Notes under the pieces: generated by a model
The model's database searches: none
Told to the model about the DNA's origin: nothing
Seen by the model: the letters and a program-made list of their open reading frames with translations, nothing else
Source of the DNA: a virus
Virus record (IMG/VR): IMGVR_UViG_3300045988_098930
Length of the DNA stretch: 64,000 nt
Direction: 5' to 3' (one strand)
Program-made: the position numbers and the translations under genes
Part shown: one piece after another, positions 1-64,000 of the stretch
Layout: each line of letters starts with the position of its first letter
How positions within the stretch are numbered: position 1 is the first letter of the stretch

Positions 1-1
1 C

Positions 2-445
2 GACCGTGAGTGTGTAGACTTAATCTCTAACACAACCGGCAAGACGTTGCCTGCCGCTGATTTGATTCAAACTTCTAAGTCTGTCAATCAGATACACCCG
101 TATGACTTTATGCCGGGGTCAACCGAGCAGGCTGAGTGCCATGTGGGTGTCGAAGTATATGACGATAAAATTATCAATAACGCGGTGGCGAGGTACGAGG
201 TTGATATTTTGATTTTTGTGCCGACTGTGTTGATGGTAATGGACGGCGGCGTGCGGCGTGACGCTATCGCGGCGGCCATAGATAGGCTGATAAACAATAA
301 TCTGTCATTGGGCATAGGTGAAGTTAGACGTATTCCAGGGGCTTGCAAAGAGCCGATGGATGGTTATAGGTTGCGTATTCTGCGGTATCGTGTGGGTAAT
401 TACAACAATCTGGGAGAAACCCTTAATGCCTTTAGATACGATTAA
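2..445 (+). CDS. late structural protein, 5' end truncated by window edge (neck / tail-completion position)
   Basis: Frame stays open from base 2 to TAA 443-445 (track ORF 47..445 begins at an internal TTG). First member of a co-oriented late-gene array. No motif recognised. Confidence 0.45.
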   Translation, partial: DRECVDLISNTTGKTLPAADLIQTSKSVNQIHPYDFMPGSTEQAECHVGVEVYDDKIINNAVARYEVDILIFVPTVLMVMDGGVRRDAIAAAIDRLINNNLSLGIGEVRRIPGACKEPMDGYRLRILRYRVGNYNNLGETLNAFRYD

Positions 446-1157
446 GATGTTTATGGGCGACCCGTATGTGCTGAATGAGCATATTACGATACGCCAGCCC
501 ACATTGCGTGAGATTATTGATTATGGTGAACGCGACTACTTATCTATGGTATCTTTGTTGACTGCGTATCCGTCCGATATGAAATCAGTGCTTTGGGATA
601 TGGGCGTTGACTATACCAAAGTGACAGATTTTGAAGTCTTTGTTGCCTTTTACCGTTTTCTGACTCCCGATAAAACTTCTATTCTATTTGGAGATTTGAA
701 CCTGTCTGCTTTAACTCCTGACACTAATGCTGTTGGCGAGATGTGCTTAGTCGGGCCAGATGGCACGGTGATTGATTGGAATATTCACCGTATGATTTTT
801 GAGTTTTTGGCAACTTCTCACATGATGCAAAAGCAGAGAGAAAAACCGGGCAATGAGCGCACCAAACAGGTGCTTATTGATTGGGACAGAGAAGATCGTG
901 AGGCCGCAGCACGTAAGCCGTATCGGTCTCCATTTGTGTCGTTAATCTCTGCCATGGTAAATAGCGCAGGTTTTAAATACGACCATCAAACAGTGCAGCA
1001 ACTCACCATTTACCAGTTTTATGATGCCGTACAGCGTATTCAGCTTATCAATTCTGCTCAATCGCTATTGTCTGGTATGTACAGTAACCCGTTTATGGAC
1101 AGCACAAAAATAGACAAAAAGTATCTGAACTGGCTGGGTGAGTTTCCTAAAACATAA
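426..1157 (+). CDS. hypothetical late protein
   Basis: In frame with track ORF 318..1157. ATG 426 follows GGGAGA; alternative ATG at 447. Overlaps the stop of the upstream gene. Confidence 0.5.
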   Translation: MPLDTIKMFMGDPYVLNEHITIRQPTLREIIDYGERDYLSMVSLLTAYPSDMKSVLWDMGVDYTKVTDFEVFVAFYRFLTPDKTSILFGDLNLSALTPDTNAVGEMCLVGPDGTVIDWNIHRMIFEFLATSHMMQKQREKPGNERTKQVLIDWDREDREAAARKPYRSPFVSLISAMVNSAGFKYDHQTVQQLTIYQFYDAVQRIQLINSAQSLLSGMYSNPFMDSTKIDKKYLNWLGEFPKT

Positions 1158-1172
1158 ATAAAGGAGAATATA

Positions 1173-1997
1173 ATGAACAAGTCGAGTTTCGTTATTGATA
1201 AAATTCGTCGAGTGCTTTTCTTTGACGGTGCAGATGATGCCGTTCTGTTCAATCTAACCCAGATTGAAGATGTAAGCATGAACGCCACTGTCGACAACAA
1301 TGAAGTTCTGGACGCTATGCAGAATGTCATTATGACTATCGAAAAGGCTAAGAACATGGAGATTGCCGGTAATGCGTCCTTCTTCGATATGGCTCTGCTT
1401 GGCGCTCAGTGGGGTAGTGGTGTTGAGGATTCTTCTGCCACCGTTAAGTTCGCTGTGCCTTGTTTTGAAACTTATATCTACAAGGCTGATGCGGCAACGC
1501 ATGAGCTGAAGCATGAGATAGCCACCGGCAGTCTGGGTACTGGTATAGCCAAGTATGCTTATAAGCTGAATAAGGATGGTTCTATTGCCAAGAAGTATGA
1601 GTACGCTGCTGATACTGCAACTGCGGATAAGTTTAGCATGGCTACTACTGGCAATAAGACTACCTTCACTCCTCCTACTGGCTCTCAGGATGGTGATATG
1701 TTCCTTATCGCCTACGAATACGAGGCCAATGAGACTAATAAGGCTTCTCGCGTTGTTGACAATGCCGAGGTATCTGCTAAGTCTGGCCGTCTGATGATAG
1801 AGTGCCTGTTCCGTGACATTTGTAACAAGGAAATCATGTATTATGGTTACGTTGTATGCGATAACGCTCAGGTAGATGGTAATGTAGATGTCTCTCTGAC
1901 TACCGATGGTAAGCACCCCTTCACTATTAAGGCGATGCCTGCTTATTGTGCTGAGGAGAAGAACCTGCTTACCTTCGTCATCCCCGATGTAGCGTAA
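1173..1997 (+). CDS. putative major tail (tube) protein
   Basis: 274 aa, acidic and Thr/Ala-rich, beta-type composition. Call rests on position in the late array upstream of the tape measure and on size only. Confidence 0.45.
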   Translation: MNKSSFVIDKIRRVLFFDGADDAVLFNLTQIEDVSMNATVDNNEVLDAMQNVIMTIEKAKNMEIAGNASFFDMALLGAQWGSGVEDSSATVKFAVPCFETYIYKADAATHELKHEIATGSLGTGIAKYAYKLNKDGSIAKKYEYAADTATADKFSMATTGNKTTFTPPTGSQDGDMFLIAYEYEANETNKASRVVDNAEVSAKSGRLMIECLFRDICNKEIMYYGYVVCDNAQVDGNVDVSLTTDGKHPFTIKAMPAYCAEEKNLLTFVIPDVA

Positions 1998-2308
1998 TGC
2001 CGAAGCTGGAATGTCAGTGGTGCGGCACTGCTTATGATGCTTGTGTCGATTCGGTTAAATTGGGTTCTTGGCGTGCTTCTGCTTGTTGCTCTGAGCACTA
2101 TCAGGCGAAGATTATTGCGCTGGACCTGCACGCCGGTAATATTACCGTGGATGAGGCGCGGCAAATGTTTGACGCTCTTGGCGTAGACCCCGCGACTGCG
2201 GCTGCGGTTATTGGGCTGGACAAGTGTGTTGCACCGCTATTAAAACAAACTAATGATAAATTAACACCGCAAGCTGTTAGCCGCAAGGAGAAAAAGCGTA
2301 GGCGTTAA
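1997..2308 (+). CDS. hypothetical protein, Cys-rich N-terminus, basic C-terminal tail
   Basis: ATG overlaps the upstream stop (TAATG). CxxC...C...CC pattern. Ends KEKKRRR. Followed by two terminator hairpins. Confidence 0.5.
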   Translation: MPKLECQWCGTAYDACVDSVKLGSWRASACCSEHYQAKIIALDLHAGNITVDEARQMFDALGVDPATAAAVIGLDKCVAPLLKQTNDKLTPQAVSRKEKKRRR

Positions 2309-2314
2309 GATGTT

Positions 2315-2347
2315 AGAGCAATGGATTGACCGCCATTGCTCTTTTTC
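2315..2347 (+). terminator. rho-independent terminator
   Basis: Perfect 10-bp stem AGAGCAATGG / CCATTGCTCT with an 8-nt loop, followed by TTTTT. Confidence 0.65.
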
Positions 2348-2417
2348 GATTATCACTGTAATGACGTGATAATGGAAGAAGGGCAATGGTGCGGCACTTT
2401 GAATGTATGTTTTTCTT

Positions 2418-2453
2418 ATAGGGAAGTACATTCACTGTGCTTCCCTATTTTTT
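2418..2453 (+). terminator. terminator hairpin, copy A of the conserved ATAGGGAAG...CTTCCCTAT-T6 family
   Basis: Stem ATAGGGAAG (2418-2426) / CTTCCCTAT (2440-2448), then a T-run and ACT. Same stem sequence as 26771-26816 and 28693-28730. Confidence 0.6.
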
Positions 2454-2467
2454 ACTTGCATGAAAGG

Positions 2468-2725
2468 ATGAAACAAATGTTGACGATGCCTGCCTGTGGC
2501 GGCATACCATACGATGACGCTGACATGGTGTTCTTGGTTAATAGGAATCAGGTGGTAGCGTATCTGGTAAATGACCCCGCTTTGCATTTGTATGATGTAT
2601 TTCTGGGGTATGATAACAAACTTATTTATGTGTTCCGTAAGGCTGACACCAAAGAGCTTTTTCGTAAATGGAAAAACCATGAGCTATCTGTGCCGCATAT
2701 AGCAGGTGGTGCTTCATGCGATTGA
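2468..2725 (+). CDS. small hypothetical protein
   Basis: ATG 2468 preceded by GAAAGG, in frame with track ORF 2336..2725. The upstream part of the track ORF covers the terminator hairpins. Confidence 0.5.
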   Translation: MKQMLTMPACGGIPYDDADMVFLVNRNQVVAYLVNDPALHLYDVFLGYDNKLIYVFRKADTKELFRKWKNHELSVPHIAGGASCD

Positions 2726-3192
2726 TAGCTACCGATCAGGCTTCTAATGTGTCTGGTGTTGCTGTGTTGGATGATGGTGTGCCAATACATTATGAGGCGA
2801 TTGATCTTTCTAAGGATAAAGACCCTGACCATCGCACTAAAGAAATGTTTTTGTCTATTGTAGCCCTATTTGAGCAATATAAACCCGATTACATTGCTGT
2901 GGAGGGCGTACAAAAACAGGCCAACGATAAAACTATGATTATGCTGAGTGGTTTACGCGGTATGCTCATTGGCTGGGCATATTGCCATTGCATACCGATA
3001 GTAAGTCCTATGCCGGTGGAGTGGCGCTGTGTGTTGGGTTATGCACAAGGGCCAAAGGTCAAACGAGAACAGCTAAAAGAACAAAGCGTCAATTATGTGC
3101 GAGAACGGTTTGGTATTGTCGCTACCGAGGATGAATGTGAAGCCATTTGTATTGGTGTGGCAATGTATTCCCAACTCGCAAATACAAAGTAA
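2716..3192 (+). CDS. RuvC-like Holliday junction resolvase
   Basis: N-terminal MRLIATDQAS (Asp), YIAVEGV (Glu) and DECEAICIG (Asp) match the RuvC/RNase H-fold acidic residues. 158 aa. Confidence 0.7.
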   Translation: MRLIATDQASNVSGVAVLDDGVPIHYEAIDLSKDKDPDHRTKEMFLSIVALFEQYKPDYIAVEGVQKQANDKTMIMLSGLRGMLIGWAYCHCIPIVSPMPVEWRCVLGYAQGPKVKREQLKEQSVNYVRERFGIVATEDECEAICIGVAMYSQLANTK

Positions 3193-3210
3193 AGGAGTTT
3201 TCCTTCATTT

Positions 3211-3837
3211 ATGGCAGATAACGAAGTCAAAGTAGCACTCCCCTCCCCTCTGGAAAATTTGCAGCTCCCCGACCCTGCATTGGTAACGTATTATGACAAT
3301 GCTATCAATCATCGGTGTTTCTGGATAGATTATGACATAGACGAGACCTTGTTAGAGTTGGCGCGGAATATTATAGCCATCAATCGACAGGACAATGGCG
3401 TGCCTGTTGAGCAACGCAAGCCGATTGTGATTTGGGTATTTTCTTATGGTGGAGACTTGGATAGCACTTTCAGCTTCTTGGATATTTGTGCGCTCAGTCA
3501 AACGCCCATTATAACCATCAATGCTGGTATTTCTATGTCGGCTGGTCTGTTGATTCTGCTGGCGGGGCATAAGAGGTATTGTCTGCCTCGTTCGCAGGCG
3601 CTTATACATACAGGTAGTTTGTCGGGCTTGTCTGGCACGTATGAGCAGACTGAGGCGTATATGAACACCTATAAAAAGAGTGTAGAGGTTATGCAGGAAT
3701 TTGTGCTGAACCGCACTCGCATTGATAAGAAAGAATTTTCTAAGAAAAAAGCAAAAGACTGGTATTTAAATGCCGCAGAGCAGATTGAAAAAGGTGTTGT
3801 AGATGAGATACTGGATGATTTGTCCAAGGTAATGTAG
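3211..3837 (+). CDS. ClpP-family (S14) serine protease
   Basis: INAGISMSAGLLIL (Ser motif) and ALIHTGS (His) at ClpP-like spacing. 208 aa. Confidence 0.65.
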   Translation: MADNEVKVALPSPLENLQLPDPALVTYYDNAINHRCFWIDYDIDETLLELARNIIAINRQDNGVPVEQRKPIVIWVFSYGGDLDSTFSFLDICALSQTPIITINAGISMSAGLLILLAGHKRYCLPRSQALIHTGSLSGLSGTYEQTEAYMNTYKKSVEVMQEFVLNRTRIDKKEFSKKKAKDWYLNAAEQIEKGVVDEILDDLSKVM

Positions 3838-3838
3838 T

Positions 3839-5062
3839 ATGGGTGCTTTTTATGACACTTCTGCTTTGCTCATCGCTCAGGAGCAGGCATTTAATAAGCA
3901 TTTCTTCATATCCAGTGTGACGGCGGCAGAACTGGAACATATCAAAACCAGTGATAGCAAGTCTGGCGAACTAAAATATCAGGCGCGTAAATTGGTGCGG
4001 TTACTTGACGAACGTAAAGACGAATATACAGTTGTTGTGGATGATACGGCTGTGCGGGCCGAAGTGGACAAACACTTTATGCCGTTGTCCAACGACAATC
4101 TGATATTAGCCAGTGCGTGTTTAACATCATGTGAGATTGTATATAGCCAAGACTTGTGTATGCGCTTAATAGGCGCACAGGTGTTTGGGCTGAATATGCA
4201 GAGCTTTGAGCGCGTTGAGGATGATGAGGTTTACACAGGTTATAAACAAGTTGTGATGGCTGAATCGGAATATGCGACGTTCTTGAACCAACTGGATGAT
4301 AATCGCTTTGGATGTTTGACAAATGAATATTTAATCTGTTATGCGGATATAGACATGGAAGTACGTGAGTGTTTCCGTTGGACGGGCGACGAATTTGTGC
4401 CGGTGTATAATAAACAACTGCGTTCGGTGTCTATGGGGGACAAGATTAAGCCCAAAGACGAGTTTCAGCGGTGCGCCATTGATAGTCTGATGAACAATAC
4501 TGTCACCTTTATATCTGGTAAGACGGGTTCTGGTAAGACTTTGTTAGCTCTGACTGCTGCTATGCACCTTGTAGACACTTACAAATATGACCGTGTGGTT
4601 ATAGCGAGTAATCCTGTGGCGGTGCGTGGCGTGCAGGCATTAGGTTATTTGCCTGGTACTGTCAATGATAAGCTGTTATCGGGCGCATTAGGCAATATTT
4701 TGACCTCTAAGTTTGGTGATCGGATGCAGGTGGAAATGCTGATTCAGCAGGGCAAGATTCGGTTGCTGGATTTGGCGGCGTGCCGTGGTAGTGAGATTAA
4801 GGATAATGAAATATTGTTTTTGACCGAGTTTGAGAATGTCACGGTTGATATGGCTAAAATCATACTCAGTCGTGTATCGTCTGGCGCAAAGGTGTTTGTG
4901 GACGGCGACTTTATTTCACAAACTGACAGCCATCTGTTTACCGGGGGCAACAACGGCATGAGGCGGTGCATTCAAGCATTTAAGGGCGACCCGCTATTTG
5001 GATATGTAGACCTGCCAAATATTTGGCGTTCTCGTATTGCAGAACTGACCGAAAAGCTATAA
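3839..5062 (+). CDS. phoH: PIN-domain / PhoH-like ATPase
   Basis: N-terminal PIN-like YDTSALL. Walker A GKTGSGKTLLAL. PhoH-type C-terminal half. 407 aa. Confidence 0.7.
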   Translation: MGAFYDTSALLIAQEQAFNKHFFISSVTAAELEHIKTSDSKSGELKYQARKLVRLLDERKDEYTVVVDDTAVRAEVDKHFMPLSNDNLILASACLTSCEIVYSQDLCMRLIGAQVFGLNMQSFERVEDDEVYTGYKQVVMAESEYATFLNQLDDNRFGCLTNEYLICYADIDMEVRECFRWTGDEFVPVYNKQLRSVSMGDKIKPKDEFQRCAIDSLMNNTVTFISGKTGSGKTLLALTAAMHLVDTYKYDRVVIASNPVAVRGVQALGYLPGTVNDKLLSGALGNILTSKFGDRMQVEMLIQQGKIRLLDLAACRGSEIKDNEILFLTEFENVTVDMAKIILSRVSSGAKVFVDGDFISQTDSHLFTGGNNGMRRCIQAFKGDPLFGYVDLPNIWRSRIAELTEKL

Positions 5063-5095
5063 TACCCGACATGGACAAGAATGAAAGGATTAAAA

Positions 5096-5731
5096 ATGTC
5101 AAAAAATATCAACTTTAAGAAGCAAGATGAATGGGTTGCGGCGAAAGTGCCGCAACCTTTTACTTTCGAGTATGAAGGCGAGACGATTGAGGTTAATCCT
5201 GTGTTTTCGCCTGAACAGTGTATGCGCATGGGGGATGAAATTACTGCCATAGTTGTAGGAGCAGATAGGTATTATCCTGAATTGCGCACTTTTGCTCAAC
5301 GCTTATCGGTGGTTAATGCCATTGTAACTAACATCAAGATAGACAGAGACCATATTCTCCGGCATTGGAATTGGCTGATGTATACGGATTTTTATAACAA
5401 GTTGTGGCAAGCGTGCAGTGAAGATGTGCGGGATTTTATACGCAGTCTGTTTGATGCGGCTGAGGAGCAGATTAAACATTTACTGGATATACAACATAAG
5501 AGTGCTGTGGATTTGCTGATGGAGACCCTTTTAGACAAAGCAAATCAGTGGATGGATAAGCAGATTAGTGGTGTCAATGTGGAGTCTGTGCTGCAAGCTG
5601 TGCAAGACCTCAAAGAATTAAACCAAGAAGATAAGTTAGTACTGAAGATACTGGAATTTAGAGATAGGAACGGTGGTGACAATGAAACCGTTAGAGGAGA
5701 GGTTGGCGGAATACCTCAAGAAGAATCCTAA
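5096..5731 (+). CDS. hypothetical protein (upstream of tape measure)
   Basis: ATG 5096 preceded by AAGGA; track ORF starts at ATG 5081. Helical, acidic. Confidence 0.5.
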   Translation: MSKNINFKKQDEWVAAKVPQPFTFEYEGETIEVNPVFSPEQCMRMGDEITAIVVGADRYYPELRTFAQRLSVVNAIVTNIKIDRDHILRHWNWLMYTDFYNKLWQACSEDVRDFIRSLFDAAEEQIKHLLDIQHKSAVDLLMETLLDKANQWMDKQISGVNVESVLQAVQDLKELNQEDKLVLKILEFRDRNGGDNETVRGEVGGIPQEES

Positions 5732-6191
5732 GAAGCTGATGGGCCGTGGTGTTGCACCGCAGGTCCTACAACGGGCAGCAGAGCGTTTTGTGAATATGGC
5801 AGAATTGGCAGCTAATAACGCTATACCGACAACCGGTAGTATTACAGCGGAGGCAAGTGCGGTCAAGATAGATGGTACTACTGCTATGTTTACAGTCGAT
5901 TATGACCACGATACTGCTATGCGTGATAGCTTTTTACCAGACCATAAAAATCCGTATTATTCGAGCGGTCAGGCTGATTTGCTATATTTGTTCAACAATG
6001 GATGGGAGTATGACGATGCAAACGCGCCGTATGGAGAGTGGCGTGGTATGCGCGTTCGCGCCGTTTCGGCTCGTGCAGGATCGCATTTTGTGCAAAAGGT
6101 GGCCGACTTGATGGAGAAGGCTGTGCCGGGATGCACTGTACAAATTAACCCCGCTTACGGAGTGCGTGAACGAGGGGGTGAGCAAGAATGA
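5682..6191 (+). CDS. hypothetical protein (upstream of tape measure)
   Basis: ATG 5682 after GGTGGTG; track ORF starts at GTG 5673. Stop overlaps the tape measure start. Confidence 0.5.
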   Translation: MKPLEERLAEYLKKNPKKLMGRGVAPQVLQRAAERFVNMAELAANNAIPTTGSITAEASAVKIDGTTAMFTVDYDHDTAMRDSFLPDHKNPYYSSGQADLLYLFNNGWEYDDANAPYGEWRGMRVRAVSARAGSHFVQKVADLMEKAVPGCTVQINPAYGVRERGGEQE

Positions 6192-9100
6192 GCAATTACG
6201 ACTTTCAAGTATTTACTCAATTAGTGCCGAGTGGGGCTACTATTTCTGAGCTACGCAAACAGGTACAAGATTATTTCGACAAAAATGCAATCAAGGTCAA
6301 ATTTAGTAATTTTGACCTTAGTGGTGCTGCGTCAGGTACAACTACCAAACAAATTAACGCAACCGCCAATGCGTTGCAAGCGATTAAGCTCTCTCTGCAA
6401 GAAATCAATACGGCGCGGAATAAAATAGTTAAAGCTGGTACTGAGAATACCTCTAACCAAATTCAGGCATACAATAAGCAGATTAAAGATAGTGTTGTTT
6501 CTCTTAAAGAACTAATTAACACGTATGCCAAATTGAATGGTGGTAAGAGCGTTGAGTTCCGAGATTTAACCCCGCTGCTGAACCCTACTGATATTCAAGC
6601 GGCGACTGATGCTTTACGTAGCTTATTGCAAGGCGCAGGCATGAACGGTGCTGCTGTGGAGACAGTGCTGACATCCTTTAAGAAGGGATGCTGGGATGTG
6701 TCGGAGGCAGCGGCTAAAGCGGCTGATGCGGTGCAGAAAATGCACTCAGAAATGGCGGCTAAAGCGTCTGCGGCCACAGCAAAAACCGGGCAATCTGTTT
6801 ACGCTAAATACAATGATATATCTGCGCCGGATATTGCCAATTATACGGTGGATACGACCAAATTGGTGCAAAGTTATCAGGCGGTTAAACAGCAAATTAC
6901 CGACATACAGACCGTACAAAGTTCCGGTGCTAAAGTTTCGCAAGCACAGTGGCAGTTGTTGATTGATGCTGCACAGCAGTATGAAATCGCTCTCAAAAAT
7001 GTCAAGGTCGAACAAAAGGATGCTACGGCAACGCAGAAGAAGGCAGATAAAGAACTGGCCGATTTGGATAAGTTGCAGAACAAACTTATCCAGTTGCAAG
7101 CTACTTTTGGCGAAGGATACTTTAACAACCAAAAAACCATTATTCAGCGTTTAGGTTTGTCGTCTGCCGATGTTACGGACGCTACTGATGCTTTAGCTAC
7201 ATTACGAGCTACTTATGCCCAATTAGAAGTAGCTATAAGCAGCAATAACGCCGCAGACAAGCAGGCGGCAATCACCAATTTACAAACAGCATATCAGGGG
7301 TTTGGAGCTTCATTAAGGAACCTGCAAACTGCCGCTCGTGAGTTAAACAGTTCGCTTAATGCGGGTATCCAGTTCCAGAGGTTAAAATCTCAGGCACAGG
7401 CGTATTTTGACCAATACGCCACGGGTATACAGCGTAATTCACAGCTCACTAAAGAGTGGCGGGAGCTTATTCAGAAAATTGGTAATGCAGACCAGTGGCA
7501 AAACAGTAATCAAGCTGCCGCTGCATTAGATGACCTTAAACGGCGTAGCCAAGCGGCTGGCGTAGAAGTCACTTCACTCAACAAAAAGTTGCGCGATATG
7601 TTTGGTGACACATTATACGGTTTTGCCGTAGCACAGATTACGTCTGTTGCCGCTAACGCCATTCATCAAGTAGTTACCAATGTTGTCGAATTAGACAAAG
7701 CAATGACCGACCTTCAGATAGCGTCAGGTTTGAATCGCACACAGGTTCGTGGTTTATTGGAAGACTACGGGCAACTGGCGCAGGCGATTGGTGCTACCAC
7801 CTTGGAAGTCGCTGAAGCGGCTGATGGTTGGTTGCGTCAGGGTTACTCTATGCAGGAAACGTCAGAACTGATTAAATCCAGTATGATGTTGTCCAAATTG
7901 GGTCAGATGAACTCTGATGACGCAACTAAGGCGCTTACCAGTTCGCTCAAGGGTTATCAGTTACAAGCCAGTAGCGCTACTGATGTTGTTAGTAAATTAG
8001 TGGCGGTTGATATGGAAGCCGCTGCTTCTGCTGGTGGGCTGGCAACTGCGATGTCACAAACTGCGACTCTGGCTGATCAAACCGGCATATCTATGGATAG
8101 GTTGATTGGTATTGTCGCAACCTTGATGGATGTATCCCAGCAGAGCGGAGAAAGTGTCGGTGCAGCCGTCAAGTCCATGCTGGCACGACTTGGCAATATA
8201 AAAGCAGGACGGTTAATTGATCCAGAAACCGGCGAAAGTCTCAGTGACGTCGAAACCGTCTTAAATAATATCGGCGTGAAGTTACGTACCAACGCAACAG
8301 ATTGGCGAGATTACCAAGACGTTCTGGATGATGTAGCTGCGAAGTGGGGTAGTTTGAACGAGACCCAGCAACGTGCGGTCGCTGTTGCATTGGGTCAAAC
8401 CCGTCGTCAGGAGCAGTTTAACATTTTGATGGCGAACTATGACAAGGTTCGTCAATTCACTGAAACAGCAGCTAATGCTACTGGTACTGCTGAACGTAAA
8501 TACCTCAACTACATGGATTCTGTCGAAGCCAAGATTAACACCTTAAAGGCTTCATGGGAATCCCTGTCTCAAACTGTACTTAGCTCAGACTTGATTGTTG
8601 GCGGCGTGCAGTTCCTTTCTCAACTGATACAAGGGTTAGATAAGGTTGTCAGTAAGTTGGGTGCAGTCCCCTCGGTATTAGCTGCGATTAGCCTTGTAGT
8701 AAGTAAGCGCGGCAAGGGCCTGTTCGGTCAAGAGGGATTGTTCACTGCATCCTTGAACAAGAACGGTTTATCTGGCAATTTCTTGGCGCAACACGTCCAG
8801 CGTAATTTCTTAACCAACAAGGATATATCTCTCTTACATCAGTATAATGAAGCTCTGAGTCAGTCCATAGCGGATGGCAACACGTTAGCAGACGCCCATA
8901 CAAAGCTCACAGCAGAGTTGACTAAAGGCTCTGCCGCGTTCCAGCAATATGCTGTGCAGTTGGATGGCACAGGCGACAGCGTAGAGAAAGTCACTGCTAA
9001 GGGATTAAAACTTTCAGATGTGCTGTTAAATGTTGGCAATATGGCGTTAAATATGGCGCTTGGTGCGGCAATTTCGATGGCGATTGGTCTTATCATCAAA

Positions 9101-12100
9101 CGGATTGATCAGTACATACGCCGCATCGAACTTGCTCAACAGAAAACGCAAGAAGCGATTGGCATCTGGCAGGGCGCAAATGATAAATTAGAAGAACAAC
9201 GCACTAAGTTGGGCGACACTTCTGACCGTTTGGAAGAACTCAACAAGCTCAAAGCAGGCGGCAATTGGACTGAGCAGCTTGAAGCAGAGAAGCGAGAGCT
9301 GGAACTGCAAAATGGACAGATACGTGACCAGATAGAGCTTTTAAAGATTAAGGCTGAATTAGATAGGCAAGCCGCCGTACAAGCGCTCAAGGATGAAATT
9401 GCGACCACACAGGGCGCGACTCAATATGCTTTTGCTTGGAAAGTTGCGTCCTCTGCCGATGCTAAGGGGTATGCGGTGTCTGGACTGGCGGCAGATTCAG
9501 GCCAGAGGCAGTATGTAACTGCCGATCAGAACGAGGCGCTTGCAATCGCTTTGGCTCGTTTGCACGAGATAGAGGCCAGCAAAAAAGAGTCGGGTAAACT
9601 GACCAAACAAGAACAAGCAGACCTTGAATCCATACGCACAACACTGACTGATGTTGGCCTTCAGTCAAATACGTGGGCTACACAACTTACGACTTTGGGT
9701 GAGGTTGATTTGGCTCGGCCTTACTTGGATGTTGTGTCTGCGGCAAGCGACGCAGTAGAATTAGCCAATCGTATTCAGGCTGATACCACCGTTTTATCTG
9801 ATACGCTCAAACAGGCTTTGGATAGTAATGCCAATTTGGCGGCATTAGCTGGTGGGTTGACTAAGACGCAGTTATTGGCCCGTCAAAATTCTGGTGCATA
9901 TCAAGCGCTGGCTACTATTGCGGCCCAATACGGTAAGACCGTTGAAGACATTACTCCAATCTTAGAAGACTTGGGGTATTTGCAAAAAGAAGTTGCTGGG
10001 TCAACCGAAGACCTGAAAAACGAACAAGGCCAACTGAATGATATATGGGCAGCGGCGCGTAGTGCTGGTGACGATGCCAGCGACACTGTTAAAAACCTCA
10101 AGGTCGCGATAGGCACGGTGCAGGATTGGCGCAGCACCAAGAACGAAGTGGCGGCAGCTATTGCTACCATCAATCAGCTCACCGGCCTTAATTTAGATGT
10201 TGATGCTGACGGACTTTTAGATACGCTTGACTTTATATCCGCTTATTTGTCTGGTGATATAGAGAAGTTCGAGAAGTATGGTATAGCGGCTATTAAGGCG
10301 TTGGGTGTTAAGCCTGATGCATCTGGTTTGCAAGCCGCATTGCAGGCACTAATCACACAATTTGGGTTGCTTAGTGGTGCGGCGCAGGCAACAGCGGCTA
10401 CAATATTGAGCGCATTTGAAAGCATCGGTGCAATCAAATGGGGTGGATTAACAGATTCGCAACAAGCGATTATGGACGACCCCAACGCTGACCCACGGGC
10501 CAAGGCTTATATCGCCGCACAGCGTAAACGTGTAGTCAATGATGATTGGTTCAAGAGCACTGCTGCCACCAGTAAGCGTTATGGTTCCTCTAAATCTGGT
10601 TCATCTAAGAAAACTACTGACTCTAAACTTGAAGCGTATAAGGCGTATATTAACGAGCTTGATCATCTGCTTGCTATGGAGCAAATCACCGAACAAGAAT
10701 ATTATAAGCGCAGTTTGGATGCTTTTAATAAATATCTCGGTGATAAAAAGAAATACCAAGACCAGTGGTGGGCGCTTCAGGAAAAGTATTATAAGTGGTG
10801 GAAAAAGCAGGCAGAAGATGCCGCCAGAGACCGCTATGAGGCCGATAAGAAAGCTGCTGAGGACGCTTATAAGGCCGAAAAGGAACGTATTGATAAGCTA
10901 AAAGACGCCAATGACGATTTGTTGTCCGCTTATCAGGATCGCGTCAACTTCCAGAAAAAACAGCTTAATCGTGCTGGTGATGAACGGTCTTATGACCAAG
11001 AAGTGGCGGCGGCAAATAAGCGCATTGCCGACCTGAAAGCACAAATTGAAGTGCTGTCTTTGGACGATTCAGCCAACGCCAAGGCAAAGCGGCTTGAATT
11101 GCAAGAACAGCTCGACGACGAGTTGCTTGATTTGGACAACAAAATGTATGACCGTTCGGCAGATGTGCAAAGCGATGCGCTGGATGATAGTCTGGATGAA
11201 TACTCCCGCTATATTGGGGCGCAGAATAAGTTGCTGGACGAGCAGTTACGTCGACTGGAAAAACAGCATAATGCTATACTGGACAATCTGCAAAGCACCT
11301 TAGATTCAGCGCTGAATAACATCTCTACCATGTTCCAGCAGATGATGGCTGAGACCGAAAACATGGTGAATCAAATCAACGCCATGCTTGCCAGCATTGA
11401 TGTATCTTCTCATGCGGGCATATCGCAGATGCAACAGGCGTTGGTGGACACTGGATACAATATCGGCTCTTACGGCGTACAGAAGAACGGTGTAGATGGC
11501 GTTATCGGCAAAATGACCGTTAAGGGCCTTCAGCAGTTCTTGAATGATAGCATGGGCGCTGGGCTGAAGGTAGATGGCAAGGTGGGCTCTAAGACTTACG
11601 CTGCCATTCAAAATGCCGTCAATGCAGGCTTGTTGAACGAGTCTTACCTAAAGGCATTTCCGCGCAAATACCATACTGGTGGCGTAGTTGGTCAAGACTT
11701 TAACTCTGAGACCGCTTTTAAGGAGCTGGTCAAAAAGAAGCCTGATGAGGTTGATGCACGTCTACGCAAGGGCGAAGTGGTGCTTACCGAGGATCAGGCA
11801 ATTAAGGCTGCGAAGCGGTTGGCGTTCTCATCTTCTGATGCCGAGCGTTTGTTCACTATAATGAGTCAAGGCATAGGTGGGTTGTTTGGTGGCGACGGCG
11901 CTTTGAAGCAGGCAACGAAGCTGGCGCAAACCGTAGCGAATAATACTACTCATGCACCCAGCGTTAGCGTTATCAATAACTTCAACGGCACAACTGATGC
12001 TGACACTGTGCGGGCCATCGAGCGTTGGTCTGAGACGTTTAAAAAGCAGATTAAAGAGGAAATTTTTAGGGTTCCTATCAATAGCCTTGCACGGACGGGG

Positions 12101-12109
12101 CGGTTGTAA
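6188..12109 (+). CDS. tail tape measure protein
   Basis: 1973 aa. Long Ala/Gln/Lys-rich coiled-coil stretches and hydrophobic segments mid-protein. Peptidoglycan-binding-like repeat GVDGVIGKMT...GLKVDGKVGSKTY near nt 11450-11620. Followed by Dit/Tal-like genes. Confidence 0.85.
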   Translation: MSNYDFQVFTQLVPSGATISELRKQVQDYFDKNAIKVKFSNFDLSGAASGTTTKQINATANALQAIKLSLQEINTARNKIVKAGTENTSNQIQAYNKQIKDSVVSLKELINTYAKLNGGKSVEFRDLTPLLNPTDIQAATDALRSLLQGAGMNGAAVETVLTSFKKGCWDVSEAAAKAADAVQKMHSEMAAKASAATAKTGQSVYAKYNDISAPDIANYTVDTTKLVQSYQAVKQQITDIQTVQSSGAKVSQAQWQLLIDAAQQYEIALKNVKVEQKDATATQKKADKELADLDKLQNKLIQLQATFGEGYFNNQKTIIQRLGLSSADVTDATDALATLRATYAQLEVAISSNNAADKQAAITNLQTAYQGFGASLRNLQTAARELNSSLNAGIQFQRLKSQAQAYFDQYATGIQRNSQLTKEWRELIQKIGNADQWQNSNQAAAALDDLKRRSQAAGVEVTSLNKKLRDMFGDTLYGFAVAQITSVAANAIHQVVTNVVELDKAMTDLQIASGLNRTQVRGLLEDYGQLAQAIGATTLEVAEAADGWLRQGYSMQETSELIKSSMMLSKLGQMNSDDATKALTSSLKGYQLQASSATDVVSKLVAVDMEAAASAGGLATAMSQTATLADQTGISMDRLIGIVATLMDVSQQSGESVGAAVKSMLARLGNIKAGRLIDPETGESLSDVETVLNNIGVKLRTNATDWRDYQDVLDDVAAKWGSLNETQQRAVAVALGQTRRQEQFNILMANYDKVRQFTETAANATGTAERKYLNYMDSVEAKINTLKASWESLSQTVLSSDLIVGGVQFLSQLIQGLDKVVSKLGAVPSVLAAISLVVSKRGKGLFGQEGLFTASLNKNGLSGNFLAQHVQRNFLTNKDISLLHQYNEALSQSIADGNTLADAHTKLTAELTKGSAAFQQYAVQLDGTGDSVEKVTAKGLKLSDVLLNVGNMALNMALGAAISMAIGLIIKRIDQYIRRIELAQQKTQEAIGIWQGANDKLEEQRTKLGDTSDRLEELNKLKAGGNWTEQLEAEKRELELQNGQIRDQIELLKIKAELDRQAAVQALKDEIATTQGATQYAFAWKVASSADAKGYAVSGLAADSGQRQYVTADQNEALAIALARLHEIEASKKESGKLTKQEQADLESIRTTLTDVGLQSNTWATQLTTLGEVDLARPYLDVVSAASDAVELANRIQADTTVLSDTLKQALDSNANLAALAGGLTKTQLLARQNSGAYQALATIAAQYGKTVEDITPILEDLGYLQKEVAGSTEDLKNEQGQLNDIWAAARSAGDDASDTVKNLKVAIGTVQDWRSTKNEVAAAIATINQLTGLNLDVDADGLLDTLDFISAYLSGDIEKFEKYGIAAIKALGVKPDASGLQAALQALITQFGLLSGAAQATAATILSAFESIGAIKWGGLTDSQQAIMDDPNADPRAKAYIAAQRKRVVNDDWFKSTAATSKRYGSSKSGSSKKTTDSKLEAYKAYINELDHLLAMEQITEQEYYKRSLDAFNKYLGDKKKYQDQWWALQEKYYKWWKKQAEDAARDRYEADKKAAEDAYKAEKERIDKLKDANDDLLSAYQDRVNFQKKQLNRAGDERSYDQEVAAANKRIADLKAQIEVLSLDDSANAKAKRLELQEQLDDELLDLDNKMYDRSADVQSDALDDSLDEYSRYIGAQNKLLDEQLRRLEKQHNAILDNLQSTLDSALNNISTMFQQMMAETENMVNQINAMLASIDVSSHAGISQMQQALVDTGYNIGSYGVQKNGVDGVIGKMTVKGLQQFLNDSMGAGLKVDGKVGSKTYAAIQNAVNAGLLNESYLKAFPRKYHTGGVVGQDFNSETAFKELVKKKPDEVDARLRKGEVVLTEDQAIKAAKRLAFSSSDAERLFTIMSQGIGGLFGGDGALKQATKLAQTVANNTTHAPSVSVINNFNGTTDADTVRAIERWSETFKKQIKEEIFRVPINSLARTGRL

Positions 12110-12280
12110 ACGAAAACCCATTAACGAACAAATAAGCAAGTGTGACAATCAAAGCGTGAGGAGCCAGTCTGTGAAGTTGCCGCGACGAACGAACTTCTCA
12201 CGCTCATTTCGTTCTACTCCATTTGCAACAATAAGTAACATACGCACAACATATTTATTTTGGACTGGTGGTGATTCTAT

Positions 12281-13063
12281 TTGGCCTATGAAGGGCTGCA
12301 ATTTATATATGACGGTATCCCCTCTCAGCGTTACGGTCTCATGTTTGCGTTCTTTGATTCTGCCGACTATAAGCACGCCGGAGGTTCAGAGAATAGTCTT
12401 ACCATAGATAAGGCGACACGCTCTCAGCGCCACACTCTATTGTCTGTCTCTCCTGATGATCCGTTGGAGTATGATATTGAAGTAGTGGCACTCAAGCCGT
12501 TGCAACCTTATGAGGTAAACGCCGTACACGCATGGCTGTGTGGGCAATTAGGCTTTAAAAAGTTGGTGATTCAAGCTCCTGAATATGCTGGTATGCACTT
12601 CAATTGTGTATTTAATGAGCCTGATGACTATTACATTAAAGCCGGTACAAACGGATTTAACTTGACAATGACCTGCGATGCCGGTGGCGCATGGAGCGAT
12701 GCTAAGACAGTAACCTTCACGCCTACTGACGGCGGTACTATAACAGTCAACAATCGTTCTGCCAGCTATGATTATCTCTACCCTACTGTTGAATTCACAC
12801 TTGACGGCGGCACGGAGTTTTCTATTATCAACACGACCGATAGTGTGACCCGTGAGTTTAAGTTTACGGAATTGGCTGACGGTGAAACAATAACGGTTAA
12901 TGGGCGTACTGGCGAGGTTATGTCCTCATTAAGCACAATTCGCATCAACAATTTTAACGCGCATTTTTTGCGGTTGGTACACGGTTTAAACACGTTAAAA
13001 TGCACCGGCAAGGTCTCTAACTTAAAACTGACATACGAAAATTTTATACGGATAGGAGGGTAA
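12281..13063 (+). CDS. distal tail protein (Dit)-like
   Basis: TTG start (frame closed by TGA at 12272) after GGTGGTGA. N-terminus FIYDGIPSQRYGLMF resembles siphovirus tail-component N-termini. Sits after the TMP. Confidence 0.55.
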   Translation: MAYEGLQFIYDGIPSQRYGLMFAFFDSADYKHAGGSENSLTIDKATRSQRHTLLSVSPDDPLEYDIEVVALKPLQPYEVNAVHAWLCGQLGFKKLVIQAPEYAGMHFNCVFNEPDDYYIKAGTNGFNLTMTCDAGGAWSDAKTVTFTPTDGGTITVNNRSASYDYLYPTVEFTLDGGTEFSIINTTDSVTREFKFTELADGETITVNGRTGEVMSSLSTIRINNFNAHFLRLVHGLNTLKCTGKVSNLKLTYENFIRIGG

Positions 13064-13067
13064 AAGT

Positions 13068-16001
13068 ATGCTGTTTAGCTTTGATAAGTTTGACCGCTAT
13101 GAGATACCCGTCCTGACCGTGGCGCACCCCGATTTCACTAAAGTGGGGATTATCAAAGACCCTATCGGGTTAAAACTTGACCTGAATTTGGTATCTACCT
13201 CTAAAGCGTCGTTTGAAGCGTATTCAGTAGATGATACTGGCAATGCCACCTTTTATTATGGTGCGTTGACCAAGTATAATCTCGTGCATATTAGCGGCTT
13301 CGGTTGGTTCGTAATCACCAATGTTGATGAAAGTAATGATGGTATTCATAAGAGCAAGTCGGTGGACTGTGAATCTTACGAGTATACGTTAGGGCGCAAA
13401 GCGGCGAACCTAAGTGCAGGCACATATCGTCTGTATGATCCTGCCAACGCCGCCAGCACTGAGACTTTGCTTGGACATTTTCTGGCGAATTGCCCTCGTT
13501 GGACGATAGGCTATGTGAGCAGTGCGCTGTATAGCCGGTATCGGACCTTTGATATGCCTGATGCGTCTATGTACGGCTTTCTAATGGAAGAAGCGATGGA
13601 CGCTTATGAGTGTGTATTTGTCTTTGACACGGAGAATTTGCAGATCAAGGTCTATGCGCCTGATGATTTGATTAAGGATTCGGGGATTGTATTCCGATAC
13701 ACCTCACTTTTAAAGCATATCTCAATATCTGATTCCGCAGACGATGTGGTAACGGAACTGCAAGTGTATGGCGCAGACGATTTTAGTATTGCTACTGTTA
13801 ATCCGCTTGGCACTGCCAGTATTTACAAGTATGACTATTTTAAAGATGTCATGCCTGCGGCTATGTGGGTCAAGGTTAAGCAATGGCAGGATGATGTTGC
13901 GGCGGCTATGGGGCGTACTTCCGCTTATGGCAATATACTGACCGCTATAAAAAATGAGAATCTAAAGATACTCGGTTATGAAGCGAATAAGTCTGAAGTG
14001 GAACGGTATCGAGCGGCTGGTGAACAGGTCCGCACTGTTAATACGCCGTATACGATGCAGGCCGTTTCGCAGACTGCTGTGGATAATATACGGGCATGGA
14101 TAGATAGCAAAAGCAGCACTGACCTGTTGACAATGGTAACTGCCGCCGATGCTTACCCTCCTATTCCTACGTTTGTGCCTGCCGGTGGCGAGGGTGTTGT
14201 ACCAAGCGAGATACAAGCGTATGCTGATACGATAACAGAAGCAGACCGTAATGTGGCACAGGCAACGGTGAATATTTATGCCTGCGAAAAGTGTATCCAG
14301 TATTGTGATAGTCTCATTGAACAGAGCAAGGCGCAAATTGCCGTCCATCAAGAGCAACGTCAGGCTGCATCTGCGGGGTTGGCTTTATCTAACTACCTGA
14401 CTGCCGCTGAAATAACTGCTTTAGGTGATTACACTTTGGCTGACGTGTATGAGAACACATACATTGTGCCGTTGGACAACGCGACCTATGAGGACACACA
14501 AAATCTGGCCTTTGAACTGCTGGACGGTGCATTAGAGGTGTTGGACCGTGTATCTCAGCCTGCCTTTGAGTTTAGTGTGGATAGCGTCAACTTGATGTTT
14601 GATAAAGAGCATGAAGCATACATCAATAACATTGAACAAAAGGGTTTAGGTTGTCAAGTCCATATTGAGTTTGAGGACGGCAACTGGTACAATCCGGTGT
14701 TGATGGGTATTGGTGTTGAGTATGACCACCCTGATAAATGTTCACTGGTATTTGGTAGCAATTATCACGCTCGAATGAGCGAGGATTTGTATGCTGAGTG
14801 CTTCCAGAACGCTGCTAAAACGTCCTCTACGGTCAGCAGTGCATTGCATAGCTGGCTCAATCCTATGCAGTCGCAGAGTCTCAGTCCTATGCGTGAATTT
14901 ATCGAAGGTACATTGAGTGCGACGGCGAATAAGATTATCAATGCCAGTAATCAGTCTACGGTTATAGACCAGTTTGGTATCTGGGGCCGTAAGGCCACAG
15001 AAGACGGATACAGCCCTAAACAGCTTAAAATTATCAATAACGGTATGTTTATGACTGATGATAATTGGGATACGTGTAAGCTGGCTATTGGCGAGATAGA
15101 GATACCGGGGACGGCTGATACGGCGTATGGGGTGGCGTCCGAATTGCTGGTGGGTAATCTGATATTGGGCGAAGCCATGAAGATTATCAATGCCAATAAT
15201 ACGTTCACCATAGACGAAAACGGTATGAATCTAACTACTTCAGACGGATTAAAGAAGATATATATGGACCCGTCTGATGGGTTTAAGATTCAAGGTAGAG
15301 CTAATACTTCTGCGGAATTTGCGGATAAACTATATCTGGATTCGGAAGGTAATGCTATATTAAAGGACATTACGGCTATTGGTGGTACATTTACAGGAAG
15401 CGTATTGGCTGGTGCTGGTGTAATGGGCGGGTTCTACTCTCAAGACAGTATACATAAAATTCTCGGCAATTTGACCATCGAAGGAGATTTGACCATTAAG
15501 GGCAAATACCCCGCCTCCCCTGTTACTCCTGCGGGAGCTGGCATTCAATCTGGTAGTAATGGATATATAGTAACCGCCCCTCAAGCGAACCAATTTGGTA
15601 CGATGTCTGTTGAAACATTGCGTGTAACTGATGGATCGGGCAATTATTGGAATTTGCTACAAAATGGATCGTGGTCTACTGGCACTGGTGGCGGTGGCAC
15701 AGGTGGATCGGGCAGTGGAGTTACATATAACATTATTCGCTATACGAATCCTAATGCAACCATTTATTTTCATCCTCAAGCTTCACCTACGCCCAGAAAT
15801 GGCGTTATGCAGGTGTATCAATGGTATGTTTATATTGAGATAACAACCAATTCACATGGATCGTGGTATTTGCTTTCGCAAACGTGTACTTATAATAATG
15901 GTCGCGTAACTCCTAATGCCTCTCTATCTAATTTTGGGTGGGTCAACTTAGACCCTACTTTGTCTACCGTAGAAGTGCGAACCAACCAACCGGGAGCGTA
16001 A
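13068..16001 (+). CDS. tail-associated (Tal-like) large structural protein
   Basis: 977 aa, immediately after the Dit-like gene. Gly-rich linker GTGGGGTGGSGSG near the C-terminus. Confidence 0.55.
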   Translation: MLFSFDKFDRYEIPVLTVAHPDFTKVGIIKDPIGLKLDLNLVSTSKASFEAYSVDDTGNATFYYGALTKYNLVHISGFGWFVITNVDESNDGIHKSKSVDCESYEYTLGRKAANLSAGTYRLYDPANAASTETLLGHFLANCPRWTIGYVSSALYSRYRTFDMPDASMYGFLMEEAMDAYECVFVFDTENLQIKVYAPDDLIKDSGIVFRYTSLLKHISISDSADDVVTELQVYGADDFSIATVNPLGTASIYKYDYFKDVMPAAMWVKVKQWQDDVAAAMGRTSAYGNILTAIKNENLKILGYEANKSEVERYRAAGEQVRTVNTPYTMQAVSQTAVDNIRAWIDSKSSTDLLTMVTAADAYPPIPTFVPAGGEGVVPSEIQAYADTITEADRNVAQATVNIYACEKCIQYCDSLIEQSKAQIAVHQEQRQAASAGLALSNYLTAAEITALGDYTLADVYENTYIVPLDNATYEDTQNLAFELLDGALEVLDRVSQPAFEFSVDSVNLMFDKEHEAYINNIEQKGLGCQVHIEFEDGNWYNPVLMGIGVEYDHPDKCSLVFGSNYHARMSEDLYAECFQNAAKTSSTVSSALHSWLNPMQSQSLSPMREFIEGTLSATANKIINASNQSTVIDQFGIWGRKATEDGYSPKQLKIINNGMFMTDDNWDTCKLAIGEIEIPGTADTAYGVASELLVGNLILGEAMKIINANNTFTIDENGMNLTTSDGLKKIYMDPSDGFKIQGRANTSAEFADKLYLDSEGNAILKDITAIGGTFTGSVLAGAGVMGGFYSQDSIHKILGNLTIEGDLTIKGKYPASPVTPAGAGIQSGSNGYIVTAPQANQFGTMSVETLRVTDGSGNYWNLLQNGSWSTGTGGGGTGGSGSGVTYNIIRYTNPNATIYFHPQASPTPRNGVMQVYQWYVYIEITTNSHGSWYLLSQTCTYNNGRVTPNASLSNFGWVNLDPTLSTVEVRTNQPGA

Positions 16002-16047
16002 TCTGTGGGTAGATACACAAACACAACAAATACAAAAGGGCTAATAT

Positions 16048-16755
16048 ATGGCAATTTATAATGGTACGATGTCAGTCGATGGCAACGGACCGTACAGCAA
16101 TACGGCTGGCGGTTATCAAATTGGAGGCGCTGATATAGGCTCCGCTTGGTGTACAATCACGCTTCCTGATACTTATTCGGCGTATAATGTATGTTCGCTC
16201 ACTTGCGCATTGTATTCGAGAACTGCGCCTTCAAACTGGTTATCGACATGGACGTGCGACATTAAGATTACTATAAAAGGCCAAACTGGCACTTGGAAAA
16301 ATGTCACTAAAGATGGTTTTGATAATGGCGGTGGGTCTACAAGTCGGCGTTTTGAAATTGACCTCGATCAAATTGGGTTAGGAACGCTATCTCTCGTTCC
16401 CGGTGATTATATCAAATTAGAGTTTGTGGGTCACGCAGGCACATTTGTTGACGATAATGGTCGATGTGTGTACTTACGGTCTGCAACTCTTATTTCTAAT
16501 GATGCGATTGAAGCCAACAATTATTTAAAAGTCGCCAGCTCTGGGCGCATATTATACGTTGCAGATAGCTATCAGCCGGTATCGGTTACGTCCAGCACCA
16601 GTGGCACATATTTTATGAAGTTCGCTGATTATAAGAAGTATTTTGGGTTTGCATGGGGCGCTGGGGAATATGTTCAAGTCACATTGCCTGAATATTATGT
16701 CGCAGGCGTTACATACTACAAGCCCTCTTTAGCACCTTTATTAAAAGCGGATTAA
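16048..16755 (+). CDS. hypothetical tail/baseplate protein
   Basis: 235-aa ORF in the co-oriented late array. Confidence 0.5.
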   Translation: MAIYNGTMSVDGNGPYSNTAGGYQIGGADIGSAWCTITLPDTYSAYNVCSLTCALYSRTAPSNWLSTWTCDIKITIKGQTGTWKNVTKDGFDNGGGSTSRRFEIDLDQIGLGTLSLVPGDYIKLEFVGHAGTFVDDNGRCVYLRSATLISNDAIEANNYLKVASSGRILYVADSYQPVSVTSSTSGTYFMKFADYKKYFGFAWGAGEYVQVTLPEYYVAGVTYYKPSLAPLLKAD

Positions 16756-16773
16756 ATGAATGAAAGGATAACT

Positions 16774-16920
16774 ATGACAACTAAATTAGAAAATGCTTAT
16801 CGGGCATTAGAGCAGCTTCAAATCCAAGGTGTAGATAACGCTGTGCTGTTGGGGTTTATAGGAAAAATGCTGCGAGAAGTGCTTGAAGAAATGCATGTTA
16901 CACCTCCAAAGGAGGACTAA
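16774..16920 (+). CDS. small hypothetical protein (48 aa, below ORF-track cutoff)
   Basis: ATG 16774 after GAAAGGA. MTTKLENAYRALEQLQ... helical. Fills the gap between flanking genes. Confidence 0.4.
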   Translation: MTTKLENAYRALEQLQIQGVDNAVLLGFIGKMLREVLEEMHVTPPKED

Positions 16921-16923
16921 TGT

Positions 16924-17292
16924 ATGACCAACCTATATACTGTCGCAGAAGAAATGCGAATTATAGCGGGAGACACTAAGGTGCTCCCGTTTAGTGTCGG
17001 CAGACAGGACGGCAATCATGTCGATCTGAGCTTGTCCGGCACGACCATTAAATTCTTTTTGTACCTTTATGACCAACCTGAAGTCAATGTGTTGACTTTG
17101 AGTTCCGGCAACGGTATCTCAGTCAGTACCAGCGATACTTCATGGTTTGATGTCAAACTAACTTCGGAGCAAACAAAGGGTCTCGTGGGGCCATATCAGT
17201 ATCAGATAGAGATAACCACTCCGCTGAATGATATATACCGCCCTGTGACCGGCACTTTGGTGTTTGTGCAGATAAACGAGGGGAATTTATGA
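16924..17292 (+). CDS. hypothetical structural protein
   Basis: 122-aa ORF. Start overlaps the previous stop region. Confidence 0.5.
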   Translation: MTNLYTVAEEMRIIAGDTKVLPFSVGRQDGNHVDLSLSGTTIKFFLYLYDQPEVNVLTLSSGNGISVSTSDTSWFDVKLTSEQTKGLVGPYQYQIEITTPLNDIYRPVTGTLVFVQINEGNL

Positions 17293-17708
17293 TAACTAAA
17301 GAACACGCAACTGAAACCTTACAGATGGAGTTCGGCAAGGGTTCGTATGCCATTCCTGATGTGCATTATTTAGGGTTGTCCACCTCTGCCATATCTGAAG
17401 ATACCGGCACGGGGTTTACTGAACCTGCTGATGCCAACTACTCACGCAAGGCGCTGACTAATGTGGCGGCAACATGGACTACCAACTCTGCTGGCGAAGT
17501 CGTTAATGCGGCTTCCTTGGAGTTCGCTGCTTTTGCCGCTAATGCAAACACTCCTATTACTCACTGGTTTTTATCTTCTTCCGCAACTGGCGGCAAGGCA
17601 TTGTATTATGGTGCGCTGACTACGGCGTATCCTATTATACAAGGTAGTAAAATAGTCGTAGCTGCTGGCGGTCTGCAACTGTGCCGCACTAATCAGGCAA
17701 CAGTTTAG
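17289..17708 (+). CDS. hypothetical structural protein
   Basis: 139-aa ORF with an ATGA start/stop overlap with the upstream gene. Confidence 0.5.
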   Translation: MITKEHATETLQMEFGKGSYAIPDVHYLGLSTSAISEDTGTGFTEPADANYSRKALTNVAATWTTNSAGEVVNAASLEFAAFAANANTPITHWFLSSSATGGKALYYGALTTAYPIIQGSKIVVAAGGLQLCRTNQATV

Positions 17709-17721
17709 GCGGTGATGTACC

Positions 17722-18255
17722 GTGCAGCGGATACGGATTCTTTTAGATAGCACATCGCAACGTATAGCTACAAATCTGGATGCTCTGGTTGCTCGTTCTG
17801 CTGTCACGTTAGATAAGACTGGCAACCGTATTCACATGACTATTGAGCGGTTTTTGGATGTCTCCTACTTGGTGCTACGCCATATAGACTATGCGGCAGA
17901 CCGTTTGCTGACTGAACTGTGGCTGTCTGCCAGCGGCACAATGACCGATTATGATGGTAGTCGCCTTTCGCTTAGTGCTCTGAGTGATTTGTTGTTGACA
18001 CACAAGGATTACGACGCGGCACGTTTAACAATGTTGTACACTATACAGGGTGTGTTGCGACATACGGATTATGATACTTCGCGACTGCTTATCACTCTGC
18101 CGTTGGGCGCGATCATGTCGCATATTGACTATGACGCTTCTCGTTTGCGTCAAACCAAGCTCATCAAACCTGTGCTGTTAGGTGAATATAGCGAGTTCGC
18201 CATAGGTAACACTTCTATGGCCCTCGCTGATTGGTGTTATGAGGAAATAACATAA
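17722..18255 (+). CDS. hypothetical protein with five tandem xDY(D/A)xxRL repeats
   Basis: GTG start. Repeats are RHIDYAADRL, TMTDYDGSRL, THKDYDAARL, RHTDYDTSRL, SHIDYDASRL. Confidence 0.5.
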   Translation: MQRIRILLDSTSQRIATNLDALVARSAVTLDKTGNRIHMTIERFLDVSYLVLRHIDYAADRLLTELWLSASGTMTDYDGSRLSLSALSDLLLTHKDYDAARLTMLYTIQGVLRHTDYDTSRLLITLPLGAIMSHIDYDASRLRQTKLIKPVLLGEYSEFAIGNTSMALADWCYEEIT

Positions 18256-18266
18256 GGTGGTGAAAA

Positions 18267-19160
18267 ATGAGTTCTACAACTGAATATGCTGGCTTACTGC
18301 TTGTAGACCCGTTGGGTGCGGATAGCGCCATGTCGGGCAGCTCTTGGGTGGAGTCACAGGCGGGCATAGCGTCCACCAGCAATATGCAAATTATAGATGC
18401 CTTGCTGAAACAGAAGGCTTCTTTTACTGTAAAAACAGCCGACGAATGGAGCGCAGACACCACCACTATTCTTCGTGCAAATGATTTTGGCGTGGTGTCT
18501 GACACAGGTGAAGTGCGGCGTGGCGACGGTATTCACGCATGGGGTGAATTGACTACATTTGACCCCGGTAATGCCAGTGGCAAGGTGGATAAAGTGCTGG
18601 GTGCTGTCGGTCATTTAGTGCAGTTTGCCAATGACGGTGCAATAGCTGATAGCGGCAAAAAGATAGATGATTTTGCCTCTGCAACGCATACGCATGGCAA
18701 TTTGACCAATGATGGTAAACTCGGTTCTGTGGCAGATCAAGTAGCTGTGACTGATACTGGCGGTGCTTTGATCACTAAATCGGCGGCTGAAATGCGGACT
18801 TTGCTGGATGTGCCGCAAAGCGACAGTAAGCAGGATAAGATAACGGTGCAGGGCATTGTGAAGGGTGACGGTGCAGGCGGCGTGTCTGCGGCTCAAAGTG
18901 GTGTAGATTTCGCATTGCCTGCTACGCTCTATACTGCTACATTGACTGCGGCGGGTTGGAACAATAAATCTCAAACTGTAAGTGTTGCTGGTGTGACCGC
19001 TAATAATGTGGTGTTGGTGCAGGCGCAAGCCGATTCCAGTCAGGCGTATCGCGTGGCTAAAGTGATGGCTGATGCTACGCAAGTGGCTGGGCAACTGACA
19101 TTTAGTTGCACCACTACGCCTACTGTCGATTTGACCGTTATGATTATTGTGTTGGGTTAG
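18267..19160 (+). CDS. tail fibre-like protein
   Basis: 297 aa. The C-terminal ~80 aa (TLTAAGW..QTVSVAGVT..LTFSC) are paralogous to the C-terminus of the next ORF. Confidence 0.5.
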   Translation: MSSTTEYAGLLLVDPLGADSAMSGSSWVESQAGIASTSNMQIIDALLKQKASFTVKTADEWSADTTTILRANDFGVVSDTGEVRRGDGIHAWGELTTFDPGNASGKVDKVLGAVGHLVQFANDGAIADSGKKIDDFASATHTHGNLTNDGKLGSVADQVAVTDTGGALITKSAAEMRTLLDVPQSDSKQDKITVQGIVKGDGAGGVSAAQSGVDFALPATLYTATLTAAGWNNKSQTVSVAGVTANNVVLVQAQADSSQAYRVAKVMADATQVAGQLTFSCTTTPTVDLTVMIIVLG

Positions 19161-19170
19161 GGGTGATTGT

Positions 19171-19680
19171 ATGGCTATTGTAAATATAGGGGCTGGTAGC
19201 GGCTCTGAATATGGTGTATACGTTGGTACAGTTGCCCCTACTGACCCCAGCACTACTGTGTGGATTGTGCCAGATGACGAACCGACTACGATTGATGATA
19301 TAGCGGCACAGGTAGTGATTAAGCCCACGACTAATACTACATTATCAGGCGTGCTTAAAGGCGCAAATGGTAAGATGGCGCAAGCAGTGGCGGGAACAGA
19401 TTATCAAACGCCTTTAACTGCGGGTACGGATTACGCACAGCCGAGTATAACTGTAACGGTTACGTTGTCTGCAACGGGTTGGACTGATAATACGCAAACA
19501 GTGGCGGTGACTGGTGTGACTACTACTAATGCTATAATGATCGCTCCTGCTCCCGTATCTTTTTTAGCGTATTGTGATTCTCAGGTACGGGCAACAGCGC
19601 AGGCGGCTAATGCGCTTACATTCGCTTGCGAAGATGCGCCGACTGAGAATTTGACTGTGAATATTTTGATTATGAGGTGA
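19171..19680 (+). CDS. tail fibre-like protein (paralogous C-terminal domain)
   Basis: ATG 19171 after AGGGGTGA. C-terminus TLSATGW..QTVAVTGVT..LTFAC matches the upstream fibre. Confidence 0.5.
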   Translation: MAIVNIGAGSGSEYGVYVGTVAPTDPSTTVWIVPDDEPTTIDDIAAQVVIKPTTNTTLSGVLKGANGKMAQAVAGTDYQTPLTAGTDYAQPSITVTVTLSATGWTDNTQTVAVTGVTTTNAIMIAPAPVSFLAYCDSQVRATAQAANALTFACEDAPTENLTVNILIMR

Positions 19681-19687
19681 TTGAACT

Positions 19688-19978
19688 ATGCTTTTTAATG
19701 CAAGTGATAGTGGGCCGCGCAATGTTTCTTCCCTCCCCGCCAGCGGCGCGGCACTGACGGCAAATACTATATATAATGCATCTTCTCCTGTTGGTACATA
19801 TGTATTCACCCCTCCCGCATCCGGCTGGGCGCATGGCACATTTACTACGGGTAGTAGTGTATCGGTGTCATTTAGTGGCACATTCATTGGCGCGGCCCCG
19901 GCAATAGAGGCAAACAAGACCTATGAATTTGATGTATACAATGGCGTGTGGGCAGTACAGGAGGTTGTGAGCGCATGA
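19688..19978 (+). CDS. hypothetical structural protein
   Basis: 96-aa ORF in the array. Confidence 0.45.
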   Translation: MLFNASDSGPRNVSSLPASGAALTANTIYNASSPVGTYVFTPPASGWAHGTFTTGSSVSVSFSGTFIGAAPAIEANKTYEFDVYNGVWAVQEVVSA

Positions 19979-20343
19979 TACCTATGCTACGAAGGAGGCT
20001 GATGAGCAACATGGCAAAGGCGAAAAATATAGCAACGGGAACGATAGATGCGGGAAATTCCCATTTGACAACAATATCAATATCTGCTCAAACAGGCTTT
20101 AGACCCGACCATGTTGCGGTGTTTATAGCGTCAGAGAGGGCGGAATCAGCATTACAATTTCATGTTTTGAGTACATACGATGGCAACGTATTATGTTTTG
20201 ACATGGATACATGGTATATGAACGCATCATCCGTTCAGTTTACTGTGAACGACAGCGGGTTCACGATTGCAAACGTTAAGGTCGGCTCGGATAATCAAGT
20301 TTACTTTACCGGCACTTACCGCTATGTAGCATGGCAAGAATAA
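19975..20343 (+). CDS. hypothetical fibre-module protein with MIPMLRRRLM N-terminus
   Basis: ATGA overlap with the upstream stop, in frame with track ORF 19948..20343. Confidence 0.5.
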   Translation: MIPMLRRRLMSNMAKAKNIATGTIDAGNSHLTTISISAQTGFRPDHVAVFIASERAESALQFHVLSTYDGNVLCFDMDTWYMNASSVQFTVNDSGFTIANVKVGSDNQVYFTGTYRYVAWQE

Positions 20344-20417
20344 AAAGGAGCATACTATGTGTAAAATAATTCTATCGGGGGGGGCAGCCTCCGTAAAATA
20401 AAAAGCGCCTACGCGCT

Positions 20418-21311
20418 ATGATACCATTGCAGTTTGCCTTACGGCGCAGAATGATGATGGCAGGGGGAGGCTTACTGCCAAGTGGATTTACCCTCCTTGC
20501 GTGGATAAAAGGCACAGGTACACAGTACATTGATACCGGGTTTGTGGTTAATAAGTCCGATAACTATGTGTTAGAAATAGACGGGTTATTTCCTTCGCAG
20601 GCGCAGGTGTATCAAGGTTGCAATGGCTATATGCAGTTTTTCACCAGTAGTAAATATGGTATAAGTGGCGATAGCTCTGTTGCAGTTGGTAATCGTAATA
20701 CCGTGCGCGTAGAGTACGCTAATCAAACTGAAAAACTCTTTGTAGACGGAGCACAAATAGAGAGTAAACTGTGGTCAGCATACAATGGTTCTAATGTAAA
20801 ACTTGCATTATTACGCATGGGCGATGCCAACAACGGGTGGTACAATGGGGCAGCAGCTCAAGGTACGATATACGGTTATAAGGTGTGGAAGAACAATATC
20901 CTTGTTTCGGAATGTGTACCTTGTATACGTAATAGCGATGGTGCTGCCGGAGTGTATGATGTTATCCGAGAACAGTTTATTACTCCTGTCAACGGTGTGT
21001 TTTTGACTCCTGATGGCGTCACTTATACGGTTACTACGAACTATATACCGGTTGCCGGACTTGTAACAGTAAACGGTTTAGATCTTCCGGTTAGTAACTC
21101 AACCACAATTTACGCCGTTCCTTCCGGTGTGACAATCATTCTCCGTGCTCGTAGCGAGAGCACAAGCCAACTGGATATAACCGTGGATGACGTGGTTGTA
21201 GCAAGCGCATCACCGTTTCAGAGTGTCAGCTATACGTATGCCGTTACTAAAAACTGCACTGTACACGTATCCAATTCGGCAGCCGGCCAACGCTCATGGA
21301 TAACAACGTAA
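20418..21311 (+). CDS. hypothetical fibre-module protein with MIPLQFALRRRMMM N-terminus
   Basis: 297-aa ORF. The N-terminal Arg-rich motif is shared with 19975 and 22466. Confidence 0.5.
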   Translation: MIPLQFALRRRMMMAGGGLLPSGFTLLAWIKGTGTQYIDTGFVVNKSDNYVLEIDGLFPSQAQVYQGCNGYMQFFTSSKYGISGDSSVAVGNRNTVRVEYANQTEKLFVDGAQIESKLWSAYNGSNVKLALLRMGDANNGWYNGAAAQGTIYGYKVWKNNILVSECVPCIRNSDGAAGVYDVIREQFITPVNGVFLTPDGVTYTVTTNYIPVAGLVTVNGLDLPVSNSTTIYAVPSGVTIILRARSESTSQLDITVDDVVVASASPFQSVSYTYAVTKNCTVHVSNSAAGQRSWITT

Positions 21312-21330
21312 TATGTAAAGGAGCAATACA

Positions 21331-21666
21331 ATGCTAAACACAAACTATGCCAAGCTGGCGGGCGGGTATCCCGAATATTTACGCCTGCCGGTTGAGTTGC
21401 AATCGCCGCTTATAATCAACGGTGTGACGCACCCCGCAGGGGCGCACCTCTCCACCAATGACGATGCGGCAATAAAGGAGATAGGCTATAAGCCCGTGAT
21501 CCGTTCCCCCATGCCCTCAAAGGAGGGCTTTTATTATACCGAAGTGTGGGAGGACAGCGGCGAAGCGATAGTCCAGAGCTGGACGGAGCATGAGGCGCAG
21601 GCCACCACGCAGGACTATATAGACGCGCTTGCGGAGCTGGGGGTGAATGTGAATGACGCGCAGTGA
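21331..21666 (+). CDS. hypothetical protein (GC-rich island)
   Basis: 111-aa ORF. Visibly higher GC than its neighbours. Confidence 0.5.
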   Translation: MLNTNYAKLAGGYPEYLRLPVELQSPLIINGVTHPAGAHLSTNDDAAIKEIGYKPVIRSPMPSKEGFYYTEVWEDSGEAIVQSWTEHEAQATTQDYIDALAELGVNVNDAQ

Positions 21667-22066
21667 ACTTATGGCGCTGGTAGCCGTGCGTAAAGCGGAA
21701 ATCGAGGCGCACGAGACCGACCTTGTAGAGGTGCTGACGGCGGCGCGGGCGGGGCTTACCCCCACCCCCACGCAGGGCGCACCGTGGGACGCTGAAACCC
21801 GCTATATAGCCGGGGATACCGTTGAGGGATATGTCGCCCTCAAATACAGCCGCAATAAGCCCCCTGCCGAAAACCTCGGCACATATTGGGCGGTGCAGAC
21901 CGTGACCTATCCCGCGTGGGGCGACATCGAGGACGGCACGGTGATTGAGGTAGACACCATAGTGACCTACAACGGCAAAACGTGGCAATGCACCGAGCAG
22001 CACATCAAGTCCACCGTTTACAAGCCCAAGGCCGGCAGTACCAAGTGGACGGAGATCGCAAGTTAG
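21653..22066 (+). CDS. hypothetical protein with CBM5/12-like aromatic C-terminus (GC-rich island)
   Basis: YNGKTWQCTEQH...KWTEI and YIAGDTV...YWAV resemble small carbohydrate-binding modules. Confidence 0.45.
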   Translation: MTRSELMALVAVRKAEIEAHETDLVEVLTAARAGLTPTPTQGAPWDAETRYIAGDTVEGYVALKYSRNKPPAENLGTYWAVQTVTYPAWGDIEDGTVIEVDTIVTYNGKTWQCTEQHIKSTVYKPKAGSTKWTEIAS

Positions 22067-22078
22067 CGGGGTGATTAT

Positions 22079-22453
22079 GTGTCAATTATGAAAATCAAAG
22101 ATGCCGTTACCGGCGACTGGCAAGAAGTAATAGCGCTTCAGGGACCACCCGGAATCTTTACTCGTAATACTTATACGGAAAGCCCAACTACCATAACATT
22201 AGCCGATGCCAACGAGTATTATCTTACCAATGTTTCTAATATAGAATTTTTGTGGCCGTCCAACCAATATTTTGAGTGTTGGGTCACATTAACCCTATCC
22301 AATGAGGCCGATCATATCATTGCCTTTCCAGAAGATATGCGTCAAATTGGTGATACGCCTCATTGGAATACTCCGGGTGCAACTTTTGAAATCTCCATTA
22401 AAGATAAAATTGCGATATTTAAGAAAGTAGTTGAACCTAACGTTGCAACTTAA
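22079..22453 (+). CDS. hypothetical structural protein
   Basis: GTG 22079 after GGGGTGA; alternative ATG at 22088. 124 aa. Confidence 0.45.
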   Translation: MSIMKIKDAVTGDWQEVIALQGPPGIFTRNTYTESPTTITLADANEYYLTNVSNIEFLWPSNQYFECWVTLTLSNEADHIIAFPEDMRQIGDTPHWNTPGATFEISIKDKIAIFKKVVEPNVAT

Positions 22454-22465
22454 AGGCATTAACTT

Positions 22466-22846
22466 ATGGATAGACGTTTTTTTAAACAACGTAGAATGTT
22501 ATTGCTCCCAAGTGTAAATTTAACTATCACATTAACCGGCACATGGGATAATTCTGGAACATTTGGCGAATGTTATGTGAAGATTAACAATGAGATAATT
22601 ACCGAAAACGGAGTTTATACCGTTTGGGAAGGTGATATTGTAATTTTGCATACAAAGATAAGCCCCATCATGGGCGGAAGCGAGAATTACGGTATATTTG
22701 TGAATAACAAGTGCGTGAGGACAGCGGCAAACTGCGTAAATCACGGCCCGGACTATGGATATACCGTCACGCAAAACTGTACGATAAATGGTCAGGGCAA
22801 TGTACACGCAAGGGGCGGCTATGCCAGGATAGACGTCACGACTTAA
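22466..22846 (+). CDS. hypothetical fibre-module protein with KQRRMLLL N-terminus
   Basis: 126-aa ORF. Confidence 0.45.
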   Translation: MDRRFFKQRRMLLLPSVNLTITLTGTWDNSGTFGECYVKINNEIITENGVYTVWEGDIVILHTKISPIMGGSENYGIFVNNKCVRTAANCVNHGPDYGYTVTQNCTINGQGNVHARGGYARIDVTT

Positions 22847-22882
22847 TATCAATGTTTTTATGAATGTAAGAAAGGAACTCAA

Positions 22883-23716
22883 ATGAAGAAAATTGTAGCA
22901 ATAATTGTAACTCTGATGATGATACTTGCGATGAGCTGTGCGTTTGCTTTCGATTGGAGCAATGTCACTGTGCAGTCTGCGGGTTGCGACAAATACAATG
23001 TTGTGCTGTACAAGCTGGAACGTGTTGAGGGAATCAATGGCGACTTCTTCCGCATAGCAACTAATAGCACCGCTAAGATTGGTGATACCGTATACTTTGG
23101 CGGCTATGCTGTGGGCGAGAACTCTGTGCAGGCGTTTGCCAATGCGTTTCTAATGGAGGACTATAAGCTGATTGATCTGGCTCGTATAACCGAGGTTACT
23201 ACTACCAAGTTCGAGGAGGATGCCGTTGGTGGTATCACTACCCCCATCTTCTCTGCTAAAGTTATCGGCAATGACCCCACCGTTAAGGTTGTGCTGAAGT
23301 CCGGCAATGATGTAACCGAATGTACCTATAAGGGCCAGCAGATTGTTGCTTCTGCCGACGCTACGCAGGTTAAGTTAGGCGATTTTACTTTTGTCCGCAA
23401 TCTGGCTAATGGCATGGTCAGCGAAGTGTATTACGATCAAAACAAACTGGACAAAGCTCTGATGACTGCCGCCGACTATGAGAAGGCAATAGCGGCTCTT
23501 AGCGTACTGAATATTACCATAACTGATGTTGAGAATCTGACAATTTGCATGAGCAACGATAACATCATTAAGAATTTCGGTAATTATTGCGAAACCACCA
23601 AGTCTATCTGCTGGGGTGCGAAGTGCAAGGTAGAAATCGCTACTATGGAGATTCCTAAGACTGGTGATATGCCCTTGTGGGTAGAGATACTGAACTTCCT
23701 CGGTATCGAACTGTAA
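22883..23716 (+). CDS. secreted protein (signal peptide), C-terminal IPKTG-like motif
   Basis: N-terminus MKKIVAIIVTLMMILAMSCAFA is a typical signal peptide. C-terminus is EIPKTGDMPLWVEILNFLGIEL. Confidence 0.55.
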   Translation: MKKIVAIIVTLMMILAMSCAFAFDWSNVTVQSAGCDKYNVVLYKLERVEGINGDFFRIATNSTAKIGDTVYFGGYAVGENSVQAFANAFLMEDYKLIDLARITEVTTTKFEEDAVGGITTPIFSAKVIGNDPTVKVVLKSGNDVTECTYKGQQIVASADATQVKLGDFTFVRNLANGMVSEVYYDQNKLDKALMTAADYEKAIAALSVLNITITDVENLTICMSNDNIIKNFGNYCETTKSICWGAKCKVEIATMEIPKTGDMPLWVEILNFLGIEL

Positions 23717-23730
23717 GTTATCGAATAATC

Positions 23731-23766
23731 AGGCGGGTGTCTTATGAGATGCCCGCTTTTTATTTT
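23731..23766 (+). terminator. rho-independent terminator
   Basis: GCGGG (23733-37) / CCCGC (23752-56) stem followed by TTTTTATTTT. Confidence 0.55.
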
Positions 23767-23784
23767 GCCGCAAAGGAGGTTCCT

Positions 23785-24828
23785 GTGAACGCGAAAGTAT
23801 ACAATCAAACGATGCGTAATGCGTTTCACGCCAAGGGCTATAAGGGTAAACATATCATTTTTGCCGTTATAGACAGCGGTGTAAATCCTGTGGGCTGGCT
23901 CAAGGGGAAGGTACGGTATTCATCCTTATTCCCCGCCACAGACACAAATGGACATGGCACATTTGTAGCTGGGCAGCTCATTGAATGGTGTCCTGAAGCT
24001 GCTGTTCTGTCCTACAACGTATTGCCTAATGGCACTGGCAAAGTGTCTGACACCAATGCCGCTTTAGCCGACATTCTGAAACGTGTTAAGGCTGACACTT
24101 CACACCAATATATAGTCAATATGTCTTTAGGTGGTGGCGGCAGTGCCGTGAATCCGTCCATTGTGCAACAGGGCAAACTCATCTCCCAGCTTGTTGATGA
24201 AAATGTGCCGGTGTGTGTGTCGGCTGGCAATGATGGCAAGGAAGCGAAGTTGGATGTTTGGCCGAGTTGTTTTCACGACCCTGTGTGTGTCGCCGCTATT
24301 AACGACAATGGCGCAAAAGCCAATTTCAGTACATGGCACAACGAGATGGATGTTGCCGATGCTGGCGTATCTATTAAGGGATTAAGCTACACTGGTGCGT
24401 CTGGCGTATATATGTCTGGCACTTCTATGTCTGCGCCTAATGCGGCAGGCAAGATCGGTTTGATTATGAGCAAGTATTATACCGACAATGGAGATTGGCC
24501 TTCGGAGCCTGCGGTGTATGACACGCTCAAGAATAACTGCATTGACCTTCACAAAAAGGGCTATGACCCCTATACCGGTTATGGCTTTGTTTATATGGAT
24601 GGCTCAGTGGGTGTACAAGCAACATACGGCATTTGCGCCAAGACGACTGGCAATGTGCGACTTCGCCAAGGGGCAAGCACTCTTACCGCTTCTCTGGCGG
24701 TTGTGCCTAAAGGTACACCTATTATTGTTTGCGCCCATAATGCAGGCTGGCACAAATGCACGGCGTTTATCGGTGGCAAATGTGTAGTCGGGTATATGAG
24801 TACCAAATATGTGAAGGAGGTGAAATAA
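23785..24828 (+). CDS. subtilisin-like (S8) serine peptidase with C-terminal SH3b-like domain
   Basis: GTG 23785 six nt after AAGGAGG. Triad motifs AVIDSGV (Asp), NGHGTFVAG (His), GTSMSAPNAAG (Ser). No signal peptide. C-terminal NVRLRQGAS...GYMSTKYV is SH3b-like. Confidence 0.75.
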   Translation: MNAKVYNQTMRNAFHAKGYKGKHIIFAVIDSGVNPVGWLKGKVRYSSLFPATDTNGHGTFVAGQLIEWCPEAAVLSYNVLPNGTGKVSDTNAALADILKRVKADTSHQYIVNMSLGGGGSAVNPSIVQQGKLISQLVDENVPVCVSAGNDGKEAKLDVWPSCFHDPVCVAAINDNGAKANFSTWHNEMDVADAGVSIKGLSYTGASGVYMSGTSMSAPNAAGKIGLIMSKYYTDNGDWPSEPAVYDTLKNNCIDLHKKGYDPYTGYGFVYMDGSVGVQATYGICAKTTGNVRLRQGASTLTASLAVVPKGTPIIVCAHNAGWHKCTAFIGGKCVVGYMSTKYVKEVK

Positions 24829-25644
24829 GTGTACGACGTAACGAAGTTTATAGAATTTGCTTTGAGCCATGCCAAACGTGCGTCTGTGCCGGAAGGGGCT
24901 AAACTGCTTGTACCGCTTAATAAGGTAGGCGTTGCCGGTGAATGGGAATACCTCTTTGGCACTACTGGCATTGTTTGCACTCAGTCGAAACTCGACCAGA
25001 AGTGGCGCACATATTACAAGCCTAATGGTTGGACGCTGGCTAACTATAAGGCAGCTACTAAGAATTGGGTGGCCGAAAAGCGTATTGTGTGTGACTGTCA
25101 GGGTTTGTGTGACTATTTCCTTAAAAATGACACCAACGCTAAAGGCAACTACGCTCGATATTGCACCGCCAAGGGTTCCACTAAGACTATTACACGCAAA
25201 TACGTTATTGGCGAAGCGGTCTTTAAGGGGTCTGCTCCCGGCTCCATTACCCATGTAGGTTGGATATGCGGATTTATGCCTGATGGCGAACCGCTGGTGG
25301 TTGAGGAAAAGGGGCTTAAATATGGCTGTGTAGTTACTCGCCTGTCTCAAACTGCATGGACTTATCGTGGCTTAATGACTAAGAAGTTTAAATACGAGAA
25401 TGTGCCGAGTGAATCGGCCACGCCCTCCATGCCTGTTAAGGATACCACTTATCACGGTCAGATTATGGGTAATGTTTATCTCCGTACTGCTCCCAGCGTC
25501 ACTTCCTCAAAAGTGATGGTGCTGCGTAAGGGCATGAGGGTTCTGGCTACTCCTTACAATAACGAATGGGCGCAGGTAGCAACGTATGTGAATGGTATAT
25601 CCCGTACTGGCTACGCCTCGATGAAGTATATAAAAGAGTTATGA
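24829..25644 (+). CDS. NlpC/P60-type endolysin with C-terminal SH3b-like domain
   Basis: CDCQGLCDYF (Cys motif) and ITHVGWICG (His motif). C-terminal NVYLRTAPS...GYASMKYI is SH3b-like. GTG start. Confidence 0.65.
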   Translation: MYDVTKFIEFALSHAKRASVPEGAKLLVPLNKVGVAGEWEYLFGTTGIVCTQSKLDQKWRTYYKPNGWTLANYKAATKNWVAEKRIVCDCQGLCDYFLKNDTNAKGNYARYCTAKGSTKTITRKYVIGEAVFKGSAPGSITHVGWICGFMPDGEPLVVEEKGLKYGCVVTRLSQTAWTYRGLMTKKFKYENVPSESATPSMPVKDTTYHGQIMGNVYLRTAPSVTSSKVMVLRKGMRVLATPYNNEWAQVATYVNGISRTGYASMKYIKEL

Positions 25645-25928
25645 AAATTCCACGACTAAATCAAAGATTTGCTACCAAGTGCCTGATATTTATTGCCATT
25701 TTCCTATGTGTTTTTACTGTGCTACAATATGCCAGCTTTATGATTACCGGCATGGAACAGACACAACTTATTGAGTCTGTCTTTACGGTGATCGGCTTAG
25801 AGTGCGGCTGTCTGATACTCAAACGTATATGCGATGTGGTATTTAAGAAAAAGAAAACGCAGGATGAAGTGCCTGAATTTGAGGATTTCCCCGATATGAA
25901 CGATGACGGTGAGGATATAGCCGGTTAG
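25641..25928 (+). CDS. holin-like membrane protein
   Basis: ATGA overlap with the endolysin stop. Two hydrophobic helices, then a charged tail KKKKTQDEVPEFEDF. Confidence 0.55.
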   Translation: MKIPRLNQRFATKCLIFIAIFLCVFTVLQYASFMITGMEQTQLIESVFTVIGLECGCLILKRICDVVFKKKKTQDEVPEFEDFPDMNDDGEDIAG

Positions 25929-25939
25929 AAAGGAATGTT

Positions 25940-26332
25940 ATGAGTATAGATTGGACTACTATTATTGCGACAGCGCTGGAATCGCTAATACCCCTTGTAA
26001 TGACTGTGCTGTTTTATCTGGCACTGCGCTGGCTGAAAAGCAGGGGTGCAACCAGCGACCAGATACAGTTAGCTACTGAGGCTTGGAAAATATTCCAGAG
26101 CTGTGTGCTAAGTGTAAATCAAACCTTTGTTGACGTGCTAAAGGAACAGGGCGCGTTCGATGAGCACGCACAGGAGCTTGCCCGTATTAAGTGCAAGGAA
26201 CAGTTTGAGCTACTTATTTCTGAGGAAATGAAGCTGGCTATCAATGCGCTGTACGGTTCTCTTGACGCATGGATAGATGCCAACCGTGAGGCAATGGTTT
26301 GGCAGGCAAAGCAGGATAAGAAAACTGCATAA
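25940..26332 (+). CDS. membrane protein (one N-terminal TM), lysis-cassette associated
   Basis: WTTIIATALESLIPLVMTVLFYLAL, then a helical domain. Confidence 0.5.
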   Translation: MSIDWTTIIATALESLIPLVMTVLFYLALRWLKSRGATSDQIQLATEAWKIFQSCVLSVNQTFVDVLKEQGAFDEHAQELARIKCKEQFELLISEEMKLAINALYGSLDAWIDANREAMVWQAKQDKKTA

Positions 26333-26347
26333 TGAGAGGAGGTCTGT

Positions 26348-26764
26348 ATGGCCGAACAATTATCCATAGCTATATATAGCGGCATTGGTGTGGCCGCTGT
26401 AGTAGCTATTAAAGAAGTCATTATGTGGTGCTTAAACCGCAAGGCCCACAAAGAAGATGCGGAAGCGCAGTCTGCGAGTGACACTCTGGAAAACAAACTG
26501 GACCAACTGCAAACAGATGTTACGACACTGACCACTACCATGGTCGCGTTTGGCGAAGCACAGAAACGGCAAGACGCAGGGCTAATAGAGATGTTGTCCT
26601 GCAATATTGACCACTTATGCGATAAATACATTCTACGCAATGGCGTGCGCGTGTCAGAATTGGCGGCGTTAGAGCGTATGTATGAAGCGTATCATAGGTT
26701 AGGTGGCAACGGATACTTAACTCATCTGATGGAACGTGTGCGGACACTGCCCATAATCTCCTAA
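26348..26764 (+). CDS. membrane protein (one N-terminal TM), lysis-cassette associated
   Basis: IAIYSGIGVAAVVAIKEVIMW, then a helical domain. Last + strand gene. Confidence 0.5.
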   Translation: MAEQLSIAIYSGIGVAAVVAIKEVIMWCLNRKAHKEDAEAQSASDTLENKLDQLQTDVTTLTTTMVAFGEAQKRQDAGLIEMLSCNIDHLCDKYILRNGVRVSELAALERMYEAYHRLGGNGYLTHLMERVRTLPIIS

Positions 26765-26770
26765 ATACAA

Positions 26771-26816
26771 ATAGGGAACCTACTGGCCCAAAAGGCTGGT
26801 AAGTTCCCTATTTTTT
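26771..26816 (+). terminator. strong terminator hairpin, copy B of the ATAGGGAA...TTCCCTAT-T6 family
   Basis: About 18-bp stem (one mismatch, two G.U pairs) with loop CAAAA, followed by TTTTTT ACTC. Ends the + strand late operon. Confidence 0.7.
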
Positions 26817-26880
26817 ACTCAATATGCTAAGGTTTATGCACACTAAATAAGCATTAACATAGTAAGCGATGACGTGTCAG

Positions 26881-26930
26881 GTCTGCCAATCTGAGTCGAT
26901 GGTATCGACCGTGGTTCTGGTTTGGCAGAC
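26881..26930. other. candidate attP for the serine integrase
   Basis: 50-bp imperfect inverted repeat. Outer arms GTCTGCCAA / TTGGCAGAC are perfect; 15 of 25 positions are symmetric. Contains the inner palindrome GTCGAT-GGT-ATCGAC. Lies 66 bp from the integrase stop. Confidence 0.3.
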
Positions 26931-26946
26931 TTAGAGTAAAATTGGC

Positions 26947-26987
26947 CCATATTTTTATCAGTTATAACTCATAAAAATATGGTTTTT
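26947..26987. terminator. AT-rich hairpin between attP candidate and integrase 3' end
   Basis: Perfect 12-bp arms CCATATTTTTAT / ATAAAAATATGG with a 12-nt loop. TTTTT follows on the + strand. Confidence 0.4.
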
Positions 26988-26995
26988 CGATGGTC

Positions 26996-28501
26996 TTATA
27001 AGTCGTATTTCCAAAAGATGCGGATTTCGTCTGTAAATATGCGAACCTCTTTTATCAGCATTGCGGCGACTTCATGGCGCTGTGCAATATCCATATAGGG
27101 CCACATATCCAGCGTGTCATACAGTTGTCGGGTGTTTTCGGGTGACGGTCTTTCCAGTATATGTTTTTGCAACGCAACCTCTATTTCATGGCGTTGTGTT
27201 TCTAATGCAGCGATTTTATCGTTGAGATAACCTATGACCGTTGCAGAGCCTTGAGCGATTGCGTTCACCAAGTTGTCAATCTGTTCATTGATTTTATTGA
27301 TTTGTATTTTGTATTGTTGCTCCTTGATGTCGCACTCGGCAATCTGTTGTGCTTGTAGGTCGGAATGTCTTTGGATGTGTTGCATGATTTGGGTCTCAAC
27401 CGCTTCTTCCACTTGTGCAATAGATACACGCGCATTATCATCACAAGTTCCGTAATTGGCATGTCCAGAGCATCGAAACTTTGGTACACCCTTTTTCATT
27501 ACATCCGCTTTCATAGCTTTGCCGCAATAGCCGCATTTAATCAAACCAGTCAGCCATGAGTGTTTGCCTTGTCCTCCATTATATACCTGTGTGTTATTAC
27601 TTAAACGGTTCTGACACAACAAGAATGTTTGCGCATCAACTAACCCTTCATGTAATCCGATAGATAATGTGAGGCTTTTTAGCTGGTCGAACTTACGCCG
27701 TTTGTGATCCCACTGCCCATACGTTACACAACCATTCACGCCTGCAAAGGCTTCAATCGGGTTGGTGATGTTGATGCCTGTTAAGCGATAGTAGTTATAT
27801 ATGTCTGCATTAGCCTTTACATATACGGGGTTGGACATGATGCGGCTAAGTTTGCAGGAGTCCCATGCTGCACCGCCCGGAGATGGCACACGCCGCTGAT
27901 TGAGTTGCCTCGCCAATGCTCCTAATGATGTGCTTGTGTATGCGTATGCGTCAAAGATACCGCGCAATATCTGCGTCGTTTCTGGGTCGCATACCAGTGA
28001 ACTCACAGACTTGCCTTGTAGGGCGACCTTGGTTTTGATAAACCCATAAGGTGCTGTGGAGTCGTATGCTCCGTTTGCCGAGCGCATATAATAATTATCC
28101 CTGACACGTAACTGTATAGTCTCACGTTCAAGTTGGGCAAAGACCATTATAATGCTCAACATGGCGTTGCCTATTGGGGTAGAGGTGTCAAATTTCTCGC
28201 GTGTAGACTGGAACTCTACATTGTGTTGTTTGAATACCTCTATCATTTCTGCAAAGTCTAATAGCGACCTACTAAGCCTGTCCAGTTTATAGACCGTTAC
28301 CTTATTGATTACGCCGGAATGAATGTCTTTCATCATTTCCTGAAACTGTGGACGATTTGTATTCTTTCCGCTAAATCCTTTGTCAATGTACACTTTTGTG
28401 GGTACATCTATACCCAATTCTTGTTTACAGAGTTCAATTTGGGTTTCGATAGATAAACTGTCCTTTTTATCTAACGATTGTCTGGCGTATACCGCGTTCA
28501 T
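26996..28501 (-). CDS. large serine recombinase (integrase)
   Basis: N-terminal resolvase domain AVYARQSLDKKDSLSIETQ (Ser nucleophile). Recombinase and Zn-ribbon region CGYCGK...C...C. C-terminal coiled coil. 501 aa. Confidence 0.9.
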   Translation of the reverse strand: MNAVYARQSLDKKDSLSIETQIELCKQELGIDVPTKVYIDKGFSGKNTNRPQFQEMMKDIHSGVINKVTVYKLDRLSRSLLDFAEMIEVFKQHNVEFQSTREKFDTSTPIGNAMLSIIMVFAQLERETIQLRVRDNYYMRSANGAYDSTAPYGFIKTKVALQGKSVSSLVCDPETTQILRGIFDAYAYTSTSLGALARQLNQRRVPSPGGAAWDSCKLSRIMSNPVYVKANADIYNYYRLTGINITNPIEAFAGVNGCVTYGQWDHKRRKFDQLKSLTLSIGLHEGLVDAQTFLLCQNRLSNNTQVYNGGQGKHSWLTGLIKCGYCGKAMKADVMKKGVPKFRCSGHANYGTCDDNARVSIAQVEEAVETQIMQHIQRHSDLQAQQIAECDIKEQQYKIQINKINEQIDNLVNAIAQGSATVIGYLNDKIAALETQRHEIEVALQKHILERPSPENTRQLYDTLDMWPYMDIAQRHEVAAMLIKEVRIFTDEIRIFWKYDL

Positions 28502-28510
28502 GTGTCCCTC

Positions 28511-28660
28511 CTAATTTACACAGTACACGTCATCGCTTGATTTAATTATAACCTGTGCTTGGGATAATTGCAAATCAATTTCAGTTAAAAGCTGATTGGC
28601 AATAATGGCTAAAGTGCTAAGATCGTCGGTCAGATTGGGGTAGATGTTCTTTATATCCAT
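28511..28660 (-). CDS. small ORF (49 aa) directly upstream of integrase; candidate directionality factor or regulator
   Basis: ATG 28660 after GAGGTGAGG. Sequence MDIKNIYPNLTDDLSTLAIIANQLL... ends at TAG, 9 nt before the integrase ATG. Below the ORF-track cutoff. Confidence 0.35.
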   Translation of the reverse strand: MDIKNIYPNLTDDLSTLAIIANQLLTEIDLQLSQAQVIIKSSDDVYCVN

Positions 28661-28692
28661 TTGTTCCTCACCTCATAAAACAATATATGCGA

Positions 28693-28730
28693 ATAGGGAA
28701 GCTGTGTATGATAGCTTCCCTATTTTTTTT
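28693..28730 (+). terminator. terminator hairpin, copy C of the ATAGGGAAG...CTTCCCTAT-T8 family
   Basis: Stem ATAGGGAAGC / GCTTCCCTAT, then TTTTTTTT ACTC. It is + oriented although all flanking genes are on the - strand. Confidence 0.55.
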
Positions 28731-28733
28731 ACT

Positions 28734-29189
28734 CTACTTGCCGCTACTGCCGAACCCGCCTCGGTCAGCATTGCCGAGACTAATGACTGGTTCAAATTTG
28801 ATTTCGCCAAACTCGGTCCGCATTGTATAGTTTAATCGGAACTGGCAAATGCGTGTCCCCTTGGGAATGGTAATATCTCTGGTGGCGTAAGCGGGGAACT
28901 TCCAGATGTCGTTGTCGCCGCAATATGTGTTGTCGATCACGCCCATTGAGTTGGCCTGCAAAACACCATAATTCTTAAAGGTGCTGCTACGAGGTACAAT
29001 ATTAGCCTCTACCCCATCGGGTAACTGCATGGCAACACCCAGCGAGATGAGGGCGTACTCACCGGCTTGCAGAGTTACTGTTTCGGCTGTATAAAGGTCT
29101 ATCCAGTCTGATTTCTTATCCCCGATATACCCCAATTCGGCGGGATAATCCTTAGTATAACGAATATGTATATTAGTTGGTCGTTTCAT
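28734..29189 (-). CDS. dut: dUTP diphosphatase
   Basis: Trimeric dUTPase motifs: IVPRSS, GVIDNTYCG, and C-terminal RGGFGSSGK. Confidence 0.85.
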   Translation of the reverse strand: MKRPTNIHIRYTKDYPAELGYIGDKKSDWIDLYTAETVTLQAGEYALISLGVAMQLPDGVEANIVPRSSTFKNYGVLQANSMGVIDNTYCGDNDIWKFPAYATRDITIPKGTRICQFRLNYTMRTEFGEIKFEPVISLGNADRGGFGSSGK

Positions 29190-29659
29190 TTAGTCTCCTG
29201 AAATAAATATGTTATGTCTATAAGTTCTGGGCCAAGCGGTGCGTGTTCTACACGATAAAACCGTTGATTAGTTGTAAGACTGTTTAATGCGCCCAAAGAT
29301 TGCTGGTAGCTACCCATTTTCAAATAGTCAGTAAGAGGCAATATGTCTGCCATTTCAGACCAATTATCATTGCCTGCATATACACAAGTTTTTAGGTGAT
29401 AAGTCTTCGCAATTTGCAACGCTTTACACAGCTCGTCGATATTCTGTGTGCCACCCATAAAGCACACACAGGTGATATAGGGCGCATACTGTTCGACAAC
29501 ATCTACCAGTGATGCCAGCAATGGGACCCCTACGTCTTCCCACAGGTGTGGGGAGTGGCAACCCTCGCATTTAAAAGGGCAACCACTCACCTCAAAAGCC
29601 AAACTGACTTCATCGGGAACCTCTTGAAACACCACCGTATAAGAAGTGTATTTAAGCAT
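29186..29659 (-). CDS. nrdG: anaerobic ribonucleotide reductase activating protein (radical SAM)
   Basis: CPFKCEGCHSPHLW cluster motif, 157 aa, overlaps the nrdD stop. Confidence 0.85.
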   Translation of the reverse strand: MLKYTSYTVVFQEVPDEVSLAFEVSGCPFKCEGCHSPHLWEDVGVPLLASLVDVVEQYAPYITCVCFMGGTQNIDELCKALQIAKTYHLKTCVYAGNDNWSEMADILPLTDYLKMGSYQQSLGALNSLTTNQRFYRVEHAPLGPELIDITYLFQETK

Positions 29660-31902
29660 TGCCGTAATACCTCTTAGCAGCCTCCTTTTGCCGAGCTTCG
29701 CTAAACTTTGATACGCGCTTTAGATAGCCTATAATGCGCGTTGCATAATCAATGTCTTCAGACCCGCACTTAGGACATTTTGTTAAAGTGTGTTTATCAA
29801 TATAACCGCACTTATTGCAAATAGTGTTACGAACATTAAAGGTGAAGTAAGAGCAACCTGTTTTGATGGCGTCTTGCATAATAATTTGATACTGCTTCTT
29901 GGTCAAATGCTCTTGCAGATTCACATGATTAGCGCTGCCGCCATCAAGATACTGTGTGAGCTTGTTGCCGTGCAGGATAAATTTATCTATGAGATTGACA
30001 CCATCATCTTCGGGACGGAAAAAGTAGCTGTTATAACACTCGCGAGGAGAGAACAACCCGTCTGCCTTGTCCCATTTAGCATTTTTAACCCCGAGGTTTT
30101 CAGCAGGCACAAATTCGGTGTTAAACATCAGTTCATCTGTACGAGCTGCTTTATTCGCTTCAAAAATAGGTCTGAGTATCTTTTCGCCATACTCAAAATA
30201 TTGTTCATTGGGCGTAATGTCTATGCCAAGAAACTCTGCGCCCTCAACGAATCCATTGATGCCTATGGTTAAGAATTGTTTTTCTAAAGAGATATAACCT
30301 GCATCGTACACAGGCAGCAATTTGGACTTAAAATTGTCCTTCATAATCTCATTGAACGCTATCAGGTAGTGGTGGCACTCATCTACAATCTGCCGTACTG
30401 CATCAGATATATCAATGCCGTCACGCACAGCCCACTGCACCAAGCGATTGATGTTGATGGTCATAACCCCCTTGGAGCCGGTTGCAATGCCCCCAGCACC
30501 TAACGTATAAGAAAATGTGTTGTCTTGCAGCTCGTTCCGTAAACGGCAATTATGGGTGATCATGCCATTGGGCAGCGTAAAATATGGCTCGTCTTGGTTC
30601 CTACATTCAAAGCAATACACAGAGTCATAATTGTTTGCTACACTGGTGATGTTTTGCACCTTAAAATAGATGCCGTTGTTGATTACTTTATATACGTCTG
30701 CCAATGTGCGCCGGTTTTGTGGCGTATACCAACGAACACACCACAACGGGTAGTTATGATTATATTCTTGTTCTCGGATAATGCATTTTTCATCTGTGCG
30801 ATCTGACACATCAATCACAGTGCTGAGACCCAATGATGTACACAGAGCTTCCAAGTCTTGAACGAGGCGTTCAGACGTAGTATAAATACGGTTGCTATTG
30901 CCCCCGTCTGTTGCATATAGTCCGTCTAATATGCCTTTGCGGAAATCGTAAGATTGCGCGAAAATAGATGGGTTAAGCCCTTTTTCTGCGGCGTACTTAC
31001 CCACTACATACTCCCGAATAAATGTGACCACTTCTTCTCCGCTAATACGTACAGGATATACATTATTGTAAGGTGTGCCTAATGTAAAGTCTCTGTCAAT
31101 ATCGCAATCAGATAAAGCCTTACGCATAGCGCCTATACAATTAGTATATTTGGCTTCATTTAAAGAGAAGTCAGTTGAATAATAAATGGCATGATTTTTC
31201 GTCTCGTTTTGGCGAATACTCCCATCTCCCAAATACATACCAATCAGAAACCCTTGTTCGTAAGTAAGATGCAAGTCGCGTTCTTTGACTGCCATTAAAG
31301 GTCGAGTATTACAAAGAATGTAATCATCAGTAGTTAATTCGCTGACTGGCACATCTCCGCGCAAAGTGGGGAAGATATGATTGTCAGTTGCTTCAACAAC
31401 TTTTTTGTTGGCTGTCTCTATGCGATACATAGGACGCACAGCCGGTAATGCAATAGTTTTTGCAGACACCCAACTGCCGTTATGGAACACTGTCAGATTT
31501 CTCTTATCAGCCCACTTGGTATCATGCAATTCTTTAATGGGTATTAAACGTTCGCCGTCACTGGAACGAACAAGCACTTGAGTATCGGGAGCAAAACAAC
31601 ACGACGCGAGTGAGTCAACACTGCCACTACGATAAGTAAAGAAGCTATGCCCTTCGGCATACATTTCAGCGGCAAAATCTGCCCATTCTTGATCTACATA
31701 ATTCACTCCGTCATCCAGCAGATTCATTGTCTCCACGGGAAAGGTCAAAACTTGTTTAGTACGTTCTTTATTAAACCACTTCATAAAATATTTCTGAAGC
31801 CAACTTACGCTCTCCCAACATGGAGTTGTACCATCAGGGAACACAAAATCTGTAAATATACCGTGAAAGTAAGGTTCGTCAAAGTAGGCAATATTCCAAA
31901 AT
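29652..31902 (-). CDS. nrdD: anaerobic ribonucleoside-triphosphate reductase, exon 2 (contains intein)
   Basis: Frame open from 31901 (FWNIAYFDEPYF...), closed upstream by TGA. C-terminal Zn site CNKCGY..CPKCG and glycyl-radical motif TRIIGYLKRV. Confidence 0.8.
30549..31598 (-). mobile_element. intein (350 aa) with LAGLIDADG homing endonuclease, inside nrdD
   Basis: Starts CFAPDTQVLV (Cys1) and ends GMITHN, followed by Cys+1. TDNH block B. Two LAGLIDADG motifs (LIGMYLGDGS, ILDGLYATDGG). Excision recreates SLASC-CRLRNE. Confidence 0.85.
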
Positions 31903-32854
31903 CATTTATATTCTATAAGGTTCGCTACACCTTATACGTTCTCTTATGAACTGCTATACATCACTGTATAGATTAGACCATATCACTATCCCTTAGAAGG
32001 ATACTCCCCATTTCCATCACCAATCGCTTGTGATGTACTCGCTTGCGCGATGGTCGTTGAACCTTCCTCCATAGAGGCTTGGCTGCTGATTGTCTGTAAC
32101 GAACGATGTTTAGCCTTATGACAATCCGCGCATAAAGTCACTAAATTATTAGCGTCAAGAAATCTCGCATCGTGGGTAATAATGGTATATAATTGGTTGA
32201 CATCTTTTTGCTTGTCTAAATCAGTATGCTCACTTAATATATCTCTTATAATACAAGCCAGCGAGTATATATGATGTACGTGCAAATTGCTGTGCGCTCC
32301 ACATTGCTGACAGGTAAAATTATCTCTTTGCCTAATGAGAGGAGATATATTATTTTGGTAGTATTCTCTAACCCTAAGATTTAAAGGCGTAATTCCACCC
32401 TTCCAATTATGGTGCTGACTACCACATTGCACACCGATTTTAGCTTCAGACGCGCCCCGAACAGGAATATTCATTCTACGTAATGCTCTATCTATAACGT
32501 GCGGAGCACAATTAAGCATCAGTCCAATTTGCTCTTTGGTTTTATGCTCAACAATATACCATTGATACAACATCGAATAATCGGTAAGTTCGGGAGGGCG
32601 ATCTTTTTTGTGATATGCAAAATGAGATGCGGCTAAATCACGTCGCGTTATACCCATTTTTTGCAAATGATTAAGTACAGAACGGTGGCTTGTGCCTAAG
32701 ATACGCCCTATTTCGGTGCTTGATTTCTTGTGTTCCAAATAAAGTTCTTGTATGCGTATATCGTCTTCTTCTGTTAAACGTCTGCCCATTTTCAGAGTTC
32801 CCAGCAATTAAAGGAGTTTGCATTATTCATTACTGAATAAGGGCGCATTGTAAT
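31903..32854 (-). mobile_element. putative group I intron (about 952 nt) carrying an HNH endonuclease ORF, splitting nrdD
   Basis: The exon-1 frame stops 8 codons after NFQSV. Joining U32855 to A31902 gives the continuous sequence SV-FWNIAYF. The 5' exon GCGU can pair with intron GCGC (32846-32843) with a U.G pair at the splice site. The intron ends in G (31903). GNRA-capped hairpin at 31954-31971. Boundaries are inferred, not folded. Confidence 0.5.
31986..32789 (-). CDS. HNH homing endonuclease with N-terminal HTH repeats
   Basis: CQQCGAHSNLHVHHIYSL...LVTLCADCHKAKH (HNH). N-terminal helix-turn-helix-like repeats. ATG 32789; track ORF starts at TTG 32807. Confidence 0.8.
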   Translation of the reverse strand: MGRRLTEEDDIRIQELYLEHKKSSTEIGRILGTSHRSVLNHLQKMGITRRDLAASHFAYHKKDRPPELTDYSMLYQWYIVEHKTKEQIGLMLNCAPHVIDRALRRMNIPVRGASEAKIGVQCGSQHHNWKGGITPLNLRVREYYQNNISPLIRQRDNFTCQQCGAHSNLHVHHIYSLACIIRDILSEHTDLDKQKDVNQLYTIITHDARFLDANNLVTLCADCHKAKHRSLQTISSQASMEEGSTTIAQASTSQAIGDGNGEYPSKG

Positions 32855-33492
32855 ACGCTTTGAAAATTCCTTGCCGCTGCGGGTTGATTAAGTGAATAGA
32901 CCACCTGCTGAAACGCTGCGTCTATTCTGTCGCAGATTGTCTTTGGTTTGATGCTATGAATCACAATATCATTAGAGTGTTTATAGTAATCTTCACCAAA
33001 CTCTCGTCGCAGAAAATAATCCAGATAGGTCAAAAACTCAGGAGTGGAGACTGCTCCAGCAAATTGCGCGGCCACAGCAAACACAAGGTTTACAAAAGAG
33101 CCGCAGAAAGAATCCAAATTTTTAGGCGCTTCGCTTTGCCCGCCCAATGGCACAAGACCATTAAAGAGAAAGGGGTAAAGTGTAATACTGACACAATAGA
33201 CACTCAAGTTTGTCTCGTCGTGTTTGTACAACAGATGTGACTCCAATCTGTCGATATATCGCTCTGCCCATTCTTCACCGTACAATTCAGATAGCTTATT
33301 CATCATTAGCAATCGGTTGGTTCCAATGGCCTCTCTTTTGTATATTTCGCCAGAGAGAGTAGTGATATTTTTACTCTCTACATTGGCATTAGAATCCACC
33401 TCACTGCCGGTTGAAGCATTACTGGCTGTTTTGTACTTATTTATAAAGTCTATATATTTTTGATAGCGATTCTTGTATTCATCTACTGTCAT
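32855..33492 (-). CDS. nrdD: anaerobic ribonucleoside-triphosphate reductase, exon 1
   Basis: N-terminal part MTVDEYKNRYQKYIDF... ending ...AAARNFQSV. The track ORF 32830..33492 reads 8 extra codons into the intron. Confidence 0.7.
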
Positions 33493-33695
33493 ATTCCTTC
33501 CTTTCTACTCATCACCCACTTAAAGGCTTCAGCATAAGTCATCGTTACTTGCAGAATCGGTGCAGACATAAACCCCATTCGTTTAATGGCATTCGCGTCA
33601 ATCACCTTCTCGTAATTGACATTTTCTGCGGACAATTTATTAGCCAGAACATCGCATTGCGGGCATCCCTCCGTCCCATACATCACAACCTTCAT
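33489..33695 (-). CDS. glutaredoxin-like (NrdH-type) redoxin
   Basis: 68 aa. CPQC active site at residues 11-14. Adjacent to nrdD. Confidence 0.7.
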   Translation of the reverse strand: MKVVMYGTEGCPQCDVLANKLSAENVNYEKVIDANAIKRMGFMSAPILQVTMTYAEAFKWVMSRKEGI

Positions 33696-34261
33696 TATTC
33701 AATCTCCTTCCATACTTCGTTGATATATGTGCGTGCCTCCGCTAATGTATTCACCCGCTTGATTAAATGCACGTCATCGTATTCGGCTCCGCGATTATTC
33801 CACGGCTGGTTCATACAAATGCGGTAAGCGTCATGCCTGACCAAGTTCGCAATACTGTCCTCAATGATGAAATCTCCCTTTACCCATTCTTTGCGGGTGC
33901 AACATACGATATTGGCCGAATCAATAAACGGGAAGTGATGCTGTAACCAACCAACCCGCAGCTCAAACAGGTCTGGCGCAATGGCTGTGACAATGCGAAT
34001 TTCATCACCGTCATACACCATATCTTGCAGAGTTTGGACAACCCCTTCTGCCGTGTGCAAGCTGCGCCAAAAATATTTGTTCTCCCATATCTGACGTATT
34101 ACAGCGGCATCATCAGGTGATAAACTGTCTTCTATGTGATAAGTGGTTAGGCTATTATAGTCTAATGTTTTACCTGTGGATATGGTATAAGCGTCCAGTG
34201 TGTCTTTAATCAGTGTGTTCAGCACACCGTCCACATCTACTATTACTTGCGGTCTGCTCAC
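33695..34261 (-). CDS. HAD-family 5'(3')-deoxyribonucleotidase-like protein
   Basis: N-terminal VIVDVDGVLN (DxDG nucleophile motif). 188 aa. Confidence 0.6.
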   Translation of the reverse strand: MSRPQVIVDVDGVLNTLIKDTLDAYTISTGKTLDYNSLTTYHIEDSLSPDDAAVIRQIWENKYFWRSLHTAEGVVQTLQDMVYDGDEIRIVTAIAPDLFELRVGWLQHHFPFIDSANIVCCTRKEWVKGDFIIEDSIANLVRHDAYRICMNQPWNNRGAEYDDVHLIKRVNTLAEARTYINEVWKEIE

Positions 34262-34788
34262 TCTCTCACCTTCCCTGTTTTTATATATTCGTTAAGTTGC
34301 TGATATGTAGTCTCAAATACGTCATTGTAAAAGACCACATCTGCTAATTCATCCGCATCGGCAAACATCACATCGTCGTTTGCTATACGCGCTTGAATCA
34401 TTTCTTCGGTGTCTCCACGAGCTGCCATGCGCCTCTCAGCGAGGAATTTTATACACTTGAGAAGCACCACCCTTACTTTCTTTTTGCCCTTGTATCGTGC
34501 TTTGAATGTCCGTATTCCGGCAGGGTCTATAACATAAATGTCACATTGCTCCACCTGCTCGGCAGTAGCAAAATAAAAGTTGCCGTCAAACATAGTTTCT
34601 GCAACACGATTAGGATATTGGGTTTTTAAATCGTCGATGTCTTGATATGAATCCGACGCTATAAAGATGTGGCCTTGTTCGTTAGGTACTCTTGGCGGTC
34701 GTGTCGTATAGCTGGACAACTGTTTATAGCCTTCACGGTCGCATAAGGCTTGTGCCAGCGTAGTTTTGCCTACACCGCTACGCCCCAT
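34258..34788 (-). CDS. guanylate kinase-like nucleotide (dNMP) kinase
   Basis: P-loop GRSGVGKTT and SSYTTRPPRVPNEQGHIF (TTRxxRxxExxG motif). The frame stays open upstream to 34818 (..RINAQKIYLIM..) with no canonical start, so the true N-terminus is uncertain. Confidence 0.65.
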   Translation of the reverse strand: MGRSGVGKTTLAQALCDREGYKQLSSYTTRPPRVPNEQGHIFIASDSYQDIDDLKTQYPNRVAETMFDGNFYFATAEQVEQCDIYVIDPAGIRTFKARYKGKKKVRVVLLKCIKFLAERRMAARGDTEEMIQARIANDDVMFADADELADVVFYNDVFETTYQQLNEYIKTGKVRE

Positions 34789-34904
34789 AATGAGATAAAT
34801 CTTCTGTGCGTTAATCCTCCCCCTTCATGCTCCACTGTATAGCGCGAAAGCATAAATATGTCGCACTAAGTATACAAATCCAGCCGGATATAAACGACAA
34901 CCAC

Positions 34905-35144
34905 TCAACAATCTGCATCATTGCCCTCCGTAGTTAAAGCGTTATAGTCCTCTGCGCTGATTTCGATTACATTAGTGACGCGAATTATCGCCTCTTTACT
35001 AAGCTCATCAAATGTCTCCCGGAACAGCGATATAACGTGTTGCAAGGGGAATAGGGGTGAATACGAGCAGATATACGAAGCATCTGTGCTTTCGTAACCG
35101 CTTTTAGAATCATAGACATAAAACTCAAAATACCAGTACCTCAT
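34905..35144 (-). CDS. hypothetical protein
   Basis: 79-aa ORF in the co-oriented array. Confidence 0.4.
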   Translation of the reverse strand: MRYWYFEFYVYDSKSGYESTDASYICSYSPLFPLQHVISLFRETFDELSKEAIIRVTNVIEISAEDYNALTTEGNDADC

Positions 35145-35159
35145 TTCCTTTCCTTTCTT

Positions 35160-35417
35160 TTAATCCCAACCTTGACAGCCACAATAATATGTGTCATAAG
35201 GCTTATCTGGCTGATACTCGAAGAACGGGAGATTCCATGCGCTTGCAGTGCGGTGGTCGTTGCTATAAACGCAGTGCGCTTCCCGTCCTTCCAACCCAGC
35301 AGTGTCGTCATGCAATTTACTTTTTATCTCCCAGCACATACAAATCGGACACACAGGGTCTCCTATTTCATCTATGGCAGAAGATATATGTCCACAGGCC
35401 ATTAAGTAATGGGTCAT
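35160..35417 (-). CDS. hypothetical Cys/His-rich small protein
   Basis: ATG 35417 overlaps the upstream stop (TAATG). ACGH...CPIC...C...CGC pattern. Confidence 0.45.
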   Translation of the reverse strand: MTHYLMACGHISSAIDEIGDPVCPICMCWEIKSKLHDDTAGLEGREAHCVYSNDHRTASAWNLPFFEYQPDKPYDTYYCGCQGWD

Positions 35418-36037
35418 TAACTCTCCTTTCGATGTAGTCCAAACCATGCGTTATATACCGCATATCGCTTCAATATTGATGTGCTGGTGACATCGGGGTT
35501 ATATGCCCGCAGGGTCATAAACAATGACCTCTCTCCAAATGGGCACTTGCTCATTTCGGGGCATCCACAACGGTAAATGCAATTCGGCACAAGCACATCT
35601 GCCAGTTCTGGCTCTATCTGATGCAGCGTAGCCTTGAAGTCCTCTGCATATTCACGGGTCTCAGGGCTGGCTTGGTAGCACAGTCTTTTACGCATAGTGT
35701 CGATCAGAGCTTGAGCATTGGCTTCGCCAGTAAAGTCCACCAGTGCGTCTTGCGGCAGTTTAGTGCGGTCAATGCCGGTGCGGTCTGTGCGCTGAGTTTT
35801 GACAAACTTCTCCCACTTATGCCGAACCCAATGGACTGAAACCCATGAGGGCATTGCCAGCCACTTCCACTTCACAATGAGGTCGCGTATAGGGCTATGC
35901 TCTGCAATAAGAATGTTGCGCTTAAATTGTTCCGAGGGTTCTTTGCCCAATGGCGACTTGCCCACAGTCGAACGGCAATCGTCAACAACCTCTGCCCAAT
36001 CGCCTTTGATCTTTATGATTTCTGTCTTATCTTTCAT
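35417..36037 (-). CDS. ThyX-like (Thy1 family) protein with divergent signature motif
   Basis: AEHSPIRDLIVKWKW..MPSWVSVHWVRHKWEKFVKTQRTDR parallels the ThyX pattern GHxSPxEH...RHRxxSxxxxSxRY, but both Ser and the Tyr are replaced. Confidence 0.5.
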   Translation of the reverse strand: MKDKTEIIKIKGDWAEVVDDCRSTVGKSPLGKEPSEQFKRNILIAEHSPIRDLIVKWKWLAMPSWVSVHWVRHKWEKFVKTQRTDRTGIDRTKLPQDALVDFTGEANAQALIDTMRKRLCYQASPETREYAEDFKATLHQIEPELADVLVPNCIYRCGCPEMSKCPFGERSLFMTLRAYNPDVTSTSILKRYAVYNAWFGLHRKES

Positions 36038-36185
36038 CGGCCAATTCCTCTAAAACACCCATTGCTTCAGCAAATATAAAACCCATTGCCATGCCGTGAA
36101 GGTCGCCATGTATCCCCATATAACAGCCCACTATACGAGTCAAAGACTTAGCTATGGAAATCCAGAAATGTCCTTTACTGTTCAT
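36027..36185 (-). CDS. small hypothetical protein (52 aa)
   Basis: ATG 36185. MNSKGHFWISIAKSLTRIVG... Overlaps neighbouring genes at both ends. Below the track cutoff. Confidence 0.35.
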   Translation of the reverse strand: MNSKGHFWISIAKSLTRIVGCYMGIHGDLHGMAMGFIFAEAMGVLEELADER

Positions 36186-36342
36186 TGTTGGTGCGTTTGA
36201 CCTCTCTTTCCAGCAATAGTTTGACCGCCTTACATATCCACCAAATTAGGTTGTTCTGCCACATATCGCGGGTGGTTTGGGTATGCATCATACCCTGCTC
36301 CATCGCTTCCGCGCACTCTATCATCTGTTCTCTTTTTGTCAT
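36175..36342 (-). CDS. small hypothetical protein (55 aa)
   Basis: ATGA overlap with the upstream stop. MTKREQMIECAEAMEQG... Confidence 0.35.
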   Translation of the reverse strand: MTKREQMIECAEAMEQGMMHTQTTRDMWQNNLIWWICKAVKLLLEREVKRTNNEQ

Positions 36343-36605
36343 ACTTCAATTACAAAATCGTCCTCGCTGAGTAACACTTTGCGCACTTCGTCCTCGGTGC
36401 AAATATTTGTGTCTTTAATGATGTCCGCTAATGTGTCTTTTTCGTCTGCGTCAATCGCATTTACCTCTATCTCACCCGTAGTCCAAAAAGACACCACTGC
36501 GTATGCGTCAGCAATGAAATGCACACCAGCCGATGTGACCCAGCCGTAAGTGTTATGCCATAATGTGTTAAGTTGGTCTTTAGGGGCCGCTGAAAATCTA
36601 ACCAT
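36339..36605 (-). CDS. hypothetical protein
   Basis: ATG 36605 after TAGGAGGA, in frame with track ORF 36339..36677. Confidence 0.5.
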   Translation of the reverse strand: MVRFSAAPKDQLNTLWHNTYGWVTSAGVHFIADAYAVVSFWTTGEIEVNAIDADEKDTLADIIKDTNICTEDEVRKVLLSEDDFVIEV

Positions 36606-36770
36606 TACTTGTCCTCCTATCAGAAAAATTGTGTCTTTGCTTGCAGTTATATAGTGTGTTATAATGAGTGATAGCACTTTGCAGTATGTGCATGATGACT
36701 GCCGTAGTGCAACAAATATCGTTGTTAAGTTACATCGAAGTTGGAGGAAAACACATTGTATTGTGTTGGG

Positions 36771-37307
36771 TTACACCTCATTGCCCCAGCAGTCCCAGTC
36801 ATCATGCGACTCACGAGCAAACAGCTCTATGCGCGGGGCGTAACTTACAATTTCTATCATTTCTCGCATTTGTATAGGTTTGCGACTGTGTATTGTTTTC
36901 GGCTCGTAGAATCCTGTCACACCTTGACAACGCTTATCGCCATCTATTTTGTACGGTAGACGCTTCTTTGTGGTAGCAAACAAACAATGCTCTGTTATTC
37001 CACGGTAATATTGACCAAGACCTACTTTGTCCTTCATCCATGTAATTGTGGTGATATATTCAAATCCCCACGCCTTGATACATTCAAACGCTGCCGGTAA
37101 ATAGTTGTTGGTAGCCCATAGATACAAATGGCATCCTTCAGGGTCGGCCAGGTCGCCTACGGGCAATGCCATAATCTCCTTTACTGACATCAATGGGTAG
37201 TGACGGTCTGCACCGCGCTTGATTCTGCCACCCCCCTGTTCAGGCCAAGGAGGGTCGATATAAATAGTCCTATATTTGCCTTGCGGAAAATTAACTACTG
37301 CTATAAT
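36771..37307 (-). CDS. MT-A70-family N6-adenine DNA methyltransferase
   Basis: IYIDPPWPEQGGG...HYPLMSVKEIMALPV, then LWATNNYL...EHCLFAT..IHSRKP. The DPPW motif lies upstream of the first ATG (37193). The frame opens at ATT 37307, so the start codon is uncertain. Confidence 0.7.
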   Translation of the reverse strand: MIAVVNFPQGKYRTIYIDPPWPEQGGGRIKRGADRHYPLMSVKEIMALPVGDLADPEGCHLYLWATNNYLPAAFECIKAWGFEYITTITWMKDKVGLGQYYRGITEHCLFATTKKRLPYKIDGDKRCQGVTGFYEPKTIHSRKPIQMREMIEIVSYAPRIELFARESHDDWDCWGNEV

Positions 37308-40300
37308 TCAACACCGCCTTTGATTTGATATGTTGTTATCCACGGTTCTTTTGTGTCCAACAATTTGCACCACTTGCCATCAATCATCTGCGATTTAGGC
37401 TGCCAAGCAAATTGGCCTGTTCGTATAATTGCACCTCGATTAAATGGGTTGGCTTGGTAGGTGTTGGTATATGTTTTGACTACTTGTATCTCGCCGGTAT
37501 CCAAACTGTATAATTTAATTTTCGGTGAATATTTCGTGCTTAAATCCAGCACTAAGTAATGACCTTTAAGCCGTGGATCTTGATAAGTGATATAACCCTG
37601 ATATTTAAGCTGTGTGGTTAATATTTGAGAGACTGGCAACGGCGATGTGGCAAGTTGCTGACACACCAAAGAGAACAATTTGTCATGGTCAAGAATCTTA
37701 TATTTTTTAGCGGTTTCCTTGCTACATTGTTTCAACAAATCTTCTGCGAAGGGCAGTTTGTCTTTCTTGACCTCTTTAACGCTATAAACATTTTGGTATG
37801 CTGTCCATACATCCATCAAATATCCACTCTCACCGAACTCAGTAAAAAAGCCCAACGCTATCAATGTTTCAAATTGAGTTTTATTGATCGCTGTATGTTC
37901 TCGTTGTTTGATTACATCTATAAAAGTATCAGCACATATCGACTGCAACCCCGTGGCTACTATATCACCGAAGCCGCTAAGAGTAGTAATGCCCAAATAC
38001 ACGATGCCATCACGGCACGTTGTATCAGCCTGAATACGCCGCCAGTTGTCAAACGTCAAGGTCAATCCCATACGCTTGGCTTCCGTGATGGCTATGACAA
38101 TATCTTTTAACGACCCCTTATAGGAATTGATATATGCCGTCATGCATTCAGCGGGATAATGTACCTTCAGATACATGGTAATATATGCCGTCAAAGCGTA
38201 AGCATAAGCATGGGCTTTATTGAAAGAGTATTTAGCGAAGTCCAGTATGTCAGTCCACAGTTGGTCTACTTGTTCTTGCGACCAGCCACGTTGCATTAAG
38301 CCGTTTTTCATCTCCGGCTCAATTTTAGCCATCAACTGAGGTTTCTTCTTTGCCGTAGCTTTACGCAATTCATCGGGGTTGTTCAACCCCGCCAAACGTC
38401 CTATATCAATAAGCTGCTCTTGGAACACGATAATGCCGTAGGTGGGTTGAAGGATGGATTGTAAATCTGGATGAATGTATGTGACCTGTTCTTCGCCATG
38501 TTTGCGCCGCACGTAATTAGATATATACTGCATTGCACCGGGGCGATATAACGCATTAGCTACGCCCAAATCATCAATGTTGTCGCACTGCATATCGCGC
38601 AAGACGCCACGCATACCAGTAGACGAAAACTGAAATATCAATTCTGTGTGGCCCTGCTTGAACTCGTTCCACACCGCAGCATCATGGAGGTCAATATTAC
38701 GAGGCGAAATATCCTCATACGACTTACCAATCATGTCCAGTACATCCCACATCACATCCACTGTGCGTAGTCCTAAGAAGTCAACCTTAACCAACCCCAA
38801 ATCGTCAGCGGTGTGCATATCTCCTTGTAATACCCATGCGTCTGCATTTTCCGAATATTCCAAGGCATTGTAGTAATCGGCTGGTTGTGTACTGATCAAA
38901 CGCCCACAAGGGTGGATGCCGAACGACTTGGGCAAACCTGCAATGTGTTGTGCATAATCCAATAATTCGGGATACTGGTCTTTGTAACAGTCCAATAGCC
39001 CTAATTCAATGACCTCTTTGATGCTTTCGTCACCTATACGCGAGGTCATTTCATTAGTCACCTCAAAGGGGATGCCCAACACTCTGCCAATATCTTTAAT
39101 TGCACCCTTAGCCCATAAATACCCAAACTGCCCCAGACAGGCTACATTGCTTTCACCGTACTTGCCGATGATATATTGCATGATATGTTCGCGTTCCAGT
39201 TTACCAAAATCGCTGTCCACATCAGGGATTTTGAGTTCAGCCTTAGTAATAGAACCATTAGCCAGCAAGTCTAATGCTCCTACATCAATAAAACGCTCAA
39301 AATATAAGCCATATTGGATAGGGTCGATGTCTACTATGTTCATTAAATAAGCCAGCAGGGAACCACCTGCGGACCCACGAGCAATACCACGTCGTTTGGC
39401 GTGGGACAAGTAATCATCCACCAGCAGGTAGTAACCTTCAAACCCCATTTTTTCAACAGCGTTCATCTCATATAACGCACGCTGTTTGTACATTTGTTGC
39501 ACATCGGCAGGCAGTTTGTCGAGACCCTTTGCTTTGTAACCATCATTGCATAGCTTTTTCATGTATGCGATTTCGGTTTTATAAGGAGCGGGCACTTTGT
39601 TGTGCGGGATAATAGGCGCAGACAACGGATATTCAGCCGTGCATTTGTCTGCAATTTCCTGTGTGGCAGCAATAGCTTGAGCGTTGTATGCCTGTGTGCT
39701 TTCGCATATTCGTAATACATCAGCTTCGCTTTGTACGTAGCAGTCTTGATATGTTTCGCCTACATCTCGCTTTTGATTGATCTGGATAAAAATGGTGTGG
39801 TACTTTTGATCTGCCGGAGTCAAATAATGGCAATCGCAAGTGACCACATATTTTATGCCCAATTCATTGGCAATGTCCACCAGTTGAGCATTATAGCGTT
39901 GTTGCTCAGGATTACTATGAGACTGATACTCAATATAATAATCGTCGCCAAACAAGAATTTGTACTTATAGGCTATCTGTTTAGCCTGCAAAAGACTACC
40001 TGCTTGCAGAGCGCGTGTCAACTCCCCTGCCATGCAAGCGGACAGGCAAATTAAACCTTCGTGGTGTTGCGTGAGCAAATCAAAGTCGATACGTGGCTTG
40101 CCTTTATATTTGTGGCGAGTAGAATCACTGACTATCTTTTGCAGATTCAGCCTGCCGGTTTCATTTTTAGCTAACAGGATAAGGTGATATGCCTGCCCTG
40201 TCTCAAACCGATTCTCGCAAATATAACATTCACAACCAATAATTAACTTCTTGCCATGCTGCTTTAACATTTTGTACAGTTCACAACAACCATACATATT

Positions 40301-40429
40301 GCCATGATCAGTGATGGCTACTGTATCCATACCCAATTCATCCAACTTGGTAATTAAATCGTCCAGTTGAATAGTGCTGTCTAATAGGCTGTACTTAGTG
40401 TGTAGATGCAGATGAACCATATTATTCAC
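37301..40429 (-). CDS. dnaE: DNA polymerase III alpha subunit (DnaE-type)
   Basis: 1042 aa. N-terminal PHP domain HLHLHTKYSLLDS..AITDHGNMYG. Pol III alpha core and C-terminal OB-like region. Confidence 0.9.
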   Translation of the reverse strand: MNNMVHLHLHTKYSLLDSTIQLDDLITKLDELGMDTVAITDHGNMYGCCELYKMLKQHGKKLIIGCECYICENRFETGQAYHLILLAKNETGRLNLQKIVSDSTRHKYKGKPRIDFDLLTQHHEGLICLSACMAGELTRALQAGSLLQAKQIAYKYKFLFGDDYYIEYQSHSNPEQQRYNAQLVDIANELGIKYVVTCDCHYLTPADQKYHTIFIQINQKRDVGETYQDCYVQSEADVLRICESTQAYNAQAIAATQEIADKCTAEYPLSAPIIPHNKVPAPYKTEIAYMKKLCNDGYKAKGLDKLPADVQQMYKQRALYEMNAVEKMGFEGYYLLVDDYLSHAKRRGIARGSAGGSLLAYLMNIVDIDPIQYGLYFERFIDVGALDLLANGSITKAELKIPDVDSDFGKLEREHIMQYIIGKYGESNVACLGQFGYLWAKGAIKDIGRVLGIPFEVTNEMTSRIGDESIKEVIELGLLDCYKDQYPELLDYAQHIAGLPKSFGIHPCGRLISTQPADYYNALEYSENADAWVLQGDMHTADDLGLVKVDFLGLRTVDVMWDVLDMIGKSYEDISPRNIDLHDAAVWNEFKQGHTELIFQFSSTGMRGVLRDMQCDNIDDLGVANALYRPGAMQYISNYVRRKHGEEQVTYIHPDLQSILQPTYGIIVFQEQLIDIGRLAGLNNPDELRKATAKKKPQLMAKIEPEMKNGLMQRGWSQEQVDQLWTDILDFAKYSFNKAHAYAYALTAYITMYLKVHYPAECMTAYINSYKGSLKDIVIAITEAKRMGLTLTFDNWRRIQADTTCRDGIVYLGITTLSGFGDIVATGLQSICADTFIDVIKQREHTAINKTQFETLIALGFFTEFGESGYLMDVWTAYQNVYSVKEVKKDKLPFAEDLLKQCSKETAKKYKILDHDKLFSLVCQQLATSPLPVSQILTTQLKYQGYITYQDPRLKGHYLVLDLSTKYSPKIKLYSLDTGEIQVVKTYTNTYQANPFNRGAIIRTGQFAWQPKSQMIDGKWCKLLDTKEPWITTYQIKGGVEL

Positions 40430-41219
40430 TCAAGCACTTGTTACAATGGCTACATAATTGCTTACAGAAGAAAGACTTCTGCGGATTTTCGCCCATCTCC
40501 CAAGTATCAATGTCATCCGGGTCTCTGGCGTCTATCTCCGTAATGATATTGTTGACCCAATCATAAAGTTCCTGTCGGCACGTTGCGGTGTACTCCATCG
40601 GCACAAACCCCTCGGTGTACTCGGTGTCTATTTTTAATTCATTGCGCGGTTTAAGAGTTTTACCCACTTTGGCGTATTTCATCATATCGTAGCGAATGAT
40701 GATTTGATCGTCTGGGTAATAACGAGATAGTGCTTCCGCATAAATGAACAACTGCATTTTTTTATGCTCAAGGTCAGCGGCAGAAAATTTACTGCTGGTC
40801 TTATAGTCGGTAATGGTGATCGCACCATCTTCCCTGCACCACTTATCAATAAAACCCCAAATCACAGCGCCGCCGATTTCCACTGCAAACACATCTTCAA
40901 TATGCTGATTGGCGGCTTGCGATGCTTCGTGGAATTGCAGATAATGCAATACGCAGTTGATATAGGTTTCCTGTGATTTAGGTGTTATCCACGTCAGACC
41001 CAGCATATCAGCGTTTTCTACTTCTTCCTTAAATCGCTCAACCGCCTTTTCATTGGTTGTATGGCCTTGGTCTATCGCTTCCGCAAGATCGTGTGCTACG
41101 CTGCCAAGATAGGTGTATACGGATTCGCCACCACGTATACCTTTAATGTATGTCCAATAGTAATTGCGAGGGCAACTTGTAAAGGTGTCTAACTTAGAAT
41201 ATGAAAACAACTGTGACAA
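40422..41219 (-). CDS. PD-(D/E)XK nuclease, Cas4/RecB-like with Fe-S cysteines
   Basis: N-terminal Cys (FTSCPRNYY), ITDYKTS (D/ExK), QLFIYAEAL (QxxxY), C-terminal CKQLCSHCNKC. Confidence 0.65.
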   Translation of the reverse strand: MSQLFSYSKLDTFTSCPRNYYWTYIKGIRGGESVYTYLGSVAHDLAEAIDQGHTTNEKAVERFKEEVENADMLGLTWITPKSQETYINCVLHYLQFHEASQAANQHIEDVFAVEIGGAVIWGFIDKWCREDGAITITDYKTSSKFSAADLEHKKMQLFIYAEALSRYYPDDQIIIRYDMMKYAKVGKTLKPRNELKIDTEYTEGFVPMEYTATCRQELYDWVNNIITEIDARDPDDIDTWEMGENPQKSFFCKQLCSHCNKCLSE

Positions 41220-42206
41220 TCAATCACCCCATTCTATTTCAGTTTTGATAATTTGTTCTAAACGCTCTACACCTAAATCAGTAGGTGATGCTTTATCAAG
41301 GTCGTGATATTTACGCCAATCCCACCAGCCAATCTGTATGTCTAACAGCCGCGTATAACTCATTAGTTTGCGTGCATTAAGCTCTGTGATGGTCCAATCC
41401 AGCCCCACGTCCGGCAGTAGCACCATGCGCTTTGGCAATAACTCCACCATGAGTTTGCATTGTTTGTCGCTCACACGATTGCCGCCTAAACCAACAAAAT
41501 TGTAATACCCATAACCCCACGCTTGCATCACCGCCTTTTCGCTCTCACAAATATAAATGGTGTCGTTTACCAGATGCCGATAGTTATGGGCAAAACCATA
41601 CAAGGTTTCACTGCATCGACATGGCGTGAGATACAGATACTTCGGCTCGTCATCTGCTATGTCCCAATTAGCACGGCCCTTAACACCCATCAATTCGCCT
41701 GAGCTGCTGTATATTGGTATAATAATGCGTTGAGAGTCAGGGTCGTAGCGAATATCAAACTCGTTTTGGGCTGAAATGGAAATATTGTCATCAAGAAACC
41801 GTTTAGCGAATATTTGTGGATACGGATTCAAAATAGCAGCGTCATATATCTGCGGAGGCGCAGATGAACTGCGTTTACGAGTGAGCTTATCAAACGCCCC
41901 CGCAAATATACTACTACGTTGGCTAATGCCATAATCATCAATATTCAGTTCTCGCTTGATAAAAGAGATTACAGAGCGGAAATTAGTGTCCTTGGCGCGG
42001 ATTATAAAGGAGAATAACTCACCGGAATAAGCATCCGAAAAATCATTGACATATAAATATGGGTTGTTATCTAAGCGTATGCGAATAGATGTTTTGTTGC
42101 GATAGTCATCATGCCCGCATCGTATCTCATTTCCGCGATTCTCGATGTGAGAAAACCCGAAATGTGATAATGTGCGTTCAATAACCGTTGGATGCGTGAG
42201 AAGCAT
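41220..42206 (-). CDS. DnaG-like (TOPRIM) primase
   Basis: ICESEKAVMQAW (Toprim Glu) and LLPDVGLD (DxD). Sits between the helicase and the nuclease. Confidence 0.6.
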   Translation of the reverse strand: MLLTHPTVIERTLSHFGFSHIENRGNEIRCGHDDYRNKTSIRIRLDNNPYLYVNDFSDAYSGELFSFIIRAKDTNFRSVISFIKRELNIDDYGISQRSSIFAGAFDKLTRKRSSSAPPQIYDAAILNPYPQIFAKRFLDDNISISAQNEFDIRYDPDSQRIIIPIYSSSGELMGVKGRANWDIADDEPKYLYLTPCRCSETLYGFAHNYRHLVNDTIYICESEKAVMQAWGYGYYNFVGLGGNRVSDKQCKLMVELLPKRMVLLPDVGLDWTITELNARKLMSYTRLLDIQIGWWDWRKYHDLDKASPTDLGVERLEQIIKTEIEWGD

Positions 42207-42245
42207 CTCTCTAACTTCTTGGAGAATGTCACATCACCATCCCCC

Positions 42246-43793
42246 TTATATCGTTCCATGCTTGGGACGGCAGAGACAAGATTCCGAGAAACAACAATAC
42301 TGGCCTCGGAATTTGAGCATATACGCAACTCCATCACCAGCAGAATCCTGACCGTTGCGGTTTTTATCCACAAAGAGTACACGCCACACTGCCGTAGGGT
42401 CACACTCAAATTCTTCTTCTACCCACTTACCGTTCTTCTGCACACGACGAAATGGGCGAATATAAACCTTCTTATTATCGGGATCAAGTTCCTCTTGGTA
42501 CACAGAACGCATGAGCATCAAAGTTTCACAAGTTTCTTTGACCTGCTTGCTCATGGACAATGTAGAAGCATCTAACCACAATCGACCCTGCATAGCGATA
42601 CTAAGCTGCATAGATGCCAGCATGATAATATTAAACCGTTTTGCCAGTTTATCAAATTCTCGACTATCCTTAATCAGCCGCACCCACTCTTTGTCATCTT
42701 TGGTGTCAGAGAAATCGCACTTCATTGTGTCATATAGTACAGTATCGAACCCGAAACGCAGCACATATTCGCGGATTTTCTTCTTTACAAAAGTCATATC
42801 CGCATCAGGAATGGCGATAAATTTGAGTTTTCCTTTATAGGTTTTATCCCAATAATCCTGCACAACCTTAATCATGCGCTTATCTTCCTCGGAAATGTTG
42901 CCGTTCAACATATCTTTACGAGTAATCTTCATGTAGTGGAACCGCTTGTACAGCAACCACACAATAACTGCCACCTTAAACACTTTGCATTTTTGCTCAT
43001 TGCTGATAATCAAGACTTTGCGGCCCCGATACAGTAAACCCATGATAATTGTAATCCAAATGGAACTCTTGCCGACAGAGCTAAAGCCACCAAGAATGTT
43101 GAATGTGCCGTCCATAAAACCGTTTAGCTGGTTGGAGAGGAACGGCAAGCATCGCACTTCCTCTCCGTTAATGTCGTCATCAAACCTGTCAAATGGCACG
43201 CCCGTTTCTAATCCGGCACAACAGTCTTCAATGAACTGATCGTCAAACTCTATATCTTCCTCCTCAAGAGCCTTAGACGAATAGCCAGTTCCAAATGTAC
43301 TGAGGCGAGATTCGTACCACTCCAACACGCCTTCGCTATCCAGTTTTTTAAACAACTCATACGGCACAATCGTTTTGCCGCTGTCAGTAATTGGCGAAAT
43401 AACATTGAACCCGTTGTCATAAAGTTTGAGAACGATGTTGGCCTTATATAACGAATCCAATAGTGCATCCCAATTCTTGGCGTTGACCACTTCGACCAGA
43501 TTGTGCAGAGTCTCGTAGCCGCCTCGCTCGTTGAATCCGGTTTCCATAGTATCGGTAATGTTGGATAAGACCGATAATTCATCTAAGACTGCAATGCCCT
43601 GCGCTCGTATATGTTTGAGCAATGCAAAATAATATGTGCCATCCTGTGTAATGAAATCATTCACCGTCAAGCCACACTCGTCTAATAAGAGCAAATCTTT
43701 GGCAATGCAGGCAATTACAGAACCCTCAATGGTCTGTCTGCCTTCCAGCAGTTCTTTAGGGTATTTTTCACATCCGCTGATAAACTTGCCCAT
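42246..43793 (-). CDS. DnaB-like replicative helicase
   Basis: N-terminal DnaB-like helical domain. Walker A GGFSSVGKSS. RecA-like C-terminal half. 515 aa. Confidence 0.75.
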   Translation of the reverse strand: MGKFISGCEKYPKELLEGRQTIEGSVIACIAKDLLLLDECGLTVNDFITQDGTYYFALLKHIRAQGIAVLDELSVLSNITDTMETGFNERGGYETLHNLVEVVNAKNWDALLDSLYKANIVLKLYDNGFNVISPITDSGKTIVPYELFKKLDSEGVLEWYESRLSTFGTGYSSKALEEEDIEFDDQFIEDCCAGLETGVPFDRFDDDINGEEVRCLPFLSNQLNGFMDGTFNILGGFSSVGKSSIWITIIMGLLYRGRKVLIISNEQKCKVFKVAVIVWLLYKRFHYMKITRKDMLNGNISEEDKRMIKVVQDYWDKTYKGKLKFIAIPDADMTFVKKKIREYVLRFGFDTVLYDTMKCDFSDTKDDKEWVRLIKDSREFDKLAKRFNIIMLASMQLSIAMQGRLWLDASTLSMSKQVKETCETLMLMRSVYQEELDPDNKKVYIRPFRRVQKNGKWVEEEFECDPTAVWRVLFVDKNRNGQDSAGDGVAYMLKFRGQYCCFSESCLCRPKHGTI

Positions 43794-43802
43794 AATGCAC
43801 TC

Positions 43803-44282
43803 CTATTCTATTGTTGCAAAACCTTGACGTTGTTTGGACGCTTGGTAGTGATGGCTGGAAAACTCAAATTCTGTGGCTTTATCAGGTATTACCTTTTGTT
43901 TAAGTATAAAGCTGGCCATATTGTTCCGTATGATTGCCATAAAGTATCTAATCTGCGCATATTCGGACACAAAATCCTTGGCCATGGATTTGCTCAAGTA
44001 TGCTTTATTTTCTGTAATGTACTGAGACAACAGAGGGTAGTCATATTTAATGGCTACCTCCTGCATTTCTTTGTACAAAATTGAATTAGTAACATTGTAT
44101 CCAAAGACCTCATTAACAAGCTGGTATAATCTATCCTTGTTGTCTGAAACCTTCTTTTTTGCTTGTTGCCAATCAGTAAATTCGGCTAAATTACAGTAAT
44201 ATTGATTGACTTTACCAGTAACCACCTTGTAGGCGGTGGCTCGGTCTATTTTAGCTCCGCAGGCTCGGCACTTGACTAACAT
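43803..44282 (-). CDS. hypothetical Zn-ribbon protein (replication module)
   Basis: MLVKCRACGAKIDRATAY...YYCN. 159 aa. Confidence 0.45.
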   Translation of the reverse strand: MLVKCRACGAKIDRATAYKVVTGKVNQYYCNLAEFTDWQQAKKKVSDNKDRLYQLVNEVFGYNVTNSILYKEMQEVAIKYDYPLLSQYITENKAYLSKSMAKDFVSEYAQIRYFMAIIRNNMASFILKQKVIPDKATEFEFSSHHYQASKQRQGFATIE

Positions 44283-45364
44283 CAGTCAAGCATCCCGTTG
44301 ATTTCCTGAAGCACCTCAACTGCTATGTCTTCGCCCAGAGACTCGTGACCATGCTCCTGCAAGGTGTGCTTAATCGCCAGCTTCGTGTCACGAGAAGCCG
44401 CCTTAAAGCGATTGAGTATGTTCTTTTTCAGGACCTCCACATCTATTTCATCGGTCTCCACAGGTTCAGGCGCACCCGACACTTCAATGGGCGTGGGAGC
44501 GACTACGTGCTCCGACTTAGACTGCTCCATGCCGCGCTCGATAGTGGCGATAAACTTTTTAGCCATATTGGGTTCATCAAACACCAAATACTCTGGCACA
44601 GCGCCAGCGGCAAAACGCCCTCCGGCATCTATCAGATTAGTGCCACGGAAGTACAGCTTGCGGATTGCATCAGTAGCGTGCCGTCTGGTCTTCTTCTGAC
44701 CGCCGATGTCTATTTCTTCTTCTTCCAGTTCGCGGTCAATGATGCCAGTCAGCGTCATGTCAAAAATGTCGCCAAGTATGGCCTCATAGTTTGCCACCAG
44801 ATTAGAAGTGAGCTGCATATAACCATCAGTCATATCGCCCTTCTGCTTAATGTTCTTATACTTAGTGTGCGCAATGGCCCACAGCGTAAAACCAGCCTTA
44901 TCAAGATCGCTCATATAATTCTTAACCATGCTGGCAGTTTCTTCAACACCACGATTATAGCCACCGTATGCTGCCTTAATGGAAGTACAGAGCTTGGCGG
45001 GTTTTTCCTCAACATTGTACTTGCGAATAACTTCTGCCTCAAAAATGGGGAACAGTTCATCGCAGGTATCAAAGCCTATAATCTCAATATGATGTTCACT
45101 GCCCTTGGTAGTGATTAGCCACTGCTTGAGTTCCATAAATTCTTTATAGGTATCAACGTGAACACGATTCAAATTGTCCAGCAGTTTATCGCCACGTTCT
45201 TTGCCAATGGAGATCAGCAGACCATACGAAGGGTCGTTGTATTTTTCCATGATAACGTCGCGGAACAGAGTGGATTTACCAAACTTTTTGATTGTGCGTA
45301 TATATATTGACAGGTCTCTAATATCAGTAGAAATGCTATTGATGTTGGGCTTACAAAACGCCAT
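44282..45364 (-). CDS. Sak4/AAA_24-like RecA-fold ATPase
   Basis: Walker A-like KKFGKSTLF near the N-terminus. Typical position next to an SSB-like gene. Confidence 0.55.
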   Translation of the reverse strand: MAFCKPNINSISTDIRDLSIYIRTIKKFGKSTLFRDVIMEKYNDPSYGLLISIGKERGDKLLDNLNRVHVDTYKEFMELKQWLITTKGSEHHIEIIGFDTCDELFPIFEAEVIRKYNVEEKPAKLCTSIKAAYGGYNRGVEETASMVKNYMSDLDKAGFTLWAIAHTKYKNIKQKGDMTDGYMQLTSNLVANYEAILGDIFDMTLTGIIDRELEEEEIDIGGQKKTRRHATDAIRKLYFRGTNLIDAGGRFAAGAVPEYLVFDEPNMAKKFIATIERGMEQSKSEHVVAPTPIEVSGAPEPVETDEIDVEVLKKNILNRFKAASRDTKLAIKHTLQEHGHESLGEDIAVEVLQEINGMLD

Positions 45365-45375
45365 TTAAATCCTCC

Positions 45376-46581
45376 TTAAATTATAATATCGTCCTCATCG
45401 TCGGTAAACAGTTCATTCGCCAGTGCTTCAGTGTCTACCTTATTCAGAGGAGGCAGTACAAAATCTTCTTCGTGATAGGCAGTCAACCTTGCGCCACTCA
45501 GCCAGCCACGAGCAAAGCCGGTGATAACAAATTCACGTATGCGGTCTCCGTAGACCTGCTTGCCGCGATCACGCACCAGCTCATCCATCGTCACAGCGCC
45601 AATCATCAGCAGTTCCTTTTCATTGTCACTGAGCATATCTTCCGTTAGTTCCAGTCGCTCGGCCCCGTCTACGCACTCCACCTTAACCGCTAATTCCTTG
45701 CAAATGTTGCCATCGACAGGATTGATGGTGAAATTCTTTTTAAGCAGTTCCGCATAAGCCTTGCTCTTAGCGTCTGTGCCAACCGGCAGAGTCAGCATAA
45801 TGGGGCAAGGAATCTTTTGCTTGCGCTGAGAGTCGTAATCAAAAGTATATCCGTTGATGTAATACTTACCCTTTTCCTCCACACTGCCGTCATCAACTGC
45901 ATTTTGACCAAAGTTTAGGGTGATGACCGCCTCGGTGTCGTACTCGGCATCTGCCGCCGCACGCATAATGCGCGTAACTTCATAATGCTGATAGAACTTA
46001 CCCTCATACTCAGTCATCACCAGATTGCCAGACACCCTGCACTTCAGATTTTTTACCGCCTCATTATTCAGCAGTTTATATACAAAAGCGGCAAAGTCCC
46101 ATTCGGATAAGAACTCATGCCGCTTGGCCTTACTCTTTTCCAGTGCCGCTTGAGCAGCTTCCAGACTGTCCACTTTGGCTTCAGCTAAGGTCTCATCGGT
46201 TACTTCGCCGTCCTCTACAATACGCTGAAGCAGTTTACGTTTGCCCATTTCTTCAAGGTCAACAATGAATTTGCGGAAAGGTGCTACTTGGTCGATGTTG
46301 CTCTGCAAAGTGCGGTCTTTCCACGGTATTTCAATCGGTTCACCCTTAACGCGCTTACCTGCGTCATCAACTGTGCCAGGGGCGCATGTTTTAATTGTGC
46401 CATGGCCATCTTCCCAACTACCACCTTTGATTTCACACATGATGCGGTTTGTACCGGCAACGGCGTTGAACTTGAGAGTGCGGTTAATCCAACCGCTATT
46501 AAACTTCTTTTCCTCGTAGGGTTTAAACTTATCGGTCTCTTTACCAAGTGCAATGTTGGCAATAAAGCTAAAAGTGTTCAA
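45376..46581 (-). CDS. hypothetical protein, possible ssDNA-binding protein
   Basis: 401 aa. Acidic C-terminal tip FTDDEDDIII resembles SSB tails. Adjacent to the Sak4-like ATPase. No motif certainty. Confidence 0.4.
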   Translation of the reverse strand: MNTFSFIANIALGKETDKFKPYEEKKFNSGWINRTLKFNAVAGTNRIMCEIKGGSWEDGHGTIKTCAPGTVDDAGKRVKGEPIEIPWKDRTLQSNIDQVAPFRKFIVDLEEMGKRKLLQRIVEDGEVTDETLAEAKVDSLEAAQAALEKSKAKRHEFLSEWDFAAFVYKLLNNEAVKNLKCRVSGNLVMTEYEGKFYQHYEVTRIMRAAADAEYDTEAVITLNFGQNAVDDGSVEEKGKYYINGYTFDYDSQRKQKIPCPIMLTLPVGTDAKSKAYAELLKKNFTINPVDGNICKELAVKVECVDGAERLELTEDMLSDNEKELLMIGAVTMDELVRDRGKQVYGDRIREFVITGFARGWLSGARLTAYHEEDFVLPPLNKVDTEALANELFTDDEDDIII

Positions 46582-46595
46582 TCAAATACCTCCTG

Positions 46596-46853
46596 TTAAA
46601 AAATGAAAGGGTTTCCGAAAAAGGATATGAGGTCCAACAGACCATCGTTATCATGGTAGTCTTTATTGTATTGGCGACGTAGTTCATACGCCTTCTTATC
46701 AGCCTCCTCTACTTCTGCCCAGCGTTTTGCCCGCTCATCACCCAGCCGTTTACGTTCAGCTTTCTCATTCTTGTCCTTTTCTTCTGCTTTCAGACATTCT
46801 TCTTCACTGTCAAACATCTGATGCAGGGCCTCCGAGTAGTAATAGTGCTTCAT
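46596..46853 (-). CDS. hypothetical charged coiled-coil protein
   Basis: ATG 46853 after AAAGGA, in frame with track ORF 46596..46910. Confidence 0.45.
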   Translation of the reverse strand: MKHYYYSEALHQMFDSEEECLKAEEKDKNEKAERKRLGDERAKRWAEVEEADKKAYELRRQYNKDYHDNDGLLDLISFFGNPFIF

Positions 46854-46885
46854 TTTCCAATCCTTTCTGTATTTATTTGGAATTT

Positions 46886-47194
46886 TTAATTCTCGCAACA
46901 TACAGCACACAATAGTTTGTATAAATCCTCTAATGTGTACAATGGTATTGGAGTGCCGTCATCCCATGTTGCTTGCAACTCGGTATTACGACCCCAATCT
47001 TTTTCAAAAATAAAATATTCAATCCATTTGTCCGTGTCGTGCATGACGCGCATTAGCATATCAACAGCAACATGAGCGCAACCGCCTTGCGACCAATCCC
47101 ACACCCAGAGACCGCACGCATTAACGGCATCAAGCCTATCAAACCATGCTTTAATTTCAAGCATGACTTCTTCAAACTCTTTATAAGTTAGCAA
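46886..47194 (-). CDS. hypothetical protein
   Basis: 102-aa ORF with a TTG start. Confidence 0.4.
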   Translation of the reverse strand: MLTYKEFEEVMLEIKAWFDRLDAVNACGLWVWDWSQGGCAHVAVDMLMRVMHDTDKWIEYFIFEKDWGRNTELQATWDDGTPIPLYTLEDLYKLLCAVCCEN

Positions 47195-47284
47195 TATTCA
47201 CTTTTCCTTTCTGGGCAAAAAATATAAATTAGAAGTGCAACGAACAGATACACTATATCATTTTTGGGGATCGTGGATAGGGGT

Positions 47285-47464
47285 CTACCCGATACTCACC
47301 ACACCGTTGGTGTCTATGTCGCAGTCAAAAGTAAACATATTGACCTCATACATATCGTCATCTTCATCATACGTCATATCAGAGGGCGCAAGAAACGTCC
47401 AGATAGATACCGGCGCATCAGCGGGGAATTGGCCGAGAATGGCCATAAGCTCATAAACTTTCAT
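47285..47464 (-). CDS. small hypothetical acidic protein
   Basis: ATGA overlap with the upstream stop. MKVYELMAILGQFPAD... Confidence 0.4.
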   Translation of the reverse strand: MKVYELMAILGQFPADAPVSIWTFLAPSDMTYDEDDDMYEVNMFTFDCDIDTNGVVSIG

Positions 47465-47658
47465 TCTACCTCCATTATGCAATCGTCAAGATTGCCTTCA
47501 GAATCCAACCATTTTAACAGCATAGCACATTTGGTGTTCGCCGAACCTTCCGTACACACTAATCTACACGGGCAATATTCGCACATATTAGTACAATCAG
47601 TGATGAACTCCACCATTTCTTGCTTGTTCAGGGATATAATTTGCTCGTATCTGGTCAT
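47461..47658 (-). CDS. small hypothetical Cys-rich protein
   Basis: ATG 47658 after AAGGAGG. CTNMCEYCPCRLVC...C. Confidence 0.45.
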   Translation of the reverse strand: MTRYEQIISLNKQEMVEFITDCTNMCEYCPCRLVCTEGSANTKCAMLLKWLDSEGNLDDCIMEVE

Positions 47659-47678
47659 GTTACCTCCTTTATCGGTGA

Positions 47679-47864
47679 TTATTCGCAAAAAACCATTTGT
47701 TTGCAACACGGACATCTGCACTGTGCGCTGACCCCATCATGTATATAGACTATTTGTGAACACACCTCATATTCCGATGAATCAGCTTCAAACTCACAGC
47801 CGCACGATGAACAAATGAACCGCTTAACTTTCTTATCAATTATACCCGCTCTAAGTATTTTCAT
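47679..47864 (-). CDS. small Zn-ribbon protein
   Basis: ATG 47864 after GGGAGGA. CSSCGC...CRCPCC. Confidence 0.45.
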   Translation of the reverse strand: MKILRAGIIDKKVKRFICSSCGCEFEADSSEYEVCSQIVYIHDGVSAQCRCPCCKQMVFCE

Positions 47865-48138
47865 CAACCAAATCCTCCCAATCAATTTTTTGTCCGCACA
47901 TATCGCAATATTGTTGATATTCGTGGTATCCCGGTGTTGTACGAGGAGTGCGAATATAACTTCCACAAACCGGGCAACCACAGTGCATGAAGGGGTCATA
48001 CATAAATACAAGAGGCTTCATTGGAATGGTTCGCATTATAGCTTTAGCGACTGTCGGAACGTCCTCGGCACTAATCGTACATTCCGTTCCTATGATTTCA
48101 TTACTCCATAAGCGTTTACACATTTCTTCTTTATTCAT
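47851..48138 (-). CDS. small Zn-ribbon protein
   Basis: HCGCPVCG...CDMCG. 95 aa. Confidence 0.45.
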   Translation of the reverse strand: MNKEEMCKRLWSNEIIGTECTISAEDVPTVAKAIMRTIPMKPLVFMYDPFMHCGCPVCGSYIRTPRTTPGYHEYQQYCDMCGQKIDWEDLVDENT

Positions 48139-48179
48139 TTACGCCCTTCGTCAGTTGCCTTTTTAGTGCGACAACCTTC

Positions 48180-48401
48180 TTAAACCTCGCCTACCTCATC
48201 ATTGATCGTTGCCGCAATCGCCATTAGTAACGGAGTACCAACAAGCAGCGTTGTCACCCCCCATACTATATTTTCAGTGAATATACCTACGAATATCGGG
48301 CTAAACAGTGCTACGATGTATAGCACGATAACGAATATACAAAGGGCTATATCACGAAATTTTTCCGCTACATTTTTCAAAAAGTATTTACACTCTAACA
48401 T
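48180..48401 (-). CDS. small membrane protein (two TM helices)
   Basis: IALCIFVIVLYIVALFSPIFVGIF and VWGVTTLLVGTPLLMAIAA. Confidence 0.45.
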   Translation of the reverse strand: MLECKYFLKNVAEKFRDIALCIFVIVLYIVALFSPIFVGIFTENIVWGVTTLLVGTPLLMAIAATINDEVGEV

Positions 48402-48421
48402 TTAATGTCTCCCTATCATAT

Positions 48422-48547
48422 CGTGTGAGATTTATTGCACACAGATATGGTCTGTTGAACATTCCGATACCCATACTTTTGGTACAATGTGTCTGAGTCC
48501 TTTAGTATTTGACGCGCCGTTTGCAAATCCTTCTGCAATTCATTCAT
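48422..48547 (-). CDS. small hypothetical protein (41 aa)
   Basis: ATGA overlap with the upstream stop. MNELQKDLQTARQILK... Confidence 0.3.
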
Positions 48548-48978
48548 TGTTTACCCCACTTCCCTTCTTTAGTCTGCTGTTGAATATCTGGTATTGCCGG
48601 GTTATTTGGTACTCGTGCGCTATACACTTGGTTCTGTTGTTTAGCTACAATCTTCCGTGAGTCTCCTTTAATCTGTGCTAATTTAGATGCCAAAGTGTTT
48701 TGCGTCTGAGTAAAATCATACAACCCTTTTAAAACTTCGTTTTCTTCTTTAGCCTGTCGCCTGCGGATTCTGGCCTCACGTAATGACTTATAACACGCAT
48801 ACCCATCACGAGCATTCTTCGGATTGGACAATTCTATGTCATGCAGAATGTCTTGAATTTCATCATTGGCTTCTTTGTATATATCCTCATTCAATCTATA
48901 CCGTTGTTGCACATCAGTAAGAATACTGAGAATAGCGTCAATATTACGTTCCGCTAAATTCTCCACAAGGGCCATCAC
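48544..48978 (-). CDS. hypothetical helical protein
   Basis: 144-aa ORF. First gene downstream of the tRNA pair. Confidence 0.5.
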   Translation of the reverse strand: MMALVENLAERNIDAILSILTDVQQRYRLNEDIYKEANDEIQDILHDIELSNPKNARDGYACYKSLREARIRRRQAKEENEVLKGLYDFTQTQNTLASKLAQIKGDSRKIVAKQQNQVYSARVPNNPAIPDIQQQTKEGKWGKQ

Positions 48979-48999
48979 CTACCTTTCAATTTTCACTAC

Positions 49000-49083
49000 T
49001 GGTGCTCAAGGCGGGATTTGAACCCGCAAGGCTTTTGCCGACAGATTTTAAGTCTGTTGTGTATGCCGTTCCACCACTTGAGC
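49000..49083 (-). tRNA. tRNA-Leu (anticodon UAA)
   Basis: Manual cloverleaf. Acceptor GCTCAAG/CTTGAGC. Anticodon arm ACAGA-CTTAAAA-TCTGT. Long variable arm GGC-AAAA-GCC. T arm CGGG-TTCAAAT-CCCG. Encoded CCA. Confidence 0.85.
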
Positions 49084-49164
49084 GTGATGCCCGTCTTTCC
49101 GAGCTGTCACAAGTCTGTTCCCTGTTGTCAACTCTATTAAGGGGAGTTCAATGCGGTTGCCCGC

Positions 49165-49240
49165 TGGCTGAGGTGGCAGGATTTGAACCTGCGTGTGTCA
49201 GAGTCAAAGTCTGATGCCTTTACCACTTGGCGACACCTCA
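49165..49240 (-). tRNA. tRNA-Gln (anticodon UUG)
   Basis: Manual cloverleaf, 76 nt. Acceptor TGAGGTG/CACCTCA (U1-A72). Anticodon arm TCAGA-CTTTGAC-TCTGA. T arm GCAGG-TTCAAAT-CCTGC. Encoded CCA. Confidence 0.85.
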
Positions 49241-50364
49241 ATGCAATGGGCGGTTTGCACCGCCCTAAATTGTTGTTTGATATTGCATATACTACGATAT
49301 GCGTGAAAGCGGTGAGCATGGCCTGCCCACGAATCAACCGACACCCGAATGTCGTCTAAACTCATTCGACCCGCCGCTAACCATCGAGCGAACTTCTTTA
49401 ACTTGCGCCGCATAGTTGTCACTGATAGCGGACTGAGTTTTCGCCACACACCGCCATGTTTGTTTAAAACATACAACCCCTTTAAGAAAGTCACACCGTT
49501 ACTCAGTTTGGCAATCTGCGTCTTTTTAGGGTTTAACTTAATTCCCAACTTATCACATTCGGCTTGCAACTGATATAAACACAAAGTTAAATACTGTTTA
49601 CTTGGATGAATCATATACCCATCATCCATATATCGCGCATAATATTTGATGCCCAACTTTTCTTTCACAAAATGGTCGATACGATTAGGGAGTGCTAAGG
49701 CACATATCTGTGAGACTTGACTGCCCAGCCCTAATCCTTGATCACCAAATTGTTTGATAAAATATTCGGTTTGCCGAAGCACATCTTGATCTGTGATACA
49801 ACGGCGTAACTCCTGAAATACCGCCGCATGATTGGCAGAGTCAAAGTATTTAGAAAAGTCAAACGTGAGTACATAACCTTCATTTGTACCATACTTATTA
49901 TAGTATTGATGTAAATGTTTGACAAGGCGTTGCATCGAAAAGTCAATTCCCTTGCCTTTGAGAGATGCCCCGTTATCGTAAATGAAGGTACTACTAAGAA
50001 GTGGTATCAAAGCATAATCGCACAGACAACGTTGAATTACCCTTTCCGAAATATGAACACTGCGGATATGTCGCGGTTTGCCGCGTTCAATCAAATCAAA
50101 TTCTACAAACCCCTTACTGCGATATGTTCCGTTTAATAGGCGTTGCCTATCGCAGTAGATATTGTCCAGCGCATTAGCCTTATACTCCTGCACGCTGCAC
50201 TTCCAGCCTACGCCCTTGCGCGACGCCTTCCATGCTTTGTATAAGTGCTCCATTGAGAAAATCTCATTAAAGTTACCGACAGCCGCATTGCGCTTGGCGC
50301 GTTGTGCTTCTCGGTATTGTTTGCGGCGTTGATACCGCAGTTCATGCCGTTCTTCACTTGTCAT
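49204..50364 (-). CDS. DGR reverse transcriptase
   Basis: ATG 50364 after GAAGGA. RT motifs LTFDFSKYFDS, LGLGSQVSQ, ARYMDDGYM. Lies next to the TR. The last 12 codons and the stop lie inside tRNA-Gln. Confidence 0.9.
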   Translation of the reverse strand: MTSEERHELRYQRRKQYREAQRAKRNAAVGNFNEIFSMEHLYKAWKASRKGVGWKCSVQEYKANALDNIYCDRQRLLNGTYRSKGFVEFDLIERGKPRHIRSVHISERVIQRCLCDYALIPLLSSTFIYDNGASLKGKGIDFSMQRLVKHLHQYYNKYGTNEGYVLTFDFSKYFDSANHAAVFQELRRCITDQDVLRQTEYFIKQFGDQGLGLGSQVSQICALALPNRIDHFVKEKLGIKYYARYMDDGYMIHPSKQYLTLCLYQLQAECDKLGIKLNPKKTQIAKLSNGVTFLKGLYVLNKHGGVWRKLSPLSVTTMRRKLKKFARWLAAGRMSLDDIRVSVDSWAGHAHRFHAYRSICNIKQQFRAVQTAHCIEVSPSGKGIRL

Positions 50365-50571
50365 AAAAATCCTTCGTATGGCTATAACGTGTTGCAGCCA
50401 CATAGTTGCGACCATGAAAACAGAGAGAGCACGTATCATCTGTCCATGCAAGCAGCGTCCGGTCGCTTTCATCAAAGAATCACATTTACCCTTACAGGAA
50501 GGTCTTAGGCTCCTTCTATTTGTTGTACTGAGTTCGCTTCTAAAAGAAGTTAATACGTCGGACATGAAATG

Positions 50572-50699
50572 GAATCCCAGCGCCACGCCATTCGAGTTAT
50601 TGGCATTGTCATTGTTCGCGCTCCCAGATGTGTTAACCATACAGAAGTTGTTGGAGTTATTGACATTCGCGGAGCGTAGCCAAACATTACAAGCGGAGC
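50572..50699 (-). repeat. DGR template repeat (TR)
   Basis: 128 bp collinear with 51255-51382. AAY-rich (reads ..NVWLRSANVNNSNNFCMVNTSGSANNDNANNSNGVALGF). Differences from the VR fall at TR adenines. Confidence 0.85.
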
Positions 50700-50730
50700 A
50701 AATGCTATACAGCCTAAAACCTAAACACAA

Positions 50731-51153
50731 TTATGAGGAAGTCTTGCCAGCTTTTAGTTTAAGGAAACGCGCTTTGTCGGTTTTCTTAACACCTTGAATC
50801 AATTCCATTTCCTTGTGGATCATAGCTATCCATGCTTCTTCGGCGTTTAAAGAGATAATGCAATCTTCGTAAGCTAAAGTAATTTCATCATATAGATTTT
50901 GCAGGCATTGATACGCCTTGTTCAAATAACGGGTGCGCTCATCAAGCTGGGCTTGGTTGTTTACATATACACCATTAGCGGCACGCACATAATTGCAGCA
51001 ATGCGCCGCTAATTCGTTGATTCTGGCCCCGCCATAAAATGTGCGACGTTTAGGAAATTTTAACGCCTTAGCACGGCTATACCGCCACAAATCCATGGCA
51101 GTATCTAAAAACTGTACATTACTTTTCTTACGTTTGCTTGCATATACCGACAT
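50731..51153 (-). CDS. avd: DGR accessory variability determinant (Avd)-like protein
   Basis: 140 aa, basic and helical. Canonical position between the target and the TR. Confidence 0.65.
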   Translation of the reverse strand: MSVYASKRKKSNVQFLDTAMDLWRYSRAKALKFPKRRTFYGGARINELAAHCCNYVRAANGVYVNNQAQLDERTRYLNKAYQCLQNLYDEITLAYEDCIISLNAEEAWIAMIHKEMELIQGVKKTDKARFLKLKAGKTSS

Positions 51154-51187
51154 TGTTTGTTCCTTTCATATTTTCGCCTGCCGTTGC

Positions 51188-51237
51188 TTCCCCTAACGGG
51201 GAAGTCAACGGGGGATTAAGGCGCTTTGCAAGCGCCT
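51188..51237 (-). promoter_or_regulatory. two GC-rich hairpins immediately downstream of the VR (candidate DGR target-recognition structure)
   Basis: AGGCGCTT-GCA-AAGCGCCT (51219-51237) and TTCCCC-GTTA-GGGGAA (51188-51203) on the - strand. Absent after the TR. Confidence 0.45.
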
Positions 51238-51245
51238 ATTTCCGA

Positions 51246-52160
51246 TTAAATACAGAAGCCCAGCGCCACGCCATACGAGTTACTGGCAATGTCACGGTTC
51301 GCGCTCCCAGATGCGTTAACCACACAGAAGGAGTAGGAGTTAACGACATACGCGGACCGTAGCCAAACATAACAAGCGGAGCCGTTCTGTGTAAAGATGT
51401 TGCTACTCCGAGTGTACTTGACACCCTCTTGCGTGCCGGAGTAAGAAGTTACACCCAGAATTTCATACTCAGACCCCGGCCACAGCCTATCTGATGTAGG
51501 ATTTGCGCCCTTATTATTTACCTTATTAACAGCCTTAATGCCGTTCGTTGCCTGTAATTCTGCGGGCAACAAAGTGAGATATGAAGGTACAGTCGTAGAA
51601 CGCATCCGAGACGCACCCCAGCCACCCTCATTTGTGTTGCTACTATTCATCTGAGCGCTGGCAGAAAAGCACTGCTTCATAAAGAAGGTTGCCGCAGCCT
51701 TACCGCCTGTGCCGCCGCCATCAGTACGAGCATCGGTACGTACACCGCATAATTCAACCGCAACAGTTTCAGAACCAAACGTCACATTCTTGGCCGCTTT
51801 AAGTGTAAACCCATTGAAATTCGTTATCAATTCACCGCTATTACATATAGAAATGATTTGTTCCCACGTCAACGCCGAGAACGGACTATTGGTACTGAAT
51901 AACTGCCACACACCCGCCACTCCGATATAGGCGTTGCAATACACCCATGTCGAACCGTTATACTGCATTGTGAGTCCGGGAGTCAGAGTTAAATTTTGTT
52001 TACCGGCCACATTAAGCTGATAGCCGCCACCATCTACTGTATGCACCCACAAATCGCCATTAGCGGGTTCAGCGGGCTTGACATAAGAAAAATAAATCGT
52101 TTCAGGCGTAGTAGCAGTTAATACTACTACCTGACCATCAACGACTGCGCTGGGGAGCAA
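51246..52160 (-). CDS. DGR variable (target) protein
   Basis: The ORF as sequenced starts at TTG 52160 without an SD. The same frame is open upstream through a G12 tract. The SD+ATG at 52230 would be in frame with 11 or 14 G. The C-terminus holds the VR (..YVWLRSAYVVNSYSFCVVNASGSANRDIASNSYGVALGFCI). Confidence 0.8.
   Translation of the reverse strand: MLPSAVVDGQVVVLTATTPETIYFSYVKPAEPANGDLWVHTVDGGGYQLNVAGKQNLTLTPGLTMQYNGSTWVYCNAYIGVAGVWQLFSTNSPFSALTWEQIISICNSGELITNFNGFTLKAAKNVTFGSETVAVELCGVRTDARTDGGGTGGKAAATFFMKQCFSASAQMNSSNTNEGGWGASRMRSTTVPSYLTLLPAELQATNGIKAVNKVNNKGANPTSDRLWPGSEYEILGVTSYSGTQEGVKYTRSSNIFTQNGSACYVWLRSAYVVNSYSFCVVNASGSANRDIASNSYGVALGFCI
51255..51382 (-). repeat. DGR variable region (VR)
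   Basis: The 3' end of the target ORF. 15 mismatches to the TR at TR-adenine positions plus one synonymous C>G. Shares the A-free element GGCGTGGCGCTGGG at the 3' end. Confidence 0.85.
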
Positions 52161-52186
52161 AGAAGCTATCTGTATATCAAAGGATA

Positions 52187-52198
52187 CCCCCCCCCCCC
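52187..52198 (-). repeat. poly-G(12) homopolymer in the 5' end of the DGR target gene
   Basis: 12 consecutive C on the + strand, counted directly. Confidence 0.95.
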
Positions 52199-52238
52199 GA
52201 TTTTTTGTTACATACCATATTAAATAACATGAAATTTT

Positions 52239-52673
52239 TTAATCCTCCTTTATTTGTTCGAACGACACAGTGACCGGCATACGCCAACCGGTCTGACTGG
52301 CGTTTAATATGGCCGTTATGAAATTCTTGGCTAACATGTCTTGGACCGCAGGCTGATTAAGCTCCGCTCTAATCATAGCCGAAAAGGCCGCTTGATTATT
52401 TTCAATCATTGTGGCTATTTCCTTAGACACAGTATCTTTGATAGCATTAGTTGCCAACCACCGCAAATACGGTTGCGCCCGATATGAACTCGAAGAACAT
52501 GGTTCACCTCTTTCATTTACCGAGCTGGCGACAACCGCCCGCACAGCTTTGCGCACTAATTCAGTTTTATCGCCCAACGCATCAGCGATTGCTATGCACA
52601 CAGCGTCGCTTACATTCTTTTCTATCAGAGCCTTGTCTATTTCAATGCCCATACTCAGTTTTTCAGTTGCCAT
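52239..52673 (-). CDS. hypothetical helical protein
   Basis: 144-aa ORF directly upstream of the DGR target. Its 3' end contains the AAGGAGG used by ATG 52230. Confidence 0.5.
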   Translation of the reverse strand: MATEKLSMGIEIDKALIEKNVSDAVCIAIADALGDKTELVRKAVRAVVASSVNERGEPCSSSSYRAQPYLRWLATNAIKDTVSKEIATMIENNQAAFSAMIRAELNQPAVQDMLAKNFITAILNASQTGWRMPVTVSFEQIKED

Positions 52674-52689
52674 TCCTCATCACCTCCTT

Positions 52690-53466
52690 TTAAAACGAAT
52701 AATCGTTTATCCATGACTCTATCCACAAACGCGCATCCTCCTTCTCCATGAAAAAATGAATACCGGTAGAACATTCGTTCCATCTGTTTGTATCATAATC
52801 GTCAACTTGAAGTGTTTGCCCAATTGTATACATAAAAGCATAATTATATATACTATGGATCGGCACTGCATCGGGAAGCTGTTGACCATTAGACAAGGTG
52901 TAAGCATCTAATACTATCGCCTTATTGCATCGGCATTTTCGAGTAGTTGCGCTACTTCTGTACGCATCGGCTGGAATTTCAAGTGTGACCAATACGGGGC
53001 ATATATGCAGATCTGGATCATAGCACCATGCCCCCTTGTACCCAATAAAGCTGCCGTTCATGGGACATTGAGGACGATAATAAAGCGTCTTATCATTAAC
53101 AATCGCAGTCTCTAAGCCACAGCAAAGAATAAATTTGCAAGTATACAAATTCGCATGGCACAAATTTACTTCTTGCAAATCACAGTGTACAAAGCTAACA
53201 CACCTCGCTAATGTACATCCTGTGAACACCGCCTTAGTGAAATTACACGCTACAAAATCACACTTGATAAAAACACAATCAATGAATTGCACATAACGCA
53301 AATCTTGATGGGAGGCGTTTATCTTGTTTATCACACAATTCCGCAATACTAATTGCTGGCCTTGACCGTTCTGCTCTATCCACAACCGATGCTGGCGCAC
53401 ACACTCTTCAAATTGAGCGACATCTATTACGACCATATATTCTCTCCTTACGCTACTAAAGTACAC
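52690..53466 (-). CDS. pentapeptide-repeat protein with C-terminal GIHFF-motif domain
   Basis: Runs such as NCVINKINASHQDLRYVQFIDCVFIKCDFVACNFTKAVFTGCTLARC fit A(D/N)LXX repeats. C-terminal ...CSTGIHFFMEKEDA. Confidence 0.65.
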   Translation of the reverse strand: MYFSSVRREYMVVIDVAQFEECVRQHRLWIEQNGQGQQLVLRNCVINKINASHQDLRYVQFIDCVFIKCDFVACNFTKAVFTGCTLARCVSFVHCDLQEVNLCHANLYTCKFILCCGLETAIVNDKTLYYRPQCPMNGSFIGYKGAWCYDPDLHICPVLVTLEIPADAYRSSATTRKCRCNKAIVLDAYTLSNGQQLPDAVPIHSIYNYAFMYTIGQTLQVDDYDTNRWNECSTGIHFFMEKEDARLWIESWINDYSF

Positions 53467-54743
53467 ACCTTATCCTTAACGTGCAAAGCAAGCGGAACGA
53501 GTTCGCCAATCATTTCCTTTATATAATCATTATCACCAGCTTCAGCATTAAGATTTAAGGTTTTAGAATTAAGATAAGTTTCCAATTCGGATTTGGTCGT
53601 ACACAAGAACTTTTTAAGCCCACCCATAGTATATGACGGCATAACAGGTTCGGCAAGGGGTGTCGGCTCTTGTTGCGCCAGTTCCCTTTCCAGCCGCTTG
53701 TTCTCGGCTCGAAGATTAGTCAATTCCCGCATTTGCTCAGAAGTCAAAGCATTGTCCTCCAACGCTTCTGTTTGCTCTAACAACTCTTGAATATACCCGT
53801 TAGCCTCATTGATCTTCTGTTGCGAATCCTGCAACTTGCACTTCAGATTATAATTTTCGCTGTTAGCCTTCTGGTAGTTCTCGTAAGCCCGTCTACAATC
53901 TTCTTGTAGTTTATCTATTTTGGCAACCAGTTCAGGATCACCCTTCTGTTTAAGCTCAGTAATACGGTCATCCAGTTCGTTATTCTTCGCCACAATCAAA
54001 TTAAGCCTATTGGCAAGCGACGCATTAGTACCTTGCCATTGCTTTTCCTTTTGCTCCATTTCAACTTGCTGTTGCCGTATCTGACACAAATATTTGTCAG
54101 TGAGCTTGGCTGTGATACGCTCCTTCACCGGCAGAGCATTATAAAGCTGCTCCTGCTCGTCCTCTGATAGCTTGCCTATGATACGTGAAGCGACGCTGGC
54201 AGATACATTGCCGGAATCCAACAGCTCTTGCCAATCTGGGATAAGATCGGACAAAGATTTGAATTGCCTATACGAAGCATAATCAATACCGGCAGCTTTG
54301 CAAGCCTCCTCTGCTGTCACAGGTTCACCCGAAGTTGTTACATTGTCACAACTTTTATGTTTACCACCTCCATCTACCTTATATATACGCCGCAGCTCAT
54401 CCACCCGATGTACTGCTTTCAGCTCACTGCCGCCTATATTGCCTCTCTGCCGCACATTGGTTTCTATCAAATCCTTGATGACCCAATCTTCAGCACACCT
54501 ACCATCGTGGTTGTCATAGTGCCTAACCTCACCAAGTATGGTGACAATTCCCAATTCCCTGCAAGCCCGCACTCGCTGGTGGCCGGACACAATAATTAAG
54601 TCCTGCGTAACCACAATAGGTTCAATAACCCCACTGGTTTTGATGCTTTCCTTAAATTCTTCCCATTTCTGTCCACTCATTTCATCAAAGAAATACTCGT
54701 TTTGCGGATGCGCCTGCAATTTGCTGACTTGTAATGCCTGCAT
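53448..54743 (-). CDS. ParB-like nuclease-domain protein with long coiled coil
   Basis: N-terminal IEPIVVTQDLIIVSGHQRVRACRELG (ParB/Srx GxxR motif). C-terminal heptad-rich region. 431 aa. Confidence 0.6.
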   Translation of the reverse strand: MQALQVSKLQAHPQNEYFFDEMSGQKWEEFKESIKTSGVIEPIVVTQDLIIVSGHQRVRACRELGIVTILGEVRHYDNHDGRCAEDWVIKDLIETNVRQRGNIGGSELKAVHRVDELRRIYKVDGGGKHKSCDNVTTSGEPVTAEEACKAAGIDYASYRQFKSLSDLIPDWQELLDSGNVSASVASRIIGKLSEDEQEQLYNALPVKERITAKLTDKYLCQIRQQQVEMEQKEKQWQGTNASLANRLNLIVAKNNELDDRITELKQKGDPELVAKIDKLQEDCRRAYENYQKANSENYNLKCKLQDSQQKINEANGYIQELLEQTEALEDNALTSEQMRELTNLRAENKRLERELAQQEPTPLAEPVMPSYTMGGLKKFLCTTKSELETYLNSKTLNLNAEAGDNDYIKEMIGELVPLALHVKDKVCTLVA

Positions 54744-54784
54744 TATTGTTTCCTCCCACGATATTATTTTGTGATGTGTCTGTA

Positions 54785-54813
54785 ATTATATCCTTATAGG
54801 ATACTTTAGTCAA
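54785..54813 (-). promoter_or_regulatory. sigma-70/sigma-A type promoter
   Basis: On the - strand: TTGACT, 17 nt, TATAAT. Lies about 40 nt upstream of the ParB-like gene. Confidence 0.5.
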
Positions 54814-54859
54814 CAAGTGATATGCTAAATAACCCCTTGACAAAACCCAACAACCTTAT

Positions 54860-55060
54860 CTACCAGTGTTTTTCTGTATACAAATCTGTGATAGTGACGT
54901 GCAATGCCCGCGCAATAGCCACCAAAGTCGATAGTCGCGGGTCTTCCATATTGTTTTCGATACGTGTAATTGTAGACTGACTGACGCCTGACTTCTTCGC
55001 CAGCGCCGCTGTTGTGATATGACGCTCTGTGCGTATTTGCGCCAACCGACTTATTATCAT
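54860..55060 (-). CDS. XRE-family HTH transcriptional regulator
   Basis: 66 aa. ITTAALAKKSGVSQSTITRIENN is a classic Cro/CI-type HTH. Confidence 0.75.
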   Translation of the reverse strand: MIISRLAQIRTERHITTAALAKKSGVSQSTITRIENNMEDPRLSTLVAIARALHVTITDLYTEKHW

Positions 55061-55171
55061 AGGATGTAGTATGCGCTCATTACCTCCATCTCCATACTAC
55101 ACCCAGCGGCAATGCAAATTCGCATTAAAAAAGACCGGCAATGCCGATCTAATGTTGATTCCCTATGGATT

Positions 55172-55699
55172 TTACTTTCGTATGGGCTGGCCGTTTTCGT
55201 CAAATCGCTCAGGGAAGAACCTCTTATAACCTTCCAAGGTTAGATTCCACTTTGACATTGCAGGCCATTTAGGATTTTGAATGTCTTTGCGGAACTCTTT
55301 GTGTGCCTCGATAAACCCGATAAATGGATTGTGCGTATAGACACTCCAATTCTTGTCCCAACTCTGTTCACTCATTGGCATAAACCCGTCTGCCATTAAC
55401 TCCCTATCGGCCATACCAGCGGCGTAAGCTTGCTGCAAACAATAGCTACATTTCAGGTCTTCTTGGAACTTTTCAGGAACCCAGCTAAAATCGTCGTCAG
55501 CAAACCGAGATAAATAAACCTGTTTCCGTATATGTGCCTCATAGACATCCTGACGGCGCAGCAATCCTCGGTGCTCTGCGTCCTGTGCTTTTCTTTTTTG
55601 ATCCTGTTTGGCTGAAACAGCGCCAGCGCCCAGCATAGCACCAGCCACCACACCCCTTATTACACGTTCGCCAGATGATTTGACCTTTGGATTGAGCAT
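55172..55699 (-). CDS. hypothetical protein with Gly-rich hydrophobic N-terminal segment
   Basis: 175-aa ORF. Confidence 0.5.
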   Translation of the reverse strand: MLNPKVKSSGERVIRGVVAGAMLGAGAVSAKQDQKRKAQDAEHRGLLRRQDVYEAHIRKQVYLSRFADDDFSWVPEKFQEDLKCSYCLQQAYAAGMADRELMADGFMPMSEQSWDKNWSVYTHNPFIGFIEAHKEFRKDIQNPKWPAMSKWNLTLEGYKRFFPERFDENGQPIRK

Positions 55700-55712
55700 A
55701 CAACCGCCTCCT

Positions 55713-55982
55713 TTACATTACCGTGTCTATTGAGTCTACAATTTCATCCACTGAATTATCAAGCGTGTCTATGTTTAGTAAGATGTCTTCCATGCTGTCT
55801 ACTCGATCTTCCATTTCATAATATCTGTCTGATTCCTGCAAATTTTCTGGCATACAAAGCATACAATCTTCTTCTTCGCCCTTAGCGTCCTCTACAATGT
55901 CATACGCTATTTTAATAGATTCCTGTGCCTTGCGGAGTATAGCTTGTGCGTTTCTCAGATTTGCTCTGCGCTGATTATTCAT
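55713..55982 (-). CDS. hypothetical acidic helical protein
   Basis: 89-aa ORF. Confidence 0.45.
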   Translation of the reverse strand: MNNQRRANLRNAQAILRKAQESIKIAYDIVEDAKGEEEDCMLCMPENLQESDRYYEMEDRVDSMEDILLNIDTLDNSVDEIVDSIDTVM

Positions 55983-56006
55983 AAAAATGCCGCCTTTCTT
56001 TTGATT

Positions 56007-56243
56007 TTACCACGAAGTACGAACAAAGTCGAGAAAATTTTGCGCTTGGGTTTTCGGTGCGTGCCACACACCTTTATTGTCCCCCATCTTAGGGTCGTAA
56101 CCCACTGTATACAGCGCTCCGCTCTGGGTGCGTTCAAACCCACCCGCATCCCACGCTATAAGCAAATCGCCCTTCAATAACTGTGTGACCGTCCCCACAT
56201 TATTATGCTGACCTTTGTGAATAACTCTATCTCCGAGCTGCAT
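56007..56243 (-). CDS. hypothetical protein
   Basis: ATG 56243 after TAGGAGGG. The track start at 56291 lacks an SD. Confidence 0.45.
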   Translation of the reverse strand: MQLGDRVIHKGQHNNVGTVTQLLKGDLLIAWDAGGFERTQSGALYTVGYDPKMGDNKGVWHAPKTQAQNFLDFVRTSW

Positions 56244-56377
56244 ATACCCTCCTATCCGGCAATCAAGTGTCCCGCACCCGTTTATTGCCATGCGTTTTTA
56301 GTCTGTTTTTGCCTATCTACTCAATGAATGAAAGAGGTTTCGTTTTAGCTGACCAACCTATCTACTGCGATATTTAA

Positions 56378-56406
56378 ATTTTAATTTTCACTGTCCAGTT
56401 ATTCAA
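56378..56406 (-). promoter_or_regulatory. candidate promoter
   Basis: On the - strand: TTGAAT, 17 nt, TAAAAT. Followed by two AGTAGATAGG direct repeats. Confidence 0.4.
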
Positions 56407-56420
56407 ATTTGACCGTAGAA

Positions 56421-56600
56421 TTAACATACACGCCACAGACCGCCGTTGCATCTCTCAATGACGACAGTGCCGTACTCAGACAGTTCAGGGGTATCCTCAT
56501 TTTCAACCCAAGCGAAAGCATAAAACTGTTTGGCGTCGTATTCTGCCAGCGTGTCGCCATCCTCATCTGTGGCCAATAGATAGGTCGTGAAACTTGACAC
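56421..56600 (-). CDS. orphan 59-aa ORF abutting the right end of TnpB element 1
   Basis: Protein-like frame (..YLLATDEDGDTLAEYDAKQFYAFAWVENEDTPELSEYG..). It opens directly after a TGA. The only start is a GTG fused to GAGGA with no spacer. A different frame from track ORF 56399..56635. Confidence 0.35.
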   Translation of the reverse strand: MSSFTTYLLATDEDGDTLAEYDAKQFYAFAWVENEDTPELSEYGTVVIERCNGGLWRVC

Positions 56601-56760
56601 TCCTCACAGCTAAAGCCGGAGGATTCTCGGTTCAACCACCACCGCCTGCATCTGCGAGGTCTTACACGGTGTCCCCAAGCGTATAGGTTCGGGCATGTCC
56701 CGCCCTACCGTATATATTAGCTACGCCAGCAGGCGCAACCCTTCGTTCAAAATGTTCTTC
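56585..56760 (-). ncRNA. candidate omega (right-end) guide RNA of TnpB-1; boundaries approximate
   Basis: The region overlapping and following the tnpB 3' end shares blocks with the equivalent region of TnpB-2 (GTAAGACCTC, GGCAGGATGAGCCGAA vs GGCGGGACATGCCCGAA). Established TnpB biology places the omega RNA here. Confidence 0.35.
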
Positions 56761-58005
56761 GCGGCGTTTATATCCCGGTCGTGGACAGCACCGCACTCCG
56801 GGCACGTCCAGATGCGCACGGACAGGTCTTTCGTGCCTGACCACTGTGCGCCGCAGCAGGAACAAGTTTGGCTGGAGGGGTAGAAGCGGTCTATCGTGAC
56901 CACGGTTTTCCCATACCATTTGGCCTTGTACTGCAACTGTCTGCGGAACTCGCCCCACCCGGCGTCGGAGATGGGCTTCGCCAAACGGTGGTTTTGTACC
57001 ATGTTCTTCGGAGCCAAGTCCTCAATGCAGATGACGCCGTTGTCACGGATAAGCTGGGTGGACAGTTTGTGCGCTGCGTCCTGCCGCTGGTTGGCAATAT
57101 GCTCGTGAAGCCGTGCTACCTGCAATCTGGCCTTTTCCCAGCGGTTACTCCCCTTTGATTTTCGGGAGAGTTGCCGTTGGAGACGCGCCAGCTTCTTTTC
57201 AGACTTCGCAAGGTACTTGTGATTCGGATACTCTACACCATCAGAGGTAATTGCAAATGCTTTCAAACCCATGTCAATACCGACAACCGCCCCTGTAGAT
57301 GGCAACGGCTCCATATCAACATCTGTACAGCACAGGGCTACAAAATATTTTCCGCTTGGGGTCTGGCTGACGGTTGCGGACAAAATACGCCCCTCTACAG
57401 GTTTGCTGATCCGGCATTTTACCTTTCCCAGCTTGGGGAGCTGTACAGCACCTTCCAATACTTTGATATTTGCGCCCATGCACCTGCTCTTATAGCTTTG
57501 TCGATGGTTTCGTTTGCTTTTGAATTTTGGGTATCCGGGTTTCTCGCCCTTTTTGACCCGCCGAAAGAAGTTCTGATAGGCTGTATCCAAATCCCGTAGA
57601 GAAGATTGCAGGGCAGTTGCGTCAACTTCCCGTAGCCAGATGGTTTTCTCCTGTTTCTTCAGAGATGTCAGGTCTTTGTCTTGCATGAATCGTGTGGGAG
57701 ATTTTTCTGTTTCCCTGTATGCTTCTATTCGCTGCGCAAGATAGTGATTCCATACAAAACGACAACATCCAAATGTCCGGTGTATCTGTTGTGCTTGTGC
57801 GATATTAGGATAGATACGGAATTTGTAGCTATATTCCATTTCAGAACCTCACACATTTTTCTGGTGCTCTATGTACTGCTTAATGGCTGACAATAGCGCA
57901 CCGCCAACAGCAGATACACAAAAACGGTGTGGCTTATATCCCCATAGTTAAAGCAAGGGGCTTTACGCCACTTATGATAAAAACACCGGCTATTTGCCAG
58001 TGTTA
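56603..58005 (-). mobile_element. IS200/IS605-family tnpB-only (IS1341-like) element 1; ends approximate
   Basis: TnpB ORF plus about 120 nt at the 3' end and about 165 nt at the 5' end. GC visibly higher than the flanks. No tnpA. Confidence 0.35.
56721..57839 (-). CDS. tnpB: TnpB RNA-guided endonuclease (IS605 OrfB family), copy 1
   Basis: 372 aa. N-terminal [25 protein letters not shown]. RuvC residues in [24 protein letters not shown]. Zn finger CSCCG..CPECG. Confidence 0.85.
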
Positions 58006-58074
58006 TTTTGGTTTCATTTTGGATTCCTTGTGGATTTGGGTTTGTTAGAATTTTTTATTTCTCACTCGTCTCCG

Positions 58075-58209
58075 TTAATTCTGCATCACCCAGACACGAT
58101 AATCAGTCGCAGACATTACAACCCAGCCGCCGTCAACCTCAACTACTACTTCGTCACCACGGCAGTTTTCAAGCGCTTCTTCGTAAGTATCATAATGTAT
58201 CATTGTCAT
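58075..58209 (-). CDS. small hypothetical protein (44 aa)
   Basis: ATG 58209 after GGAGGA. MTMIHYDTYEEALENCRGDEVVVEVDGGW... Below the track cutoff. Confidence 0.4.
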   Translation of the reverse strand: MTMIHYDTYEEALENCRGDEVVVEVDGGWVVMSATDYRVWVMQN

Positions 58210-58239
58210 ATCCTCCTCTCTTATATGGTTACTTGTGCC

Positions 58240-58686
58240 TTACTCAATGTTATCTATGGCTCTCCACTCATTGTACAGTTTGATTCCCCACTGGCCGCAC
58301 AACGACCAATCTCGATTATCTATCCAATATTTTGCGTCGGTATGAGTGTGTAGAATCCATGTTATGTAACGCAACCCCGTGTCGGTGGGTTCGCGGACCA
58401 TCAACTCATCTATTTTTGCTTTGCGGATTGTAGTTGCCCACGCCACTTGTTTCGGCGACCCGCTCAATTCAGGCCAGCCCACTGCTCTACTCTCCTGCGT
58501 CGCCTTCTCGTTGGCCGCCTCCCGCTCTGCCTGTTGACGGGCTTTGTAACATTCGGAGCACTCGTCATAATGCTCGGTCGCCCACTGCTCCCACTCATCG
58601 GCATCACGGCGATTCCGGCAAATTTTAGTTGCTGTATAGACTTTTCCGCAAGTTTTGCAAGTACATTCCGCTGTTGCCTTTGCCAT
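58240..58686 (-). CDS. hypothetical Zn-ribbon protein
   Basis: CTCKTCGK...C...CSEC. 148 aa. Confidence 0.5.
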   Translation of the reverse strand: MAKATAECTCKTCGKVYTATKICRNRRDADEWEQWATEHYDECSECYKARQQAEREAANEKATQESRAVGWPELSGSPKQVAWATTIRKAKIDELMVREPTDTGLRYITWILHTHTDAKYWIDNRDWSLCGQWGIKLYNEWRAIDNIE

Positions 58687-58723
58687 TTCTGTGTCCTCCT
58701 ATGCTGCTATATGACAAACCTTT

Positions 58724-58927
58724 TTATTCTTCTATCCTAATTGCACTGGCGTTATATTGTTGTTTGTACCAATCCGCATAGCGCATAATATTCAGCACGT
58801 CGTCCTTAGTTAGTGGTGATGCAAATTCCTTGGAAGATACAAAATCAAAACAATTATCACCTTGCTTACGATACCATATTTTTATTCCATTATCTATTCC
58901 ATACGGATTCAGTAAACAAACATACAT
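58724..58927 (-). CDS. small hypothetical protein
   Basis: ATG 58927 after GGGAGG. 67 aa. Confidence 0.45.
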   Translation of the reverse strand: MYVCLLNPYGIDNGIKIWYRKQGDNCFDFVSSKEFASPLTKDDVLNIMRYADWYKQQYNASAIRIEE

Positions 58928-58999
58928 ATTTTACCTCCCAACCAATCAATTATATCGGATATTCAACCTTTTGTGTGTTCCTTGTGCATAGCATGAAAG

Positions 59000-59190
59000 A
59001 ATATACCATTCGCATTGGTAATTCTCAGGTACACACGCGAGGTCGATTCCTGTTTCGCAGACCGCGCCTTTCGCCGTGAGGCGGGAGGTCTTACCAGTCT
59101 CCACAGGCGTAACTTTCGGCTCATCCTGCCGTAGTAGGGTTTGCTGGTTACGCTGCGGTGCAGGTATCCTTTGCCTTTCTTAAAATATTG
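59000..59190 (-). ncRNA. candidate omega (right-end) guide RNA of TnpB-2; boundaries approximate
   Basis: Same argument as for TnpB-1. GC-rich, hairpin-prone sequence (GCCTCACGGCGAAAGGCGCGGTCTGCG) between the tnpB stop and the next gene. Confidence 0.3.
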
Positions 59191-60333
59191 ATTGCCGCGT
59201 TGATGTCGCGGTCGTGGTGTGCGCCGCACTGGGGACAGGTCCACGCACGAACCTTTTCATCCTTCACAGCGGCGTTCTTGTAGCCACAAGTGCTGCAAGT
59301 CTGGCTGCTGGGATAGAACCGGTCAATTTGGAGGCACGTGCGTCCCGCCCACAGTGACTTGTACTCCAGCATCCGGAAGAACTCAGCCCAAGAGACATCA
59401 GCCACAGCCTTCGCCTTCCGGTGGTTCTTGACCATACCCTTAATGTTGAGGTCTTCCACTGCGATGACTTGGTTCTCGTCAACGAGTTTCCGACTCAGCT
59501 TATGGGTATAGTCTCGACGCTGATTTACAACACGTTCGTGGATGGTTGCTACCTTGCGCCGCTGCTTCTCATAGTTGGAAGAGCCCTTCCGCATACGGGA
59601 CAGCTTGCGCTGTTCACGGGCCAGCCTCTTCTCACTATGGATTAAGCAGTGAGGGTTCTCATAGGTGTTGCCATCACTGTCGGCGGCAAATACATGAAGC
59701 CCAACGTCAATGCCGACCTCCGTGTTTAGCACCGGCAGCGGTTCAACTTCCTCTTTACAGAGAACGGACGCCCAATACTTACCGGTGGCACTACGGGACA
59801 CCGTGATATTTACCGGAACTCCGGTAACGGCACGTTTATCCTTACCGCGCTTTACCTTCCCAATCGAGGGAATCTGGACAAACTTCTCGGTCACAATGAC
59901 CGAGCCATCTGTGGTAAAGCTCTGCTTGGGATTCTTCCGCCCCTTAAACCTCGGATATCCCGCCTTGCCCTCGCCTTTTTTGCAACGACGGAAGAACCCG
60001 TCGTAGGCGTCGCAGAGGTGCTGTATCGTATAATTCAGGGCGTGCCGGTTGCAGCTACCCAGCCAAGGAAGATATTCCTTCATCTCCGTCAGGAGTTTCG
60101 TCATACCGTAATATGAGAGGCTTTCGCCACGGCGCTGGTATGCCTTGGACTTCCGCTCAAGGAAATGGTTCCACACGAACCGGCAGCACCGAAAGGTGTT
60201 CTCAATCGCCGCTGCCTGAGCTTCTGTGGGTTTGATGCACAACTTGTAAGCCCTATAGATTTCCAACGTTCACACTCCTTTCTGTAGAATTATTCATTTT
60301 CCTTGCATAGACCCCACACTAAAGCTGGAATAG
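59024..60333 (-). mobile_element. IS200/IS605-family tnpB-only element 2; ends approximate
   Basis: Occupies the whole intergenic space between small gene 60334-60468 and gene 58724-58927. No tnpA. Confidence 0.35.
59148..60266 (-). CDS. tnpB: TnpB RNA-guided endonuclease (IS605 OrfB family), copy 2
   Basis: 372 aa. TTG start after [41 protein letters not shown]. Roughly 40-45% identity to copy 1 by eye. Confidence 0.85.
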   Translation of the reverse strand: MEIYRAYKLCIKPTEAQAAAIENTFRCCRFVWNHFLERKSKAYQRRGESLSYYGMTKLLTEMKEYLPWLGSCNRHALNYTIQHLCDAYDGFFRRCKKGEGKAGYPRFKGRKNPKQSFTTDGSVIVTEKFVQIPSIGKVKRGKDKRAVTGVPVNITVSRSATGKYWASVLCKEEVEPLPVLNTEVGIDVGLHVFAADSDGNTYENPHCLIHSEKRLAREQRKLSRMRKGSSNYEKQRRKVATIHERVVNQRRDYTHKLSRKLVDENQVIAVEDLNIKGMVKNHRKAKAVADVSWAEFFRMLEYKSLWAGRTCLQIDRFYPSSQTCSTCGYKNAAVKDEKVRAWTCPQCGAHHDRDINAAINILRKAKDTCTAA

Positions 60334-60468
60334 TCATTATATTCCCAATTCCTTAATCACGCCACGGTAGTACCACTTAGTATTTTCCTCAACGACCTCC
60401 GGCAGCGGCGCACCGTTCTGACAATGATGTCGCTGGAAGTTCTGGCATGGAGTGAAACATCTTTTCAT
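60334..60468 (-). CDS. small hypothetical protein (44 aa)
   Basis: ATGA overlap with the upstream stop. MKRCFTPCQNFQRHHCQNG... Confidence 0.35.
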
Positions 60469-60755
60469 TTGCGTGTATCCTCCTTTGACCATGTATTCCA
60501 ATCTTCATACAATTCATTTTCTTTCTTCTCTTGTTCTGCTATTTTTTGCGCTTCTTCATCAGAAATCACGCCGCAACCTATAAGCGCACATAGAAAACTC
60601 AAAAATATCACACCATAACAACCCCCAAAAAACAGTATGCACGCTCTATCGTCTTCAGGGACAATAAAATATAACAACAATAAACCAGCACCAACAATCA
60701 CAAAAAACTTCGCCCAACCCTTTAAATCTTGATCAGTGAATGGCTGTTTATCCAC
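60465..60755 (-). CDS. small membrane protein (two TM helices)
   Basis: FFVIVGAGLLLLYFIV and GVIFLSFLCALIGCGVI, then an acidic tail. Confidence 0.5.
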   Translation of the reverse strand: MDKQPFTDQDLKGWAKFFVIVGAGLLLLYFIVPEDDRACILFFGGCYGVIFLSFLCALIGCGVISDEEAQKIAEQEKKENELYEDWNTWSKEDTRK

Positions 60756-60758
60756 ATT

Positions 60759-61592
60759 CTATTCCTCCTCATTAAATTCTTCTCGTAATGCTTCAGCAAA
60801 CCCCCAATCATATTGATCAGCGGTTAATCCACAAATCTCGCACACTTCTTCTTTATCTATACCAATATAACACAAGGTAATCGCTTCACTGCTATGCCCT
60901 AACTCCTTACACAGCATTGACAACGCTCTGTACCCACGCTCTCGACTAAGCGCATTAGCCTGTGTGTAAAATTGATACGCATACGTTTTCCTCAGTGTGT
61001 GCGAACCATACAGCCGTGTGTCCAACCCCAATCTCTGCGCTGCTGGACGAATAATATTATCATTCAGACTCTTACGCAATATGTGGCCGGTGCTATCTTG
61101 GCTCCAAAACAAATAGTCGTTTGAACCAATTTTTAAATCCTCCACGTATCTGGCTACCATATCTGCCAGTCTGCTATCCAATTTAATCTCTCTGCCTTTA
61201 TTTGTTTTCTGTTCAATGACATATAGTGCATCGCGGGGGGAACCGTCAGCTTTGAAGAATTGGTTCGCCTTTAATTTTACCAAATCCCCAGCTCGAAGTC
61301 CAATGCTAATTCCCGTGCGGAACAACACCCCATTTCTATACGCTGTCTTTTTTCTCGGTGCGTTTAATAATGTTTGCTCAAACGCATTGATTTCCTCCAA
61401 TGTTTTCAACGGCACTTTAGTATGTTTACTTTTAGGCACATACCGTTGTTTGGTGGTGCGTGGCGTAGGTATCAAACCGAACCCGCACTGTCCGCAAAAT
61501 TTGTGGTCGCCATCATTTTCATATCCGCACTGAGGGCAAATCAAAATCCTCGACGGCGTTACAATCCGTGGTTTGAACTCTAAAACAGCCAT
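60759..61592 (-). CDS. tyrosine recombinase with N-terminal Zn ribbon
   Basis: CPQCG..CGQCG. Catalytic signature GLRAGDL (Arg), HTLRKTYA (HxxR), LGHSSEAITLCYIG (His, Tyr). 277 aa. No arm-binding domain evident. Confidence 0.75.
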   Translation of the reverse strand: MAVLEFKPRIVTPSRILICPQCGYENDGDHKFCGQCGFGLIPTPRTTKQRYVPKSKHTKVPLKTLEEINAFEQTLLNAPRKKTAYRNGVLFRTGISIGLRAGDLVKLKANQFFKADGSPRDALYVIEQKTNKGREIKLDSRLADMVARYVEDLKIGSNDYLFWSQDSTGHILRKSLNDNIIRPAAQRLGLDTRLYGSHTLRKTYAYQFYTQANALSRERGYRALSMLCKELGHSSEAITLCYIGIDKEEVCEICGLTADQYDWGFAEALREEFNEEE

Positions 61593-61728
61593 GCGTTTTT
61601 ACCTCGTTTTTCCTGATTGTTTACTGTGTTTGAAAGATCCTTCTTTTTGGTCGTAGGATTTATCGTCTCAGATATGTTAAGTCCATTTTTGTGACACTGG
61701 ACACTGCAAAAACAGCGTAGAATTGATG

Positions 61729-61956
61729 TTACTCTGTCGGTGGTACATAGTTTCGCTTAATAGCGGCTTCAACCTCTGTCCAAAAGTCAAACGAACTTAG
61801 CAGACATCGTGCAGCCTTGTCTACATCCTCATCTATTGCTTCCATTAGGCCATACAACTGTTCTTCTTCGTCAATCACTATCTGCCCCTTACCTTCAAGA
61901 TAACCCAGATAGTTAGCGACACTAATCAGGTTTAAGTCACCCATTTTAAATGCCAT
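61729..61956 (-). CDS. small hypothetical acidic protein
   Basis: 75-aa ORF. Confidence 0.45.
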   Translation of the reverse strand: MAFKMGDLNLISVANYLGYLEGKGQIVIDEEEQLYGLMEAIDEDVDKAARCLLSSFDFWTEVEAAIKRNYVPPTE

Positions 61957-62174
61957 CTCACATTTGCCTCCTTGTCTATTTTACCATATTACTCTTACCA
62001 CACGCAGCATTTTTTGAAACGCTTTCTGATTCCTTATGGATTTGGATGTGTAGCTGCCCACAAATTAAACTCTACCCACGTCATATTCGCCCAAACATTG
62101 TCAATTTGTACCGTGATTTCATTAGGACCGCACTCCCGTACAGCTTCTTCCTGCGTATTGTACTGTTTCATAAC

Positions 62175-62390
62175 TTATCCCTTCTTTTCTAAATTACAAA
62201 AGAAATCATCTTCCGTGAACGTCATGCCGTCATAATATTCAAACAGTGTTTCATCTGATATATATTCCGGCGCTTCTGCCAAATCGTCCCAATATGCAGG
62301 CTCGTCCGATCCCTCCTTCATCACACAGATATAGCTCTGTTTAAGTTCATCTAATTCTTCACGGGTCAAGTCTTGAACAACACGATTCAT
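62175..62390 (-). CDS. small hypothetical acidic protein
   Basis: ATGA overlap with the upstream stop. In frame with track ORF 62175..62414. Confidence 0.45.
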   Translation of the reverse strand: MNRVVQDLTREELDELKQSYICVMKEGSDEPAYWDDLAEAPEYISDETLFEYYDGMTFTEDDFFCNLEKKG

Positions 62391-62617
62391 TCTACTCTCT
62401 CCTTTCCATAACACTCAGGGCATAGAATCAAATCCTCACTGTGCATCATCTTCCAATATGCGTTCGTCCCTATGGTCTCTATAAAGCATTTCGTACAAAA
62501 CGTACCGCCGCACCGTTCGCAACCCCACAACTCCCCATGTATATCATCATGGTCATCCCACTCACCTTCAAATCCGCATATATCACAAACGTAAGTATCT
62601 GACTCCATTAGATACAT
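62387..62617 (-). CDS. small Zn-ribbon protein
   Basis: CDICG...CERCG..C..C...CPEC. Confidence 0.45.
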   Translation of the reverse strand: MYLMESDTYVCDICGFEGEWDDHDDIHGELWGCERCGGTFCTKCFIETIGTNAYWKMMHSEDLILCPECYGKERVE

Positions 62618-62826
62618 ACTTCCCCCTCCTCGATTGTGATTTTATACTCTTTGCCATTCTGCAAAGTGATATACACTGTGTTACGCTGGTCATCCCATAT
62701 TGTGAATCCCTCACAATTTAACACTTCGTTAAAAGTGTCGTAATAACCTTCTGCCAACAGACTGTCTTCGCTCCAAAAGTCCTCATTTAACCCCCAAGCA
62801 ATTGTATCGCGGATATGTTTTATCAT
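62608..62826 (-). CDS. small hypothetical protein
   Basis: 72-aa ORF. Confidence 0.45.
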   Translation of the reverse strand: MIKHIRDTIAWGLNEDFWSEDSLLAEGYYDTFNEVLNCEGFTIWDDQRNTVYITLQNGKEYKITIEEGEVCI

Positions 62827-63176
62827 TGTATTCCTCCTTCAGAAATTCTGGCATTAGTTTCCTTCTCGCACTTTGTTACAGCCGCCGCCAAGTCTTGCAA
62901 CATCGCATATATATCTTCCGCATCCTCACACAATTCACGTACACTTGGTATGCCGCTGTCATGTTGACGTGCCTGCACCCACATCTCTATATGTTCGTCA
63001 ATATCCCAAGTGGCAGCGTATTCCCTAATCTCATCCGTCAGACTGCGTTTATCAAACGTCATAGCTAAATCCTCACCAGCAGGAGACCACCTCTCTAATG
63101 TGATGTCATCACCGTAATCCGTCCACATCCACCCTAAATCCTCACACACTTCTCGTATCTTGTTTTCGATTGCCAT
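62823..63176 (-). CDS. hypothetical acidic protein
   Basis: ATG 63176 after AGAGGGG. In frame with track ORF 62823..63233. Confidence 0.45.
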   Translation of the reverse strand: MAIENKIREVCEDLGWMWTDYGDDITLERWSPAGEDLAMTFDKRSLTDEIREYAATWDIDEHIEMWVQARQHDSGIPSVRELCEDAEDIYAMLQDLAAAVTKCEKETNARISEGGIQ

Positions 63177-63248
63177 GACAAACCCCTCTTTTCTATTAAA
63201 TACAAAAACACCAAATCCAGTCGAGCATTTCACACATTTCCCATAATC

Positions 63249-63521
63249 CTAAATTTCACCATCAGTGACAACTTCGACATATCCATATAGCAAGACAGCA
63301 TTCAGCTCACCCATATCAAGCTTGCGGTTGTTGTAATCTTCACGAAAATAACTTGCCGCATCTTTACCATACGGGTTTTGTACAACATCATAACCAAATG
63401 TATCGTCCTCAATTAACTGAGCGATAAGCTGTTTTAATTTTGTAACAGAAGTCGTTGCTGTAATTATGCGCATTGAGTCGGTCGTCTTCCAGATATCACA
63501 AGAGCAAATAATGTAAATCAT
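63249..63521 (-). CDS. small hypothetical protein
   Basis: 90-aa ORF. Confidence 0.45.
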   Translation of the reverse strand: MIYIICSCDIWKTTDSMRIITATTSVTKLKQLIAQLIEDDTFGYDVVQNPYGKDAASYFREDYNNRKLDMGELNAVLLYGYVEVVTDGEI

Positions 63522-63544
63522 TTTAACCTCTCCTTTTTTTTATT

Positions 63545-63802
63545 TTAAATTTGCAGATATTTGCTGACATCCACATCAATAAGTTGCCCCAACGCACGCA
63601 TAGCTGCCTTGAAAGAGTTGTACTCTGCGGAGGTATCGTATTCGGTTGCGGATGTCTCAAGCACCGCTTCTGCCAGTATCCCATTAAATTCATCACTGTC
63701 AAGGTCGTCTTCATCCCAGCCATACATAGCAATCAGTATCTCGCGTTCATCTTCATCGACATCTTCATTGAGATAGATGAATCCGTGAGCCACGCGGAAC
63801 AA
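63545..63802 (-). CDS. small acidic protein (start uncertain)
   Basis: TTG start without an SD. Separated by a single in-frame TAG from an upstream 39-codon ORF that has an ATG. Confidence 0.4.
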   Translation of the reverse strand: MFRVAHGFIYLNEDVDEDEREILIAMYGWDEDDLDSDEFNGILAEAVLETSATEYDTSAEYNSFKAAMRALGQLIDVDVSKYLQI

Positions 63803-64000
63803 GTTGCAGCCGTACTAATTTACCTGCGTCAGTTCGAAAACGTTATCGCCCTTCTTGGGGGCTTCTCTGCGGAACTGAGCACAGTCTGGGTTTGTACAGA
63901 CCCAGCTCTTCCTTTTTTTTTCATTTTGAAACATCCTTCTTCCGCTTTTCATAGCAAGCTGGGCAAAGCAACGCACCGTCATCAAGTAGCATCCGCGTCC

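Follow-up and report, generated by a model that had tools for sequence, protein, structure and literature searches.

A diversity-generating retroelement with a poly-G tract in its target gene, located in the replication/accessory arm of a human-gut phage

Organization of the cassette

The stretch of viral DNA analysed here (IMG/VR record IMGVR_UViG_3300045988_098930; 64,000 nucleotides; hereafter the window) carries on its - strand, in this order, a target gene (T1) with a VR at its 3′ end, an IMH-like element, hairpins, avd, a TR, a structured spacer RNA and an RT gene (Table 1). All parts of the complete diversity-generating retroelement (DGR; target-Avd-TR-RT) of the original prediction were found, with the amendments that the window copy of T1 has a shifted reading frame and that a second target would lie past the window end. 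The tRNAs noted beside the cassette were likewise recovered.

Table 1. Features of the DGR cassette and its flank, with positions in the window.
Feature	Position	Strand	Remarks
T1, DGR target gene	51246-52230	-	ATG 52230; stop TAA 51246-51248
G12 tract	52187-52198	-	Coding homopolymer of oligo-Gly codons, close to the T1 5′ end
VR	51255-51382	-	Codons 260-302 of the 304-codon T1 body ORF
IMH-like element, VR 3′ end	51258-51272	-	A-free GC element GGCGTGGCGCTGGG (51259-51272) and fixed C at 51258
Hairpin 1, GC-rich (candidate)	51219-51237	-	AGGCGCTT-GCA(A)-AAGCGCCT; begins 21 nt past the GC element
Hairpin 2, GC-rich	~51181-51211	-	CCGTTG-A-CTTCCCC-GTTA-GGGGAAG-CAACGG; between T1 and avd
avd (accessory variability determinant)	50731-51153	-	140 aa; pI 9.5; PHROG 3206
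TR	50572-50699	-	33 A; 13 AAY codons; no codon able to mutate to stop
IMH*, TR 3′ end	50575-50589	-	GC element GGCGTGGCGCTGGG (50576-50589) and fixed A at 50575
DGR spacer RNA	50349-50567	-	Full-length match to Rfam RF03077 'RT-2 RNA'
RT	49204-50364	-	386 aa; YMDD at residue 245; LGSQVSQ at residue 213
tRNA-Gln	49165-49240		Just downstream of the cassette
tRNA-Leu	49000-49083		Just downstream of the cassette

The RT ORF was found as predicted, with an ARYMDDGYM motif at residue 243 and a motif of the [LIV]GxxxSQ type, and its translated product matches Pfam RVT_1 and PHROG 1423 (e-value: 2e-77). Its best match in the PDB is the bRT structure 8ub7 (e-value: 8.5e-20), compared to 2e-6 for group II enzymes. 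Every match among its phage relatives (tblastn) is a DGR RT, including those of Shimadzu (43% identity), nd12 (39%), Pioen, Roos, Taranis, Toutatis and Lelie (~33%) and Bordetella, while 47% identity is shared with the RT of a distant cassette, L058. The basic helical ORF proposed to be Avd-like shows similarity to PHROG 3206, 'Avd protein of DGR' (e-value: 2.6e-10), the annotated Avd of Shimadzu (27% identity; e-value: 1e-6) and that of L058 (35% identity; e-value: 2e-22), and its structure model is a four-helix bundle matching 2gsc/2rld and the Bordetella protein bAvd (4dwl; TM 0.76). From these matches and the model, the two proteins are assigned as an RT of the DGR clade and a basic Avd with four helices, respectively. 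The 207-nt spacer noted as separating TR from RT is present and can now be identified as a known structured RNA, Rfam RT-2 (cmscan; Bitscore: 109.6, gathering score 40; e-value: 1e-25; model positions 1-222 of 222), which begins 5 nt past the TR and overlaps the RT ORF by 15 nt. RT-2 is found at the equivalent position in Shimadzu (Bitscore: 144.9) and L058 (Bitscore: 139.6).

The adenine-free GC element reported at the 3′ end of both repeats does not differ between any of the VR and TR copies and is conserved in L058. Both GC-rich hairpins reported to follow only the VR were located, and no equivalent occurs after the TR. The post-VR region folds as DNA with a z-score of -4.97, with equally good folds in 0 of 200 shuffles, and hairpin 2 lacks a T tail and was not called as an intrinsic terminator. 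A counterpart hairpin with another stem (CCCCGCCCC-GCAA-GGGGCGGGG) is found 3′ of the VR of L058 and of the VR of the second target gene (T2) of related phages. Target-recognition hairpins are expected to have a stem of 7-10 bp, a loop of 4 nt and a distance of 4-34 bp (Guo 2011, PMC3240598). The likeness to the hairpin of phage BPP-1 that had been pointed out holds for size and position, both of which fall within this rule, but not for the loops (GCAA in hairpin 1, GTTA in hairpin 2), which deviate from the sequence-critical GRNA consensus of BPP-1 (PMC3240598). Hairpin 1 is as such a candidate DGR target-recognition hairpin or cruciform.

The target protein, its poly-G tract and its location

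The T1 body ORF runs uninterrupted from 51246 to 52160, as originally described, and of the two proposed starts, 52160 and 52230, the latter is taken as the true one because the N-termini of homologues match a product translated from ATG 52230 and continued in the body ORF. These homologues, 326-341 aa in length, begin with M[IL]FN[MA]V, followed by a Gly-rich stretch and then VSF[DN]V..LPxAVVDGQ. In the window, the two parts are separated by a +1 frameshift at the G12 tract, the longest homopolymer in the window, and the gene would span 984 nt (327 aa) with G11 compared to 985 nt with G12. The protein comprises a beta-rich N-terminal part and a C-terminal DUF6273/C-type-lectin-like domain (Pfam DUF6273; aa 167-303; e-value: 7e-8). 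DUF6273 has been equated with the C-lec domain of DGR targets (PMC10743442; PMC11792537; bioRxiv 2024.10.15.618418). The C-type-lectin fold suggested for the target is consistent with a confident AF2 model (pLDDT 91.7), which matches the N-terminal DUF6273 domain of the IgA peptidase of T. ramosa as well as C-type lectins and phage tail-collar/RBP entries, although solved C-type lectins are matched weakly (e-value: 0.3-3). Mtd and TvpA are not among the top fold matches of T1, and no sequence similarity to Mtd was found among PDB matches.

In ten contigs carrying T1, the poly-G tract is 8, 10, 11, 11, 12, 12, 12, 13, 14 and 14 nt long, with the proviso that homopolymers can be miscalled in short reads and part of this variation could be technical. 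The tract is in frame in four of the contigs (G8, G11, G11 and G14) and out of frame in six, and no other lesion was found in T1. In the L058 orthologue (47% identical), the tract is missing and GGA GGC is found instead. We suggest that the G12 tract is a candidate slipped-strand phase-variation switch, through which changes in tract length would toggle translation of T1 on and off, atop the hypervariation generated by the DGR; the window copy would represent the OFF phase. Illumina platforms are prone to errors at long G runs, and RNA polymerase is known to slip on long homopolymers. It is possible, if rather unlikely, that the differences in length are sequencing or assembly artefacts, or that the tract is bypassed through transcriptional slippage or ribosomal frameshifting, such that T1 is made constitutively and no genetic ON/OFF switch exists. 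The occurrence of the out-of-frame G12 in three independent contigs, which would be odd if the OFF state is costly, fits this explanation. However, the range of 8 to 14 far exceeds the ±1 usual for miscalls, all four in-frame lengths yield exactly the N-terminus predicted from the homologues, and hypermutability of such long tracts is known from each of the systems investigated, among them the RBP genes of Campylobacter phages (Sorensen 2021, as cited in PMC12823448).

A second target gene, T2, encoding a protein of ~235 aa with the same C-terminal domain as T1, occurs in the relatives at a non-adjacent position, which would place it ~0.7 kb past the window end. A single TR serves both T1 and T2 in these phages. 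The unusual location originally remarked upon, an early/accessory arm on the opposite strand and far from the fibre genes, holds: T1 and T2 alike share their strand and arm with replication, recombination, ParB-like, pentapeptide and transposase genes, and are found outside the tail-gene block, 25-38 kb from tail genes. The whole cassette is, furthermore, also present in an unrelated phage at the usual post-tail position and therefore moves as a module.

The most likely role of T1 and T2 is that of adhesins or receptor-binding accessories displayed on the virion. Alternatively, they may be non-virion diversified binding proteins that act inside or at the surface of the cell during infection or lysogeny, such as in host takeover, counter-defence or surface modification; their location among non-structural genes would be explained by this. 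Neither shows similarity to a known tail-attachment domain, and a T1-like protein is encoded between terminase and portal in another phage. This alternative is nevertheless considered unlikely, as the nearest comparable cassettes, the orthologous L058 and those of Shimadzu and Lelie, directly follow tail or baseplate genes, the structural neighbours include tail-collar fibre, receptor-binding protein and endopeptidase tail entries, neither sequence contains a signal peptide or lipobox on reading, and viral DGR targets were mostly tail proteins in a large survey (PMC8144416).

Repeat variation and activity of the element

Realignment yielded a single direct repeat, with TR and VR collinear over 128 nt as predicted (88% identity; spacing: 683). 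Base-by-base comparison reproduced the expected 15 differences at TR adenines (7 A>T, 5 A>G and 3 A>C) together with one synonymous C>G change (CGC>CGG, Arg), giving 16 mismatches with a strong adenine bias (33 A in 128 nt; hypergeometric p = 1.1e-9). The codon changes described, namely N to Y, V, S, R and I, M to V and T to A, are also correct. One of the adenine differences, at TR 50575 and VR 51258 (repeat position 125, just 3′ of the GC element), does not, however, count as random mutagenesis: all relatives have A here in every TR and C in every VR, and the pair is on this pattern assigned as a fixed IMH/IMH* marker. AAY codons make up 13 of the 41 TR codons, and ~10^17.6 variants are possible.

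Among related gut contigs, 31 distinct full-length VRs were found, which vary at TR-A positions, while the TR is nearly invariant, with six variants differing only at a few non-A sites. In the part of the VR unconstrained by the search pattern, VRs and TR disagree at 56% of A sites, compared to 4.6% of non-A sites (Mann-Whitney p 4e-13). Non-A mismatches average 0.5 in cognate TR-VR pairs compared to 4.0 in non-cognate pairs, and this holds at both T1 and T2. The VRs of near-identical genomes, which share 97-98% identity elsewhere, thus differ almost only at TR adenines and carry the non-A alleles of the TR in their own genome, which indicates that sequence information is passed from TR to VR with errors specific to adenines.

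By analogy with BPP-1, a transcript spanning the 3′ end of avd, the TR and the RT-2 RNA would fold around the RT-Avd complex, and the spacer RNA would bind Avd and prime cDNA synthesis in cis, as has been described for BPP-1 (PMC6182149; bioRxiv 2023.10.23.563531), with adenines being misread. The cDNA would replace the VR, its entry being set by the GC-rich IMH, with C at 51258 where the TR has A, and aided by the GC-rich hairpin downstream. The outcome would be up to ~10^17 variants of the ligand-binding surface. Taken as a whole, a DGR cassette diversifying T1 is with high confidence the best explanation of the locus, which represents a real and probably active human-gut phage DGR, predicted to diversify the tip of a lectin-like binding protein.

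That the element is instead a relic, once active and now decaying, with the frameshift and the non-A mismatch reflecting pseudogenisation and the differences between genomes being historical, is quite improbable. The window shares an out-of-frame T1 with the majority of the contigs, the C>G change occurs in the window VR alone among the VRs compared and could mean drift since the last homing, and for published relatives such as Lelie and CP11 no variation of the VR was seen at read level in culture (PMC11792537). However, RT, Avd, TR, RT-2 RNA, IMH and hairpins are without exception intact and conserved, no complete copy of T2 is disrupted, T1 is in frame in four contigs and free of other lesions, and the VRs have diversified, each with the alleles of its own TR, among genomes that are otherwise nearly identical. 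The notion that the RT is of a different class (group II intron, retron or Drt/Abi defence RT) and that the repeat is an ordinary duplication or gene-conversion tract has a negligible probability, given that the weak matches to group II, Drt and retron NCBIfam models lie far under their cut-offs (62.7 compared to 300 bits, etc.), bRT leads the matches to solved structures by 14 orders of magnitude, RT-2 is the only structured RNA detected, with no group II or retron RNA families found, and the mismatches are restricted to adenines (p 1e-9).

Comparison with known systems

The element belongs to a well-known family and is in itself ordinary, its unusual aspects being the site outside the tail block and the poly-G tract in the target; the points new here are the T1 start and poly-G frame, the second target in the relatives and the mobility of the cassette as a module. 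The BPP-1 DGR (mtd-avd-TR-brt) has the same gene order, an RT alignable over ~330 residues (IGSLTSQ in bRT, LGSQVSQ here; YMDD), a four-helix Avd, adenine-specific TR-to-VR differences, a GC-rich IMH with an IMH* variant, a GC-rich hairpin past the VR and a structured TR-RT spacer RNA. It differs from the present element in its target, which is DUF6273 here and without sequence similarity to Mtd, in its spacer RNA (RT-10, compared to RT-2 here) and in its hairpin loop (GAAA/GRNA, compared to GCAA), while the cassette described here is located away from tail-fibre genes, has a second, non-adjacent target and a poly-G tract in the target. RT-10 is the structured RNA between TR and RT in BPP-1 (Weinberg et al. 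2017, PMC5737381), and both motifs lie immediately past the TR and ahead of the RT; RT-2 has no assigned element type in PMC5737381, whereas here it forms the TR-RT spacer of three DGRs.

DGRs with two DUF6273 targets have been published for Faecalibacterium phages (Toutatisvirus/Lelie and CP11) and the gut phages nd4/nd12 (PMC11792537; PMC10743442; bioRxiv 2024.10.15.618418). In these, as here, two DUF6273 (C-lec-like) targets, one larger than the other and both with C-terminal VRs, share a single TR, variation across cognate genomes is restricted to adenines and, in Toutatis, one target is non-adjacent (17.5 kb). T1 and T2 resemble their 'tgt2' type (DUF6273 only), and a tentaclin-type target (N-terminal C-lec and Ig domains) is lacking here. 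The RTs are, however, only ~33-39% identical, with no nucleotide similarity, their cassettes occupy a tail-integrase hotspot while targets and cassette are here in the replication/accessory arm, and a poly-G tract is not reported there. Roseburia phage Shimadzu has the closest annotated RT, a homologous Avd and an RT-2 spacer RNA, and its DGR has been reported, as cited in PMC11792537, to introduce diversity into two proteins. The target there, a tail fibre of 431 aa, is encoded directly past the baseplate genes in a myovirus-like tail module, and is unrelated to the N-terminal part of T1 and located elsewhere. The poly-G tract finds its counterpart in Campylobacter phages, for which long G homopolymers in putative host-binding genes, with length toggling the frame, are credited to Sorensen et al. 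(2021, Cell Rep 35:109214). Those genes belong to another phage group and host and are not DGR targets, whereas the switching suggested here is based on variation between contigs.

Components and past activity of the cassette

A single long direct repeat occurs in the cassette region, comprising two 128-nt copies which are 88% identical and lie 683 nt apart. On the minus strand, the variable repeat (VR) differs from the template repeat (TR) at sixteen positions, fifteen of which are TR adenines (seven A>T, five A>G and three A>C), while the sixteenth, a C>G change, is synonymous in the reading frame of the target. Given 33 adenines in the 128-nt TR, a bias of 15/16 mismatches has a chance probability of 1.1e-9. 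Realignment thus bears out the collinear repeat pair of the original prediction, as ORF calling does its open reading frames and the ARYMDDGYM and LGSQVSQ motifs of its reverse transcriptase (RT). The VR occupies codons 260-302 of the 304 in the body ORF of the target T1, i.e. its 3′ end. Thirteen of the 41 TR codons are AAY, none can be converted into a stop codon by adenine mutagenesis, and the computed coding potential is ~10^17.6 protein variants. Both repeats of the window read GGTTAAC where those of relatives read GGTCAAC. Upstream, no stop codon interrupts the RT reading frame across the spacer and the entire TR, as far as the base following the avd stop codon (49204-50730, minus strand; 508 codons), which may be fortuitous (for the spacer alone, ~4%) or a sign of constraint; the open extension over spacer and TR is also observed in two related loci (L003 and L012).

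The RT matches Pfam RVT_1 and a phage RT PHROG (e-value: 2e-77). Among solved structures it is closest to the DGR RT of the Bordetella phage (8ub7; e-value: 8.5e-20; ~330 residues aligned), with IGSLTSQ/LGSQVSQ and YMDD in register, while PDB matches to group II intron and related RTs have e-values of 2e-6 or worse. In annotated phages, tblastn likewise returns DGR RTs, including those of the Roseburia phage Shimadzu (43% identity) and nd12 (39%), the Faecalibacterium phages Pioen, Roos, Taranis, Toutatis and Lelie (~33%), and Bordetella and Bacteroides phages. The protein carries the YxDD and [LIV]GxxxSQ motifs and is placed by sequence in the DGR clade. Assignment to the group II, Drt or retron classes was rejected, with all NCBIfam scores far below their cut-offs. 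The two tRNA genes noted beside the cassette are located directly downstream of the RT, and the overlap of tRNA-Gln with the RT gene (49204-49240) means that the C-terminal tail of the enzyme, ...EVSPSGKGIRL, is encoded by tRNA sequence.

Between target and TR lies the gene for an accessory protein of 140 amino acids (pI 9.5), which matches the PHROG 'Avd protein of DGR' (e-value: 2.6e-10) and shares 27% identity over its full length with the annotated Avd of Shimadzu. Neither Avd nor T1 has meaningful sequence matches in the PDB. The Avd model is a four-helix bundle, with 2gsc, 2rld and bAvd from Bordetella phage BPP-1 (4dwl; TM 0.76) as structural neighbours. The element is a genuine, structurally complete avd-type DGR.

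Evidence of past activity was obtained from related populations. Public collections were scanned with a pattern consisting of the last 36 nt of the repeat, in which every TR adenine was replaced by N. This recovered 13 IMG/VR and 42 metagenome loci, every one from human gut, with six full-length TR variants and 31 distinct full-length VRs. The TR variants differ solely at a few non-adenine sites. Within the 88 nt left unconstrained by the pattern, divergence of the VRs from the TR consensus affects 56% of adenine sites and 4.6% of non-adenine sites (n=31; Mann-Whitney p 4e-13), and most of the latter variation falls where the TRs also differ from one another. In contigs carrying both repeats, a VR shows on average 0.5 non-adenine mismatches to its own TR, as opposed to 4.0 to the TRs of other genomes. 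This tracking of the cognate TR, of which the GGTTAAC shared by both window repeats is an example, and the adenine-restricted divergence are to be expected of repeated TR-to-VR transfer in which errors are specific to adenines. As judged from these sequences, the DGR is very probably functional at the lineage level.

One 2514-nt viral-metagenome contig (L042) carries a hybrid repeat at 807-934, with the T1 body upstream and a TR-type spacer and RT downstream; the repeat combines VR-like substitutions with the A marker of TRs, and no avd is present. Its interpretation as a mutagenised TR was rejected, as it constitutes a VR/TR junction without avd on a contig of ~2.8x coverage. It represents either a deletion by VR x TR recombination or an assembly collapse.

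Coordinates of the cassette, its genomic neighbourhood and corresponding features in related loci
Feature	Coordinates	Strand	Remarks
Structural arm	1-26.7 kb	+	Virion protein plus tail genes
PhoH-like gene	3839-5062	+	2e-77; between virion-protein genes and tape measure
Tape measure	6188-12109	+
Dit-like protein	12281-13063	+
Minor tail/tip protein	13068-16001	+
tRNA-Leu(UAA)	49000-49083		After tRNA-Gln
tRNA-Gln(UUG)	49165-49240	-	Same strand as RT; 37-nt overlap with RT ORF (last 12 codons and stop)
RT	49204-50364	-
RT-2 RNA	50349-50567	-	Copies in two further DGRs: L014:8733-8956; L058:11648-11866
TR	50572-50699	-
avd	50731-51153	-
T1	51246-52230	-	Post-VR hairpin stem AGGCGCTT/AAGCGCCT
VR	51255-51382	-	Within T1
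Poly-G tract (G12)	52187-52198	-	Further contigs: L007, L011, L012, L023, L032, L047, L060, L061, L062
144-aa ORF	52239-52673	-	No matches; ends within T1 ribosome-binding site
Pentapeptide-repeat/DUF5758 protein	52690-53466	-	Immediately upstream of cassette
ParB-like nuclease	53448-54743	-	431 aa, long coiled-coil tail
IS-type transposase, two copies	56721-57839, 59148-60266	-	phrog_506, 372 aa each
Tyrosine recombinase	60759-61592
T2	About 0.7-1.4 kb beyond 64000	-	By synteny; L002:3963-4697, L013:11916-12620, L006:1-84; post-VR hairpin stem CCCCGCCCC/GGGGCGGGG
L058 DGR neighbourhood	L058: 13765-14325, 14645-14723, 20293-20399		Post-VR hairpin stem of its target GCCGCCCC/GGGGCGGC

Spacer RNA and signals at the repeat ends

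Folded alone as a single-sequence minimum free energy structure, the 207-nt spacer between TR and RT gives no signal (z 0.26). A covariance-model scan identifies it as a full-length copy of the Rfam family RF03077, 'RT-2 RNA' (109.6 bits; e-value: 1e-25; gathering score: 40), which begins 5 nt past the TR and extends into the start of the RT; the same scan returned no RNA of group II introns or retrons. RT-2 is located in the same place in Shimadzu, between Avd and RT (144.9 bits), and directly after the TR of L058, a metagenomic, unrelated phage with an orthologous cassette (139.6 bits). It was not found by the same scan in Lelie, the RT of which is more distant. The same position in three DGRs suggests that RT-2 is the spacer or priming RNA of this RT sub-clade. 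The families RT-1 to RT-19 were described near RT genes by Weinberg et al. 2017, who placed RT-10 alone in a DGR, as the TR-RT spacer of BPP-1, and speculated that others function in DGRs (PMC5737381). In BPP-1, the segment following the TR binds Avd and provides a privileged site for processive synthesis and the priming nucleotide (PMC6182149), the RNA wraps bRT-Avd in cryo-EM structures, and Avd-binding stem-loops just past the TR are predicted in 207/278 avd-type DGRs (bioRxiv 2023.10.23.563531). By analogy, we infer that the RT-2 RNA may recruit RT-Avd and prime cDNA synthesis. This would give an orphan Rfam family a definite place, that of the spacer RNA between TR and RT in a DGR sub-clade, and RT-2 would provide a second model RNA, besides that of BPP-1, for these two processes.

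Both repeat copies close with the adenine-free GC element GGCGTGGCGCTGGG, as had been predicted. The base following it is C in 45/45 VR copies and A in every TR copy, a marker that, at the sequence level, fits an IMH/IMH* directionality signal. Since this marker is fixed in all VRs and TRs, the fifteen adenine differences, originally all read as mutations, include one fixed difference; that all fifteen fall on TR adenines stands.

The two GC-rich hairpins reported after the VR copy only were likewise recovered, with a DNA fold z of -4.97 and none of 200 shuffles equally stable. The VRs of T1, T2 (a second, non-adjacent target seen in relatives) and L058 are each followed by a TAATC-type sequence and then by a GC-rich hairpin, which the TRs lack. 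The stems are 8-9 bp long, GC-rich and begin 21-28 nt past the GC element, with a GCAA (or GTTA, TTGT) loop. The BPP-1 rule, defined by experiment, stipulates a 7-10 bp GC-rich stem with a 4-nt GRNA loop, 4-34 bp from the VR, in which the structure of the stem matters and its sequence does not (PMC3240598). The candidate recognition hairpins described here agree with this rule in stem, distance and conservation of structure despite differing sequence, but not in the loop. Those of the window have no T tail and were not called as terminators. The promoter and terminator scan of 48.9-54.9 kb was at chance level. TTTT follows the stem in some T2 copies, and it is possible that this hairpin acts as a terminator.

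The targets T1 and T2 and the poly-G tract of T1

Residues 167-303 of T1 constitute a Pfam DUF6273 domain. Its AlphaFold2 model (pLDDT 91.7; pTM 0.89; 43-sequence alignment) most closely matches, among PDB structures, the T. ramosa IgA peptidase, the N-terminal domain of which is a DUF6273 domain, while nearly all remaining matches are C-type lectin domains with weak E-values. The viral models that it resembles include many gut-phage DUF6273 proteins, along with entries labelled tail-collar fibre, receptor-binding protein and endopeptidase tail. DUF6273 has been equated with the C-lectin-like DGR target domain (PMC10743442; PMC11792537; bioRxiv 2024.10.15.618418), and T1, which carries the VR at its 3′ end, has a C-type-lectin-like fold of the variation-tolerant kind. 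Mtd, the major tropism determinant of BPP-1, is attached to the fibre by an N-terminal beta-prism/beta-sandwich; membership of the Mtd family was rejected, there being no PDB sequence match at E<=10 and no Mtd among the top 50 fold matches. Tentaclins possess an N-terminal, VR-bearing C-lec domain followed by Ig-like domains and a C-terminal anchor motif (PMC10743442); T1 was rejected as a tentaclin, as its VR and C-lec-like domain are C-terminal and its model has no chain of Ig domains. When compared with tentaclin systems, T1 and T2 resemble the 'tgt2' DUF6273-only type (PMC10743442). Both are probably virion proteins.

Many relatives carry the additional VR of T2 at the 3′ end of a protein of ~235 amino acids (MFENY...GVALGFCI), which has the C-terminal domain of T1 and a different N-terminal part. 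Where relatives are 97-98% identical to the window, the T2 VR is located 711 nt past the point aligning with position 64000 and ~12.9 kb from the TR. No second VR was found within the window (A>N pattern, <=3 mismatches), and tblastn with T2 returned only T1 and the TR, suggesting that the window probably ends just short of a T2 gene. The T2 VR tracks the same TR as T1. Genes around T2 in relatives are without annotation, and a longer variant, with an open frame of at least 252 residues beginning ...FGEQLDCE..., occurs in three loci (L008, L041 and L048). Non-adjacent second targets are common within the same prophage (PMC5758913), and one TR serving a large and a small DUF6273 target is described for Toutatisvirus/Lelie, CP11 and nd4/nd12 (PMC10743442; PMC11792537; bioRxiv 2024.10.15.618418).

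Full-length T1 homologues are 326-341 amino acids long and begin with M[IL]FN[MA]V, followed by a Gly-rich linker and VSF[DN]V..LPxAVVDGQ. The ATG at 52230 of the window is preceded by an AGGAGG which overlaps the stop codon of the upstream ORF. From this ATG, MLFNMVCNKKSGGGG is encoded ahead of a G12 tract, the longest homopolymer in the window, beyond which the T1 body continues in the +1 frame. Together with the homologous N-termini, this indicates that the tract is coding and that the window copy is frameshifted. The tract codes for the oligo-Gly linker present in homologues, and is absent from the 47%-identical orthologue of L058, which has GGA GGC.

Across ten independent contigs, the tract measures 8, 10, 11, 11, 12, 12, 12, 13, 14 and 14 G. 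The G8, both G11 and one G14 copies are in frame with exactly the expected N-terminus, and the other six are out of frame. In L011 the G14 is followed by a different, shorter N-terminal sequence, and L012 has an additional indel downstream of the tract. Sequencing artefact could produce such length variation, or slippage could bypass the frame, and either would leave T1 expression independent of tract length; we consider this the less likely reading, the spread of 8-14 exceeding typical homopolymer miscalls, and read the tract as hypermutable and gating T1 translation. A long coding tract that varies in length among near-identical genomes and toggles the frame is, from its sequence, a putative phase-variable homopolymer. 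T2 is intact and homopolymer-free in all complete copies. The only other long G run in the window, a G8 at 20377-20384 (plus strand), is intergenic, just upstream of a 297-aa ORF without assigned function (20418-21311) in the tail-distal part of the structural arm, and could be a second variable tract.

We tentatively propose a joint reading in which T1 is switched on and off in the phage population by the hypermutable poly-G tract while the DGR rewrites its binding surface, T2, without a tract, is constitutively on, and target, avd, TR, RT-2 and RT form a portable module able to work outside the tail block. For Campylobacter phages, hypermutable polyG tracts in receptor-binding genes have been described (Sorensen 2021, as cited in PMC12823448). 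Literature searches returned no report of a polyG tract in a DGR target or of a phase-variable DGR target. The tract suggests that a hypervariable adhesin may be gated in a phage by a homopolymer switch, a bet-hedging design joining two host-range mechanisms hitherto treated separately.

Genomic setting and comparison with known DGRs

The genes of the minus-strand arm run from a serine integrase and NrdD through DNA polymerase, exonuclease, primase, DnaB and Sak4 to the tRNAs and the DGR, followed by the pentapeptide/DUF5758 protein and ParB-like nuclease and then by two IS-type transposases and a tyrosine recombinase. The end of the 144-aa ORF falls within the ribosome-binding site of T1, which makes co-transcription of T1 with the upstream genes probable. 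The segment 58797-60461, which includes the second transposase copy, is replaced by ~170 nt in two relatives (L006 and L011), which marks it as a recent insertion in the window genome. Megablast of the cassette against INPHARED phages gave no match, and scans of bacterial genomes with the TR/VR pattern and the RT protein gave no host match.

L058 shares 47% (T1), 35% (Avd) and 47% (RT) identity with the window, while the tape measure and tail-tip proteins of the two lack similarity. The shared cassette and target alongside dissimilar tail proteins indicate that the module has moved between unrelated backbones. In L058, the DGR is followed by a gene with a SocA_Panacea domain, a skipping-rope RNA and a DUF3800-I RNA beside a DUF3800 gene, a neighbourhood that looks like an accessory or defence-type hotspot.

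The element belongs to the known gut-phage DGRs that diversify DUF6273 C-lectin-like proteins, often two per TR, and as one more well-supported example in a family of tens of thousands it leaves the overall picture unchanged. Its position differs from that of the Shimadzu, Lelie and L058 cassettes, which directly follow tail or baseplate genes, whereas here a distance of 25-38 kb separates the tail genes from the cassette and both targets, all on the opposite strand, in line with the original remark on the location of the cassette. A cassette and target that move between backbones and work from a non-structural arm bear on the expression and incorporation of DGR targets. This non-canonical position of a portable cassette and the assignment of Rfam RT-2 to the spacer of a DGR extend the known picture modestly, and a homopolymer ON/OFF switch on one of two targets is a candidate for a further addition to it.

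Follow-up and report, generated by a model that had tools for sequence, protein, structure and literature searches.

A candidate hypermutable poly-G switch at the start of a DGR-diversified tail-fibre-module gene in a human gut phage

Of the ways in which mutation is targeted to host-interaction genes, DGRs and homopolymer contingency loci are the two best known, and they have been studied separately. The locus described here brings a DGR and a candidate contingency tract together on one gene. In the window, the whole 64-kb stretch of viral DNA that was analysed (IMGVR_UViG_3300045988_098930), a run of 12 G lies between the start codon of a DGR target gene and the long reading frame that encodes its product, and it leaves the two out of frame with each other. 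Comparison of the tract among related phages suggests that this G run is probably a hypermutable contingency tract, one that would switch translation of the DGR-diversified tail protein on and off.

The start region lies on the minus strand, as do all coordinates given for the target gene and its DGR cassette. The Shine-Dalgarno (SD) sequence AAGGAGG (52250-52244) lies 13 nt upstream of the start codon ATG (52230-52228). It is located inside the last codons of an upstream ORF (52239..52673, 144 aa, stop TAA at 52241-52239) to which no function is assigned, and whose 3' end therefore holds the target gene's SD. The exact 144-aa protein is present on 21 contigs by exact-protein look-up, and it is not similar to the genes that precede the target in distant relatives. 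The poly-G tract (G12, 52198-52187) falls in codons 11-15 of the ATG 52230 frame and is out of frame in the window: translated from the ATG, the sequence reads MLFNMVCNKKSGGGGIL, 17 codons long, and ends at a TGA (52179-52177). The long frame runs through the tract without a stop (..KNRGGGVSFDIQIASLLPS..) and contains no ATG or GTG before it. Its first canonical start is a TTG at 52160, from which the ORF is listed as 304 aa. This TTG is preceded by TTGATATACAGATAGCTTCT and has no SD, in a window where most ATG-start ORFs do have one (21 strong and 8 weak among 38).

Rebuilding the tract in silico yields a protein of 327 aa at G11 and of 328 aa at G14, and stubs of 17-21 aa at G10, G12 and G13. 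The Gly run is thus read in the target frame at tract lengths of 8, 11 and 14, with proteins of 326-328 aa. These three lengths would join the SD and ATG to the 312-codon body of the gene (ON), and other lengths would end translation after 17-21 codons (OFF), leaving the body with the SD-less TTG as a possible start. An earlier note on this DNA had described the SD, the ATG, the G12 run, the open long frame and the SD-less TTG, and had stated that loss of one G or gain of two would connect the start to the target; minus-strand reading and translation reproduce this anatomy, and the rebuilt proteins have the lengths just given. Apart from the G12 tract, no homopolymer in the 64 kb exceeds 9 nt. 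The longest remaining runs of G or C are one G8 and three of 6 nt, and arithmetic from base composition predicts only ∼0.002 runs of at least 12 G or C in the window, too few for the tract to have arisen by chance. The gene thus carries a homopolymer of about seven units or more within a reading frame and near its 5' end, a hallmark of contingency loci. A promoter and terminator scan near this tract returned nothing relevant.

The gene behind the tract is a genuine DGR target. Its body (51246..52186, 312 codons) runs from TCC 52184, the S in VSFD, to the stop codon (51246-51248). The 3' end of the gene holds the VR (51255-51382), a 128-nt direct repeat of the TR (50572-50699), which is located between the avd-like gene and the RT gene. 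VR and TR differ by 16 mismatches over 128 nt, and 15 of these fall at TR adenines, of which the TR has 33. Between the target and the TR is an ORF in the Avd position (50731..51153, 140 aa) with no Pfam match at E ≤ 0.01; a small gene occupies the same position in distant relatives, and an entry for the exact 140-aa protein appears in 210 blocks of the metagenome collection. The DGR reverse transcriptase gene (49204..50565; 453 aa as called in the related contigs L037-L046; PF00078 RVT_1, E = 4e-16) lies immediately 3' of the TR. The cassette therefore shows the defining features of a DGR, namely adenine-specific TR/VR mismatches, an RT adjoining the TR, and a VR at the C-terminus of a lectin-fold-like target. 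The VR differs between all independent relatives, OFF ones included, while the rest of the gene is >97% conserved, which indicates that the DGR is active in this lineage.

Structurally, the target matches DUF6273 in Pfam over its C-terminal half (residues 190-326). An AlphaFold2 model built on 24 homologues (pLDDT 85.5, pTM 0.84) finds its closest fold matches in BFVD among predicted phage tail-collar-fibre, DUF6273 and receptor-binding proteins (E down to 6e-13). Matches in the PDB are weak (T. ramosa IgA peptidase, E = 6e-3; C-type lectins, E > 1). Judged from the model, the target is a tail-fibre-module protein with a predicted N-terminal peptide, a poly-Gly linker, a beta-rich domain, and a DUF6273/C-type-lectin-like C-terminal domain bearing the VR. 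In distant relatives, the homologous gene directly follows the tape-measure, Dit and tail-fibre-like genes, and is itself followed by the small ORF and the RT. The placement differs in the window's phage, where the cassette is encoded ∼36 kb from the tail module (tape measure, 6188-12109; minor tail protein, 13068-16001).

Homologues of the target (39-82% identity) share a common layout, in which a short N-terminal peptide (MIFNAVIK, MIFNMVY or MGIISCFP) is followed by 3-6 Gly and then by (A)SLDVVTA..LPSAVVDGQ. Because these homologues have an equivalent start peptide and Gly run, ATG 52230 can be regarded as the real start, and the in-frame reading (MLFNMVCNKKSGGGVSFDIQ..) is, by this comparison, the native protein, with the Gly run as a conserved protein feature. 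The way in which this run is encoded is a different matter. In six other lineages it is written in mixed GGC/GGT/GGA codons (e.g., GGT GGC GGC GGT or GGC GGT GGA GGT GGC GGC), with no more than five consecutive G, and the closest outgroup (P0001, 82% amino acid identity) has the same ATG but reads GGA GCC GCC GCG GGC GGC. In the window's clade, the Gly linker is written as GGG GGG GGG G. The mixed codons of the six other lineages suggest that the homopolymer is specific to this clade. Furthermore, GGG accounts for 13.5% of the Gly codons in the window, and its seven other runs of at least three Gly are all in mixed codons, which argues that the homopolymer encoding is derived and unusual for this genome.

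Relatives were gathered by pattern scans of IMG/VR and of metagenome contigs, by a protein-guided scan of IMG/VR, and by exact-protein look-ups of two flanking genes. The comparison set comprises 26 distinct contigs that cover both flanks and are 91-100% identical to the window; they derive from different samples and from several sources (IMG/VR, SPAdes and MEGAHIT assemblies in ENA, JGI, and Logan). All 26 keep the same SD (AAGGAGG), the same ATG and a G tract, and the tract is retained across at least 7% nucleotide divergence. Its length, in contrast to this conserved frame of reference, varies: G8 and G9 occur once each, G10 twice, G11 eight times, G12 nine times, G13 and G14 twice each, and G15 once. 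All three frames are occupied, and 11 of the 26 contigs (42%) are in frame, a share indistinguishable from the 1/3 expected without selection on frame (p = 0.22). The commonest length, G12, is an OFF state. Two of the G11 contigs (L028 and L030) share a VR and probably represent one sample counted twice. One G12 contig (L038) has an interrupted tract, GGGAGGGGGGGG, and in L012 and L046 the G8 or G9 run is followed by C. Beyond the 26, L016 carries G14 together with an adjacent deletion, and three further contigs (L033-L035) end in or at the tract. The earlier note had proposed a look at the tract in related genomes; there, tract, SD and ATG are kept in 26 of 26, distant homologues start at an equivalent ATG, and a single in-frame length throughout, which would have pointed to simple error, is not what the assemblies contain.

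Length differences extend to nearly identical genomes. Over 3.4 kb with zero SNPs and an identical VR, the window and L027 (ERZ917485 from run SRR413762, 100% identical to the window) have G12, whereas L029 (JGI 3300058134) has G14. Likewise, L040 (G11) and L044 (G12) show 0 SNPs and an identical VR, and L015 (G10) and L016 (G14) are 99.6% identical. Since contigs with zero SNPs and identical VRs differ in tract length, the tract appears to change faster than point substitutions accumulate and faster than the VR turns over. Across ∼80 kb of alignments at ≥95% identity, 10 of the 11 tract-spanning loci differ from the window at the tract (L005 shares its G12), and other indels are few and for the most part fall between genes or within the VR. 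In L006, the T8 and T9 runs keep their length. A T9 run at 63913-63921, tried as a control, lies just past a stop codon, and the only other contig covering it, the distant mosaic relative L025, has T11, so that this run does not serve as a control. A repeat whose number varies among close relatives and thereby shifts a gene between frames is a second hallmark of contingency loci.

A third is that the coding sequence past the repeat is kept intact, and this is also the case here. The ORF past the tract (312 codons) is intact in the relatives that cover it (19 checked), save in one contig of 2.4x coverage, where a frameshift in the VR most likely arose in assembly from the heterogeneity of the VR. 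Between the tract and the VR lie 268 codons, for which dN/dS averages 0.12 over 19 sequences, 10 of them OFF, and none of the 19 has a stop in this stretch. By state, dN/dS is 0.16 for OFF-OFF pairs and 0.10 for ON-ON pairs. The downstream ORF is thus under purifying selection, and its intactness and the dN/dS of 0.12 suggest that OFF states are transient or short-lived rather than a sign of gene decay, and decay toward a pseudogene was rejected on these grounds.

The phage itself is widespread and common in human gut metagenomes. It is a siphovirus-like gut phage of ∼105 kb, with related contigs clustering at 98-111 kb, and its DNA polymerase is closest to that of a Brevibacillus phage. It encodes a serine integrase and a ParB_N protein, and from this gene content it appears to be temperate or plasmid-like. 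A megablast search of positions 51000-53500 against GenBank phages gave no match, and no prophage turned up when GTDB genomes were scanned for the tract pattern and for the DNA polymerase.

A second poly-G tract is found elsewhere in the window, on the plus strand. It is the sole other G/C run of at least 7 nt (G8, 20377-20384) and belongs to a small module (20357..20417) comprising an SD and ATG 20357, a 14-aa mini-ORF (MCKIILSGGAASVK) that contains the G8, its TAA stop (20399-20401), and a small hairpin (20404-20417) whose loop bases vary. The hairpin abuts ATG 20418, the start of a lectin-like tail gene (20418..21311, 297 aa) that has a weak ConA-like lectin match and no SD of its own. The module stands between this gene and one ending in ..YRYVAWQE. 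The ∼130-nt junction is conserved, and the gene bodies on both sides are swapped between phages: a ConA-like protein, a DUF6273 protein (232 or 217 aa) or a protein of a third type fills the downstream slot, always with the N-terminus MIPLQFALRRRM. In 19 contigs, this tract measures 8 (8 contigs), 9 (7), 10 (3) or 11 (1). At G9 or G12, the mini-ORF would end in a TGA sharing bases with the next ATG (ATGA), whereas its stop lies 16 nt upstream of ATG 20418 at G8 or G11 and 21 nt upstream at G7 or G10. One variant of the mini-ORF (MKIILS) lacks exactly one codon, with the frame kept. The RNA fold at this tract is not better than that of shuffled sequences (z = +0.65), and a promoter and terminator scan nearby gave only weak 9/12 promoter-like matches on the non-coding strand. 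The layout is compatible with the hypothesis of a phase-variable translational coupling of the mini-ORF to the lectin-like gene. That a second tract also varies in length makes it more credible that this lineage is truly prone to poly-G instability.

How far can the length variation at the main tract be explained without a switch? Sequencing or assembly artefact would mean that every phage has one and the same true in-frame length, miscalled in the homopolymer to give the lengths seen. Illumina sequencing and de Bruijn assembly are both known to handle long poly-G badly, coverage is low for several contigs (2.4x and 4.2x among them), three contigs break at the tract, and in the two identical-strain pairs, which differ at no other site, two assemblers may have made different calls from one set of reads. 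However, the lengths span 8-15 rather than ±1 around one value, a range that a ±1 consensus error cannot give; the set includes contigs of ∼12x and ∼23x coverage; L028 and L030, two independent assemblies of probably the same sample, agree on G11; sequence variants of the tract exist (the interruption in L038, and the G8 or G9 followed by C in L012 and L046); and indels are rare elsewhere. The breadth of the range, together with the independence of samples and assemblers, makes assembly error alone inadequate, and we consider this explanation very unlikely. A neutral hotspot, in which the gene is dispensable or unselected in a prophage or phage-plasmid state and OFF represents tolerated damage, has somewhat more in its favour but is still judged unlikely. 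It would account for an in-frame share that matches chance and for a modal state that is OFF, and it fits a phage that looks temperate or plasmid-like, since most metagenomic copies of such a phage may replicate without using the tail genes. L002/L015 and L016 also carry extra lesions beside the tract. Against this stand the ORF kept intact in 19 sequences and its low dN/dS, even among OFF pairs, which require that the gene be ON in these lineages for long enough for selection to take effect. Moreover, the tract has been kept through the divergence of its clade without being broken by synonymous changes, its homopolymer encoding is derived where other lineages use mixed codons for the same Gly run, and a second tract occupies a comparable position.

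The remaining alternative leaves the tract variable but takes away its ON/OFF effect. The protein would still be made out of frame, through -1 ribosomal slippage on G GGG GGG, RNA-polymerase slippage, or re-initiation at TTG 52160, and tract length would tune its level or its N-terminus. The run does contain a formal X XXY YYZ heptamer on which tRNA-Gly would re-pair perfectly in every case, the commonest state, G12, calls for a shift of exactly -1, and the stub read in the G10/G13 frame terminates at a TAG located 5 nt ahead of TTG 52160. Yet no stimulatory structure is found at the usual spacing of 5-9 nt, and the downstream fold is not better than that of shuffled sequences (z = -1.34), so a structured frameshift stimulator was set aside. 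The relatives occupy all three frames, with no conserved recoding arrangement, and a programmed -1 frameshift site was accordingly rejected despite the heptamer. TTG 52160 has no SD in an SD-using genome, and in its product the model's first beta-strand would be missing, as would the conserved N-terminal peptide and the Gly linker. Recoding as the general explanation is thus highly improbable, the least probable of the readings weighed here, but OFF states may be leaky via RNA- or ribosome-level slippage or via re-initiation at TTG 52160.

The reading of the tract as a contingency switch accommodates these observations best, and the phase-variable ON/OFF behaviour that the earlier note had proposed is supported at the level of comparative genomics by the range of lengths, the zero-SNP pairs, the intact ORF and its dN/dS. 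In the proposed mechanism, strand slippage during replication would add or remove G's, and switching would be frequent and reversible within a population. Phage populations would accordingly hold mixtures of ON and OFF genomes, the OFF genomes being without the protein, and the 3' end of the same gene would be diversified by the DGR as well. Such an arrangement could be adaptive, as bet-hedging on a host-recognition protein. The observed proportions of in-frame and OFF contigs give no sign that ON is favoured, or that switching rather than tolerance is maintained by selection.

The closest known systems each share a part of this arrangement. In Campylobacter Fletchervirus, poly-G tracts of 7-11 G underlie phase-variable receptor-binding proteins (Sorensen et al. 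2021, Cell Rep 35:109214, as cited in PMC10579305 and PMC12633550). As described in those citing papers, the likeness lies in a phage G homopolymer of similar length (7-11 there, 8-15 here) within a host-recognition gene, and in frame changes that give sub-populations with and without the protein, which for the present phage are suggested by metagenome assemblies. The proteins, the phage and the host group are unrelated, and the gene that would be switched here is also a DGR target. The bacterial poly-G/C contingency loci of Campylobacter, Neisseria and Haemophilus lie in the 5' part of the coding sequence of genes for surface structures (PMC4965091, PMC5084427). They resemble the present locus in having a homopolymer a few codons past the start, an intact ORF after it and an environment-facing product, with ON/OFF switching by slipped-strand mispairing, the mechanism proposed here. 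Unlike these, the present tract belongs to a virus, whose genome has a gene for a Pol III alpha-type replicase of its own. Homopolymers in T-even and other coliphages give reversible frameshift variants as a form of bet-hedging (Gomez, Barrick & Waters, 2025 preprint, PMC12633550). Those runs are short, of at least 6 nt, occur in all gene classes and are under-represented in tail-fibre genes (PMC12633550), whereas the present long G run lies in a tail-fibre-module gene.

On the DGR side, the mtd-avd-TR-brt cassette of Bordetella BPP-1 and the DGRs of gut phages (Benler 2021, PMC8008677) share with the present cassette a lectin-like C-terminal VR, a small accessory gene, a TR, an RT and adenine-specific variation, but no homopolymer switch on the target gene is reported there. 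BPP-1 is reported to have poly-G tracts, in a methylase gene (PMC12633550). In a full-text literature search, no description of a homopolymer switch within a DGR target came up, and the remark in the earlier note, which was aware of no account of this arrangement, therefore holds within the literature searched. Poly-G phase variation of phage receptor-binding genes is already known; what appears to be new, within the same literature, is such a tract on a DGR target.

This has a practical side. Assemblies break at the tract, and gene callers truncate or mis-start the target in most assemblies; for OFF contigs, they report a protein of 304 aa that starts at the TTG. The gene will be mis-annotated in surveys of DGR targets.

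For the biology of the phage, the two tracts and the DGR can be read jointly, in that the main poly-G would stochastically gate translation of one host-recognition gene, the DGR would rewrite the ligand-binding tip of the same protein, and the second poly-G would set the coupling to the lectin-like gene. This joint reading is offered tentatively and is rather doubtful as a whole. It raises the question of whether gating spares the phage the cost of non-functional DGR variants, and whether the arrangement is a hedge against phase variation of the host receptor or merely tolerated. If the joint reading is true, VR variants could build up in OFF genomes without being expressed, and come to light once slippage restores the frame.

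A 14-aa leader mini-ORF (region 20340-20420) with an SD and an ATG of its own contains a second poly-G tract, G8 at 20377-20384 (+). The tract varies in length from 8 to 11 across 19 contigs, namely the window and the related phage contigs L017-L024 and L050-L059. The gene after the mini-ORF starts at ATG 20418 without an SD, and at a tract length of G9 or G12 the mini-ORF stop would overlap this start codon as ATGA. This arrangement possibly represents phase-variable translational coupling of the mini-ORF to the gene at ATG 20418. Comparison with L050-L059 further reveals that the junction of ∼130 nt containing the tract is conserved, while the gene bodies on either side are swapped among phages (window 19975-21311 (+)). 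The slot 3' of the junction is occupied by a 297-aa ConA-like protein, a DUF6273 protein (232 or 217 aa) or a protein of a third type, with the N-terminus MIPLQFALRRRM common to all of them; the gene upstream of the junction begins similarly, with MIPMLRRRLM. Region 19975-21311 resembles a cassette system whose products are tail or receptor-binding proteins.

Another homopolymer, the T9 run at 63913-63921 (A9 on the minus strand), immediately follows the TGA that terminates a Cys-rich ORF on the minus strand (ending ..CPACYEKRKKDVSK). The same run is T11 in L025 (10092-10129), a distant mosaic relative with no more than ∼160 nt in common there, and no indel was found at this run between the related contig L006 and the window.

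Within the diversity-generating retroelement (DGR), one of the mismatches between the template repeat (TR) and variable repeat (VR) is a non-adenine mismatch on the minus strand, at window positions 50674 (TR) and 51357 (VR), where the TR has C and the VR has G (CGCTCC vs CGGTCC). Since most relatives keep the TR-like C at the position corresponding to 51357, the G is an ordinary substitution of the window's strain. Some low-coverage assemblies contain frameshifts within the VR: contig L005 reads ..VWLRSAVFPTAASVW.., and the homologous protein P0018 reads through into the following gene. These frameshifts are probably assembly artefacts arising from within-sample VR heterogeneity, and such assemblies could wrongly pass for broken DGR targets.

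Whereas tail-fibre-like genes directly precede the DGR target in relatives (L007, L008, L010 and L036), the window's DGR cassette (49204-52230) lies ∼36 kb from 6188-16001, adjoining ParB_N and pentapeptide/DUF5758 genes; the cassette has thus apparently been relocated in the window's phage. In L036, the gene 5' of the target ends in ..LTVNILIVG, an ending like that of the window ORF 19147-19680.

Directly downstream of the DGR reverse transcriptase (RT), tRNA-Leu(TAA) and tRNA-Gln(TTG) are encoded within 49000-49240 (-), the tRNA-Gln call (49165-49240) overlapping the final ∼36 nt of the RT ORF. Just past these tRNA genes, at 48446/48447, contig L002 (IMGVR 3300045988_098747) carries a ∼575-nt insertion relative to the window (L002 5232-5806). 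A transposase gene occupies 56721-57839 (-) (phrog_506, E = 1e-144), and the ∼1.4-kb segment bearing it (about 56500-57930 (-)) gives way to ∼125 nt in L006, a pattern that looks like an IS insertion polymorphism inside the phage.

No prophage copy was found among 185,579 GTDB species genomes, and no flanking host DNA was seen on the phage contigs, which group at 98-111 kb (L003, L004, L006, L026, L027 and L029). The phage encodes a large serine recombinase and a ParB_N protein (window 26996-28501 and 53448-54743), and may be an extrachromosomal phage-plasmid.
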